A stretch of DNA of 62,598 bases, the filler included. It is 7 parts of 7 records of this genome, joined end to end, with 100 filler letters (N's around TTAATTAATTAA, not from the genome) between each part and the next. Parts side by side here need not be neighbours in the genome. Positions count along the whole stretch, not along the records: positions 37,736 to 39,832 come from SRR11831585_720; 6 more parts are not named here. One strand, 5' to 3'. The position numbers were made by a program, and so were the translations under genes. This document shows, piece after piece, positions 1 to 62,598 of the stretch. The notes beneath the pieces were generated by a model. The model was not told where the DNA came from and made no database searches. It saw only the letters and a program-made list of their open reading frames with translations. Numbering within the stretch: position 1 is the first letter of the stretch; each line of letters starts with the position of its first letter.

Positions 1-68
1 TAAGACGCGCAAGCGTCGCATCAGGCGTTGATTGCCGGATGCGGCGTGAACGCCTTATTCGGCCTACG
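1..68. repeat. REP/BIME palindromic units
   Basis: GCCGGATGCGGCGTGAACGCCTTATTCGGCCTAC and AAGACGCGCAAGCGTCGCATCAGGC match the E. coli REP consensus. Confidence 0.9.
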
Positions 69-108
69 CAATCGTTGACAACGCCAAGCATCCGACACTA
101 TTCCTCAA

Positions 109-930
109 TTAAAAGAACACGACATACACCGCAGCCGCCACAATAAAGCGATAAATGGCGAACGGGATAAACGAAATGCGCTTAATCAATTGCAGGAAGG
201 TTTTAATCGCTATCAGCGCCACCACAAAAGCGGTGATAAACCCAACGGCAAACATCGGGATATCGCCGCTTGTCAGGAAGCCCCAGCTTTTGTAGAGATC
301 GAGCGCCGTTGCGCCCATCATCATCGGCACCGCCAGCAGGAACGAAAACTCGGAAGCAGCGTAACGGCTCACCCCCATCAGCATCCCACCTGAAATGGTC
401 GCCCCGGAACGGGAGAAACCCGGCCACAGCGCCAGACACTGGAAACAGCCAATCATAAATGCCTGACGATAGGTCATATCATCAAGACCCGGCGCACGCG
501 GCTCTTTCGGCTTCAGGCATTCGGCGGCAATCAGCAACAAACCGCCAACGACCAGCGCATACATCACATTTATCGGGTTAAACAATGACTTAATCGTGTC
601 GTGGAACAACAGCCCCAATACCACCGCCGGAATCATCCCCAGCAAAATGTGGATCAGCGTTAAACGACCTTTGCTTTCACCTTCGTGCTGCAACGGGCGG
701 CCAAAGTGGATGCCAATCAGGCCAAACAGACGCCGCCAGAACATCACTACTACCGCCAGAATTGATCCTAACTGGATCACAACTTCAAAGGTTTTCGCCG
801 TGTCGCCCTCAAACCCCAACAAGTGACCGACAATAATCATATGGCCCGTGCTGGATACCGGCAGAAATTCTGTCAATCCTTCGACCACACCCAATATTGC
901 CGCTATCAGCAGCGAGTGCATATCGCTCAT
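109..930 (-). CDS. uppP: Undecaprenyl-diphosphatase (BacA)
   Basis: [14 protein letters not shown] and PGFSRSG motifs; start at MSDMHS. Confidence 0.97.
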
Positions 931-1019
931 CAATAAACCCCTAAATTATTAAAATGTACCGCTTGTCCGAACTACTGCGTATGACCAGGTTATAACCGTT
1001 TGGTTTAACAGCTGTAAAA

Positions 1020-1388
1020 TTAATTATTTTCTTTCAGATTATTGCCACGCTCAATGATTACGCCAACATTCGCCGCCCGCGCCACTGCGCCTGGCTTGCT
1101 GAGTTTGATACGCACCCACGGCGAGTTGAAGCGTGCTAACAGCAGCTCCGCCACCTCTTCAGCCACGCGTTCCACCAGCGCAAAACGCGCCCCCTCGACG
1201 TGGCTGACCACCGTTTCTGCAATGTCAGCGTAACTGAGGCAATCCGCCACATCATCACTTTTCGCCGCTTTACGGTTATCCCACGCCATTTCGATATCGA
1301 ACACTAACTTCTGTTCGATGGTCTGTTCCCAGTCGTAAACACCAATAGTGGTGATTACCGAAAGTTGCTCTATAAATACAATATCCAT
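1020..1388 (-). CDS. folB: Dihydroneopterin aldolase
   Basis: MDIVFIEQLSVITTIGVYDWE...; synteny with bacA and plsY. Confidence 0.97.
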   Translation of the reverse strand: MDIVFIEQLSVITTIGVYDWEQTIEQKLVFDIEMAWDNRKAAKSDDVADCLSYADIAETVVSHVEGARFALVERVAEEVAELLLARFNSPWVRIKLSKPGAVARAANVGVIIERGNNLKENN

Positions 1389-1492
1389 CACGTCCTGCCT
1401 GCTTTTTGGCTAACCAGATACCACTTCCGGCGAAATGTGCGTATTATCCACAGATTCATCGTTGAACACGAATTTTCAAAACGGAACAGCTT

Positions 1493-2110
1493 ATGAGTGC
1501 AATCGCGCCTGGAATGATCCTCATCGCGTACCTCTGCGGCTCCATTTCCAGTGCCATTCTGGTTTGCCGCTTGTGTGGGCTGCCCGATCCGCGAACCAGC
1601 GGCTCCGGCAATCCAGGCGCAACCAATGTGTTACGTATCGGTGGCAAGGGAGCAGCCGTAGCAGTACTGATTTTCGACGTTCTGAAAGGAATGTTGCCCG
1701 TCTGGGGCGCGTATGAATTAGGTGTCAGCCCCTTCTGGCTAGGCTTAATTGCCATCGCCGCCTGTCTTGGACACATCTGGCCCGTTTTCTTCGGATTTAA
1801 AGGAGGAAAAGGCGTTGCTACCGCTTTTGGTGCCATCGCACCCATTGGCTGGGATCTCACCGGAGTAATGGCGGGAACCTGGTTACTGACCGTGCTATTG
1901 AGCGGATACTCGTCGCTGGGAGCGATTGTCAGTGCACTGATTGCTCCGTTTTATGTCTGGTGGTTTAAGCCACAATTCACCTTCCCGGTTTCGATGCTCT
2001 CTTGCCTGATCCTGCTGCGTCATCATGACAACATCCAACGTCTGTGGCGTCGTCAGGAGACAAAAATCTGGACGAAATTCAAAAGAAAGCGCGAAAAGGA
2101 TCCCGAGTGA
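1493..2110 (+). CDS. plsY: Glycerol-3-phosphate acyltransferase PlsY (YgiH)
   Basis: GSGNPGATN and FKGGKGVAT motifs. Confidence 0.97.
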
Positions 2111-2122
2111 TTTCTGGTGGAT

Positions 2123-3055
2123 CTACATGACCTGATAGCCTTCATCGGGCTTGCCCAGCCGTTGCTGGCACCATGCCGCCAGAAATTCCACGCAGACACG
2201 TAATTTCATGCTGCGATAGAGCGGCTCCCGGTAAACAGCCCAGATATTGGCGCTTTGTGCATACTCTGGCAATACTTGCACCAGTTTGCCACTCTCCAGA
2301 AACGGCAACACATCCCACTCGGAACGCAGCATAATCCCTTTGCCCTCCAGCGCCCATTGCAGCACAATCTCGCCGCTATTGGAGGAAAGATGCCCGCTTA
2401 CCTTCACCGATTTTTTCTCCTGACCGTTCCCCAACTCCCATATTCCATGGGTCATATCGCGCTCTTTGGTCACCAGACAGTCATGACGACTTAATTCCTG
2501 TAGGGATTGTGGCTGCGGATATTTTTGCAGATACTCAGGTGCTGCGCATAATATTCTTTTATTTTTTGTCAAAAGATGCGCAATATAATAATCAGGAATT
2601 TCGTCATTAATACGAATATCCAGATCAATATTATCCTGCACTAAATCAATTTGCCGATCGAACAATTCAAAATGCACCTGTAACTCAGGATAATTGCGCA
2701 TCAGTTCGGTAATAGCTGGCGCAATATGGCTGCGCCCAAAACCAAAACTGCAACCAATACGAATCATCCCCTCCGGGCGCGTTTTGATTTGCGTGACGTC
2801 ATCGACCAGTCGCTGATATTGGGTGAGGATTTCCAACGCATGTTCGTAACAACGTTGGCCACTTTCAGTCAGCGCCACGCCGCGAGCGGAGCGGTTCAGC
2901 AGCGTTGTTGCCAGCGTATTTTCAAGGATTTGGATCCGCTTGGTGACAAATGCAGGCGTCTGCCCAAGCGTCGCCGCTGCGGCGCTAAAACTCCCGCTGT
3001 GAACGATTTCTACCAGTACCTGCAAGTCTTTGGCTAAAGGCCAGCTATTCAGCAT
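2123..3055 (-). CDS. ttdR: LysR-family activator TtdR (Dan)
   Basis: LysR HTH N-terminus; divergent from ttdA. Confidence 0.95.
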
Positions 3056-3261
3056 CGTTAATTATCCGCAGTTGTGATAAGCGCAGTGTATTTCGCAAAA
3101 CATTGCCATTCCCTGCTCTGGCGCAATATTCATTCTTATTTTCGCGTTGATTCACGAACTGTTAATTACATATTCACGGTGGCAAAAAATATAAAACCAC
3201 ATTTTTAGTGGTAGTTTGTGGCGGTGAATTTTTCCAGACAAATACAAAAACTGGAGTTGCC

Positions 3262-4173
3262 ATGATGAGCGAAAGTAATAAGCAACAGGCAGTGAATAAG
3301 TTGACAGAGATTGTCGCTAACTTTACCGCCATGATTTCTACCCGAATGCCTGATGACGTGGTGGATAAACTAAAACAGCTAAAGGATGCCGAAACGTCGT
3401 CGATGGGGAAAATTATCTACCATACGATGTTCGACAACATGCAAAAAGCGATTGACCTGAATCGTCCTGCCTGTCAGGACACCGGGGAGATTATGTTCTT
3501 CGTTAAAGTCGGTTCCCGCTTCCCACTGCTTGGCGAGCTGCAAAGCATACTCAAACAAGCCGTGGAAGAGGCAACCGTCAAAGCGCCACTACGTCACAAT
3601 GCGGTAGAAATTTTTGACGAAGTAAACACCGGCAAAAATACCGGTAGCGGCGTACCGTGGGTCACCTGGGACATCATCCCCGACAATGACGATGCGGAAA
3701 TCGAAGTTTACATGGCAGGCGGCGGCTGCACGCTACCTGGCCGCTCGAAAGTGTTAATGCCGTCAGAAGGCTACGAAGGCGTGGTGAAATTCGTCTTCGA
3801 AAATATCTCCACCCTCGCCGTAAACGCCTGTCCACCGGTACTGGTGGGCGTGGGCATCGCCACCTCGGTGGAAACCGCCGCCGTACTCTCGCGTAAAGCC
3901 ATTTTGCGCCCGATTGGCAGCCGCCATCCCAATCCAAAAGCGGCAGAACTGGAGCTACGCCTGGAAGAAGGACTCAACCGTCTGGGGATTGGTCCACAAG
4001 GGCTGACCGGCAACAGTTCAGTGATGGGCGTACATATCGAATCTGCCGCCCGCCATCCGTCAACCATCGGCGTTGCTGTCTCTACCGGCTGCTGGGCGCA
4101 TCGTCGCGGCACGCTGCTGGTTCATGCCGATCTCACCTTTGAAAATCTGTCTCACACCCGGAGCGCGTTATGA
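3262..4173 (+). CDS. ttdA: L(+)-tartrate dehydratase alpha subunit
   Basis: CQDTG motif; GGAG Shine-Dalgarno before ATG at 3262. Confidence 0.95.
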
Positions 4174-4774
4174 AAAAGATCCTGACAACCCCGATCAAAG
4201 CTGAAGATCTGCAAGATATTCGCGTCGGCGATGTGATCTACCTGACCGGTACGCTGGTGACCTGCCGCGACGTTTGTCACCGCCGTTTGATCGAACTGAA
4301 ACGTCCGATCCCTTACGATCTCAACGGCAAAGCGATTTTCCACGCTGCCCCATCGTGCGCAAAAACGGCGACAAATGGGAGATGGTCTCCGTCGGCCCGA
4401 CAACCAGTATGCGTATGGAAAGTTTTGAACGTGAATTTATTGAGCAGACCGGCGTGAAACTGGTGGTTGGCAAAGGTGGTATGGGGCCGCTGACCGAAGA
4501 AGGCTGCCAGAAATTCAAGGCGCTACATGTGATTTTCCCGGCAGGCTGCGCGGTGCTGGCGGCAACCCAGGTGGAAGAGATTGAAGAAGTGCACTGGACA
4601 GAGCTCGGAATGCCGGAGTCACTGTGGGTCTGCCGGGTCAAAGAGTTCGGCCCGCTGATTGTCTCTATTGATACCCACGGCAACAACCTGATAGCCGAAA
4701 ACAAAAAGCTGTTCGCCGAACGCCGCGATCCCATCGTGGAAGAGATCTGCGAGCACGTCCATTACATCAAATAA
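4170..4774 (+). CDS. ttdB: L(+)-tartrate dehydratase beta subunit, 1-nt frameshift near 4347 (likely sequencing error)
   Basis: N-terminal half in ORF 4170-4457 and C-terminal half in ORF 4274-4774; one extra G restores HAGPIVRK. Confidence 0.9.
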
Positions 4775-4821
4775 CCCTCCCGGAGAGGCTCACCCCTCTC
4801 CTTTTTCGCAGGCATAACACG

Positions 4822-6285
4822 ATGAAACCTTCCACTGAATGGTGGCGATATCTTGCGCCGCTGGCGGTCATCGCCATTATTGCTCTACTTCCGGTTCCCG
4901 CAGGGCTGGAGAACCATACCTGGCTCTACTTTGCCGTTTTTACTGGCGTGATCGTTGGACTGATCCTCGAACCCGTGCCGGGTGCCGTGGTGGCGATGGT
5001 GGGTATATCCATCATCGCCATACTCTCTCCCTGGCTGCTGTTCAGCCCGGAGCAGCTCGCTCAGCCAGGCTTTAAATTCACTGCAAAATCCCTCTCGTGG
5101 GCCGTTTCCGGTTTTTCTAATTCGGTTATCTGGCTGATTTTCGCCGCCTTTATGTTTGGCACAGGCTATGAAAAAACCGGGCTTGGACGCCGCATTGCGC
5201 TGATTCTGGTGAAAAAGATGGGACATCGCACGCTGTTTCTCGGCTATGCGGTGATGTTCTCCGAGCTGATCCTCGCACCTGTAACACCGTCCAACTCGGC
5301 GCGTGGTGCGGGGATTATCTATCCCATCATCCGTAACCTGCCACCGCTCTATCAATCACAACCAAACGACAGCAGTTCGCGCAGCATTGGCTCGTACATC
5401 ATGTGGATGGGGATTGTTGCCGACTGCGTGACCAGCGCCATTTTCTTGACGGCGATGGCACCAAACTTGCTGTTAATTGGACTGATGAAAAGCGCATCTC
5501 ACGCCACGCTGAGTTGGGGCGACTGGTTCCTCGGGATGTTGCCGCTCAGCATTTTACTGGTTCTGCTGGTTCCCTGGCTGGCTTACGTGCTGTACCCGCC
5601 GGTACTGAAGTCTGGCGATCAGGTGCCGCGCTGGGCAGAGACGGAACTGCAGGCAATGGGCCCGCTCTGTTCGCGTGAAAAACGGATGCTGGGGCTGATG
5701 GTAGGCGCGCTGGTGCTGTGGATTTTCGGCGGTGATTATATCGATGCCGCGATGGTCGGTTACAGCGTGGTGGCACTGATGCTGCTTCTGCGCATTATCA
5801 GTTGGGACGACATTGTCAGTAATAAAGCGGCGTGGAACGTTTTCTTCTGGCTGGCCTCGCTTATCACCCTCGCCACCGGACTCAACAACACCGGTTTTAT
5901 TAGCTGGTTTGGCAAACTGTTAGCAGGCAGCTTAAGCGGTTATTCGCCAACGATGGTGATGGTGGCGTTGATTGTGGTGTTTTATCTACTGCGCTACTTT
6001 TTCGCCAGCGCCACGGCGTATACCTCCGCTCTCGCACCGATGATGATTGCTGCTGCGCTGGCGATGCCGGAAATCCCGCTGCCGGTGTTCTGCCTGATGG
6101 TTGGTGCGGCAATTGGTCTGGGGAGCATTCTTACACCATACGCCACCGGCCCCAGTCCGATTTACTACGGCAGTGGTTATCTGCCAACGGCGGATTACTG
6201 GCGACTGGGGGCGATTTTTGGGCTGATATTCCTCGTATTGCTGGTGATTACCGGCTTACTGTGGATGCCCGTGGTGTTGCTTTAA
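4822..6285 (+). CDS. ttdT: L-tartrate/succinate antiporter (DASS family)
   Basis: 487-aa polytopic membrane protein with PSNSAR motif, in the ttd operon. Confidence 0.95.
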   Translation: MKPSTEWWRYLAPLAVIAIIALLPVPAGLENHTWLYFAVFTGVIVGLILEPVPGAVVAMVGISIIAILSPWLLFSPEQLAQPGFKFTAKSLSWAVSGFSNSVIWLIFAAFMFGTGYEKTGLGRRIALILVKKMGHRTLFLGYAVMFSELILAPVTPSNSARGAGIIYPIIRNLPPLYQSQPNDSSSRSIGSYIMWMGIVADCVTSAIFLTAMAPNLLLIGLMKSASHATLSWGDWFLGMLPLSILLVLLVPWLAYVLYPPVLKSGDQVPRWAETELQAMGPLCSREKRMLGLMVGALVLWIFGGDYIDAAMVGYSVVALMLLLRIISWDDIVSNKAAWNVFFWLASLITLATGLNNTGFISWFGKLLAGSLSGYSPTMVMVALIVVFYLLRYFFASATAYTSALAPMMIAAALAMPEIPLPVFCLMVGAAIGLGSILTPYATGPSPIYYGSGYLPTADYWRLGAIFGLIFLVLLVITGLLWMPVVLL

Positions 6286-6327
6286 GTGAGGACGGTGCCG
6301 GAAATTGCTCTCCGGCACCCAATAGTT

Positions 6328-7341
6328 TTACGCAGCCGGTAACTCCGCCAGCGGCCAGCGCGGACGCACGCTAACGCCGAGATCCGCCGTCGCGCCTGCT
6401 TTAAACCGCACCATTCCGGCATAGGCGATCATCGCGCCGTTATCAGTACAAAATTCCGGACGCGCGTAGAACACTTCGCCGCGGCGTTTTTTCATCATTT
6501 CAGCCAGCTTCGCCCGTAACGTACGGTTAGCACTCACGCCGCCCGCCATGACCAGTCGCTTAAAGCCCGTCTGATCCAGCGCCCGCTTGCACTTAATCAT
6601 CAGCGTATCGACCACCGCATCTTCAAAGGCGCGGGCGATATCAGCACGCGTCTGGTCGTCGGTGCCGTTGTCACGAATGGTATTTGCCGCGAAGGTTTTC
6701 AGGCCGGAGAAGCTGAAATCCAGCCCCGGACGGTCGGTCATCGGACGCGGGAAGACAAAGCGCCCGGCAGTACCCTGAGCCGCCATTTTCGACAGTAACG
6801 GCCCGCCAGGATAATCCAGCCCCAGCAGCTTCGCGGTTTTATCAAACGCTTCCCCGGCGGCATCATCGATAGACTCGCCGAGCAGCTCGTACTGACCAAT
6901 GCCAGTCACGCTGATTAACTGCGTATGACCGCCGGAAACAAGCAGCGCAACAAACGGAAATTCCGGCGGGTTATCTTCCAGCATCGGCGCTAACAGATGC
7001 CCTTCCATATGGTGTACAGGGATCGCCGGAACGTCCCAGGCAAACGCCAGAGAACGCCCCACGGTCGCGCCAACCAGTAGCGCGCCGACTAATCCAGGGC
7101 CTGCGGTATAGGCCACAGCATCAATGTCTTTTGCCGTTAAACCAGACTCCTTTAGCGCCGCCTGGATCAACGGTACGGTTTTACGCACATGATCGCGGGA
7201 GGCCAGTTCAGGCACGACGCCGCCGTAGTCAGCGTGCAATTTCACCTGACTATACAATTGGTTGGCTAACAAACCTTTTTCATCGTCGTAAATGGCGATG
7301 CCGGTTTCATCGCAGGAAGTTTCAATACCCAGTACACGCAT
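6328..7341 (-). CDS. tsaD: tRNA threonylcarbamoyltransferase TsaD (YgjD)
   Basis: [15 protein letters not shown] and DNGAMIA motifs. Confidence 0.98.
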
Positions 7342-7529
7342 GACTTGTTTTACCTCGCTTTATTACCGCGCAGTGTAGGACCAATGCGGGTTGATGTAAA
7401 ACTTTGTTCGCCCCTGGAGAAAGCCTCGTGTATACTCCTCACCCTTATAAAAGTCCCTTTCAAAAAAGGCCGCGGTGCTTTACAAAGCAGCAGCAATTGC
7501 AGTAAAATTCCGCACCATTTTGAAATAAG

Positions 7530-7794
<265 letters not shown>

Positions 7795-7840
7795 TTCCCC
7801 GAGAGCGTTGCTCTCCGATCAGACCGAGTTGTAGTTGTAA

Positions 7841-7875
7841 GGCCGTGCTTCCGAAAGGAATGCGCGGCTTATTTT
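7841..7875 (+). terminator. Intrinsic terminator between rpsU and dnaG
   Basis: GGCCGTGCTTCC-GAAA-GGAATGCGCGGCT hairpin followed by TATTTT. Confidence 0.75.
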
Positions 7876-7904
7876 CGTTTATGAATTGCTAAAAATCGGG
7901 GCCT

Positions 7905-9650
7905 ATGGCTGGACGAATCCCACGCGTATTCATTAATGATCTGCTGGCACGCACTGACATCGTCGATCTGATCGATGCCCGTGTGAAGCTGAAAAAGCAG
8001 GGCAAGAATTTCCACGCGTGTTGTCCATTCCACAACGAGAAAACCCCGTCCTTCACCGTTAACGGTGAGAAACAGTTTTACCACTGCTTTGGATGTGGCG
8101 CGCACGGCAACGCGATCGACTTCCTGATGAACTACGACAAGCTCGAGTTCGTCGAAACGGTCGAAGAGCTGGCAGCAATGCACAATCTTGAAGTGCCATT
8201 TGAAGCAGGCAGCGGCCCCAGCCAGATCGAGCGCCATCAGAGGCAAACGCTTTATCAGTTGATGGACGGTCTGAATACGTTTTACCAACAATCTTTACAA
8301 CAACCTGTTGCCACGTCTGCGCGCCAGTATCTGGAAAAACGCGGATTAAGCCACGAGGTTATCGCTCGCTTTGCGATTGGTTTTGCGCCCCCCGGCTGGG
8401 ACAACGTCCTGAAGCGGTTTGGCGGCAATCCAGAAAATCGCCAGTCATTGATTGATGCGGGGATGTTGGTCACTAACGATCAGGGACGCAGTTACGATCG
8501 TTTCCGCGAGCGGGTGATGTTCCCCATTCGCGATAAACGCGGTCGGGTGATTGGTTTTGGCGGGCGCGTGCTGGGCAACGATACCCCCAAATACCTGAAC
8601 TCGCCGGAAACAGACATTTTCCATAAAGGCCGCCAGCTTTACGGTCTTTATGAAGCGCAGCAGGATAACGCTGAACCCAATCGTCTGCTTGTGGTCGAAG
8701 GCTATATGGACGTGGTGGCGCTGGCGCAATACGGCATTAATTACGCCGTTGCGTCGTTAGGTACGTCAACCACCGCCGATCACATACAACTGTTGTTCCG
8801 CGCGACCAACAATGTCATTTGCTGTTATGACGGCGACCGTGCAGGCCGCGATGCCGCCTGGCGAGCGCTGGAAACGGCGCTGCCTTACATGACAGACGGC
8901 CGTCAGCTACGCTTTATGTTTTTGCCTGATGGCGAAGACCCTGACACGCTAGTACGAAAAGAAGGTAAAGAAGCGTTTGAAGCGCGGATGGAGCAGGCGA
9001 TGCCACTCTCCGCATTTCTGTTTAACAGTCTGATGCCGCAAGTTGATCTGAGTACCCCTGACGGGCGCGCACGTTTGAGTACGCTGGCACTACCATTGAT
9101 ATCGCAAGTGCCGGGCGAAACGCTGCGAATATATCTTCGTCAGGAATTAGGCAACAAATTAGGCATACTTGATGACAGCCAGCTTGAACGATTAATGCCA
9201 AAAGCGGCAGAGAGCGGCGTTTCTCGCCCTGTTCCGCAGCTAAAACGCACGACCATGCGTATACTTATAGGGTTGCTGGTGCAAAATCCAGAATTAGCGA
9301 CGTTGGTCCCGCCGCTTGAGAATCTGGATGAAAATAAGCTCCCTGGACTTGGCTTATTCAGAGAACTGGTCAACACTTGTCTCTCCCAGCCAGGTCTGAC
9401 CACCGGGCAACTTTTAGAGCACTATCGTGGTACAAATAATGCTGCCACCCTTGAAAAACTGTCGATGTGGGACGATATAGCAGATAAGAATATTGCTGAG
9501 CAAACCTTCACCGACTCACTCAACCATATGTTTGATTCGCTGCTTGAACTGCGCCAGGAAGAGTTAATCGCTCGTGAGCGCACGCATGGTTTAAGCAACG
9601 AAGAACGCCTGGAGCTCTGGACATTAAACCAGGAGCTGGCGAAAAAGTGA
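7905..9650 (+). CDS. dnaG: DNA primase
   Basis: CPFH...CFGC zinc ribbon; TOPRIM EGYMD and DGD motifs. Confidence 0.99.
   Translation: MAGRIPRVFINDLLARTDIVDLIDARVKLKKQGKNFHACCPFHNEKTPSFTVNGEKQFYHCFGCGAHGNAIDFLMNYDKLEFVETVEELAAMHNLEVPFEAGSGPSQIERHQRQTLYQLMDGLNTFYQQSLQQPVATSARQYLEKRGLSHEVIARFAIGFAPPGWDNVLKRFGGNPENRQSLIDAGMLVTNDQGRSYDRFRERVMFPIRDKRGRVIGFGGRVLGNDTPKYLNSPETDIFHKGRQLYGLYEAQQDNAEPNRLLVVEGYMDVVALAQYGINYAVASLGTSTTADHIQLLFRATNNVICCYDGDRAGRDAAWRALETALPYMTDGRQLRFMFLPDGEDPDTLVRKEGKEAFEARMEQAMPLSAFLFNSLMPQVDLSTPDGRARLSTLALPLISQVPGETLRIYLRQELGNKLGILDDSQLERLMPKAAESGVSRPVPQLKRTTMRILIGLLVQNPELATLVPPLENLDENKLPGLGLFRELVNTCLSQPGLTTGQLLEHYRGTNNAATLEKLSMWDDIADKNIAEQTFTDSLNHMFDSLLELRQEELIARERTHGLSNEERLELWTLNQELAKK
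9448..9480 (+). promoter_or_regulatory. Sigma32 heat-shock promoter of rpoD inside dnaG
   Basis: CCCTTGAA (-35) ... CGATATAG (-10); recalled known E. coli promoter. Confidence 0.65.
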
Positions 9651-9844
9651 TTTAACGGCTTAAGTGCCGAAGAGCGATCGGGAAGCCCCCGACAGCCGCA
9701 CTGAGAGGCAGCGGCAAATATATAAGTACGCCCTCGTAATTATCGTTGGCGGTAAACAACCGTTGGATTTCAGCGTTAACGGCTGAAGGACATCGGGTCA
9801 ATCGCCCAACACCAACCTCATGAAATAAGTGTGGATACCGTCTT

Positions 9845-11007
9845 ATGGAGCAAAACCCGCAGTCACAGCTGAAACTTCTTGTCACCCGTGGTAAGGAGCA
9901 AGGCTATCTGACCTATGCCGAGGTCAATGACCATCTGCCGGAAGATATCGTCGATTCAGATCAGATCGAAGACATCATCCAAATGATCAACGACATGGGC
10001 ATTCAGGTGATGGAAGAAGCACCGGATGCCGATGATCTGATGCTGGCTGAAAACACCGCGGACGAAGATGCTGCCGAAGCCGCCGCGCAGGTGCTTTCCA
10101 GCGTGGAATCTGAAATCGGGCGCACGACTGACCCGGTACGCATGTACATGCGTGAAATGGGCACCGTTGAACTGTTGACCCGCGAAGGCGAAATTGACAT
10201 CGCTAAGCGTATTGAAGACGGGATCAACCAGGTTCAATGCTCCGTTGCTGAATATCCGGAAGCGATCACCTATCTGCTGGAACAGTACGATCGTGTTGAA
10301 GCAGAAGAAGCGCGTCTGTCCGATCTGATCACCGGCTTTGTTGACCCGAACGCAGAAGAAGATCTGGCACCTACCGCCACTCACGTCGGTTCTGAGCTTT
10401 CCCAGGAAGATCTGGACGATGACGAAGATGAAGACGAAGAAGATGGCGATGACGACAGCGCCGATGATGACAACAGCATCGACCCGGAACTGGCTCGCGA
10501 AAAATTTGCGGAACTACGCGCTCAGTACGTTGTAACGCGTGACACCATCAAAGCGAAAGGTCGCAGTCACGCTACCGCTCAGGAAGAGATCCTGAAACTG
10601 TCTGAAGTATTCAAACAGTTCCGCCTGGTGCCGAAGCAGTTTGACTACCTGGTCAACAGCATGCGCGTCATGATGGACCGCGTTCGTACGCAAGAACGTC
10701 TGATCATGAAGCTCTGCGTTGAGCAGTGCAAAATGCCGAAGAAAAACTTCATTACCCTGTTTACCGGCAACGAAACCAGCGATACCTGGTTCAACGCGGC
10801 AATTGCGATGAACAAGCCGTGGTCGGAAAAACTGCACGATGTCTCTGAAGAAGTGCATCGCGCCCTGCAAAAACTGCAGCAGATTGAAGAAGAAACCGGC
10901 CTGACCATCGAGCAGGTTAAAGATATCAACCGTCGTATGTCCATCGGTGAAGCGAAAGCCCGCCGTGCGAAGAAAGAGATGGTTGAAGCGAACTTACGTC
11001 TGGTTAT
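9845..11007 (+). CDS. rpoD: RNA polymerase sigma70 (truncated at contig end)
   Basis: MEQNPQSQLKLLV...TDPVRMYMREMG...EANLRLV. Confidence 0.99.
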
Positions 11008-11107
11008 NNNNNNNNNNNNNNNNNNNNNNNNNNNNNNNNNNNNNNNNNNNNTTAATTAATTAANNNNNNNNNNNNNNNNNNNNNNNNNNNNNNNNNNNNN
11101 NNNNNNN
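11008..11107. other. Artificial contig spacer
   Basis: N44-TTAATTAATTAA-N44 all-frame stop linker. Confidence 0.98.
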
Positions 11108-11284
11108 CTCTGTAATTTTTATCTGTCTGTGCGCTATGCCTATATTGGTTAAAGTATTTAGTGACCTAAGTCAATAAAATTTTAATTTACTCACGGCAGG
11201 TAACCAGTTCAGAAGCTGCTATCAGACACTCTTTTTTTAATCCACACAGAGACATATTGCCCGTTGCAGTCAGAATGAAAAGCT
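11108..11284 (-). promoter_or_regulatory. thrL promoter/upstream region (start of the K-12 reference map)
   Basis: Reverse complement reads AGCTTTTCATTCTGACTGCAACGGGC...TTGACTTAGG...TTACAGAG; the contig ends just before thrL. Confidence 0.9.
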
Positions 11285-11308
11285 GAAAAATACTTACTAA
11301 GGCGTTTT

Positions 11309-11995
11309 TTATTTGGTGATATTTTTTTCAATATCATGCAGCAAACGGTGCAACATTGCCGTGTCTCGTTGCTCTAAAAGCCCCAGGCGTTGTTGTAACC
11401 AGTCGACCAGTTTTATGTCATCTGCCACTGCCAGAGTCGTCAGCAATGTCATGGCTCGTTCGCGTAAAGCTTGCAGTTGATGTTGGTCTGCCGTTGCATC
11501 ACTTTTCGCCGGTTGTTGTATTAATGTTGCTAATTGATAGCAATAGACCATCACCGCCTGCCCCAGATTGAGCGAAGGATAATCCGCCACCATCGGCACA
11601 CCAGTAAGAACGTCAGCCAACGCTAACTCTTCGTTAGTCAACCCGGAATCTTCGCGACCAAACACCAGCGCGGCATGGCTCATCCATGAAGATTTTTCCT
11701 CTAACAGCGGCACCAGTTCAACTGGCGTGGCGTAGTAATGATATTTCGCCCGACTGCGCGCAGTGGTGGCGACAGTGAAATCGACATCGTGTAACGATTC
11801 AGCCAATGTCGGGAAAACTTTAATATTATCAATAATATCACCAGATCCATGTGCGACCCAGCGGGTGGCTGGCTCCAGGTGTGCCTGACTATCGACAATC
11901 CGCAGATCGCTAAACCCCATCGTTTTCATTGCCCGCGCCGCTGCCCCAATATTTTCTGCTCTGGCGGGTGCGACCAGAATAATCGTTATACGCAT
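11309..11995 (-). CDS. yjtD: SpoU-family tRNA/rRNA methyltransferase YjtD (LasT)
   Basis: ENIGAAARAM, FGREDSGL and SLNL SPOUT motifs. Confidence 0.93.
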   Translation of the reverse strand: MRITIILVAPARAENIGAAARAMKTMGFSDLRIVDSQAHLEPATRWVAHGSGDIIDNIKVFPTLAESLHDVDFTVATTARSRAKYHYYATPVELVPLLEEKSSWMSHAALVFGREDSGLTNEELALADVLTGVPMVADYPSLNLGQAVMVYCYQLATLIQQPAKSDATADQHQLQALRERAMTLLTTLAVADDIKLVDWLQQRLGLLEQRDTAMLHRLLHDIEKNITK

Positions 11996-12394
11996 ATTGC
12001 CACTCTTCTTGATCAAATAACCGCGAACCGGGTGATCACTGTCAACTTATTACGCGGTGCGAATTTACAAATTCTTAACGTAAGTCGCAGAAAAAGCCCT
12101 TTACTTAGCTTAAAAAAGGCTAAACTATTTCCTGACTGTACTAACGGTTGAGTTGTTAAAAAATGCTACATATCCTTCTGTTTACTTAGGATAATTTTAT
12201 AAAAAATAAATCTCGACAATTGGATTCACCACGTTTATTAGTTGTATGATGCAACTAGTTGGATTATTAAAATAATGTGACGAAAGCTAGCATTTAGATA
12301 CGATGATTTCATCAAACTGTTAACGTGCTACAATTGAACTTGATATATGTCAACGAAGCGTAGTTTTATTGGGTGTCCGGCCCCTCTTAGCCTG

Positions 12395-12535
12395 TTATGT
12401 TGCTGTTAAAATGGTTAGGATGACAGCCGTTTTTGACACTGTCGGGTCCTGAGGGAAAGTACCCACGACCAAGCTAATGATGTTGTTGACGTTGATGGAA
12501 AGTGCATCAAGAACGCAATTACGTACTTTAGTCAT
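12395..12535 (-). CDS. yjjY: Small protein YjjY (46 aa)
   Basis: Manual translation MTKVRNCVLDALSINVNNIISLVVGTFPQDPTVSKTAVILTILTAT*. Confidence 0.75.
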   Translation of the reverse strand: MTKVRNCVLDALSINVNNIISLVVGTFPQDPTVSKTAVILTILTAT

Positions 12536-12630
12536 GTTACGCCGATCATGTTAATTTGCAGCATGCATCAGGCAGGTCAGGGACTTTTGTACTTCCTGTT
12601 TCGATTTAGTTGGCAATTTAGGTAGCAAAC

Positions 12631-13347
12631 ATGCAGACCCCGCACATTCTTATCGTTGAAGACGAGTTGGTAACACGCAACACGTTGAAAAGTATTTTCG
12701 AAGCGGAAGGCTATGATGTTTTCGAAGCGACAGATGGCGCGGAAATGCATCAGATCCTCTCTGAATATGACATCAACCTGGTGATCATGGATATCAATCT
12801 GCCGGGTAAGAACGGTCTTCTGTTAGCGCGTGAACTGCGCGAGCAGGCGAATGTTGCGTTGATGTTCCTGACTGGCCGTGACAACGAAGTCGATAAAATT
12901 CTCGGCCTCGAAATCGGTGCAGATGACTACATCACCAAACCGTTCAACCCGCGTGAACTGACGATTCGTGCACGCAACCTACTGTCCCGTACCATGAATC
13001 TGGGTACTGTCAGCGAAGAACGTCGTAGCGTTGAAAGCTACAAGTTCAATGGTTGGGAACTGGACATCAACAGCCGTTCGTTGATCGGCCCTGATGGCGA
13101 GCAGTACAAGCTGCCGCGCAGCGAGTTCCGCGCCATGCTTCACTTCTGTGAAAACCCAGGCAAAATTCAGTCCCGTGCTGAACTGCTGAAGAAAATGACC
13201 GGCCGTGAGCTGAAACCGCACGACCGTACTGTAGACGTGACGATCCGCCGTATTCGTAAACATTTCGAATCTACGCCGGATACGCCGGAAATCATCGCCA
13301 CCATTCACGGTGAAGGTTATCGCTTCTGCGGTGATCTGGAAGATTAA
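12631..13347 (+). CDS. arcA: Aerobic respiration control response regulator
   Basis: [12 protein letters not shown]...; receiver domain plus winged helix. Confidence 0.99.
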
Positions 13348-13366
13348 TCGGCTTTACCACCGTCAA

Positions 13367-13401
13367 AAAAAACGGCGCTTTTTAGCGCCGTTTTTATTTT
13401 T
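13367..13401. terminator. Bidirectional terminator between arcA and creD
   Basis: AAAAAACGGCGCT-TTTT-AGCGCCGTTTTT. Confidence 0.85.
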
Positions 13402-13406
13402 CAACC

Positions 13407-14759
13407 TTATTTCCAGATACGTAACTCATCGTCCGTTGTAACTTCTTTACTGGCTTTCATTTTCGGCAGTGAAAACGCATACCAGTCGATATTACGGGTC
13501 ACAAACATCATGCCGGCCAGCGCCACCACCAGCACACTGGTTCCCAACAACAGCGCGCTATCGGCAGAGTTGAGCAGTCCCCACATCACACCATCCAGCA
13601 ACAACAGCGCGAGGGTAAACAACATGCTGTTGCACCAACCTTTCAATACCGCTTGCAAATAAATACCGTTCATTATCGCCCCAATCAGACTGGCGATTAT
13701 CCATGCCACGGTAAAACCGGTATGTTCAGAAAGCGCCAGCAAGAGCAAATAAAACATCACCAATGAAAGCCCCACCAGCAAATATTGCATTGGGTGTAAA
13801 CGTTGCGCGGTGAGCGTTTCAAAAACAAAGAACGCCATAAAAGTCAGTGCAATCAGCAGAATGGCGTACTTAGTCGCCCGGTCAGTTAATTGGTATTGAT
13901 CGGCTGGCGTCGTTACTGCGACGCTAAACGCCGGGAAGTTTTCCCAGCCGGTATCATTGCCTGAAGCAAAACGCTCACCGAGATTATTAGCAAACCAGCT
14001 GCTTTGCCAGTGCGCCTGAAAACCTGACTCGCTAACTTCCCGTTTGGCTGGTAGAAAATCACCTAAAAAACTGGGATGCGGCCAGTTGCTGGTTAAGGTC
14101 ATTTCGCTATTACGCCCGCCAGGCACCACAGAAAGATCGCCGGTACCGCTTAAATTCAGGGCCATATTCAGCTTCAGGTTCTGCTTCCGCCAGTCCCCTT
14201 CAGGTAAAGGGATATGCACGCCCTGCCCGCCTTGCTCTAACCCGGTGCCGGGTTCAATGGTCAGCGCCGTTCCGTTAACTTCAGGCGCTTTCACCACACC
14301 AATACCACGCGCATCCCCGACGCTAATCACAATAAATGGCTTGCCTAAGGTGATATTTGGCGCGTTGAGTTCGCTAAGACGCGAAACATCGAAATCGGCT
14401 TTTAACGTTAAATCACTGTGCCAGACCTGACCGGTATAAATCCCTATCTTGCGTTCTTCCACGTTCTGATTGCCATCAACCATCAATGACTCAGGTAACC
14501 AAAAATGGATAAAACTTCGTTTCCGCTCCACGGTTTTATCCTCTTCCTGCACCGTATAAAGCTCGGTCACAGGAATAGCGATGAGCGGCCCAACGAGTTT
14601 TTGCGGCCCGCTGGTACTTTGGCGAATCGCATCTTCCACATCGCTACGGTAATCAGCACGTTCGACAATCACCTGCCGAATCAGCATTATCGGAATTAAC
14701 AACAGCAATACTGCACCAAACAGGCTAGTCATTTTCCAGAACAGGGGGGATTTCAACAT
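13407..14759 (-). CDS. creD: Inner membrane protein CreD (Cet)
   Basis: 450 aa; RATKYAILLI and HPMQYLLVG motifs; downstream of creC. Confidence 0.95.
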   Translation of the reverse strand: MLKSPLFWKMTSLFGAVLLLLIPIMLIRQVIVERADYRSDVEDAIRQSTSGPQKLVGPLIAIPVTELYTVQEEDKTVERKRSFIHFWLPESLMVDGNQNVEERKIGIYTGQVWHSDLTLKADFDVSRLSELNAPNITLGKPFIVISVGDARGIGVVKAPEVNGTALTIEPGTGLEQGGQGVHIPLPEGDWRKQNLKLNMALNLSGTGDLSVVPGGRNSEMTLTSNWPHPSFLGDFLPAKREVSESGFQAHWQSSWFANNLGERFASGNDTGWENFPAFSVAVTTPADQYQLTDRATKYAILLIALTFMAFFVFETLTAQRLHPMQYLLVGLSLVMFYLLLLALSEHTGFTVAWIIASLIGAIMNGIYLQAVLKGWCNSMLFTLALLLLDGVMWGLLNSADSALLLGTSVLVVALAGMMFVTRNIDWYAFSLPKMKASKEVTTDDELRIWK

Positions 14760-14816
14760 AGTCTTCTCCTTTGCAATGGCAGCAGGATACGAAGACTATG
14801 TGGGAAGAATTTGAAG

Positions 14817-16241
14817 CTATGTGAAGTGACGGTGAAGTCGAAGCGAGGCCAGCACGCCACCTTCCTGCACGTTGCGCAACGTGACTTCGCCGTTAAACAA
14901 ACGGGCGACCTCACTGACGAACGCCAACCCCAGACCGCTGCTTTTTTGCCCATTTGCACGAGGCAAAGAGTAAAAGCGTTCAAAAATACGTGAAAGCGCG
15001 TAGTCAGGAATACCACTACCGGTATCCAGCACCTTAAGCGTGACGTGTTCCTGATCCACTTCGGCGCTTAGCGTGATGCAACCGCTCTCGGGGGTAAAAT
15101 CGATGGCGTTATCCAGTAAATTTCCCAGCGCCTGCTCCAGTAACGCCGGTTCAGCAGCAACGTTAACCTCGGTGGGCGTAACATGCAGAGTGATTTTTTT
15201 TTCTGCCAACTGCACGGTGCGCGCTTCGCTGACGCGGCGGAATAATGCCGCCACATCAACAGCAGTCAGAACGACTTCCTGACGATTCTCCAGTCTTGCC
15301 TGGCGTAGTAACGTTTCTACCAATGCCTGCATACGCGCATTTTGCGTCAGAATGTTGTCAGTAAAACGAGCCACCACTTCCGGCGGCGGACCTTCGCGTA
15401 AAATTTCCGCCGCTCCACGAATCGCCGCCAGTGGGCTTTTTAGCTCATGAGTTAATGCGTAAACATACTGCTCAATATAGTTTTTCCCTTCCAGCTTCAC
15501 GCGCATACTTTCCAGCGCCTGCGCGAGTTTACGCAACTCGCTACTACCGAGATCGGGGAGAGGAACGGGCTTATTGTCAGTGACGGAATCAGCATAGCGA
15601 GTGAGCCGGGCAATAGAGCGGTTGATCCACCAAACCATGCCTGCGCCAATCACCAGTGCAATCCCCAACAAAATGGCGCTGGCCCATAAAATTCGCCGCT
15701 CGCTACGCTTAATGACCGGAGCCATCGCCGCGTTCGGTTTGCCTACGCTCAAAACGCCAATAAGCCGCGAGCCGTCCATAATCGGTGCGGCAACATACAT
15801 CACAGAACTTTCGGGATCGGCAGGATTTTGCAACGTGCTGCGCGCACCATACTGACCACGCAACGTTAGCCAGACGTCATTCCAGCGCGAATAATCCTGT
15901 CCAACGGCTTTATTTGCCGAATCGAACAATACTTTGCCCTGCGCATCGGTCATATAGACATGATATTCATTGCGCACTTTGTTAATGCCACCGATATTGG
16001 CGCGAAACGGGGGATGTTGTAGCTGATTAAACGCCTGCGCCAGTTGCCCATGCGTTGGGTCCCCAGAGAGCAAATCGGGACGCGCCAGCTCCGCCAGCAA
16101 CGTTGCGGTGTCGATCAACGTCCCCTCCGTTGCTCTTCGCACGCCCGGTTTAACTTCTTTGACAAAAATGGCCAGTACGAACCAGGCTGCCACCGCCACC
16201 AGTAAAAAATAGCCCAGCAACAACCGCATGCCGATACGCAT
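14817..16241 (-). CDS. creC: Sensor histidine kinase CreC (Pro77 allele)
   Basis: THELKSPL H-box, NLLDNA and GLGL motifs. Confidence 0.97.
   Translation of the reverse strand: MRIGMRLLLGYFLLVAVAAWFVLAIFVKEVKPGVRRATEGTLIDTATLLAELARPDLLSGDPTHGQLAQAFNQLQHPPFRANIGGINKVRNEYHVYMTDAQGKVLFDSANKAVGQDYSRWNDVWLTLRGQYGARSTLQNPADPESSVMYVAAPIMDGSRLIGVLSVGKPNAAMAPVIKRSERRILWASAILLGIALVIGAGMVWWINRSIARLTRYADSVTDNKPVPLPDLGSSELRKLAQALESMRVKLEGKNYIEQYVYALTHELKSPLAAIRGAAEILREGPPPEVVARFTDNILTQNARMQALVETLLRQARLENRQEVVLTAVDVAALFRRVSEARTVQLAEKKITLHVTPTEVNVAAEPALLEQALGNLLDNAIDFTPESGCITLSAEVDQEHVTLKVLDTGSGIPDYALSRIFERFYSLPRANGQKSSGLGLAFVSEVARLFNGEVTLRNVQEGGVLASLRLHRHFT
14821..14836 (-). promoter_or_regulatory. cre-tag (CreB binding site) upstream of creD
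   Basis: TTCAC-CGTCAC-TTCAC direct repeat on the minus strand. Confidence 0.7.
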
Positions 16242-16930
16242 TACAGGCCCCTCAGGCTATATCCCATGCCGCGATGAGTATTAATCGGTGAAAGATCGGG
16301 GTTGATGGCGCGCAGCTTGGCACGCAGCGTTTTAATGTGGGTATCGACGGTGCGATCGTAGGTGTCCTGCGCATCTTCCCATACGCTATCCATCAGTTGC
16401 TGGCGGGACCAGACGCGGCCCGGTGACTTGAGTAACGTCTTCAACAATAAAAACTCATACCGAGTCAGCGCTAATGGCGTGTCAAACCAGCTGATCTGCG
16501 CCGCGGGTTCATTCAATTCAAAATGTCCAATACGGATGACGGGAGACGGCGTCGAGAACTTCTTCACCCGACGCAGTAAGGTGCGCACCCTGGCGCACAC
16601 TTCGCGGGGTGAAAACGGTTTAGCCACGTAGTCGTCAGCACCAATTTCCAGCCCAAGCAGGCGATCGACCTCTTCACTTCGGGCCGTCAGGAACAGTACA
16701 GGTAACGCCGGATGGAGCGCCAGTAACTGGCGGCACAATTCAAAGCCGCTAATATCCGGCAGACCAACATCGAGAATCATGACGTCGGGTACCTGCTTGC
16801 GAGCTTTATCCAGCACCGGCAAGCCTCGCTCAAAGACCTCGACGGCAAAACCTTCCTGCTGCAACATGTAGACCAGCGTGTCGGCTATCCCTTGCTCATC
16901 TTCCACTAACCAGACCGTTTCCCGTTGCAT
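16241..16930 (-). CDS. creB: Response regulator CreB
   Basis: OmpR family, translationally coupled to creC. Confidence 0.96.
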   Translation of the reverse strand: MQRETVWLVEDEQGIADTLVYMLQQEGFAVEVFERGLPVLDKARKQVPDVMILDVGLPDISGFELCRQLLALHPALPVLFLTARSEEVDRLLGLEIGADDYVAKPFSPREVCARVRTLLRRVKKFSTPSPVIRIGHFELNEPAAQISWFDTPLALTRYEFLLLKTLLKSPGRVWSRQQLMDSVWEDAQDTYDRTVDTHIKTLRAKLRAINPDLSPINTHRGMGYSLRGL

Positions 16931-16942
16931 AAATCGCCTCTG

Positions 16943-17416
16943 TTATTGCCGCCACGGCATGACAGGAACCGCGCTAATCGCGTTTTTCGGCGAACCTTCT
17001 ACAACTTTGTCGGAGTAAGCCAGATAAGCGAGCGCGTTGCGTTTGGCATCATAAAAGCGCACGACCTGTAACGACTTAAAGACCAGGGACGTGCGTTTTT
17101 TGAATACTACCTCGCCCTGAGCTTTGCCGTTTTTAATACGATCCGACAGTTCAATCGGCCCGACTTGCTGACAAGAAATGGCCGCATCGGAGGTATCTTC
17201 CGCCAGACCCAATCCCCCTTTAATACCACCGGTTTTCGCCCGGCTCACATAACAGGTGACATTTTTCACATCGGGATCATCAAAGGCTTCCACAACAATT
17301 TTGTGATCCGGGCCGATCATTTTAAATACGGTGTCGACCGAACCAATCTCTTCTGCATGAGCCAATGGCCCCAGCATTATCAGGCTTAAAGACAGGATCA
17401 AATGCTTGTATTTCAT
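16943..17416 (-). CDS. creA: Periplasmic protein CreA
   Basis: Signal peptide; first gene of creABCD. Confidence 0.95.
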
Positions 17417-17626
17417 ATTGTTACCATTTTTATCTATTACACGAGCAATTAGTTCGTCACGGTAAATAACATATTGATTAAGAACAAAATCTCAATACTT
17501 TTATTTCCGTCAAGCCCTAAAACATACTCTACTAAGAAAAAAACACTGAATGCTAAAACAGCAAAAAATGCTATTATCCAATTACCTGATGTCAGGTGCT
17601 CGTTGTTGAAAGGATGAGGATATTTT

Positions 17627-18496
17627 ATGGATCAGGCCGGCATTATTCGCGACCTTTTAATCTGGCTGGAAGGTCATCTGGATCAGCCCCTGTCGCTCGA
17701 CAATGTAGCGGCGAAAGCAGGTTATTCCAAGTGGCACTTACAGAGAATGTTTAAAGATGTCACTGGCCATGCTATTGGCGCGTATATTCGTGCTCGTCGT
17801 TTGTCGAAATCGGCGGTCGCACTACGCCTGACTGCGCGTCCGATTCTGGACATCGCGCTGCAATACCGCTTCGACTCTCAACAGACATTTACCCGCGCAT
17901 TCAAGAAGCAGTTTGCCCAGACTCCTGCACTTTACCGCCGTTCTCCTGAATGGAGCGCCTTTGGTATTCGCCCGCCGCTACGCCTGGGTGAATTCACTAT
18001 GCCAGAGCACAAATTTGTCACCCTGGAAGATACGCCGCTGATTGGTGTTACCCAGAGCTACTCCTGTTCGCTGGAGCAAATCTCTGATTTCCGCCATGAA
18101 ATGCGTTATCAGTTCTGGCACGATTTTCTCGGCAACGCGCCGACCATTCCGCCGGTGCTCTACGGCCTGAATGAAACGCGTCCGAGTCAGGATAAAGACG
18201 ACGAGCAAGAGGTATTCTATACCACCGCGTTAGCCCAGGATCAGGCAGATGGCTATGTACTGACGGGGCATCCGGTGATGCTGCAGGGCGGCGAATATGT
18301 GATGTTTACCTATGAAGGTCTGGGAACCGGCGTGCAGGAGTTTATCCTGACGGTATACGGAACGTGCATGCCAATGCTCAACCTGACGCGCCGTAAAGGT
18401 CAGGATATTGAGCGATACTACCCGGCAGAAGATGCCAAAGCGGGAGATCGCCCAATTAATCTACGCTGTGAACTGCTGATTCCGATCCGTCGTTAA
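17627..18496 (+). CDS. rob: AraC-family regulator Rob
   Basis: GYSKWHLQRMFK HTH plus GyrI-like C-terminal domain. Confidence 0.98.
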   Translation: MDQAGIIRDLLIWLEGHLDQPLSLDNVAAKAGYSKWHLQRMFKDVTGHAIGAYIRARRLSKSAVALRLTARPILDIALQYRFDSQQTFTRAFKKQFAQTPALYRRSPEWSAFGIRPPLRLGEFTMPEHKFVTLEDTPLIGVTQSYSCSLEQISDFRHEMRYQFWHDFLGNAPTIPPVLYGLNETRPSQDKDDEQEVFYTTALAQDQADGYVLTGHPVMLQGGEYVMFTYEGLGTGVQEFILTVYGTCMPMLNLTRRKGQDIERYYPAEDAKAGDRPINLRCELLIPIRR

Positions 18497-19140
18497 CGCT
18501 GCAGCTCATCTAATGCAGGGGCGTCCAGATGCGAGATGTCCCCTGCGGTTTCAACGACCCAGCCAGACGCCAGCCACAGGCTTTCCTGATAATCCACGCG
18601 CGAAATAGAACAGTTACGCAGACGTAAGCGGCGCTCTGCCCATGCTGGTAATCCGAGAATCGTACTCACCAGGCATCCCAGTGCAATACCATGACTCACC
18701 AGCAGCGGTCGGCTTCCCTGCGGTAAGTCCCGGCAAGATTCCAGTGCCGCATTGACGCGATCGCTGAGCTCCTGCATTGACTCGCCTTCAGGAATACGCC
18801 CGTCAACGGTGCCATTGACCAGCTGCCGACGCCAGTTCTCTTCTTCTTCGGTCAGAGAATCGATATGTCTTTTTTCCAGCACACCCATGTTTAATTCACG
18901 CAGGCGAGAATCAAAGATGATGTCACAGCCGCAGGCCTGGGCGATGATTTCCGCCGTACGCCGGGTGCGTCCTAAATCGCTACTGATGATATGCGTAATG
19001 CCAAGCTCTTTGGCACGGGTTGCCACCTGCATCGCCTGTTGCTCACCTTTGGCGGTCAGCGGGCTGTCAGACTGGCCCTGAATACGTCGCTCGGCGTTCC
19101 ACTGCGTTTCACCGTGGCGGACTAGGTATACCTGTAACAT
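18493..19140 (-). CDS. ytjC: Histidine phosphatase family protein YtjC (GpmB)
   Basis: LVRHGET motif. Confidence 0.93.
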   Translation of the reverse strand: MLQVYLVRHGETQWNAERRIQGQSDSPLTAKGEQQAMQVATRAKELGITHIISSDLGRTRRTAEIIAQACGCDIIFDSRLRELNMGVLEKRHIDSLTEEEENWRRQLVNGTVDGRIPEGESMQELSDRVNAALESCRDLPQGSRPLLVSHGIALGCLVSTILGLPAWAERRLRLRNCSISRVDYQESLWLASGWVVETAGDISHLDAPALDELQR

Positions 19141-19179
19141 GCTTTTTTTCCGTATACTGCTGTAACGTTAATTTTCTGA

Positions 19180-19704
<525 letters not shown>

Positions 19705-19796
19705 GCGCCTGATGCGACGCTGCCGCGTCTTATCATGCCTACCAAACATATTGAAATTACGGGTATTTGTAGGACGGATAAGGCGTTCACGCCGCA
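19705..19796. repeat. REP/BIME at contig end
   Basis: GCCTGATGCGACGCTGCCGCGTCTTATCATGCCTAC and GTAGGACGGATAAGGCGTTCACGCCGCA. Confidence 0.88.
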
Positions 19797-19896
19797 NNNN
19801 NNNNNNNNNNNNNNNNNNNNNNNNNNNNNNNNNNNNNNNNTTAATTAATTAANNNNNNNNNNNNNNNNNNNNNNNNNNNNNNNNNNNNNNNNNNNN
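19797..19896. other. Artificial contig spacer
   Basis: N44-TTAATTAATTAA-N44. Confidence 0.98.
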
Positions 19897-19926
19897 TGCG
19901 ACGCTTGCCGCGTCTTATCAGGCCTA
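19897..19926. repeat. Partial REP at contig start
   Basis: TGCGACGCTTGCCGCGTCTTATCAGGCCTA. Confidence 0.85.
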
Positions 19927-19928
19927 TC

Positions 19929-20618
19929 TTAACCGTTGGTTAATTTTTCAAACTCTTCACACCCGGTATCAAACCCTTCCATACAGCTCAGGTTCAACCA
20001 GTGCAGCGCCTTTTGCTTGTTCTTCTCGATAAAACCTTCTTCACCGTTTAAGAACATCATTCCCGCCCAGTACTCGGAATAACCGGTTCGGGAAATTGCA
20101 GAGCTGCGTTTGAAATACCAGGTTGCCTTGTCATCGTCGGCCTTAATGCCCACGCCGTTGGCGTAAATCAAACCAAGCAGCATTTGGGCATCGACGGCAG
20201 AGTCGTTCTCCAGATCTTCCGAGGCGTTTTCTAACAGCGAAATTGCCTTTGGATAATCCGGTTTACCCGCTTGAGTATTTACCAGAATATGCGCCAGCGT
20301 TACTTCACCTTCTTTACTGCCCGCTTGCGCCGCTTTCTCTGCAAGAACTTTTGCTTGTGGATAGTCCAGACTGACCGGATTGGTGATTTTGATCTGCGCC
20401 AGCAGCGCGCAGGCATCAGCATCACCGCTGTCGGCGGCTTTCTGTGCCCAATATTCGGCTTTGCTCAAATCGCCGGAGCTAAACCAGCTGTCGGCAAGAA
20501 AATATTGTGCGCGTCGGTCCCCGGCCTCTGCTGCCTTTAAATACTGGCTGCCAGGCTCGGAGTCGTTGGCGTGGGCAAAGAATGTCAAAAACAACATCAA
20601 TGCGATAATTTTTTTCAT
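19929..20618 (-). CDS. yjcO: Sel1-repeat protein YjcO
   Basis: Signal peptide plus Sel1-like repeats; downstream of fdhF. Confidence 0.9.
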   Translation of the reverse strand: MKKIIALMLFLTFFAHANDSEPGSQYLKAAEAGDRRAQYFLADSWFSSGDLSKAEYWAQKAADSGDADACALLAQIKITNPVSLDYPQAKVLAEKAAQAGSKEGEVTLAHILVNTQAGKPDYPKAISLLENASEDLENDSAVDAQMLLGLIYANGVGIKADDDKATWYFKRSSAISRTGYSEYWAGMMFLNGEEGFIEKNKQKALHWLNLSCMEGFDTGCEEFEKLTNG

Positions 20619-20670
20619 TTTGATAATACGATTGGGTAGGGAGTAACCAGTATAAAGAGTTCGAATGGAT

Positions 20671-20698
20671 AAAAAAACAGCCTCCGAAAGGAGGCTGT
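20671..20698 (-). terminator. fdhF intrinsic terminator
   Basis: ACAGCCTCC-TTTC-GGAGGCTGT followed by a T-tract on the minus strand. Confidence 0.85.
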
Positions 20699-20711
20699 AG
20701 AAAGGACGGTA

Positions 20712-22859
20712 TTACGCCAGTGCCGCTTCGCGCAGGCGAGTTTTCAACTTGTTGTACTCGTCAATCACGTACTGCTCGGCGGCGCGCTGATCGGCGATCG
20801 GCTCGACGCGAACGGCGCAGTATTTGTACTCCGGCGTTTTCGTAATCGGGCTTAAGTTTTCGGTAACCAGCTCGTTACAGGCACCAATCCACCACTGGTA
20901 GGTCATGTAAATCGCCCCTTTGTTCGGACGATCGCTGACCTGCGCACGGGTGATAATTTTGTCTTTACGCGAGTGCACCCAAACCAATGCCTCATCTTCA
21001 ATACCCAGACGTTTGGCGTCTTCGGTATTGATTTGTGCGTAGCCAGGTTCATCAGCCAGCGCCGCCAGTGCCGCACAGTTACCGGTCATCGAACGGCAAG
21101 AGTAGTGACCAACTTCACGCACCGTTGACAGTACCATCGGGTACTCGTCGGTGAGTTTGTCGATTGGCGCTACCCAGTCGCAGGTGAAGAACTGCGCCAG
21201 ACCGTTCGGGGTATCAAACTTCTCTTTAAACAGATAAGAAGTCCCCTGATCGGCATCTGAAGTATCGCGGCAAGGCCACTGAATGAAGCCCAGTTCGCCC
21301 ATTTTCTCGTAAGTCGCACCGTAGAAATCCGGGCACAGATGACGCAACTCATCCCAGATCTCCTGGGTGTTGTTGTAGTGCATCGGATAACCCATACGGG
21401 TGGCGATTTCACTGATGATTTGCCAGTCCGTTTTCAGATCCCATTTCGGTTCAACCGCCTTGAAGAAACGCTGGAAGCCACGGTCAGCCGCAGTAAACAC
21501 GCCTTCATGCTCGCCCCACGACGTTGACGGTAAAATAACATCCGCCGCCGACGCGGTTTTGGTCATAAAGATGTCCTGAACGATAACCAGTTCCAGATCT
21601 TCAAAGGCTTTACGTACTGCCGACAGCTCCGCGTCAGTTTGTAGCGGATCTTCGCCCATAATGTACGCGGCACGCACTTCGCCATGCGCTGTGCGGTGCG
21701 GCAGCTCGCTGATGCGATAGCCGGTATGCGCTGGCAGGCTTTCCACGCCCCAGGCTTTGGCGAATTTCTCGCGGTTAGCCGGATCTTTCACGTACTGGTA
21801 TCCCGGATACGTATCCGGCAGCGCGCCCATATCGCAGGCACCCTGAACGTTGTTCTGACCACGAACCGGGTTAACACCCGCATGCGGCTTACCGAGGTTA
21901 CCGGTCAGCATCGCGAGGCTGGTCAGAGAACGCACGGTTTCCACGCCCTGGTAGAACTGGGTTACACCCATGCCCCACAGGATGGCGGCGCTTTTCGCCT
22001 GGGCATACATCCGTGCCGCCTGACGAATCTCACTGGCGCTGACGCCGGTGATATCTTCAACCGACTCCGGCGTGTAGCCTTCAACGATTTTACGATACTC
22101 TTCAAAGCCTTCTGTACGTGAAGCGACGAACGCTTTGTCGTACAGATTTTCTTCAATAATGACATGGCCCATCGCATTCAACAGCGCGATGTTCGAGCCG
22201 TTTTTCAGTGCAATGTGCATGTCAGCAATGCGCGCGGTTTCAATTTTGCGCGGATCGCAGACGATAATTTTCGCCCCGTTACGTTTAGCGTTAATTACGT
22301 GATTCGCCACGATTGGGTGGGAATCCGCCGGGTTGTACCCGAAAACGAACACTAAATCGGTATTATCAATTTCGTTAATAGCATTGCTCATTGCGCCATT
22401 ACCGACCGATTGGTGCAGACCTGCAACCGATGGGCCGTGTCAGACACGAGCGCAGCAGTCAACGTTATTGGTACCAATAACGGCGCGCGCAAATTTTTGC
22501 ATTACATAGTTGGTTTCGTTACCCGTACCACGCGAGGAGCCGGTCGTCTGGATGGCATCCGGACCGTACTTCTCTTTGATGGCGCTCAGGCGCTCGGCAA
22601 CGTAATTCAGTGCCTCATCCCAGGAAACAGGTTCGAGTTTGCCGCCACGCTGGCGACGGATCATGGGGGTTTTCAGGCGCGGGGTCAGGATCTGGGTATC
22701 GTTAATGAAGTCCCAGCCATAATAACCCTTCAGACACAGGGTACCCTGGTTGGTTTTCCCCTGCGCTGCCTCCGCCCGGACGATTTTGCCGTTATCGACG
22801 ACCAGGTTGATTTTGCAACCTGATGCGCAATAGGGGCAAACCGTGACGACTTTTTTCAT
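20712..22859 (-). CDS. fdhF: Formate dehydrogenase H, selenoprotein (UGA140 = Sec), 715 aa
   Basis: Two ORFs in the same frame separated by TGA at 22440-22442 (CCARV-U-HGPSV); CPYCASGC Fe-S motif. Confidence 0.98.
22401..22442 (-). promoter_or_regulatory. Sec UGA codon and bacterial SECIS element
   Basis: TGA CACGGCCCATC GGTTGCAGGTCTGCACC hairpin directly 3' of the UGA. Confidence 0.9.
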
Positions 22860-22910
22860 CGGTCTCGCTCCAGTTAATCAAATCACGCATACGCGCTCTC
22901 GACTACAGTA

Positions 22911-22926
22911 TGCATCTTTTATGCCA
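22911..22926 (-). promoter_or_regulatory. Sigma54 -24/-12 promoter of fdhF
   Basis: TGGCATAAAAGATGCA (GG-N10-GC). Confidence 0.8.
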
Positions 22927-23056
22927 CATTTTATGTGGGGTCATTCCCTGATATTACGGGCACTATTTATTCAAAACTCTGACGAAAAACAGGCTGTCGT
23001 CAGTTTTGACGTGACGAAACGAAATACCGCGTGACAGCCATCACGCGGCAGACATT

Positions 23057-24524
23057 TTATTTTTTCTTCGACGACGGGACCTGCCTGATACCCGCCGCCC
23101 AGCGATTTCATCAACTGAATGCTTTGGATCACCCGGCGGCTGTCCAGCATCAGTAATGACATCTCTTCGGCAAGCACTGGCAACCGGGCTTCGGTGGCCT
23201 GTAAGCGGCTGGTTAAGCCGCGCTGATAGGCGGCCTCGGCAGCGCGCTGGGTAAAGCGCGTGGCTTCCACGCGTTCAGCCTGCATTTCTCGCTCGTCGTT
23301 GAGCGTTTGCAGACGCGTGCCGTTGACGGCAACGTCACGCACCGCGTTCAGTACTGACTGGTTGTAACGTTCAATCATCATGTTGCTGGCGGCGCGCGTG
23401 CCTTCGAGATTGGCATTCAACCGTCCACCGTCAAACAGCGGCAATTTCAGACCCGGGATGAAGTTGAACTGGCGACTGGTTTTTTTGAATAAGGTATGCA
23501 GATGGATGGAGTCCAGACCGAAAAACGCTTTGATATCAAAGCTCGGATAGAACAACGCCCGCGCGGAATCCACCTGATCTAATGACGCCTGAACATACCA
23601 GCGCATGGCTTGCAGATCCGGGCGTCTGGCGAGCAACTCATAAGAGAGTGTCGCCGGAATGCCGGTCTGGACTTGCGGTAATGCCACCGGTCTGATCTCC
23701 GGCATATCGCTGGCTCCCGCGCCAATCAATGCACGCAGAGATTCTCGCGTTTCGGTGATTTGCCCTTTGACGGCAACAATTTGTTTATCGACCGCCAGAA
23801 TCTGTGCCCGCGCGCCGTGGAAAGGCACTTGCGCTTCCAGACCGTGCGCCACTTTACTCTGGTGCGCTTTCACCGCGTAATCAATCACATCGTGAGTTTG
23901 TTCTAACAGATCGAGCATCTGATAGCTGGCCTGCATACTGTAATAAAGCTGCGCTACGCCCGTGGCCAGCGATAGCTCTACTGCTGCGGTTTCTGCCAGC
24001 GCGGCATTATGCGCGCCAATGGCGGCGGCAACCGCTGAGCGATGCACACCCCACAAATCAAGATCCAGTCCGGCAAACAAACCTACTGTGGCTTCCGTAT
24101 AGTACGGCCCGTCCATACCCAGTGCTGGCGCATCCATTGAATAAGGGCTTAAAAAGCCGTTCGCCGAGACACGTTGGCGGTTGAGCATCCCTAACGCTGC
24201 GACCTGTAATTGTGAACCGGCATCTAACAAATCGGCCTGGGACTGCGCTTTTTCTTCCCGCAGTTTCGCTTCGGCGAGGGTGTGTGAACCACTTAGCGTC
24301 CGTTGGATCAGCGCATCCAGCTGCGGGTCATTGAGTTGTTTCCACCACTGCGCCTGCGGCCAGCCGGAGCTGGCAAGATGAATATCGTCGGCCAGTTTGA
24401 TTTGTTCCGGTTTGAGCTGTTGATGAGGTGCAGAATCCTTACGTACCAGGGCACAGCCGGAAATCAGCGTCGTGCTGCCGAGAATGCTGCACAACAGCAG
24501 ACGTGAAAGTTGACGATTGATCAT
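23057..24524 (-). CDS. mdtP: Outer membrane factor MdtP; +1 nt near the 3' end extends the ORF to 22971 (likely artefact)
   Basis: Lipobox ISGC and RRPDL OMF motif; expected end VVEKK* at the TAA at 23057-23059. Confidence 0.9.
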
Positions 24525-26572
24525 TGCGTGGCTCCTTGTGCCTGTTCCGTGGCGGGCGTTAATGTCGGGGCTGTCCAGTCTGGCAAGCGGGCGAAAAGCT
24601 GGCAGACGTGTTGCTCCTGTTTTAATAAGGTGGGCAGGATGGCCTGAGAGGCGGGTGTCTCTTCAAGCGTTATTTGAGGAGAACGGCTGAGTGCGGTTGC
24701 CAGACCGGCAGCGTATTTCTCCAGGGCGTCGGCAAACTGACCTGCTCTGTCCGGCTGTAGTGCGTTATCCAGCGCCTGCGCCGAGTTCCAGGTGGCATCC
24801 CAGGCGTGAAGAAGATCGCGGCCCTGACGAATAACCGTTTGCGAACGTTCAATCAGTAATGCGCGTTCTTCGCTGTCCAGTTGACGCTCCAGCGCCACGC
24901 GTTGGCACATCTCTTCACAGGCATTAAACGCCGCATGCAGACCGATACGAATTTGCAGATAAGTGCGCAGAGCCGTGACTTCCTGCTGGCGTGGGATCCG
25001 CATTACTTTACTTAACATACCCAGCGTGCCAGCCAGTTTTTGCGGCAGTGTGCGCGCTTCACTTTCAGGCCAGACAAAGGTGTAAATCACCGCGGACACC
25101 ACGGTACCAATGATGATACCCAGGGCGCGATCGCGAATTTCCACCAGGTCGTACACTGGGCCAAAAACGTTTTCGAGCGTGGCGAGCGCGAAGGTGACCA
25201 CCATCTGTGTGCCGATATAAGAAGAGCGTTCAGAGCTGGTGGCAATCCATGCGCCCAACAGGAAAATCGGTGCCAGCACAAACAGCAATTCGACAATATT
25301 GTCCAGCCAGGGCATGACCAGTAGCGTGAATAACAGCGCCAGAATCGCGCCGCAAAAGGCCCCGCCAAAACGCAGCACCATCTTCTGGTACGACGAACCG
25401 ACATTTGGGTTAGCGACGATCACGCATGTCAGCATACAGGTGTGAATGCCTTCCCAGTCCACGCCGCTGTAAAAGGTGTAACAGATCAAACAGGCGAGCA
25501 GCGTTTTTACCGCGTAGCGCATATAGTCTGGATTGGTAAAAGCATCGGCGGCCATTGATGGCGGTTTGGCTGCGGGCGTTGGCGGCGTATTCGGGTCCAT
25601 CTGACCCAGTTGTAACAACGTCTGGCAGATATTCTCCAGGTTACATTCCCGTGCCGCCATCGCTTCACTTTCACTGATCCGCCAGTCGCTTTGCCAGCAC
25701 TGACCTTCAGCAACGGCATGCTGCAGCTTGTTGATTTCTGAAGCTAATTTTTGTCGGAATTCAATAATTGCCTGAGAATCAGCAAAAGAGGTGGGATCGT
25801 AGCGATTCAGCGTCGAGTAAATGTAGGTTACCGTTGCCACGCAGCTTTGCCACCATGCGTTTTGAGTTCGCCAGTTGGCATCGTCCGCGAGGCAAAAGAC
25901 ATTGAGTTTTTGTAGCGCCAGCGCCTCTCTTTCAATCCGCGTTTCGGGTAGCGGTGCGAGGCTGTCTGTCAGGTGACTAATGGCATCATCAAGCCGATCA
26001 TTAAGCGCCTGATGCATTTGCGAAATGGCACGACTGGGAAACCACAGCACGCCGATTAACGTCATCAGCAAGGTTGGATAGAGGCCAACAACGATACACC
26101 ACAGCGTTAAGCGCACGACCACTTCCGGATAGTCGAGCATGGCGGGGAAGGTTTGCCCGTAAATAGCGACAATGGCGACGGCGAAAAAGACCAGCCCCAA
26201 GCGATGGGTGCGCATCAAAAACATGCAGCCCATCAGGATCGGTCCGGCGATGATCAATCGGATCAACGGTTCGCCGTATGACCATTTGTAGATCAAAAAC
26301 AGGCTGCCGATCTCCAGCACCGTGGCAACCACAAACAAGATCGCGACAAATTTGGTGTAAAACGCGTTCGACTGAATACCGTAAAACAGCACTGCCAGCG
26401 ATAACGCCACAAAAGGGATCTCAAAGGTCATCGAGATCAGAATCACCAGCAGGCAGCCTACCCAGAGTTGCACGGTCTGCGGCACGCGACCTGGTCGCCG
26501 CTCGCTTAACTCTTCATGAAAGAACGCCAGCAGCCTGACCACCGGTAATGGCAGGGAGTTGAGCGCGCTCAT
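24521..26572 (-). CDS. mdtO: FUSC/ArAE-family efflux permease MdtO
   Basis: 683 aa; synteny mdtN-mdtO-mdtP. Confidence 0.93.
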   Translation of the reverse strand: MSALNSLPLPVVRLLAFFHEELSERRPGRVPQTVQLWVGCLLVILISMTFEIPFVALSLAVLFYGIQSNAFYTKFVAILFVVATVLEIGSLFLIYKWSYGEPLIRLIIAGPILMGCMFLMRTHRLGLVFFAVAIVAIYGQTFPAMLDYPEVVVRLTLWCIVVGLYPTLLMTLIGVLWFPSRAISQMHQALNDRLDDAISHLTDSLAPLPETRIEREALALQKLNVFCLADDANWRTQNAWWQSCVATVTYIYSTLNRYDPTSFADSQAIIEFRQKLASEINKLQHAVAEGQCWQSDWRISESEAMAARECNLENICQTLLQLGQMDPNTPPTPAAKPPSMAADAFTNPDYMRYAVKTLLACLICYTFYSGVDWEGIHTCMLTCVIVANPNVGSSYQKMVLRFGGAFCGAILALLFTLLVMPWLDNIVELLFVLAPIFLLGAWIATSSERSSYIGTQMVVTFALATLENVFGPVYDLVEIRDRALGIIIGTVVSAVIYTFVWPESEARTLPQKLAGTLGMLSKVMRIPRQQEVTALRTYLQIRIGLHAAFNACEEMCQRVALERQLDSEERALLIERSQTVIRQGRDLLHAWDATWNSAQALDNALQPDRAGQFADALEKYAAGLATALSRSPQITLEETPASQAILPTLLKQEQHVCQLFARLPDWTAPTLTPATEQAQGATQ

Positions 26573-27603
26573 TATTGCGGCTCAAGATTAGCGACTGCCG
26601 AAGCGCCGATGCGGAACATTTCCGGGTCAGGTTTATCGACCATGATTTTGACCGGAAAACGCTGGGCAACGCGGACCCAGTTAATAGAACGAGACACTTT
26701 CGGCAGGCCGCCCAGCACCAGGCCGCCGTCATCCGGTAGCACGCCGTAGCCAATCGAATCCACTTTACCCTCGAAGGTTTTGCCGCTGTCACTCATCAGG
26801 CGAATCGTTGCGGGTGTACCTGAGCGAATATTTTTCAGATCGGTTTCGCGGAAGTTGGCGATCACATACCAGTGACGAGTGTCGATTAGGGTAAAAATAG
26901 GGCGCATGGCAGAAGCAAATTGCCCGACGGAGGTTTTGAGGGAAATGACCCGGCCATCAAACGGCGCGCGAACGGTCGCCATTTCCAGATGCAGTTTGGT
27001 CAGGGCAATATCCGCTTCGACCGCCGCACGCTGGGCAACTAATGCATCCACGCCGCTGACGGCGCTGGCGGCTGACTGCGCCTGTAACAATACGGCATTA
27101 AGATCCGCTTCTGCGGCGCGCTGCGCCGTTCTTGCACGGTCAACATCTTCCGCTGAGACAAAACCTTCTTTCAGTAATGGCTCGGTGCGGCGTAATGTAT
27201 CTGTGGCCTGTTTCGCGGCGGCACGGGCTTTTTCTACCGTGGCATTAATCGAGTCGGCACCAAACTGTTGCGCGTCAACGCTACGCTGGGTGAGCATAAT
27301 TTGCTTATCCAGCGCCGCGAGGGAGGCTTCAGCTTTCGCCAGATTGGCTTCGTACGGGCGCGGGTCGATGCGGAACAGCAAATCGCCCTGTTTGACTGCC
27401 TGGTTGTCGGTGACCGCCAGTTCTACAATGCGGCCGCTGACTTCCGGTACCACATCAATGGTATCTGCTGACGCGTAAGCGTCATTAGTTGATGGCGCAC
27501 TGTCTACGCGCCAGATAACGAAAACAAGGGCAACCAGCGCCAACGCAACCACTAACAGAGCAGGGAATTTACTGCGAGGAGCTTTTTTCGGCGTACTTTC
27601 CAT
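26572..27603 (-). CDS. mdtN: Membrane fusion protein MdtN
   Basis: VKQGDLLFRIDP and VRAPFDG lipoyl-like motifs. Confidence 0.94.
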   Translation of the reverse strand: MESTPKKAPRSKFPALLVVALALVALVFVIWRVDSAPSTNDAYASADTIDVVPEVSGRIVELAVTDNQAVKQGDLLFRIDPRPYEANLAKAEASLAALDKQIMLTQRSVDAQQFGADSINATVEKARAAAKQATDTLRRTEPLLKEGFVSAEDVDRARTAQRAAEADLNAVLLQAQSAASAVSGVDALVAQRAAVEADIALTKLHLEMATVRAPFDGRVISLKTSVGQFASAMRPIFTLIDTRHWYVIANFRETDLKNIRSGTPATIRLMSDSGKTFEGKVDSIGYGVLPDDGGLVLGGLPKVSRSINWVRVAQRFPVKIMVDKPDPEMFRIGASAVANLEPQ

Positions 27604-27621
27604 GAGCGCGTCTCAAATAGA

Positions 27622-27897
27622 TTAGAAAAATGCCAGCCAGAACAGCATGGCGTAGAGAGCAAAAAGGGCGGTATAAATAATTCCGACAAATGCCAGATTG
27701 ATATTTGCCCGCTGAATAACTCGCCTCGTGATGAGCGTCAAAATAAGGCTGGCAATGGCGCAGAAAAACCAGCTGGGATAATAAGCGCCGATCACCGGGA
27801 TTGCCGGAGATAATGAGCATCCCGAAACCATGAAGACGGGAATTATCCAGGCTGTTTTTTTGAGTTGCATCGCCATGCGAGAGAGAACTGTTGGCAT
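27622..27897 (-). CDS. ytcA: Small lipoprotein YtcA
   Basis: VSGC lipobox and GAYYPSW motif; upstream of mdtN. Confidence 0.8.
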   Translation of the reverse strand: MPTVLSRMAMQLKKTAWIIPVFMVSGCSLSPAIPVIGAYYPSWFFCAIASLILTLITRRVIQRANINLAFVGIIYTALFALYAMLFWLAFF

Positions 27898-28069
27898 ATT
27901 AAATACATCCTGTCTGCTGCGAACAATATCTGTAGTGAATATCAATATCCATTGAAGGCGTCAGTATGGCTATTTTCTTGATGAATAAAAATAGCTTTAT
28001 TCAGCCACCGCATTCATAACTTATATATTTTATTTATTAATTGGCTGTATATATTTTTAAAATAAATAC

Positions 28070-28095
28070 TTTTGGGGGCTTCAGCGCCCCCAAAA
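28070..28095 (-). terminator. Probable yjcS terminator
   Basis: TTTTGGGGGC...GCCCCCAAAA inverted repeat. Confidence 0.6.
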
Positions 28096-28105
28096 GCGAG
28101 TGACA

Positions 28106-30091
28106 TTAATTTGGGGTTACGATATTCACCCACAAATCGAAATTATCCAGACAGGCGATAATTTCTTCCAGTTTCGCGCCATTGCCAATAATTTTGGCTT
28201 TCTTCGCTTTTACCAGATCCGCCATTTTGGCTTGTCCGGTCAGCACGGCGTGCAGATCTTCACGGCTGATGTAGAAAGAGGCGTCGGCTTGCGGTTGCAG
28301 CGTTTTCCGGTAGTTAAGCACGCTATCGTTCAGCGTCAGGTTGAGGTTATCGCCGTTGCTCATATTGAAGTTCAGGCTGATATTTTTACCCGCAGCTTTC
28401 GCGCTATCGAGGCGAACGGCCATAAAGTCGAACAGCATTTCGACCGACATCCCGCGAATGGTGTCCGGGGAACCGGTGGTGCCGTGGCTGAACTTATGCA
28501 CCCCTTCGCGCAGCTCTTTCGCGCCGGTCAGGTAGAAACCGCGCCATGTGGCGGACTCGGCCTGATAGCCCAGCTGTTCAAAGTTATTCGCTTGCAGATT
28601 CTTCGCGACCTGGTCACCCGGGTTGGCGGCAATCACCTGTTTCAGCAGTTCTGCCGACCAGCGGTAATCACCTTGCTTGTTCGCTTCTTGCGCCAGGTTG
28701 ATGACACGGGCAGAACCGCCCAGCGCCTGCACGTAACGTTTACCCATCTCCACCTGACCATACGGATGCAGGTTAGCCGGGTTACCGTCGTAATAGCCAA
28801 GATAGAAGTTATACACCGCGCGGGCGTTGTGGCTGACAGAACCGTAATAGCCGCGGCTGGCCCAGTTATTGGCAAGTGCAGGCGGCAGCTTAATCATGTC
28901 GCCGATTTCATTCATGGTGTAGCCCTGGTTCGCCAGGTGCAGGGTCTGGTCGTGAATGTACTTGATGGTATCGCGGTATTTACCAATATAATCATTGATA
29001 TGCTTATTGCCCCAGACCGGCCAGGTGTGCGGCATAAACAGCACTTCCGCGTCGTTACCCCACATATCCAGCGTTTCGTTCAGATACTCGGTCCACTTGC
29101 TGGTGTCGCGGGTTTTCGCGCCGCGCAGAGTGTAGAAGTTGTGCAGGGTATGCGTGGCGTTCTCGGCGGTACACAGGGCTTTCAGGGCCGGAATATAGAA
29201 GTGCATTTCGGCTGGCGCTTCGCTACCTGGGGTCATCAGGAAGTCAAACTCCAGGCCGTCGATAATCATCTTCTCGCCAGTTCTGACGATAGTTTTCGTC
29301 GGTGCAATAATGCTCGGGTCGCCCGTTGCCAGCGTCACGCCAAGGCCATTACCCACATTGCCTTGCGCGTTGTGCGGCAGTAACAGACCGTAAGAGTAGA
29401 GCGCACGGCGGCTCATGATGTTACCCGCCAGCACGTTTTCGCTGATGGCTTCGTCCATAAAGCCTGCAGGGGCAATCACCTGAACTTTGCCGGATTTAAC
29501 ATCGGCTTCAGAGATAATGCCTTTCACGCCACCATAGTGGTCGGTGTGGCTGTGAGTGTAGATAACGGCAACAATCGGTTTTTGCGGACGATGCTGGAAG
29601 TAAAGGTCAAGTGCGGCTTTTGCGGCAGGCGGCGTCACCAGCGGGTCGATAACAATAATGCCTTTCTCGCCCTCAACGAACGTAATGTTAGAGATATCCT
29701 GGCCGCGCACCTGATACATTTTATCGGTGACTTTGAACAGGCCAGAAATACCGTTGATTTGCGACTGACGCCACAGGCTGGGGTTTACGGTTTCCGGCGC
29801 TGCGGCATTAATATCAAATTTGTAATCGTCCGCGCGGTAGTAAACTTTACCGTTCGCATCACGCAGAATACCTTCATCCAGCAGCGGGGCGATAAATCCA
29901 CGCTGGGCATCGTCAAAATCCTGACGATCGCTAAACGGTAATGATTTGGCGTAATTCTGATTAACCTGTTGGGTATATTGAGTGGCGGCTTTCGCTTCCT
30001 CTTTCGCGTTAGCGGTATTTACCATCATGCCGCTGGCGGCAGTTAACGCAATAACAATCCTGCTCAAACGGAATAACCGAGAGTTATTCAT
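28106..30091 (-). CDS. yjcS: Alkyl sulfatase (metallo-beta-lactamase fold)
   Basis: [10 protein letters not shown] motif; C-terminal SCP2-like domain. Confidence 0.93.
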
Positions 30092-30363
30092 ATAAATCTC
30101 CATTTATCATTTATGTCGTAAATATGTAATCCATGCAAAATACGTCATTTAAAGCTGGCGTTATCATAATTGGGAAATTGCGACTTTAATAAGTGGAAGT
30201 GTGAGCGGAACGCGCCATTTTATTAGGCATTTGTGCTGAAGAGGGAAAATTACAGTAAAACTATCATTGCAGAAAATAATATGAGTCGTTTTATGTGTTT
30301 ATTATATATATTGTACCTGTCGTTGGCACAGCGGGACATTGCGCTACTGTGCCAACGTTTTAC

Positions 30364-31972
<1,609 letters not shown>

Positions 31973-31982
31973 GTTCAATTCC

Positions 31983-32963
31983 TTACTTACTGATAAGACG
32001 GTCAAGGGCGACAGCCGCGATAATTAATCCGCCCATCACCACCAGTTGGTAATAGGTTTGTACCTGCAAAATATTCAGACCGTTGTTGATGGTGCCGATG
32101 ATCAACCCGCCAATCACCACAGAGAAAATGCGCCCCTTGCCGCCGAAGAAACTGGTGCCGCCAATGATGGCGCTGGCAATGGCATAGGTTTCAAAACCCA
32201 TACCGGCAAGCGGTTCTGCGGCACCGAGTCGTGCAGTTGAGACGACGCCTGCCAGACCTGCACAAACACCGGAGATGATAAACACCACCAGGATGTGGAA
32301 TTTCACGTCAATCCCGGAATAGAACGCCGAATTTTTGTTGCCGCCCAGTGCGTAGATGTTGCGCCCGAGCCGCATACGCGTTGTCAGAAACCAAAGGATG
32401 AGCGCGACAATTAGTGAGAAGATAACGGGGACAGGTATCCCAATTACGCTGGCGGCAAAGAAGTTCACGAAGTCAAATGAGAAGCCGTATACCGAGTTGG
32501 CATCGGAGATCACCAGCGTGATCCCACGGAAAATCGCGTTGGTGCCAAGGGTGATGATGAACGGGTGTAGCCCCGTCCAGTTGACCAGGCAGCCGTTGAT
32601 CGCCCCCAGTGCGCCGCCAACCAGTACACCGCCAATCATCGCTGCGAGAAACGGGTCAACACCTGCCAACATCAGTTTGGCGGTCACCATACCGGAAAGC
32701 GCCAGAATCGCGCCAACCGAGAGGTCGATACCAGCGACCAGGATAGCGAAAAACTCGCCCATGCCGATCAATACCGTCACGGAGCTTTGAACAAAAATCT
32801 GGGTAATATTATTGGTGGTCAGAAAATATTCTGGTGACAGCGAACCAAAGATGGCGACGATGATCGCCAGGATAAAAAAGGTGCCGTATTTATCCCAGAA
32901 CAGCGCAAAGTTGAACGGTTTCTTCTCGCTCGCTTCGCTTTTTACTCTTGTGGTAAAGCCCAT
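31983..32963 (-). CDS. alsC: Allose ABC transporter permease
   Basis: GIDLSVG and IIGGTSFFGG motifs. Confidence 0.96.
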   Translation of the reverse strand: MGFTTRVKSEASEKKPFNFALFWDKYGTFFILAIIVAIFGSLSPEYFLTTNNITQIFVQSSVTVLIGMGEFFAILVAGIDLSVGAILALSGMVTAKLMLAGVDPFLAAMIGGVLVGGALGAINGCLVNWTGLHPFIITLGTNAIFRGITLVISDANSVYGFSFDFVNFFAASVIGIPVPVIFSLIVALILWFLTTRMRLGRNIYALGGNKNSAFYSGIDVKFHILVVFIISGVCAGLAGVVSTARLGAAEPLAGMGFETYAIASAIIGGTSFFGGKGRIFSVVIGGLIIGTINNGLNILQVQTYYQLVVMGGLIIAAVALDRLISK

Positions 32964-34474
32964 GCCATAATCTCCTCTTCGCTCATGTCATCGCGATTCG
33001 TCAGGATTTGCGTCAGTCGTCCTTCGCAGAACACGGCGATGCGGTCGCAGACGGTGATAATTTCAGGTAGTTCAGATGACACCATCAGGATGACTTTTCC
33101 GTCGTCCGCCAGTTGGCGCATCACTTTGTAAATTTCGGCTTTCGCGCCAACGTCGATGCCGCGGGTAGGTTCATCGAAAATAATCACTTCCGGGCAACAG
33201 CACAGCCATTTGGAGATCAGGACTTTCTGCTGATTTCCCCCGGAGAGTTCGGTGATATTCTGGTTTACCGAATGACATTTCAGCGCCAGCAGTTCGCGTT
33301 GATTTTCAGCGGTACGTTGCTCGTCAACTTCATGAAACAAGCCCATCGCGCCTTTATAGCCGCCGTCTTTCAGACTGCGGCTGATCGCCATGTTCTGAGC
33401 GATGGAAAAGTTGGGGAAAAAACCGTTATCCCGGCGGCTTTCAGTGATGTAAGCCATCCCTTTTTTCACGGCATCCAGGGGTGAACGTGGAGAGATATCT
33501 TTGCCATTAAGACGGATTTCTCCGCCAGCGCGTTTATCCACGCCAAACAGACAATTCATCAGTTCAGTACGTCCGGAACCGACCAGTCCGGCAAAGCCTA
33601 ATATTTCTCCCCGGCAGACGCTAAATGAGATATCCCGGACCTTTTTTCTGTCACGACTGGTGACGTTCCGCACCTCAAAAACCGTTTCGTGCGCAAGGTT
33701 GCTGACATTCTCCTTCATCGCGTTAAAACGGTTTTGCAGTTCGCGGCCTACCATCAGACGGACGATATCGTCATTTGACACATCGCTTACTATGCCGCTG
33801 CAAACGCTGCTGCCGTCTTTCATCACCGTATAGCGGTCGCAAATACGGCGAATTTCCGCCAACTTATGCGAGATATAGACGATGGCCGTACCCTCTTTAC
33901 GCAACTGATTCATGATCAGAAACAGATAGTCCACCTCTTTATTGGTGAGTGAGGAGGTGGGTTCATCCATGATGATGACTTTGGCATCGAGCATCAGCGT
34001 TTTGGCAATTTCTAGCATCTGCTTGTGGCTGATAGATAAATTCGCCACTTTCTCATCTAGATCAACTTTCAAGCCCACGCGTAATAACATCATGGCGGCG
34101 CGGACACGCATTTCTCGCCAGTCGATAATATTGACGCCACAGATTTTTTTCGTCAGATGACGACCAATATATAAATTTTCCAGTACGGTTAATTCATCAA
34201 TAACGCTGAGTTCCTGATAAATAATCCCGATACCGAGTTGTGCCGCTAATTTATGATCCAGCTTGTTATAGCTAATGTTATTAATGGTAATGGTGCCTTT
34301 GGTCGGCTCATGTATTCCGGATAAAACTTTCATTAGCGTGGATTTACCCGCGCCATTTTCTCCTAGTAATGCATGTATTTCACCAGGATAAACCGTTAAA
34401 TTAACCGACTTTAATGCGTGAACCGGACCAAAGGACTTGCCGATCCCCGCCATCGATATATATGGCGTGGCCAT
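32942..34474 (-). CDS. alsA: Allose ABC transporter ATPase
   Basis: GENGAGKST and LSGGNQQK motifs. Confidence 0.96.
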   Translation of the reverse strand: MATPYISMAGIGKSFGPVHALKSVNLTVYPGEIHALLGENGAGKSTLMKVLSGIHEPTKGTITINNISYNKLDHKLAAQLGIGIIYQELSVIDELTVLENLYIGRHLTKKICGVNIIDWREMRVRAAMMLLRVGLKVDLDEKVANLSISHKQMLEIAKTLMLDAKVIIMDEPTSSLTNKEVDYLFLIMNQLRKEGTAIVYISHKLAEIRRICDRYTVMKDGSSVCSGIVSDVSNDDIVRLMVGRELQNRFNAMKENVSNLAHETVFEVRNVTSRDRKKVRDISFSVCRGEILGFAGLVGSGRTELMNCLFGVDKRAGGEIRLNGKDISPRSPLDAVKKGMAYITESRRDNGFFPNFSIAQNMAISRSLKDGGYKGAMGLFHEVDEQRTAENQRELLALKCHSVNQNITELSGGNQQKVLISKWLCCCPEVIIFDEPTRGIDVGAKAEIYKVMRQLADDGKVILMVSSELPEIITVCDRIAVFCEGRLTQILTNRDDMSEEEIMAWALPQE

Positions 34475-34600
34475 AAATAACCTCTCTGCACGAAATATCG
34501 TATTATTGCCTGATGGCTACATTTATCAGGTCTACGTTCAGGTTATTTTGTTGGCCGGATAAGACACTTCATTAGCATCATCATCCGGCATCATTCAGTT

Positions 34601-35536
34601 TTATTGAGTGACCAGGATTGAATCGACCAGTTTAAATTCCGGTGCTTTATCCAGCGGGATAACCTTGCCGGATTTCTCAGCGTCAACCATCAGCTTCAGA
34701 CCCGTTGCGCCGATATCCGCCGGGTTCTGGGCAACCGTCGCGGTCATTTGTCCGGCTTCCACCATTTTGCGGGCTTCCGGAATGCCATCTGTACCGACGA
34801 CCAGCACTTTTCCCGTTTTTCCGGCGTTTGTGACTGCCTGAGCAACACCCATTGCCATCGTGTCATTCGCGCAATAGATCGCTTTAATATTCGGATTACG
34901 TTGCAACACGTTAGTGGCGACATCCAGTGCTTTAATGCGGTCCCAGTCGGCAGGCTGGCTGGCGACAAGCTTGATCTGGCTTGCTTTTTTGAAGGCTTCG
35001 GTGGCACCATTACGACGCGCTTCACCGGAGGCGTTACCGGCTTTACCCTCAATGATTGCGACTTCACCACCTTCAGCGCCCAATTTGTCAATAATGAACG
35101 ACGCGCCTTTCGCCCCGACAGCAACGTTATCGGTGGTGACAAAAGCTTCCACATTGCCGCCAGCTTTTTTCAGATTATCCATGTCGATTTTTTCATCGAG
35201 ATTAACCAGATAAATGCCTTTTTTCCATGCGCGGGCGACAGGCATGACCAGATTCACTGAGGATAATGGAGCGAAGGCGATACCTTTGTAATTTTTATTA
35301 CTGAGATCTTCAAATAACTGCAATTGAGATTGAAAATCGCCTTCTGAAGGAGAGGCAAAAATATCAACGCTGACGCCCAGTGTTTTTGCTTCATCTTCAA
35401 TGCCTTTTTTCATATCTACCCAAAATGGGTTGGAGAGGGTTTTCAATACGACAGCATATTCGGCGGCAGCAAAAGCGCTGGTTGACAACATTAAGCCCAC
35501 GAGTGTGCCGCTGAAATATTTCAGATATTTATTCAT
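34601..35536 (-). CDS. alsB: Allose-binding periplasmic protein
   Basis: Signal peptide and LSNPFW motif. Confidence 0.96.
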   Translation of the reverse strand: MNKYLKYFSGTLVGLMLSTSAFAAAEYAVVLKTLSNPFWVDMKKGIEDEAKTLGVSVDIFASPSEGDFQSQLQLFEDLSNKNYKGIAFAPLSSVNLVMPVARAWKKGIYLVNLDEKIDMDNLKKAGGNVEAFVTTDNVAVGAKGASFIIDKLGAEGGEVAIIEGKAGNASGEARRNGATEAFKKASQIKLVASQPADWDRIKALDVATNVLQRNPNIKAIYCANDTMAMGVAQAVTNAGKTGKVLVVGTDGIPEARKMVEAGQMTATVAQNPADIGATGLKLMVDAEKSGKVIPLDKAPEFKLVDSILVTQ

Positions 35537-35594
35537 AATAATGTTCTCACGGTAAGGGGACAGGTAACTCCGCGATGGCGGAATTACCTTTTTC

Positions 35595-36485
35595 TTATTT
35601 CAGCGCGCCTGGTGAGAAGAAATCAACAATTGCGCCGGTTTTTTGCATATTAATATTAGCTTGTTCAATGTTGAGCTGGGCGACAGAGACAAAAAAAGCG
35701 TCCAGCAAAGTTAGTTGTAATATTCTTGCCGAGGCATTACGACCTAATAACGGCGTTTCCGGGGCTGGTGAGCAAATAATATAATCGGCCAGTTTCGCTA
35801 TCGGTGAATGGTAGCTATGGGTTATACAAATAATCTTTGCCCCGTTCTTTTTTGCCAGTTCTACGGCCGCTTTTACATCACTGGTTCGCCCGGAATGGGT
35901 CACTACCAGCACAACATCTCCTTCCTGTAACAACGAAGCGGACATCATCATGATGTGAGCATCAGGATAGGCCTGACAGCGTACGCCAATGCGCAAGAAC
36001 TTGTGCTGTACATCAGCACAGATAGCATTTGATCCTCCGGCACCGTACAAATCCCGCTGTCTGGCCTGATAGAAAAAGCGGGCGGCACGGTGGATCTCAT
36101 CAACGTTGACGATCGACTGACCTTCCATAATGGTGCGTAAAGTGATGTTAAATACCTTATTCACCACATCCTGCGGCGCTTCATCAAAAGCCAACTCGGA
36201 AGGCAATACCTGTTCTGACTGAGAAAAATAATCTTCCAGCGCACTGCGTAAGTTACGAAAGCCGCTAAACCCCAGCAGCTTTGATACCTTAACTATCATC
36301 GCTTCAGATACCGCCAGAGCTTCTGCGACATCTTTAATTGCGGGTGCACAACTCAGGTTACCGGGTTTGAGTAACCACTCCACGATGCGGCTTTCATTTT
36401 CTGTCATTCCTTCCTGCTTCATTCGCAGGTAAGGCGCTAACCCTATACCGTTCGGAAGCGCTGAATCAAACTCTGACTGGCTCAT
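35595..36485 (-). CDS. alsR: RpiR-family repressor AlsR
   Basis: HTH plus SIS domain; divergent from rpiB. Confidence 0.95.
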   Translation of the reverse strand: MSQSEFDSALPNGIGLAPYLRMKQEGMTENESRIVEWLLKPGNLSCAPAIKDVAEALAVSEAMIVKVSKLLGFSGFRNLRSALEDYFSQSEQVLPSELAFDEAPQDVVNKVFNITLRTIMEGQSIVNVDEIHRAARFFYQARQRDLYGAGGSNAICADVQHKFLRIGVRCQAYPDAHIMMMSASLLQEGDVVLVVTHSGRTSDVKAAVELAKKNGAKIICITHSYHSPIAKLADYIICSPAPETPLLGRNASARILQLTLLDAFFVSVAQLNIEQANINMQKTGAIVDFFSPGALK

Positions 36486-36843
36486 CACGTTCTCTTGTCC
36501 TTGAATTGAAGACGCCACTATATCACCACAGCAAGAACAGAAAAGATGCTGGCGACTTCACAAAAAAATAAAATTTATAAAGTTTATTTTATTGTGAACA
36601 ATGGCGAGTGGCTTAAAATTTTATTTCATTTAATTAGTTTAAAAACATGATGTTATTTGTTTTTCTGGTTTTTTAGATGATAGATGTTGCTGGATGGTGA
36701 GTGTCTTTAACGCTATTGCGCTGTCAGATGTAACTCTGTAAAACAGATCAGGAAGGCGTAATTCATCGATTTTGGGTGTTTTTAATTCATTAACATCACA
36801 AATGTTTTTTGATTGTGAAGTTTTGCACGGACGGGGAAGATGA

Positions 36844-37293
36844 ATGAAAAAGATTGCATTTGGCTGTGATCATGTCGGTTTCATTTTAAAACATGAAATA
36901 GTGGCACATTTAGTTGAGCGTGGCGTTGAAGTGATTGATAAAGGAACCTGGTCGTCAGAGCGTACTGATTATCCACATTACGCCAGTCAAGTCGCACTGG
37001 CTGTTGCTGGCGGAGAGGTTGATGGCGGGATTTTGATTTGTGGTACTGGCGTCGGTATTTCGATAGCGGCGAACAAGTTTGCCGGAATTCGCGCGGTCGT
37101 CTGTAGCGAACCTTATTCCGCGCAACTTTCGCGGCAGCATAACGACACCAACGTGCTGGCTTTTGGTTCACGAGTGGTTGGCCTCGAACTGGCAAAAATG
37201 ATTGTGGATGCGTGGCTGGGCGCACAGTACGAAGGCGGTCGTCATCAACAACGCGTGGAGGCGATTACGGCAATAGAGCAGCGGAGAAATTGA
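36844..37293 (+). CDS. rpiB: Ribose-5-phosphate/allose-6-phosphate isomerase B
   Basis: GCDHVG and CGTGVG motifs. Confidence 0.97.
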   Translation: MKKIAFGCDHVGFILKHEIVAHLVERGVEVIDKGTWSSERTDYPHYASQVALAVAGGEVDGGILICGTGVGISIAANKFAGIRAVVCSEPYSAQLSRQHNDTNVLAFGSRVVGLELAKMIVDAWLGAQYEGGRHQQRVEAITAIEQRRN

Positions 37294-37361
37294 GATTCAT
37301 CCACTACTTGCATGGATGAGTAATGATTAATGTGGATAGAGTTTCTTTTTGAGGTTGGCTA

Positions 37362-37635
37362 ATGAAACGCTTTCCGCTATTTCTTTTATTCACCCTGCTC
37401 ACGCTGTCCACCGTTCCGGCCCAGGCCGATATTATCGACGACACCATTGGCAATATTCAGCAGGCGATTAATGACGCTTATAACCCTGACCGTGGGCGAG
37501 ACTATGAAGATTCGCGCGACGACGGCTGGCAGCGTGAAGTGAGCGACGATCGGCGCAGACAATATGACGACCGCCGCCGCCAGTTTGAAGATCGCCGCAG
37601 GCAGCTGGACGATCGCCAGCGCCAGCTTGATCAGG
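37362..37635 (+). CDS. yjdP: YjdP (DDRRRQ repeat protein), truncated at contig end
   Basis: Signal peptide plus DDRRRQY/F/L heptad repeats. Confidence 0.88.
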
Positions 37636-37735
37636 NNNNNNNNNNNNNNNNNNNNNNNNNNNNNNNNNNNNNNNNNNNNTTAATTAATTAANNNNNNNNN
37701 NNNNNNNNNNNNNNNNNNNNNNNNNNNNNNNNNNN
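37636..37735. other. Artificial contig spacer
   Basis: N44-TTAATTAATTAA-N44. Confidence 0.98.
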
Positions 37736-37935
37736 CACCAATGCGATCTCGATACACCACAACACTCACAAACACTCATCACCACTCTGAAAGAAGACCT
37801 CTTGCAAACACAACACACAAGCTCAGTGTGGACTCAACAACACGACCCCTAACACAAACATCACACACAAAGAACCCACATCAAGCGTTACACACTCACC
37901 ACACACGCGGAGATACAACGTCCCTGTCGATCCTG

Positions 37936-38828
37936 TCACATAGCCGGACCGACATACGAATACTGATGTACAGGCGACGCCTGCGGATACCCATCGAAAG
38001 GACGCGATGGCGAGAACGTGCGTGTCTGCGCAAGCACGAGTGGGGTCTCAGTGGTGGCGATAGTGGTGGGCGGTGTAAAGCAGCGGAAGCGATCCATCAA
38101 GTAATGAAACTCCACGATAGAGCACCCGGGAGCGGAGTTGCGTCGTTGAAGGAGATGCGGTGGACAGGAGCATCCTTCGGGATCGAAGCTGTGCAGTGGT
38201 GGCAGCAGAGTTTTTGGTGTTGTTGTTTCGGAGCTGGACACGGAGTACGCTGCGTCGGAACTGTGTGAGTGCTGTGATGTGTTGAGGACGCGATTACGGT
38301 CGTGTCTACATGCAAACGGTAAGGTGATGTACAGAGCGCACAGATTGAAGCATTGTGAAACGTACCGCTCCATAGGATATTCAACGACTTGACGTGATGC
38401 CTCCATGTGCCCACGACGATGACGGGAGGAAAGCAACAGAGCAGGCGGGATTATATCTGCAGCTCATGTTAGAGTGATCCCAGTTGAATTCCGACAAAAC
38501 GGGCATACCTGCGCTGAGGCCATTCAGCACACGGACACGTTCATCGAGGAGTTTGTCGTATTGTTCCGATGTATTGTTTCCCTTGAGCGTCATCGCTACC
38601 AGATGGGTATCCAGATGCTTGAGACGCTGGTGAGGCCAGCGCGCCACGCCTAAGCAGACATGAGTCGCGCCAATCGCGAATCGCGTACTTCCGCTAACAC
38701 GTACCAAACTTTCGGCAGGCTTTCTTCACCGATGTCACACACAGTTGCAGCTGACGCGCGGCGTCCTCAATGGGCAGATGAAACACGGAGGACAGCTCTT
38801 CCTTCGAAACCAATCTGCGCTTTACCAT
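37936..38828 (-). CDS. Eukaryotic RWP-RK domain transcription factor, 241 aa, join(38828-38705, 38649-38509, 38456-38366, 38305-37936)
   Basis: Manual splicing gives 124+141+91+370 = 726 nt of open frame: MVKRRLVSKEELSSVFHLPIEDAARQLQLCVTSVKKACRKFGVARWPHQRLKHL...YVGPAM*. Confidence 0.85.
38306..38365 (-). other. Spliceosomal intron 3 (60 nt)
   Basis: GTACGT...CTTAC...TGTAG; frame-preserving and stop-free. Confidence 0.7.
38457..38508 (-). other. Spliceosomal intron 2 (52 nt)
   Basis: GTATGC...CTAAC...TGCAG; its removal joins two otherwise out-of-frame ORFs. Confidence 0.85.
38650..38704 (-). other. Spliceosomal intron 1 (55 nt, phase 1, inside the RWP-RK domain)
   Basis: GTACGT...CTCAT...CTTAG; its removal restores KKACRKFGVARWP. 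Confidence 0.88.
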
Positions 38829-39832
38829 TCTTTCCTCTCTCCTGCTTACACGTCTTCGAGCGGACTGCTGCTTGTTTCAGGTGCTCCAATTATACGCCTG
38901 TGTGCGTGAGCGAGCGACCAATGGCGCACACCAAACACAATCAGTATGTGTGCATGTGCTGTATGGAGTAATGAGAACACGTGCTGGGCCACTACGCTCC
39001 ACATACGGGCGCCTGCCACAAATGGTATACAACGGGCGAATTTCCCTCTTTGAGTAATTGCCACCGTTCGATAGGCTGGTTGACAACTAATGGTCATGTC
39101 AAGCGCCTGTCACCGGATCGACCGTTCGTCTTTGTCGGACTTACGGCAACTATGGGCAAAGACAGCGGCTAGGTTGCGCGTCGCTGCAGGTTTGCGCTCG
39201 GCTTGACCATGCCGGTCTCCTGTTCGCCCTCACCAGAACACCGTATCAAAACTGCACGCACTAGCTCCGAGCGCCTCTCTGTGGTGTTCGTTCGCGCGCA
39301 GTGAAGGAAAATGAGCATCGCGACACCTTCTGCCAGAACCATGCTTGAGAGGGCGATAATCAAGAGGGCCACTATATGCGTCATGATTCATGCCCGTCGT
39401 TCTAAAACGTCCAGAGTCTGAAAGCTAACTTGAAAACATAAACATGGTACGGTGTGGAGCGGGATCGTGCGTACTGGGCGGGCTTGTTGGCCGCTCCACT
39501 GGTTTGCCGTCATTCCTTAACAGTACTCTAACTGCTCTTTGCAAATTGCACTACGTGTTCCACTGACGTGCACGGACCTGCGCATGATGGTGTATTTTTT
39601 CGGTACGTTGTTTCTTATAGCACTTACTCTGACTACCACACAGTAGCTAGTCTACGTCCACACAAACAGTCCTTGCAGATCTACGGTCTGAGGAAGGGAC
39701 ATCCGGTTTTGTTCTTGAAGCAGTTTGCAAGACTCTTGTGTCAGGTTTTGGATCTCGAGCATGACTGCTTGGTTTTGCGTTTCGGATGCGAATCTGCGCC
39801 GTGGTACCAGTAGACTGTATCGTTCTCGTCGC

Positions 39833-39932
39833 NNNNNNNNNNNNNNNNNNNNNNNNNNNNNNNNNNNNNNNNNNNNTTAATTAATTAANNNNNNNNNNNN
39901 NNNNNNNNNNNNNNNNNNNNNNNNNNNNNNNN
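39833..39932. other. Artificial contig spacer
   Basis: N44-TTAATTAATTAA-N44. Confidence 0.98.
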
Positions 39933-40189
39933 AAAAAAGCCAGATGCCTGAACGTAATCTCGCTGTGATCGAGGGATTTGTTTCCCGCATTGACGTTCTG
40001 GATTACGACGCTGCTGCTGCCACACACACCGGCCAGATAAGAGCAGAACTTGCCCTTCAGGGACGCCCTGTCGGGCCATTTGATCAAATGATCGCAGGTC
40101 ATGCCCGCAGTCGGGGACTGATTATTGTGACTAATAACACCCGGGAATTTGAACGTGTGGGCGGCCTGAGAATTGAAGACTGGAGTTGA
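39933..40189 (+). CDS. vapC: PIN-domain toxin VapC (5'-truncated)
   Basis: GPFDQMIAGHARSRGLIIVTNNTREFERVGGLRIEDW is a VapC/MvpT C-terminus. Confidence 0.9.
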
Positions 40190-40197
40190 CCTGTTCA

Positions 40198-42351
40198 TCA
40201 GAAATCATCTCCCGGCTCAACATCCTCCCCGCGCTCCCGGTGCACATTAATGTTCACCTCTTCACGACGCTGCATCTGCTGCTGGATGTCCGGATGATTT
40301 TCCTGTTGCCATGCCTCATAAGCGGCCATATCCACCACTTCACCGGATTCACTGATCCCGGGTGGCAGTTGCTGTTCCATCTCTTCTTCCGGTTTCATTT
40401 TCAGCTCCTGCTCGATCCCCCCTGCCGGAACATTCACACCTGAATCTGACTTCTTATCGTTGATGGCAGGAGACACCGGCTGTTGCGGCTGTTCAGCCTG
40501 AGTCACGTCTTCTCCGGAAACAACCTCCGGGACATCCGGTTCGAAGAGGCTGGCCATCTGACGACCTTCTGCTTCCCTTGCGGCAAGTACGGCACTCAGA
40601 CGGTTCTCCATTTCCGGGTTGATGTCACGCGGAATAAACTCCGGAGCGACCTTCGGTCGTGTCTGATATTTCAGAGAGAGTTTTACTGCCGGATACGGTC
40701 CGGGCAGGGTGACATAACAGGTCAGATCCGGCAGAGACTGAATGTCGGAATAACTGACCAGCGTCTGGCGCTCCATATCCTTACCGGTCGATACCCCGTC
40801 ACGTACCGGATCAGCACCGTAGGAATACTGCTCGCTGGCTTTCAGGTGCTCTTTCTCACCAATTTCACCGGCAGCGAACTCTGCAATCTTATGGCTGGGA
40901 GAACGGAAAAAGGCACGGGTGTTCATGACGTCAAACAGCGAGGCAGCCGCTTTCTCACCGTAGATATCTTCCAGCTGGGCATAGGACTGGATACCAAACA
41001 CATAACAGCCACCGAACTTACGGGCTTCCGGCAGGATCTCCACCAGGTCCGGCAGTTTGTGTAACGTGGGTAACTCATCACAGAAAAACCACACACGACG
41101 GTTACGGTTTTCTCCCATTGCCAGCAGACCACGAATGGCAATGGACAGCCACATGGAGATCACCGGCTTCAGGGAGGCATGGGTGTCGGCATTCGACGAA
41201 ATAAACAGCCAGCCGTTTTTCTGATCTTCCCGGACACCACGCATCCAGTCACGGATGGTAAAAGGCTCACCGTTATGCTCAATCCCCTGCAGGTAACGGA
41301 TGGCTTTCACGTAGTTGGTCAGCACAGCACGGATGGAAATCGCCGTTTTCTCAATTTTCTCTTCCACCAGGTTGGCCGCCGGTGAATTACGCAGGTAGGT
41401 ACGCAGTTTTTCAATTTTGATGGAAAGCAGTGTGTCCACCAGTTTGCTGTAGCTGCGGTTGGGGTCATTACGCATCAGATACGCCGCTTCCGCAAAAATG
41501 GTACGTCCTGAACCCTGCCAGAACGGGTCCTCTTTTGTACCCATCGGGATCAGAGTATTTGCGGTATTATCAAAATCCGGCTGTGTCAGGCACTCCTTCC
41601 ACAAATCCCAGGCGGCACAGCGGGCATCCAGCGGATTCAGGATTTTATCGATGGAGGGATCATAGTAACTTTTAACAAATTCCCCCGAACGGTCATAAAT
41701 CACCACCATATCACCGCGCTGACGGGCGTAGTTGGCCAGACGACGGATAACTTCCGACTTACCGGCCCCGACCGTGCCGTGCAGACAGAAGTTCTGGATT
41801 TCGGAATCCCGGATAATCGGCAGGTCTCCAATCCGGATATCGGAGTCCTTGCCGTCTTTTTTCAGCATCCGGGCAACGTCTTTCGGATTGTCTGTCAGCT
41901 GACGACCACCTGTGACTTCATTTTCGCTCTGTTGTTTACCCTGACGCCCCAGAATCCAGGAGACAACAAAGAAGGTAATCAGGCAAATAACCAGTGCCAC
42001 AACAGCAGCCAGCACGAAGGCGGACCATAACTGCTCACTGCACCAGATCATATATTTGTCATGCAGTACCTGAGCAGCGTTCATGCGGAAGGTTTTACCG
42101 TAATACTGGATCTCATAGACCGGCTGGGATTTGATTAAATCCCGCATGCCTTCCAGCGTGGTACACCACCAGTAAATACAGCCGTTCACAAACGTCTGCC
42201 AGCTTATTTTTATCCATAAAACCAGACCAACGAGTATCCAGAAAAAAATAAACAGGCAGTAAAGCATGATATTGGCGATCTGGCTGAACATGCGGATACG
42301 CATGGACGCAATCTGACCGCCCTGGGTCATATCCTTTGCGTTAAAACTCAT
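40198..42351 (-). CDS. traD: Type IV coupling protein TraD
   Basis: GTVGAGKS Walker A, CDEL Walker B, C-terminal PGDDF TraM-binding tail. Confidence 0.98.
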
Positions 42352-42571
42352 GATGATATTCCGAAGAAAAAAAGTCAGTCGGACTGATTATTAATGATGA
42401 AAAGATTAATAACCGTTAAATTCCGGCTTCGCCGGCAACACTTCACGGTCGCACAAAGAATTTGCACAACCGCTCAGTGTTTTCATATTTATTTCGGAAA
42501 CGCCGGGGAGAAATAAAATTTATTTTATTTCTTTCCGGGGTTGGACAACGAGCAAAGCGAGGCGTCAGTCA

Positions 42572-42594
42572 GGAGGCCGGTCAGACCAGCCTCC
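42572..42594 (-). terminator. Stem-loop 3' of traT
   Basis: GGAGGC-CGGTCAGACCA-GCCTCC inverted repeat. Confidence 0.5.
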
Positions 42595-42603
42595 GGAAGA
42601 TAA

Positions 42604-43338
42604 TCAGAGAATATTTGCGATTGATTTGGCCAGCTGGTCTTCGAGAACAGGCTTCGCCTCTTCAAATTTCAGGTTAACCTTGTTCGCATTTGAGACCACA
42701 CGGGTCTGGTATTTATGCTGGTTACCTGTTTCTGTACTGGTCTGAATTTTCGCACCTGATGTGCCCTGACGCAGGGCGGCAACATTATCCGTTGTCACCG
42801 TTGCCTTAGTACGCTCTGCAATCTGCACATCCGTGATCATGGTATAGTTCACATCTTCCACCATCGCATCTGCAGCCATACCCACCAGACCGGCAGCAAG
42901 GCCCACACCGAGTGTGGCACCGGCAGAATTGGAATTATATCCGGTGATACCGGCACCTAACGCTGCACCAACTGCTGCGCCTTCATAACCACGGTTCAGC
43001 CATCCCTGAGACTCCCGCAGATCCATCTTATCGGCCTTCAGCACATTCGCCTGAATCCAGTAGTAGGCTTTATCCGGAGAAGTCACCACCTGATACCCTT
43101 TTGCTTTCACAGCATCAGCAATTTTGCCCTGCAGCCCACTCATGTCTTTATCAGACGTGTTTTTGATCTGCAGAAATACCGTGCGTTCGCTGGCGGGTTC
43201 AAGCCAGATGGTCTCACTCATCTGAGTCTTCACCTCAAGGTTACGCTTCTTGATTGCTGTGCTCATCGCACCACACCCTGAAAGGGCCAGAGTGGAACTG
43301 ACCAGTGCAACCATCATTAGTTTTTTTGTTTTCATCAT
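42604..43338 (-). CDS. traT: Surface exclusion/serum resistance lipoprotein TraT
   Basis: LSGC lipobox followed by [19 protein letters not shown]. Confidence 0.98.
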
Positions 43339-43359
43339 ATATTTACTCTCTAATATCTT

Positions 43360-43881
43360 TTATTTTACTCTTGATAACTTCTTGTTTTTGACGTAACTAT
43401 TGATTGCATCAATAACACCAACAAATTGATATCTACCGATATCTAATTGAATCAAGAACGCCATAATAACCGTCACTAAAATTGCGCCAAAACCGTATAT
43501 AATCCCTCCACCTAAAAAAGACCATAAAAATATAACTCCCATATACACAATGAAATACACTTTAAGTTTTGATGATATAACCCTCATTACGGATGATGTC
43601 TTTAGGAATTCTTCCGGCAGAGAGAAATATAACATTCTAATCCTTGCCACAATAAACAGAATAATAAGTCCAAGCCATCCTCCGGCTAACACAGCAGTGA
43701 GTGTTTCACTTGTCTTTTGTGTTATTAGAAATGACATTAGCAAGGGACAAAAAATCATCCACCCCATGATGATAAGCCCGGGTTTTAATCCCTGCCATAG
43801 TGACGGAATTCTAATATCTCCTGAGTCAATATGTTTCTTTAAAACTTCCAACTCACTACTGATAATTTGTTGTGTAATCAT
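43360..43881 (-). CDS. traS: Entry exclusion protein TraS
   Basis: AT-rich membrane protein gene between traG and traT. Confidence 0.9.
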   Translation of the reverse strand: MITQQIISSELEVLKKHIDSGDIRIPSLWQGLKPGLIIMGWMIFCPLLMSFLITQKTSETLTAVLAGGWLGLIILFIVARIRMLYFSLPEEFLKTSSVMRVISSKLKVYFIVYMGVIFLWSFLGGGIIYGFGAILVTVIMAFLIQLDIGRYQFVGVIDAINSYVKNKKLSRVK

Positions 43882-43913
43882 GGTCTCTCCATACCCTACC
43901 CAACATGTTATGA

Positions 43914-46730
43914 TTATTCTTTATGCTGGTAACTCTTTGCTTTCTCTAAAAGCTCTTTCGGACTATCAGCACCAGGTATTCTTTCCTGAGCCAGCTTTTC
44001 TTCATTATATTTATTATTCTGAGTTAATGCTTCTGTTTTATGATGATTTTGTAGTTCAGAATACTGCCCTTTTACAATATTTTCCTCGCCTCGGATGCTG
44101 TTCTGAGTATCTCCGATATTACCTCGATATTCTGTGACCATATTATCAACCTGATGTTTTACATCATTACGGATATTACTGTCCTGCGTTCTTTGCTCAA
44201 TAATGGCCTGATGTCCCTGATGATCAGCAATAATATCCTGGCTGCCACCACCCGAAGGTACGCTCTCCATTCCTTTACCTATATCTCTACGGGATTCACG
44301 CCAGGTGTTATCAACACCAGGCTGTACCTGTTCCTGCACAAAAGACCACGCCATAGCCCGACGGCGTTCTGCAATCTCCGGCGAACTGGTATTTGTCAGA
44401 ATAGCTTCAACATCCTGCGGTGCGTTTTTCATCACATACTGTGCAAACTGTTGCGACAGATCTTCACTCATCTGCCCACTCATACTCTCAGTACGGGATG
44501 CCATTTCAGCATATTCATGGCTGCGGGTCATATTCGTCGTGTACTGGTCGTAACTCTGTTTCGCTGAATTCAGGGCTGCAGACAACTGATCCACACGGGA
44601 ATCAGCATTATTGTCAGTATGGCTGCCGGATTCACTGACTTTGCGGCTGGTAAAGTAATCGCTGGCTTCTTTAAAGTCTTGTGTAGCTCTGGCATCGATA
44701 TCATGACGAGCATCATGGCTGGCCCGTGAACCACTACTGGCTTCATGTGAGTCAAGATCACTGCCATCAATGCTTGCCTTAGCTCCGGCCTGGAGACCAA
44801 CCCCTCCACCGTTACCCAATACACTTATGCCTAAATGCCCTTTAGCATAAGCATCACCGTAAAGGCCAAGCGACGCATTTGTACTTCTCGAGGCCAGTTC
44901 TCTCGTCGCCTGCTCATTACTGATATTATGCGCCTTCGCATAGCTTTCCACTGCACTGCGCATACGGCTGGCCATCATGGAGTCCTGAGCACTCATCGTG
45001 CTGTCAGCACCACCAGTGACAGAGTCACTGCTCCCCCGGTTAGAGCCAAACTGACTGAGTGTGTTCCAGGCACTGGCAATACTGCTGCTGAAACCATGCA
45101 GGGCACTTTCGGCTCTGTTCGACGCCTCCCGGGCCATTTCCTGTTGTGCCGCTGCAATCTGACGCGTTGCATTGATACCGACCGGTAACCGGGACATCGC
45201 TCCGCTTGCATCCATCACCATATTACCGTCACGGGTCTGTGTGGCGGTTGCGCCACTGCCGGTCTGGTACATCATCTGACCAAACGACGTGGTGCTGTTG
45301 GTGCTCCAGCTGAAGCCGTTCACGTTTTCCGTCTGCATGTTGCCGTAGGAGTAATTACCGTCAACCACACTGCCTGCTGCACTGGCCGTTGGACTGATAG
45401 ATGAAGAGGCGAAGTGGCTGTACACGCTGGAAAAACCTGCGCCAAGGCCTTTTACCATCATCCATGACAACGGGGGGATCATGGCTGAAAGATACCCGGC
45501 AGTGGAGGCCAGGTTAGAGTATTTCAGCTGTATCTGAGAGAGTTCAGACAACACGACCGGCGCACCATTCTGTTTCGCATAGAATGTCATGGCACTGTTC
45601 AGAATGGCATACAACAACGGCCAGGTCTGCAGCCACATCAGGGCAAACACATACCCCTTTAATACAGACAATGTCAGCTTGTTAAAGACAGCCGCCAGTA
45701 TCAGGAGCGGGAATATACCAATGGCAATCCCCGTCAGGATAGTCTGGACCATCGGCAGGTTTCGCATAGTTACATGACCAATGGAGACATGTGCCAGACG
45801 TTGTTTCTCCATCGATGACGTGGTGGCCAGACTTACCAGGCTGGCGGTGTCACCGTTACGGGCTGCATTACTGGTGATACCCTCTTTCAGGGCATTCATG
45901 GTGACGTTCTGGCGCATAATCTGGCTGGCAGACTGACTGGAGCCGTAGAAATAACTGTAACTGTCACTGACCAGTTGTCTGAATAACAGGTCCGGGTCCG
46001 GTCTGCCGCCAAATATCTGCTGCACATAATAATGCCAGGTCTTGCCTCCCGTCTTTGTATCGAGATTCAGCCTGTCTTTCAGCGTGACCGACGCATCCTT
46101 ACAAGTTATGAAATTATTATTGTTGTCATAAACGCCCCGTAGCGGGCTGGGGCGGGAAAAAATCAGCGTGTAGGGGTCAGCGGAGGCCATCAGGTCTTCC
46201 AGCGTGTATTTATGATTCAGGTAAATATCACCCAGCACGCAGTTCTGGACGTAGTCCTGGAACAGATTGATGATTTCCGGATTCCGGGACAGGAAATCGG
46301 TGCTTTTCACAATCAGATTCGCCCCGAACAGCATCCCCGTTTTGCTGTAGGTGACGCTGTCCGGTTGCGTGAAGATCATCTCGTAACTGGCCACCATTGC
46401 ATGCCCGATACGGGTCGTCAGTGAAAGTGGCATCGCCAGACCGACCGGCACATTATCCACCCGGTGAACTTTGACCAGGTCACTGTTATCAATAATCTGC
46501 ACCGATGTGCGGACATTAACCAGCAGGCTGATAAGCACAAACACGGCCACCCAGCCCAGCAAATCCATCACGTTGTGCCGCTGTACCCACATTACGGCCA
46601 CCGCGAGAACAGACAATGTGAGCGCAATTTTTTCAATGGAATCCCACGTCCAGGTTCCCATAAAGGCGGCAATGGCGTTCAGGTTATTCCGCAACCACTC
46701 ACCACCGGCAATCACATAAACTTCATTCAC
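43914..46730 (-). CDS. traG: Mating-pair stabilisation protein TraG
   Basis: MNEVYVIAGGEWL..., 938 aa. Confidence 0.97.
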   Translation of the reverse strand: MNEVYVIAGGEWLRNNLNAIAAFMGTWTWDSIEKIALTLSVLAVAVMWVQRHNVMDLLGWVAVFVLISLLVNVRTSVQIIDNSDLVKVHRVDNVPVGLAMPLSLTTRIGHAMVASYEMIFTQPDSVTYSKTGMLFGANLIVKSTDFLSRNPEIINLFQDYVQNCVLGDIYLNHKYTLEDLMASADPYTLIFSRPSPLRGVYDNNNNFITCKDASVTLKDRLNLDTKTGGKTWHYYVQQIFGGRPDPDLLFRQLVSDSYSYFYGSSQSASQIMRQNVTMNALKEGITSNAARNGDTASLVSLATTSSMEKQRLAHVSIGHVTMRNLPMVQTILTGIAIGIFPLLILAAVFNKLTLSVLKGYVFALMWLQTWPLLYAILNSAMTFYAKQNGAPVVLSELSQIQLKYSNLASTAGYLSAMIPPLSWMMVKGLGAGFSSVYSHFASSSISPTASAAGSVVDGNYSYGNMQTENVNGFSWSTNSTTSFGQMMYQTGSGATATQTRDGNMVMDASGAMSRLPVGINATRQIAAAQQEMAREASNRAESALHGFSSSIASAWNTLSQFGSNRGSSDSVTGGADSTMSAQDSMMASRMRSAVESYAKAHNISNEQATRELASRSTNASLGLYGDAYAKGHLGISVLGNGGGVGLQAGAKASIDGSDLDSHEASSGSRASHDARHDIDARATQDFKEASDYFTSRKVSESGSHTDNNADSRVDQLSAALNSAKQSYDQYTTNMTRSHEYAEMASRTESMSGQMSEDLSQQFAQYVMKNAPQDVEAILTNTSSPEIAERRRAMAWSFVQEQVQPGVDNTWRESRRDIGKGMESVPSGGGSQDIIADHQGHQAIIEQRTQDSNIRNDVKHQVDNMVTEYRGNIGDTQNSIRGEENIVKGQYSELQNHHKTEALTQNNKYNEEKLAQERIPGADSPKELLEKAKSYQHKE

Positions 46731-48103
46731 AGCGTGCTCCCTCCGAAGTGATAGTTGTTCTGGTAACGACTGAGCATGCGGGCGGAAAGCTGCTGACGCA
46801 TGTAGCTCATCTGACGATCGACAACCAGCAGCGCATCCTGCTGTACCTGCACCTGTGACTGAAACGCCGCAATCTGCCGGGTGGCATCATTCATGTTGTC
46901 GTTAATATGCCCGATAACCGCTTCGTCATAATTTCCCGTGGCCACCATCGCCCGTGCCTGCTGTATCAGCTCCTGAATGTACTGCAGCAGGATGTCGTAA
47001 CCGATATAGTCCGTCAGCTGGTAAATCATACTGTTGGAAACACCGAGCATCTGCGGGTCAACCAGGTATTTGAAGACGGGGATGGTGGTACTGGAAATAA
47101 AGCCTTTTTCCTTGTCATCCAGAGGCGTGTCACTGACAGCCTTGTTCTGAATGCTGGCCAGAAGTTTAGTAATCTGAGACTTCAGTGCATTATCCCGGCT
47201 GATGGTCACCGGTGTGTCTGCCACCACTTTCAGGCATTTATCAGAATCGTTGCAGTGAGAAATTTTTGCTGTGCCGCCTTCCATCATGGCCCGGATAATT
47301 GAACGGTCAGTGGTTCTGGCTGACAGCGGTGTGATTTCGCCGTTGGGACCAAACACCAGTGAGCCGGTCAGCGTCATCACAAACTCTTTCAGCTCTTTGT
47401 TGCCGTCAAACATTCTGTTTTTGGAAAGCGCATTCCACATGATGTTGATGTTTTTGGTCACCCGCTCCTTATCCTTGTCGCTGGCTTTATCCCTGACGCT
47501 GTCAGATTTCCCGCCAACGGTACATCCCTGCCGGGAAGCCGCCCAGTCAGCAAAAATATTGCTCTCACCGGCAATGTCCTGACAGACTTTTTGCTGGGAC
47601 ACCTGCGTCCGGGGGAAAAGCCCGCCGATAATCCCCTGTGCAGCCTGGCAGGAACTGAGGTTCATACTGTTAATGTCGCTTGCCATTTTCTGCAGGAAGT
47701 CTTTTGCGGTTTTTATTTCCGGCACCGTTGTCTGCAGGGCAAGGTCAAAAAAGTAACCGGCAGCATTGCTCATAATCTGCTTAACAAAACGCTGCAACTG
47801 CTCACCATTAATAAAACTGAACGAGCCGAGATAGGCGTCGATGCCGCCACATCCAGCATTGATATCCGGCAGCGTCATGGAAATTAGCTGAACATTTTTG
47901 ACCTGAGTACGGGCATACAGGGAGCCACCGTAAGCATAGCCGGCGGCCTGCCCCTGCCAGACGCCCGGCTGTGTGGTATTGGAAGCAAATCCCAGCTTAT
48001 TAAAGAACTGATTCATGTCGCTGTTCACATCCGCTGACGCTGCAGGCGTCACCGTCAGTAAGGCGGCACAAAGAACCAGAAGAGGTTTAATGCGTGGCAT
48101 CAT
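46727..48103 (-). CDS. traH: Pilus assembly protein TraH
   Basis: AGCGGIDAYLGSFSFIN motif. Confidence 0.97.
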   Translation of the reverse strand: MMPRIKPLLVLCAALLTVTPAASADVNSDMNQFFNKLGFASNTTQPGVWQGQAAGYAYGGSLYARTQVKNVQLISMTLPDINAGCGGIDAYLGSFSFINGEQLQRFVKQIMSNAAGYFFDLALQTTVPEIKTAKDFLQKMASDINSMNLSSCQAAQGIIGGLFPRTQVSQQKVCQDIAGESNIFADWAASRQGCTVGGKSDSVRDKASDKDKERVTKNINIMWNALSKNRMFDGNKELKEFVMTLTGSLVFGPNGEITPLSARTTDRSIIRAMMEGGTAKISHCNDSDKCLKVVADTPVTISRDNALKSQITKLLASIQNKAVSDTPLDDKEKGFISSTTIPVFKYLVDPQMLGVSNSMIYQLTDYIGYDILLQYIQELIQQARAMVATGNYDEAVIGHINDNMNDATRQIAAFQSQVQVQQDALLVVDRQMSYMRQQLSARMLSRYQNNYHFGGSTL

Positions 48104-48480
48104 TCTTGCCCTCCCTTAATGTGTTCTCCCGGTGCATACGACATTTCAGCAGGAATATCTCGATATTTCCGTATATTAATTCGTACATTGGGGACAGAAA
48201 AAAATGTAACAAGAAACCCGGCTGCAAGCGCATATAACGTATACGGAATGGCATATATCAGGATATTCCACATATAACTCGAATTATTTAATTCCGGGTC
48301 CGCTTTCCACGAATCAATACAGGCATCAAAAATAATATCCATAACTGTCCATAAAACAATTCCGGCAGTCAGGAATACCAGAGACAATCCAGCATACCTG
48401 CCAGTAATTCTGGAAATGTATTTATAATCTCGTTCTGTACTTCTGATTTTGAGTTCAGGATTACTTTTATTTTCTCTCAT
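48100..48480 (-). CDS. trbF: TrbF
   Basis: MRENKSNPELKI..., between trbJ and traH. Confidence 0.85.
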   Translation of the reverse strand: MRENKSNPELKIRSTERDYKYISRITGRYAGLSLVFLTAGIVLWTVMDIIFDACIDSWKADPELNNSSYMWNILIYAIPYTLYALAAGFLVTFFSVPNVRINIRKYRDIPAEMSYAPGEHIKGGQE

Positions 48481-48748
48481 TATAAGTTCCCTCTGATATT
48501 TCCGATGATTCATTCAGACCGGTCATGCGGCTGTAATATATTTCAGACACCGAAATCCATCCCACAATTGCCCCCACAAAAAACACAACAGAAACAGAAA
48601 AGGTAAGACTCAGCGAAACGACAATTTCTACAGGGCTGGCGGGATAAAAAAGCCCCTGACGGATAAAGGGGATATTCAGGCTGACGATTATTCCCGTCAC
48701 GATGCCGGATATTCCGGCAATGAGTAACACCACCTGCTTATTTCGCAC
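48467..48748 (-). CDS. trbJ: TrbJ (GTG start)
   Basis: (M)RNKQVVLLIAGISG..., 93 aa, synteny. Confidence 0.8.
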   Translation of the reverse strand: MRNKQVVLLIAGISGIVTGIIVSLNIPFIRQGLFYPASPVEIVVSLSLTFSVSVVFFVGAIVGWISVSEIYYSRMTGLNESSEISEGTYNERK

Positions 48749-49282
48749 CTTTTTTTCCTCCGTACATCTGCAAAACGGTATCCACCCGCGCCATAAAACC
48801 GGCGGCATCCGTTGCCCCCTGTAAAAGCGGTAATGCCTCAAGCGTGTTGACGTTGACCAGGAAGGTGGTCGGTGTGGCCACCGGGATATTCGGGAAGAAG
48901 GTCTGCATCACGTCCGGTGGCACCGGTAATGCTTCAGGAAAGGCCGTATCCCCCTGACCATCCAGGGTGTAGGAAAAACGGAAAAGCCGTACTGCTGTGC
49001 CAGCTGTTTCAGTACCGGGTCAAACTGGTGACAGTAAGGGCAATGCCCCTGCATAAACAGCACCACCTTCCAGTCGGCCAGGTTAACCTGCCTGCCATTA
49101 CTGAGACGGAACCAGCGGGGAGCCGGCTTTGCTGTCCTGGCTGACGTGCCTGCTGCCGGTTGTGCAGGCTGCGTAGCCATACCCTGCGGATTCCAGAGTC
49201 GCTCTATTTCATCCCGGGTGGAGGCCTGCACAGCAGCGGCGCTCAGCAACAGGGTGAACAGCAGTGATTTAGTGAGAGACAT
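48738..49282 (-). CDS. trbB: Thioredoxin-like disulfide isomerase TrbB, 1-nt frameshift near 48975 (likely artefact)
   Basis: CPYC motif in ORF 48908-49282; C-terminus in ORF 48738-48923; span of 545 nt is one short of a multiple of 3. Confidence 0.88.
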
Positions 49283-49553
49283 GTCCGCCCTCCTGCTGCC
49301 CTTCCATCATGGCCTGTTGCCTGGCTTCCAGTGCCTCACGCTCTTCCCGGCTGACACGGGCAATCCATGCATCCAGCACCTGGTATGCGCCGAACAGTAC
49401 GAGAATGGCCGCAATCAGCTCCGCCAGAAAAAAAGCCATCCAGGGTTTGCTGTAAACAAGACGGGCGACGATATGAAACCAGACACCCAGGGAAAATACC
49501 CACATTCCCGTAATATCAAGCCGGGGTAAAGAGAATCTGCGTTTACTTATCAT
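49269..49553 (-). CDS. traQ: Pilin chaperone TraQ
   Basis: MISKRRFSLPRLDITGMWVFSLGVWFHIV. Confidence 0.93.
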   Translation of the reverse strand: MISKRRFSLPRLDITGMWVFSLGVWFHIVARLVYSKPWMAFFLAELIAAILVLFGAYQVLDAWIARVSREEREALEARQQAMMEGQQEGGHVSH

Positions 49554-49633
49554 GTTAAACTCCGGTTATTATTTACATGAGAGTATTCATGTCTGTAATA
49601 TTCGCGTTTGTGTGATATTAATCAGAGGTACAA

Positions 49634-49948
49634 ATGGAAAAGCGATCTTTTAAAGAAAAACTGGAAATAATCAGAAACATAATAAGAGAGTCGTTACTGG
49701 GAAATGCGGCAATTATTGCGCTGATATATGCAGCATCACATTCATTACCGGTCAATGCTTTCCCTGACTATCTTGTAATAAGTTTATTAAGTATCGCAGC
49801 AGGCATCGTTGTATTATGGTTATTTTCAATTATCTATATTTATTTTTGTGAGCTATTCAGAAGCCACTGGATTGCGGTATGGTTTATCATATGGTCTTCA
49901 GTAATCAACCTCATTATTTTGTATGGTTTTTATGACCGTTTTATATGA
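49634..49948 (+). CDS. artA: ArtA (membrane protein, oriented opposite to tra)
   Basis: 104 aa, antisense orientation between trbA and traQ as in F. Confidence 0.85.
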   Translation: MEKRSFKEKLEIIRNIIRESLLGNAAIIALIYAASHSLPVNAFPDYLVISLLSIAAGIVVLWLFSIIYIYFCELFRSHWIAVWFIIWSSVINLIILYGFYDRFI

Positions 49949-49949
49949 C

Positions 49950-50297
49950 TTAGCCTGTCATAAGCCCCCTTATAAAAAACCACATCACTCCGGACCATAC
50001 CGATGACAACATAATACAGATAAATATTCTTCTGAACCTGTCGAAGCTCGTAACGTCCGGTAATGCGGCCGCAACTATTGAAACAACCAGTGCTGCGCCC
50101 TGACTCATAATTGCACCACACAGAAACCAGAGACTGGCGGTAAGCACATATAAACACGCGATATTAACAACAAGGAAAACCAGTGAGCTCAGGAGAAACA
50201 TTTTCCTGTCATTACGCTCAGAAAAGAAATAACCGGCAATAATGACAAATATTAACAGAACAACACCTGTAAACATTTTCAAATAATCTTCACTCAT
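49950..50297 (-). CDS. trbA: TrbA
   Basis: 115-aa hydrophobic protein downstream of traF. Confidence 0.85.
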   Translation of the reverse strand: MSEDYLKMFTGVVLLIFVIIAGYFFSERNDRKMFLLSSLVFLVVNIACLYVLTASLWFLCGAIMSQGAALVVSIVAAALPDVTSFDRFRRIFICIMLSSVWSGVMWFFIRGLMTG

Positions 50298-50312
50298 AAA
50301 TCAAATCCGCGA

Positions 50313-50957
50313 TTAAAAATTGGGTTTAAAATCTTCAGAAACGTTCAGGAACTGTTTTGCCAGGTCGTCCTGCGAAATAAAGCCGTATGATAACGGGCGA
50401 ACACTGCCCTGTTTCGGGTCAACCAGCATCATGGCCGGGAAATATTTCACGCCGAGGCGCTGCGCCTGCCCCTGGTCAGTCCGGGAATCCGGCAACAGCG
50501 GATTAATCACGCCATCCACGGAAACGGGAATAACACTCAGACCATACGTATCCCGGAAGCCATTAATGACCTGCGCCAGTTGCCCGTCGATGGGGTCCTG
50601 CCCCCGGTAAAAAAACATGATGCCGTAGTGTTCAGCCAGTTTCGCAATGGCCTGTCGCTGCTGCGCCTGGTCTGCTGCCAGCTGGTTCCGTACCGTGCCG
50701 TTGTAATGACTGTACTGCAGGTTATAGTCCAGTTCAGGATGTGCCAGCATGGCCTTTCTGGCGCTCATGGTGAAAAGCCCGGCCTGCTGAGCCCAGTAAT
50801 TTTGCAGCCGGAAATATTTCACAAAATTATCCACGCCGGGATACAGAATGGCTTCGTACAGCGCCCGCTTTGTTGCCGTCTGCAGTGCGGCCAGTTTCTG
50901 CATAATATCCGGTTCCTGACGGGGGGCTGCAGGTACAGGTTTATTTTCTTTTTCCTT
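50313..50957 (-). CDS. traF: Pilus assembly protein TraF (5'-truncated)
   Basis: Thioredoxin-like fold lacking CXXC; YGIMFFYRG...YGFISQDDL. Confidence 0.93.
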   Translation of the reverse strand, partial: KEKENKPVPAAPRQEPDIMQKLAALQTATKRALYEAILYPGVDNFVKYFRLQNYWAQQAGLFTMSARKAMLAHPELDYNLQYSHYNGTVRNQLAADQAQQRQAIAKLAEHYGIMFFYRGQDPIDGQLAQVINGFRDTYGLSVIPVSVDGVINPLLPDSRTDQGQAQRLGVKYFPAMMLVDPKQGSVRPLSYGFISQDDLAKQFLNVSEDFKPNF

Positions 50958-51057
50958 NNNNNNNNNNNNNNNNNNNNNNNNNNNNNNNNNNNNNNNNNNN
51001 NTTAATTAATTAANNNNNNNNNNNNNNNNNNNNNNNNNNNNNNNNNNNNNNNNNNNN
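50958..51057. other. Artificial contig spacer
   Basis: N44-TTAATTAATTAA-N44. Confidence 0.98.
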
Positions 51058-51256
51058 TCATTTGTTTTTCATTAGGTTGGTTAATCTATTTTGTTGTTAA
51101 AGACTATTGCTAAAACAGGTTAGTCGATTTGGTTATTAGTTATCGCTATCCCGTCTTTAATCCACACCGTTTGCCCCGTTAACCTTACCTTCTCTTCTGT
51201 TTTATGGGCGCTGACAGGGCGCAGAAACAGCTTTGCTTACTGGAACATAACGACGC

Positions 51257-53055
51257 ATGACGACACAGGTCCCACCTTCCGCGTTGCTTCCGTTGAACCC
51301 GGAGCAACTGGCACGCCTTCAGGCGGCCACGACCGATTTAACTCCCACCCAGCTTGCCTGGGTTTCTGGCTATTTCTGGGGCGTACTCAATCAGCAGCCT
51401 GCTGCGCTTGCAGCGACGCCAGCGCCAGCCGCAGAAATGCCGGGTATAACTATTATCTCCGCCTCGCAAACCGGCAATGCGCGCCGGGTTGCTGAAGCAT
51501 TACGTGATGATTTATTAGCAGCAAAACTGAACGTTAAGCTGGTGAACGCGGGCGACTATAAATTCAAACAAATCGCCAGCGAAAAACTGCTCATCGTAGT
51601 GACGTCAACGCAAGGGGAAGGGGAACCGCCGGAAGAAGCCGTCGCGCTGCATAAGTTCCTGTTCTCCAAAAAAGCGCCAAAGCTGGAAAACACCGCGTTT
51701 GCCGTGTTTAGCCTCGGCGATAGCTCTTATGAATTTTTCTGCCAGTCCGGGAAAGATTTCGACAGCAAGCTGGCGGAACTGGGTGGTGAACGCCTGCTCG
51801 ACCGTGTCGATGCCGATGTTGAATACCAGGCTGCTGCCAGCGAGTGGCGCGCCCGCGTGGTTGATGCGCTTAAATCGCGTGCGCCTGTCGCGGCACCTTC
51901 GCAATCCGTCGCTACTGGCGCGGTAAATGAAATCCACACCAGCCCGTACAGCAAAGACGCGCCGCTGGTGGCTAGCCTCTCTGTTAACCAGAAAATTACC
52001 GGGCGTAACTCTGAAAAAGACGTTCGCCATATCGAAATTGACTTAGGTGACTCGGGCATGCGTTACCAGCCGGGTGACGCGCTGGGCGTCTGGTATCAGA
52101 ACGATCCGGCACTGGTGAAAGAACTTGTCGAACTGCTGTGGCTGAAAGGCGATGAACCTGTCACCGTCGAGGGCAAAACGTTGCCTCTGAACGAAGCGCT
52201 ACAGTGGCACTTCGAACTGACCGTCAACACCGCCAACATTGTTGAGAATTACGCCACGCTTACCCGCAGTGAAACACTGCTGCCGCTGGTGGGCGATAAA
52301 GCGAAGTTACAGCATTACGCCGCGACGACGCCGATTGTTGACATGGTGCGTTTCTCCCCGGCACAGCTTGATGCCGAAGCGCTAATTAATCTGCTGCGCC
52401 CGCTGACGCCGCGTCTGTATTCCATCGCCTCCTCGCAGGCGGAAGTCGAGAACGAAGTACACGTCACCGTTGGTGTGGTGCGTTACGACGTGGAAGGCCG
52501 CGCCCGTGCCGGTGGTGCCTCCAGCTTCCTCGCTGACCGCGTGGAAGAAGAGGGCGAAGTCCGCGTATTTATCGAACATAACGATAACTTCCGCCTGCCA
52601 GCCAATCCAGAAACCCCGGTGATTATGATTGGCCCAGGCACCGGTATTGCGCCGTTCCGCGCCTTTATGCAGCAACGCGCCGCCGACGAAGCGCCAGGTA
52701 AAAACTGGCTGTTCTTTGGTAATCCGCACTTTACGGAAGACTTCCTGTACCAGGTGGAGTGGCAGCGCTACGTCAAAGATGGCGTGCTGACACGTATCGA
52801 TCTTGCCTGGTCGCGCGATCAAAAGAAAAAGTTTACGTACAAGACAAACTGCGCGAACAGGGCGCGGAGCTGTGGCGCTGGATCAATGATGGTGCCCACA
52901 TTTATGTCTGCGGCGACGCTAATCGCATGGCGAAAGACGTTGAGCAGGCACTTCTGGAAGTGATTGCCGAATTTGGTGGCATGGACACCGAAGCGGCGGA
53001 TGAATTTTTAAGTGAGCTGCGCGTAGAGCGCCGTTATCAGCGAGATGTCTACTAA
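51257..53055 (+). CDS. cysJ: Sulfite reductase flavoprotein, 1-nt frameshift at about 52821 (likely artefact)
   Basis: [14 protein letters not shown] and GPGTGIAPF motifs; C-terminus ...RYQRDVY is in another frame after an A4 run. Confidence 0.95.
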
Positions 53056-54767
53056 TGAGCGAAAAACATCCAGGGCCTTTAGTGGTCGAAGGAAAACTGA
53101 CAGACGCCGAGCGCATGAAGCATGAAAGCAACTACCTGCGCGGCACCATTGCGGAAGATTTAAACGACGGTCTGACCGGCGGCTTTAAGGGCGACAACTT
53201 CCTGCTGATTCGCTTCCACGGCATGTATCAGCAGGATGACCGCGACATCCGCGCCGAACGTGCTGAACAGAAGCTGGAGCCGCGCCACGCGATGCTGCTT
53301 CGCTGTCGTCTGCCGGGTGGGGTGATTACCACTAAACAGTGGCAGGCGATCGACAAATTTGCCGGTGAAAACACCATCTATGGCAGCATTCGCCTGACCA
53401 ACCGCCAGACGTTTCAGTTCCACGGCATTCTGAAAAAGAACGTCAAACCGGTGCACCAGATGCTGCACTCGGTCGGTCTTGATGCGCTGGCGACAGCTAA
53501 CGACATGAACCGTAACGTACTCTGCACCTCGAACCCTTACGAGTCGCAGCTGCACGCGGAAGCGTACGAGTGGGCGAAGAAGATTTCTGAGCATCTGTTG
53601 CCTCGTACCCGCGCGTATGCGGAGATCTGGCTCGACCAGGAAAAAGTCGCCACTACTGATGAAGAACCGATCCTCGGCCAGACCTACCTGCCGCGTAAAT
53701 TCAAAACCACGGTAGTGATCCCGCCACAGAACGATATCGATCTGCACGCCAACGACATGAACTTCGTGGCGATCGCCGAAAACGGCAAGCTGGTGGGCTT
53801 TAACCTGTTGGTGGGCGGTGGGCTTTCCATCGAACACGGCAACAAGAAAACCTACGCCCGCACCGCGAGTGAGTTTGGCTATCTGCCGCTGGAGCATACG
53901 CTGGCGGTGGCCGAAGCCGTCGTGACAACTCAGCGTGACTGGGGTAACCGAACCGATCGTAAAAATGCCAAAACCAAATACACGCTGGAGCGCGTGGGGG
54001 TTGAGACGTTTAAAGCGGAAGTGGAGCGTCGCGCGGGGATCAAATTTGAACCGATCCGTCCATATGAGTTCACCGGACGAGGCGATCGTATTGGCTGGGT
54101 TAAGGGCATTGATGATAACTGGCACCTGACGCTGTTTATCGAAAATGGTCGCATCCTTGATTATCCGGCGCGTCCGCTGAAAACCGGCCTGCTGGAGATC
54201 GCGAAGATCCACAAAGGCGATTTCCGCATTACGGCGAACCAGAATCTGATCATCGCCGGTGTACCGGAAAGCGAGAAAGCGAAGATCGAGAAGATCGCCA
54301 AAGAGAGCGGGTTAATGAATGCCGTCACGCCGCAGCGTGAAAACTCGATGGCTTGCGTGTCATTCCCGACTTGCCCGCTGGCGATGGCGGAAGCAGAGCG
54401 TTTCCTGCCGTCTTTTATCGACAACATCGATAATTTAATGGCGAAACATGGTGTCAGCGATGAGCATATCGTGATGCGTGTAACAGGCTGCCCGAACGGT
54501 TGTGGTCGCGCGATGCTGGCGGAAGTGGGCCTGGTGGGTAAAGCGCCGGGTCGCTACAACCTGCATCTTGGCGGCAACCGCATTGGGACACGTATCCCAC
54601 GGATGTATAAAGAAAACATCACCGAGCCGGAAATCCTGGCGTCGCTTGATGAACTGATAGGGCGCTGGGCGAAAGAGCGCGAAGCGGGTGAAGGCTTCGG
54701 CGACTTTACGGTGCGTGCGGGCATCATTCGCCCGGTGCTCGATCCGGCGCGTGATTTGTGGGATTAA
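53055..54767 (+). CDS. cysI: Sulfite reductase hemoprotein
   Basis: CVSFPTC and TGCPNGC siroheme/Fe-S motifs. Confidence 0.98.
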
Positions 54768-54780
54768 CCATCAGCCCGGT

Positions 54781-54822
54781 CTTGTAGGCCTGATAAGAAC
54801 GCGTGAGCGTCGCATCAGGCAA
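54781..54822. repeat. REP between cysI and cysH
   Basis: TGTAGGCCTGATAAGAACGCGTGAGCGTCGCATCAGGC. Confidence 0.85.
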
Positions 54823-54841
54823 GGCAAACAGTGAGGAATCT

Positions 54842-55576
54842 ATGTCCAAACTCGATCTAAACGCCCTGAACGAACTGCCGAAGGTAGATCGCATTCTGGC
54901 GCTGGCGGAAACTAACGCCGAACTGGAAAAACTGGACGCTGAAGGCCGCGTAGCCTGGGCGCTGGATAATCTGCCCGGTGAATATGTACTTTCTTCCAGC
55001 TTTGGCATTCAGGCGGCGGTGAGCCTGCATCTGGTGAATCAAATTCGCCCGGATATTCCGGTGATCCTCACCGATACGGGTTACTTGTTCCCGGAAACCT
55101 ACCGCTTTATTGACGAGTTAACGGACAAACTCAAGCTCAACCTGAAAGTGTACCGTGCTACCGAAAGCGCAGCCTGGCAGGAAGCACGCTACGGAAAACT
55201 GTGGGAGCAGGGCGTTGAAGGCATTGAAAAGTACAATGACATCAACAAAGTCGAACCGATGAACCGGGCTCTGAAAGAACTGAATGCGCAAACCTGGTTT
55301 GCTGGCCTGCGCCGTGAACAATCCGGCAGTCGTGCCAATTTACCGGTGCTGGCAATTCAGCGTGGCGTATTTAAAGTGCTGCCGATTATCGACTGGGATA
55401 ACCGAACTATTTATCAGTACCTGCAAAAACATGGCCTGAAATATCACCCATTATGGGATGAAGGATATTTATCGGTGGGCGATACCCATACAACCCGTAA
55501 ATGGGAACCCGGCATGGCGGAAGAAGAAACGCGTTTCTTTGGCTTAAAAAGGGAATGTGGGTTACACGAAGGGTAA
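54842..55576 (+). CDS. cysH: PAPS reductase
   Basis: SSSFG and ECGLH motifs; GAGGA Shine-Dalgarno before ATG 54842. Confidence 0.97.
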
Positions 55577-55749
55577 ATATTGCCGGACAAATTAAACGCC
55601 TCTGTCAGAAATGATGGGGGCGGTTTTTATTTTGCGAGCAGCATTCCTGATTTTAAACGTGAACGCCGCGGGAAGAATTATCAGGTATAGAATGGCGTCG
55701 GGTGCTTGAGGCTGTCTGGCGTTAAGCATTCGCGAGGTTCCAGATGGAC

Positions 55750-55818
55750 AAAAGCCCCAGGCGATATTTCTATCAACCTGAGGCCAGCGTTCGAACCCAA
55801 ACAATTCGAATGTTAGTC
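55750..55818 (-). ncRNA. sokX: Sok-like antisense RNA (sokX) of a relic hok/sok locus
   Basis: Minus strand GACTAACATTCGAA...GCCTCAGG...CCTGGGGCTTTT hairpin and U-tract; boundaries approximate. Confidence 0.65.
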
Positions 55819-55935
55819 TCTTCTTTGCAGGGAGGCAAGACATGTGTATATCACTGTAATTCGATATTTATGAGCAGCATCGAAAAATAGCCCGCTGATA
55901 TCATCGATAATACTAAAAAAACAGGGAGGCTATTA

Positions 55936-58556
55936 ATGGAACCTTTTAAATATATATGCCATTACTGGGGAAAATCCTCAAAAAGCTTGACGAAAGGAAA
56001 TGATATTCATCTGTTAATTTATCATTGCCTTGATGTTGCTGCTGTTGCAGATTGCTGGTGGGATCAATCAGTCGTACTGCAAAATACTTTTTGCCGAAAT
56101 GAAATGCTATCAAAACAGAGGGTGAAGGCCTGGCTGTTATTTTTCATTGCTCTTCATGATATTGGAAAGTTTGATATACGATTCCAATATAAATCAGCAG
56201 AAAGTTGGCTGAAATTAAATCCTGCAACGCCATCACTTAATGGTCCATCAACACAAATGTGCCGTAAATTTAATCATGGTGCAGCCGGTCTGTATTGGTT
56301 TAACCAGGATTCACTTTCAGAGCAATCTCTCGGGGATTTTTTCAGTTTTTTTTGATGCCGCTCCTCATCCTTATGAGTCCTGGTTTCCATGGGTAGAGGC
56401 CGTTACAGGACATCATGGTTTTATATTACATTCCCAGGATCAAGATAAGTCGCGTTGGGAAATGCCAGCTTCTCTGGCATCTTATGCTGCGCAAGATAAA
56501 CAGGCTCGTGAGGAGTGGATATCTGTACTGGAAGCATTATTTTTAACGCCAGCGGGGTTATCTATAAACGATATACCACCTGATTGTTCATCACTGTTAG
56601 CAGGTTTTTGCTCGCTTGCTGACTGGTTAGGCTCCTGGACTACAACGAATACCTTTCTGTTTAATGAGGATGCGCCTTCCGACATAAATGCTCTGAGAAC
56701 GTATTTCCAGGACCGACAGCAGGATGCGAGCCGGGTATTGGAGTTGAGTGGACTTGTATCAAATAAGCGATGTTATGAAGGTGTTCATGCACTACTGGAC
56801 AATGGCTATCAACCCAGACAATTACAGGTGTTAGTTGATGCTCTTCCAGTAGCTCCCGGGCTGACGGTAATAGAGGCACCTACAGGCTCCGGTAAAACGG
56901 AAACAGCGCTGGCCTATGCTTGGAAACTTATTGATCAACAAATTGCGGATAGTGTTATTTTTGCCCTCCCAACACAAGCTACCGCGAATGCTATGCTTAC
57001 GAGAATGGAAGCGAGCGCGAGCCACTTATTTTCATCCCCAAATCTTATTCTTGCTCATGGCAATTCACGGTTTAACCACCTCTTTCAATCAATAAAATCA
57101 CGCGCGATTACTGAACAGGGGCAAGAAGAAGCGTGGGTTCAGTGTTGTCAGTGGTTGTCACAAAGCAATAAGAAAGTGTTTCTTGGGCAAATCGGCGTTT
57201 GCACGATTGATCAGGTGTTGATATCGGTATTGCCAGTTAAACACCGCTTTATCCGTGGTTTGGGAATTGGTCGAAGTGTTTTAATTGTTGATGAAGTTCA
57301 TGCTTACGACACCTATATGAACGGCTTGCTGGAGGCAGTGCTCAAGGCTCAGGCTGATGTGGGAGGGAGTGTTATTCTTCTTTCCGCAACCCTACCAATG
57401 AAACAAAAACAGAAACTTCTGGATACTTATGGTCTGCATACAGATCCAGTGGAAAATAACTCCGCATATCCACTCATTAACTGGCGAGGTGTGAATGGTG
57501 CGCAACGTTTTGATCTGCTAGCTCATCCAGAACAACTCCCGCCCCGCTTTTCGATTCAGCCAGAACCTATTTGTTTAGCTGACATGTTACCTGACCTTAC
57601 GATGTTAGAGCGAATGATCGCAGCGGCAAACGCGGGTGCACAGGTCTGTCTTATTTGCAATTTGGTTGACGTTGCACAAGTATGCTACCAACGGCTAAAG
57701 GAGCTAAATAACACGCAAGTAGATATAGATTTGTTTCATGCGCGCTTTACGCTGAACGATCGTCGTGAAAAAGAGAATCGAGTTATTAGCAATTTCGGCA
57801 AAAATGGGAAGCGAAATGTTGGACGGATACTTGTCGCAACCCAGGTCGTGGAACAATCACTCGACGTTGATTTTGATTGGTTAATTACTCAGCATTGTCC
57901 TGCAGATTTGCTTTTCCAACGATTGGGCCGTTTACATCGCCATCATCGCAAATATCGTCCCGCTGGTTTTGAGATTCCTGTTGCCACCATTTTGCTGCCT
58001 GATGGCGAGGGTTACGGACGACATGAGCATATTTATAGCAACGTTAGAGTCATGTGGCGGACGCAGCAACATATTGAGGAGCTTAATGGAGCATCCTTAT
58101 TTTTCCCTGATGCTTACCGGCAATGGCTGGATAGCATTTACGATGATGCGGAAATGGATGAGCCAGAATGGGTCGGCAATGGCATGGATAAATTTGAAAG
58201 CGCCGAGTGTGAAAAAAGGTTCAAGGCTCGCAAGGTCCTGCAGTGGGCTGAAGAATATAGCTTGCAGGATAACGATGAAACCATTCTTGCGGTAACGAGG
58301 GATGGGGAAATGAGCCTGCCATTATTGCCTTATGTACAAACGTCTTCAGGTAAACAACTGCTCGATGGCCAGGTCTACGAGGACCTAAGTCATGAACAGC
58401 AGTATGAGGCGCTTGCACTTAATCGCGTCAATGTACCCTTCACCTGGAAACGTAGTTTTTCTGAAGTAGTAGATGAAGATGGGTTACTTTGGCTGGAAGG
58501 GAAACAGAATCTGGATGGATGGGTCTGGCAGGGTAACAGTATTGTTATTACCTATA
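55936..58556 (+). CDS. cas3: Type I-E Cas3 nuclease-helicase (YgcB); +1 T frameshift at 56346-56353; truncated at contig end
   Basis: HD motif LHDIGK, APTGSGKT, DEVH, SAT and QRLGRLHR motifs. Confidence 0.95.
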
Positions 58557-58656
58557 NNNNNNNNNNNNNNNNNNNNNNNNNNNNNNNNNNNNNNNNNNNN
58601 TTAATTAATTAANNNNNNNNNNNNNNNNNNNNNNNNNNNNNNNNNNNNNNNNNNNN
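58557..58656. other. Artificial contig spacer
   Basis: N44-TTAATTAATTAA-N44. Confidence 0.98.
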
Positions 58657-59761
<1,105 letters not shown>

Positions 59762-59845
59762 TATTCCCCTCTCCAGTTAATTATTGAGAATAATTATTAC
59801 TTCACCTGATAAGCTGCGGATATCACATTCCTAACCGCAGCTATT

Positions 59846-59861
59846 TGTGAATCTTTTCACA
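59846..59861. promoter_or_regulatory. CRP site upstream of preT
   Basis: TGTGA-ATCTTT-TCACA, perfect core. Confidence 0.65.
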
Positions 59862-59954
59862 GTTTAAATTCCCCCGCACGCTTAGCCTTAATATCAGTAC
59901 ATTATTATTTACTAAACGCTCGCCTTAATTACCTATAGCATTAAGGAAGATCAC

Positions 59955-61193
59955 ATGCCGCAACAAAATTATCTGGATGAACTCACTCCGGCTTTTACGT
60001 CTTTACTGGCGATTAAAGAAGCCTCTCGCTGTTTATTATGTCACGACGCTCCCTGTAGTCAGGCTTGCCCGGCACAGACCGATCCGGGGAAATTTATTCG
60101 CTCAATCTACTTTCGTAATTTTAAAGGCGCTGCCGAGACAATTCGCGAAAATAATGCCCTCGGTGCCGTTTGTGCCAGAGTGTGCCCGACGGAGAAATTA
60201 TGCCAAAGCGGTTGTACCCGTGCCGGTGTTGATGCTCCCATTGATATCGGCCGCTTACAGCGTTTTGTTACTGATTTTGAACAACAAACCGGAATGGAAA
60301 TTTATCAGCCCGGTACTAAAACGCTCGGCAAAGTCGCGATTATTGGCGCAGGTCCTGCCGGATTGCAGGCCAGTGTGACACTGACAAACCAGGGTTATGA
60401 CGTCACGATTTATGAGAAAGAAGCGCACCCCGGTGGCTGGTTGCGTAACGGTATTCCGCAATTCCGGTTACCGCAATCAGTGCTGGATGCAGAGATCGCC
60501 CGTATTGAAAAAATGGGCGTGACCATTAAGTGCAACAACGAAGTCGGTAACACACTCACCCTTGAGCAGCTGAAAGCAGAAAACCGCGCGGTACTGGTCA
60601 CCGTGGGGTTATCAAGCGGTTCCGGGCTACCGCTGTTTGAGCATAGTGACGTTGAGATTGCCGTCGACTTCTTGCAACGTGCACGACAGGCGCAAGGCGA
60701 TATCAGCATTCCACAAAGCGCATTAATTATCGGCGGCGGTGATGTCGCGATGGACGTAGCCAGCACGCTGAAAGTTCTCGGCTGTCAGGCGGTAACTTGC
60801 GTAGCGCGTGAAGAGTTAGATGAGTTTCCGGCAAGCGAAAAAGAGTTTACCAGCGCCCGGGAGCTGGGCGTTTCGATCATCGATGGATTCACGCCAGTAG
60901 CCGTGGAAGGCAATAAAGTCACGTTTAAGCATGTACGGTTATCGGGCGAACTGACGATGGCGGCAGATAAAATTATTCTCGCCGTCGGTCAGCATGCCAG
61001 ACTAGATGCCTTTGCGGAGTTAGAGCCGCAGCGTAACACCATCAAAACACAAAATTACCAGACCCGCGACCCGCAAGTCTTTGCTGCTGGCGATATTGTT
61101 GAGGGTGACAAAACCGTGGTCTATGCCGTGAAAACCGGGAAAGAAGCCGCCGAGGCGATTCATCACTATTTAGAGGGAGCTTGCTCATGTTAA
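59955..61193 (+). CDS. preT: Dihydropyrimidine dehydrogenase subunit PreT (YeiT)
   Basis: [15 protein letters not shown] and GGGDVAMD motifs. Confidence 0.96.
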
Positions 61194-62422
61194 CGAAAGA
61201 TCTTTCGATTACTTTTTGCGGCGTGAAGTTTCCCAACCCGTTCTGCCTCTCTTCTTCGCCGGTAGGCAACTGCTATGAGATGTGTGCCAAAGCCTACGAC
61301 ACAGGTTGGGGCGGTGTGGTGTTTAAAACGATCGGCTTTTTTATCGCCAACGAAGTCTCGCCGCGTTTTGATCATCTGGTGAAAGAAGATACCGGTTTTA
61401 TCGGCTTCAAAAATATGGAGCAGATTGCTGAACATCCGTTGGAAGAGAATCTGGCCGCCCTGCGTCGGCTGAAGGAAGATTACCCGGACAAAGTATTGAT
61501 CGCTTCGATCATGGGGGAAAATGAGCAGCAATGGGAGGAGCTGGCGCGCCTGGTGCAAGAAGCTGGCGCGGATATGATCGAGTGTAACTTCTCCTGTCCG
61601 CAAATGACTTCTCATGCGATGGGTAGCGATGTCGGGCAAAGCCCGGAGCTGGTAGAAAAATATTGTCGGGCAGTGAAACGGGGTTCCACGCTGCCAATGC
61701 TGGCGAAGATGACGCCGAATATCGGTGATATGTGCGAAGTGGCGCTGGCGGCGAAGCGCGGCGGCGCAGATGGCATTGCGGCGATTAACACCGTTAAATC
61801 CATCACCAATATCGATCTTAATCAGAAAATCGGTATGCCGATCGTTAACGGAAAATCGAGTATTTCCGGATATTCCGGTAAAGCGGTAAAACCGATCGCC
61901 CTGCGCTTCATTCAGCAAATGCGCACCCATCCAGAACTGCGCGATTTCCCAATCAGCGGTATCGGCGGCATTGAAACCTGGGAGGATGCGGCTGAGTTTT
62001 TATTGCTCGGCGCAGCAACGTTACAGGTGACCACCGGCATCATGCAGTACGGGTATCGGATAGTGGAAGATATGGCAAGCGGGTTGTCGCATTATCTCGC
62101 CGATCAGGGATTTGATTCGCTGCAGGAGATGGTAGGTCTGGCGAATAACAATATTGTCCCGGCGGAAGATTTAGACCGCAGTTATATTGTCTATCCCCGT
62201 ATCAATCTTGATAAATGTGTTGGCTGTGGACGCTGTTATATTTCCTGTTACGACGGCGGTCACCAGGCGATGGAATGGAGCGAGAAAACCCGCACACCGC
62301 ATTGTAATACCGAGAAATGTGTGGGTTGTCTGCTTTGTGGTCACGTCTGCCCGGTGGGTTGTATTGAGCTCGGGGAAGTGAAGTTTAAGAAAGGCGAGAA
62401 AGAACACCCGGTAACGTTGTAA
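61187..62422 (+). CDS. preA: Dihydropyrimidine dehydrogenase subunit PreA (YeiA)
   Basis: NFSCP motif and two C-terminal 4Fe-4S motifs. Confidence 0.96.
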
Positions 62423-62427
62423 AACCA

Positions 62428-62598
62428 GAGACGCATCCGGCATTTGGTTCCTGTCGCCGGATGCGGCTTGAACGCCTTATCCGGCCTACAAAACCATACA
62501 AATCAGTATGTTGAGCTTATTGTAGGCCGGATAAAACGCGCCAGCGTTGCATCCGGCATTTGGCTCCTGTTGCCGGATGCGGCGTGAACGCCTTATCC
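62428..62598. repeat. REP/BIME cluster
   Basis: Alternating REP units with linkers (GCATCCGGCATTTGG.TCCTG repeated). Confidence 0.9.

Follow-up and report, generated by a model that had tools for sequence, protein, structure and literature searches.

The RWP-RK family of DNA-binding proteins governs, in other lineages, the response to nitrogen or the programmes of gametes and mating type, and its RKD type is exemplified by the plant RKDs and by MID of Chlamydomonas. As set out in PMC7399023, the family occurs in Viridiplantae, Stramenopila and Amoebozoa and is described as absent from metazoans and fungi. The same source defines the RKD subfamily by the presence of the RWP-RK domain only, and assigns to the NIN-like proteins (NLPs) a C-terminal PB1 domain together with an N-terminal nitrate-responsive region. 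The RWP-RK domain itself is described there as four helices, the last of which opens with the signature motif; within this motif W2 and P3 are the most conserved positions, R1 and K6 being less so. Cross-kingdom contamination of bacterial assemblies is, according to the Conterminator survey (PMC7218494), well documented.

The DNA considered here, referred to below as the window, is a whole stretch of 62,598 nt (positions 1-62598) filed as E. coli. Positions 37736-39832 of this window very probably represent stand-alone eukaryotic nuclear DNA carrying one small, RWP-RK-only gene on the minus strand, and not a part of a bacterial genome; the source eukaryote is probably an alga or protist.

Within this contig RWP-RK is the only Pfam family that rises above its cut-off in the 4 + 18 ORF translations searched. 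None of the 18 translations of other ORFs in 37736-39832 reaches a Pfam cut-off, the best being Shugoshin_N with 13.4 bits against 30, and the approximately 1 kb upstream of the gene holds no Pfam-bearing ORF. With the NLPs the encoded protein has the DNA-binding domain in common; but Pfam applied to the ORF translations finds neither PB1 nor the N-terminal nitrate-responsive/GAF region encoded on 37736-39832, so that the architecture is RKD-like, with RWP-RK only, and not that of an NLP. The likeness to the RKD type thus consists of a single RWP-RK domain without PB1 or GAF and of small size. The protein differs from that type, however, in having its domain at the extreme N-terminus, in a signature that reads RWPHQR against RWPxRK, and in its place in the domain tree, which is away from plants. 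The label RKD-like, which the original prediction had attached to this gene, consequently describes the architecture but finds no counterpart in a grouping with plant RKDs in the domain tree, where resolution is weak. As far as comparison permits, the protein would be classed as a member of the RWP-RK family that belongs to no named subfamily and is RKD-like in architecture only.

The contig and its surroundings

Six identical linkers cut the window into seven segments. Those that bound the contig lie at 37636..37735 and 39833..39932; each is one of the six copies of an artificial contig-join sequence, N44 + TTAATTAATTAA + N44. The linkers are of the six-frame-stop type. Between the two is the contig of 2,097 bp (37736..39832, GC 0.53), which is the sole non-E. 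coli segment that was found in the window. In the other segments, the parts tested show 100% identity with either laboratory K-12 strains (DH5alpha/DH1 type) or the F plasmid: this holds for the rpoD/dnaG segment (1-11007), the cre/arcA segment (11108-19796), the als/rpiB/mdt part (25000-37635) of the segment that starts at 19897, the F tra gene segment (39933-50957), the cas3/cysJIH segment (51058-58556) and the preTA segment (58657-62598). These segments are out of chromosomal order, which marks the record as a pseudomolecule of unordered K-12 contigs. The host of the assembly is an F-bearing K-12 of the cloning type.

Because the flanks are artificial spacers and not E. coli sequence, the RWP-RK gene stands on its own small contig, and because this separate contig is joined to the rest by linkers only, its presence is that of an assembly contaminant or of a cloned fragment. 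A eukaryotic gene hidden inside an E. coli assembly had been predicted, and the contig is indeed filed in such an assembly, but with linkers on both sides it does not lie inside E. coli DNA. A transfer from a eukaryote to E. coli, with the fragment integrated in the K-12 chromosome or the F plasmid, is in this context extremely improbable: nothing speaks positively for it, the contig ends being merely unplaced, whereas both ends adjoin artificial linkers, the host K-12 is 100% identical to reference clones and the gene would not be expressible without splicing. That the contig derives from a eukaryotic lineage without a sequenced close relative appears likelier than integration into K-12.

Searches with the contig point in the same direction. 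Positions 37736-39832 have no megablast match in the 5,426 E. coli genomes (20,395 records) compared, and no blastn match, ends included, among 72,556 plasmids, nor any similarity to vectors; an exact 51-mer from the contig gave 0 matches in prokaryote genome contigs representing 185,579 species. The RWP-RK profile (PF02042) likewise gave 0 matches in the nearest E. coli genome, which is 64% complete, and in 14 control genomes, a search that is no proof of absence. With Rfam the contig returned only a sub-threshold IRES_c-myc, whose 15.4 bits fall short of the gathering score of 40. Judged from sequence, the RWP-RK contig is contaminating or cloned eukaryotic DNA and not a hidden E. coli gene; the basis for reading it as a contaminant is the lack of linkage and of similarity to E. 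coli, and not a named donor.

A genomic insert, for example from a small-insert library clone, carried on a vector in an F-bearing K-12 cloning strain would agree with host contigs that are 100% identical to strains of the DH5alpha/DH1 type and that include F tra genes, and a length of 2.1 kb suits a small-insert clone; but the plasmid comparison covered the contig to its very ends and revealed no vector or plasmid similarity there, and we consider a cloned insert unlikely. The preferred course of events is that a eukaryotic fragment of 2.1 kb would have been co-assembled with the F-plasmid-bearing K-12 and then concatenated with its contigs via the artificial linkers.

A foreign eukaryotic contig filed as E. 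coli is a problem of assembly quality, since the ORF fragments called from it would be meaningless and studies of the pan-genome or of horizontal transfer could be led astray. The case resembles those which the Conterminator survey (PMC7218494) describes, in that a short contig from another kingdom likewise stands under a bacterial assembly. It differs from them, as they are presented there, in that the donor matches no searched collection, so that the contig would escape screens that need a labelled reference; and because there is no match in any of the collections searched, contamination screens based on similarity may miss it. RWP-RK biology gains from the contig one further divergent protein of the RWP-RK-only kind, its domain split by an intron and its source probably an unsampled alga or protist; alone this is a modest gain. 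The gene is an ordinary further member of a known family, its link to E. coli is not biological, and it would be of use only once the donor has been identified.

The RWP-RK domain and its interrupting intron

The gene model runs on the minus strand from an ATG at 38828 to a TGA stop at 37938-37936. When three GT..AG stretches are taken out and the exons are joined by script, it comprises 726 nt, that is 241 aa plus the stop; the same frame is closed by a stop 48 nt before the ATG. The coordinates, the intron borders and both lengths of the product given by the original prediction were each reproduced by recount, as were the joins between out-of-phase frames that it had claimed for the first two introns, whose lengths of 55 and 52 nt are not multiples of three.

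Exon 1 (38705..38828, 124 nt, 41 codons plus 1 nt) carries positions 2-36 of the 49 in the Pfam RWP-RK profile PF02042. By itself it reaches 48.2 bits (E 1e-12), and the 60-aa ORF that holds it 49.6 bits, where the cut-off is 29.3. The frame of exon 2 (38509..38649, 141 nt) supplies the remaining profile positions 36-49, that is the end of the domain with the signature RWPHQR, followed by a two-helix segment. In both instances Pfam was scored on the separate exon frames. A significant domain match had been named in advance as the check on the RWP-RK assignment, and the score of exon 1 alone is sufficient to confirm it.

Intron 1 (38650..38704, 55 nt, GTACGT..CTCAT..TAG, phase 1) lies inside the RWP-RK domain, and the unspliced frame ends two codons inside it. 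The evidence for this intron comes from the relatives. With exon 1 as query, HMMER run exhaustively over 1.84 billion representatives retrieved 61 proteins at E<=1e-3, of which 60 contain PF02042 and none PB1 or GAF; the exon-1 ORF, compared with longer proteins in a word-indexed search, had no match. On extension of the query from exon 1 to exons 1+2 the best-domain score rose in 59 of the 61 relatives, the gain exceeding 5 bits in 58 of them and averaging 18.3 bits, as compared with 0.01 bits for shuffled exon 2 (20 shuffles, maximum 1.99) and 1.95 for the unspliced 88-aa read-through. Similarly, on a profile built from 60 relatives only, the junction of intron 1 ranks first among the 69 GT..AG candidates nearby, scoring 87.4 bits where the second-best reaches 78.7 and the unspliced reading 65.6. 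Intron 1, the removal of which restores a conserved frame, thus has the best support that a comparison of sequences can give. The expectation that a prokaryotic gene caller would break the gene into fragments accords with this intron-containing reading and with the early stop of the unspliced frame.

After removal of intron 1 the domain is complete, extending approximately over residues 7-55 at the N-terminus of the protein and possessing both its W-P core and its C-terminal helix, which come from positions 36-49 in the exon-2 frame. In the signature RWPHQR the R-W-P is kept, while the fifth and sixth positions read QR instead of RK. The form xWPxRK is found in 31 of 82 motifs from 58 relatives and R at the fifth position in 73 of the 82, and the pair QR is seen in none. 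With Q at the fifth position, the specificity or affinity of DNA binding may differ.

Two separate AF2 models, of exon 1 and of the peptide from exon 2, and not of one chain, were available for comparison with the described fold. The first places helices at residues 9-13, 20-27 and 31-40 (pLDDT 87.2, from a 35-row alignment), and the second, for the 46-aa exon-2 peptide, at its residues 3-22 and 27-45 (pLDDT 83.6, single sequence), the former of these two beginning right after R-W-P. The helices predicted for exons 1 and 2 agree with the four-helix RWP-RK layout as PMC7399023 presents it. When the exon-1 model was compared by fold with the PDB, nothing matched at E<=0.001; helix-turn-helix DNA-binding domains head the rows, but with E of about 1-2 they are no more than a hint. 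The helical stretch that follows the domain aligns with that of RKD-like plant relatives, for example P0002 and P0041.

The product has an N-terminal RWP-RK domain and then a two-helix segment conserved with relatives. From what is known of the family, the four-helix domain is predicted to bind promoter DNA as a helix-turn-helix-like module, the helices after it may mediate pairing, and a low-complexity S/T/P-rich tail may serve activation. The gene is inert in E. coli, since its DNA-binding domain is broken up by a spliceosomal intron and the unspliced frame stops early.

The proposed introns 2 and 3 and C-terminal tail

Downstream of exon 2 the model continues with a proposed intron 2 (38457..38508, 52 nt, GTATGC..CTAAC..CAG), a proposed exon 3 (38366..38456, 91 nt), a proposed intron 3 (38306..38365, 60 nt, GTACGT..CTTAC..TAG) and a proposed exon 4 (37936..38305, 370 nt), which would encode the S/T/P-rich tail up to the TGA, all on the minus strand. 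Intron 2 is proposed from its fit to the motif and from the joining of frames, exon 3 from frame arithmetic only, intron 3 from its match to the motif together with the donor hexamer of intron 1, and exon 4 from its open frame. Both introns are close in length to the 55 nt of intron 1 and have, 10-13 nt ahead of the acceptor, a branch-like CTNAY; the donor GTACGT is common to introns 1 and 3; and removal of intron 2 links exon 2 to the sole long downstream open frame. The intron-like motif occurs 4 times on the minus strand of the contig against 0.23 expected, with P(>=3)=0.003, a figure that overstates the case because the motif was defined after the introns had been seen. In the E. coli segments its frequency is 0.13 per equal length. 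Intron 3 is in frame and stop-free, and if it is kept an open frame of 261 aa results; the reading frame therefore does not require it.

It is thus resemblance to splice motifs that argues for introns 2 and 3. On this basis intron 2 is plausible, and we regard it as probably real, whereas for intron 3 the balance tips more gently towards a genuine intron. The full model, in which two further short introns bring the product to 241 aa, is favoured by a narrow margin. The motif also occurs at 38959-39006 on the minus strand (48 nt, GTATGT..CTCAT..CAG), approximately 130 nt upstream of the ATG. This is possibly a 5'-UTR intron, the transcription start then lying beyond 39006.

The extended product has to be weighed against one in which only intron 1 is spliced. 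When this intron alone is removed the frame closes after 130 aa, inside proposed exon 3, which would make the product a minimal RWP-RK protein and the downstream 'exons' a 3' UTR. The record of relatives is compatible with such a product, as it includes proteins of 85-157 aa, of which some are maybe fragments. Alignments to the relatives run through the whole of exon 2 to approximately residue 87, where homology ends and low-confidence matches of low complexity follow. The last 153 residues of the product are without homologue, and for the 175-aa C-terminal frame a word-indexed search among proteins of near length found none. Nor is the length of this frame informative: an open frame of 175 codons appears in 15.5% of Markov-randomised contigs (P=0.155). 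The opposite strand offers a stop-free frame of 176 aa at 37738-38268 (plus strand), antisense to proposed exon 4 and without Pfam match, so that long open frames in this region are no evidence of coding in themselves.

A codon-position likelihood trained on exons 1+2 gives the proposed phase of exons 3+4 as the best of six, but 744 of 2000 shuffles equal it, so that no significant coding signal emerges in these two exons, as a 130-aa product would have it. Against that product, the same model scores the intron-2-retained tail at -0.102 per nucleotide and exon 3 at +0.015, a weak difference. Also against it are the two intron-like motifs of 52 and 60 nt, one of them with GTACGT, a short way downstream on the same strand, where 0.23 are expected per contig strand (the motif being post hoc), and the fact that intron 2 lands exactly in the sole long open frame. 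All in all, a product of 130 aa seems to us the less probable outcome, though one to be taken seriously, and the longer protein is retained as the preferred model. Of the three introns originally predicted, then, the first is borne out by the relatives and by the ranking of its junction; the second and third, and with them the S/T/P-rich tail, lack independent support.

A resemblance between CSIVEFHYLMD in exon 4 and the C.EAV[ML].YL motif of certain relatives was considered and rejected, since a profile of 13 relatives reaches at most 1.9 bits in the six frames, and this on the other strand, leaving exon 4 unmatched. Likewise, a profile built from the tails of three proteins of the nearest clade scores at best -3.8 on the contig, a value equalled by 138 of 300 random contigs.

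Relatives and the source of the contig

Among 30 clusters of relatives that were looked up, 10 bear an organism name, and 9 of these 10 are eukaryotes. They comprise the cryptophytes Baffinella, Hanusia and Teleaulax, the red alga Bangiopsis, the glaucophyte Cyanophora, the green alga Chlamydomonas incerta and the plants Stephania, Mangifera (RKD4-like) and Spirodela; the tenth is a Myxococcales bacterium. Together with a GT..AG intron inside the domain and with the lack of Pfam-bearing ORFs in the roughly 1 kb upstream, this distribution sustains the eukaryotic origin proposed at the outset. The accompanying statement that the family is not found in bacteria was too strong. One relative, P0045, is a protein of 209 aa labelled 'RWP-RK domain-containing protein [Myxococcales bacterium]' on a contig of 2.5 Mb, and since it is bacterial by label, membership of the RWP-RK family is alone no proof of eukaryotic origin. 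A search of the literature on bacterial RWP-RK proteins in myxobacteria returned nothing relevant by title.

The existence of P0045 raises the question of whether the gene could be a bacterial, for example myxobacterial, RWP-RK pseudogene that has suffered a 55-nt insertion or a frameshift. Several observations speak against such an origin. The interruption starts with GTACGT, ends with TAG and has a branch-like CTCAT 10 nt before its 3' end; when it is excised exactly, the spacing of the domain is restored best among the 69 alternatives. Furthermore, the 2.1 kb contain one Pfam-bearing ORF only, and the window protein stands apart from P0045 in the tree. In the prokaryote genome contigs of the 185,579 species a pattern scan produced 574 matches, none of which is a relative by tblastn. 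We judge a bacterial pseudogene to be very improbable, and a eukaryotic nuclear gene remains the preferred reading.

In the domain tree, which is based on 70 columns, places 60 of the 61 relatives, is weakly resolved and has a bootstrap that did not converge, the window protein has as its smallest supported group one of 6 rows (99/87) with the environmental and cryptophyte proteins P0019, P0026, P0029, P0042 and P0048, with Bangiopsis next, and apart from the Mangifera RKD4-like protein, Stephania and Spirodela. None of the relatives is more than 44% identical to it over the 70 columns, and its best relatives are cryptophyte and red-algal; P0042 in turn has a relative in Rhodomonas salina at 38% identity. 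With the five proteins of its group the window protein shares CVTS.KK.CR, in the region of the recognition helix, and all are short with tails of low complexity, but their N-terminal lead MLYPRKK and their C-terminal tail DPSF..D[FY][LM] are absent from it. The survey in PMC7399023 reports that oomycete RWP-RK members are nearly all single-exon, which is, to the extent of that report, a mild argument against an oomycete donor.

Five distant loci in AT-rich metagenome contigs (L001-L005), with 36-41% GC, show 56-63% identity over 32 residues. At L001:2111-2206, L003:2860-2955, L004 and L005:10001-10096 the RWP-RK domain is also broken by an intron, which starts with GT directly after the RWPGRK codons; because its position differs, these loci speak neither for nor against the junction of intron 1 in the window.

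A further observation concerns the relatives themselves. Thirteen short proteins (P0012, P0022, P0030, P0035, P0037, P0039, P0040, P0043, P0044, P0052, P0054, P0058 and P0061), one from the cryptophyte Baffinella and the rest environmental, have the C-terminal motif C.EAV[ML].YL in common. It often precedes NFDFMF or ISEADVESMLSDD, and many of these proteins have an N-terminal lead FFPRRK. By these shared features the thirteen appear to form an uncharacterised conserved subfamily of RWP-RK proteins.
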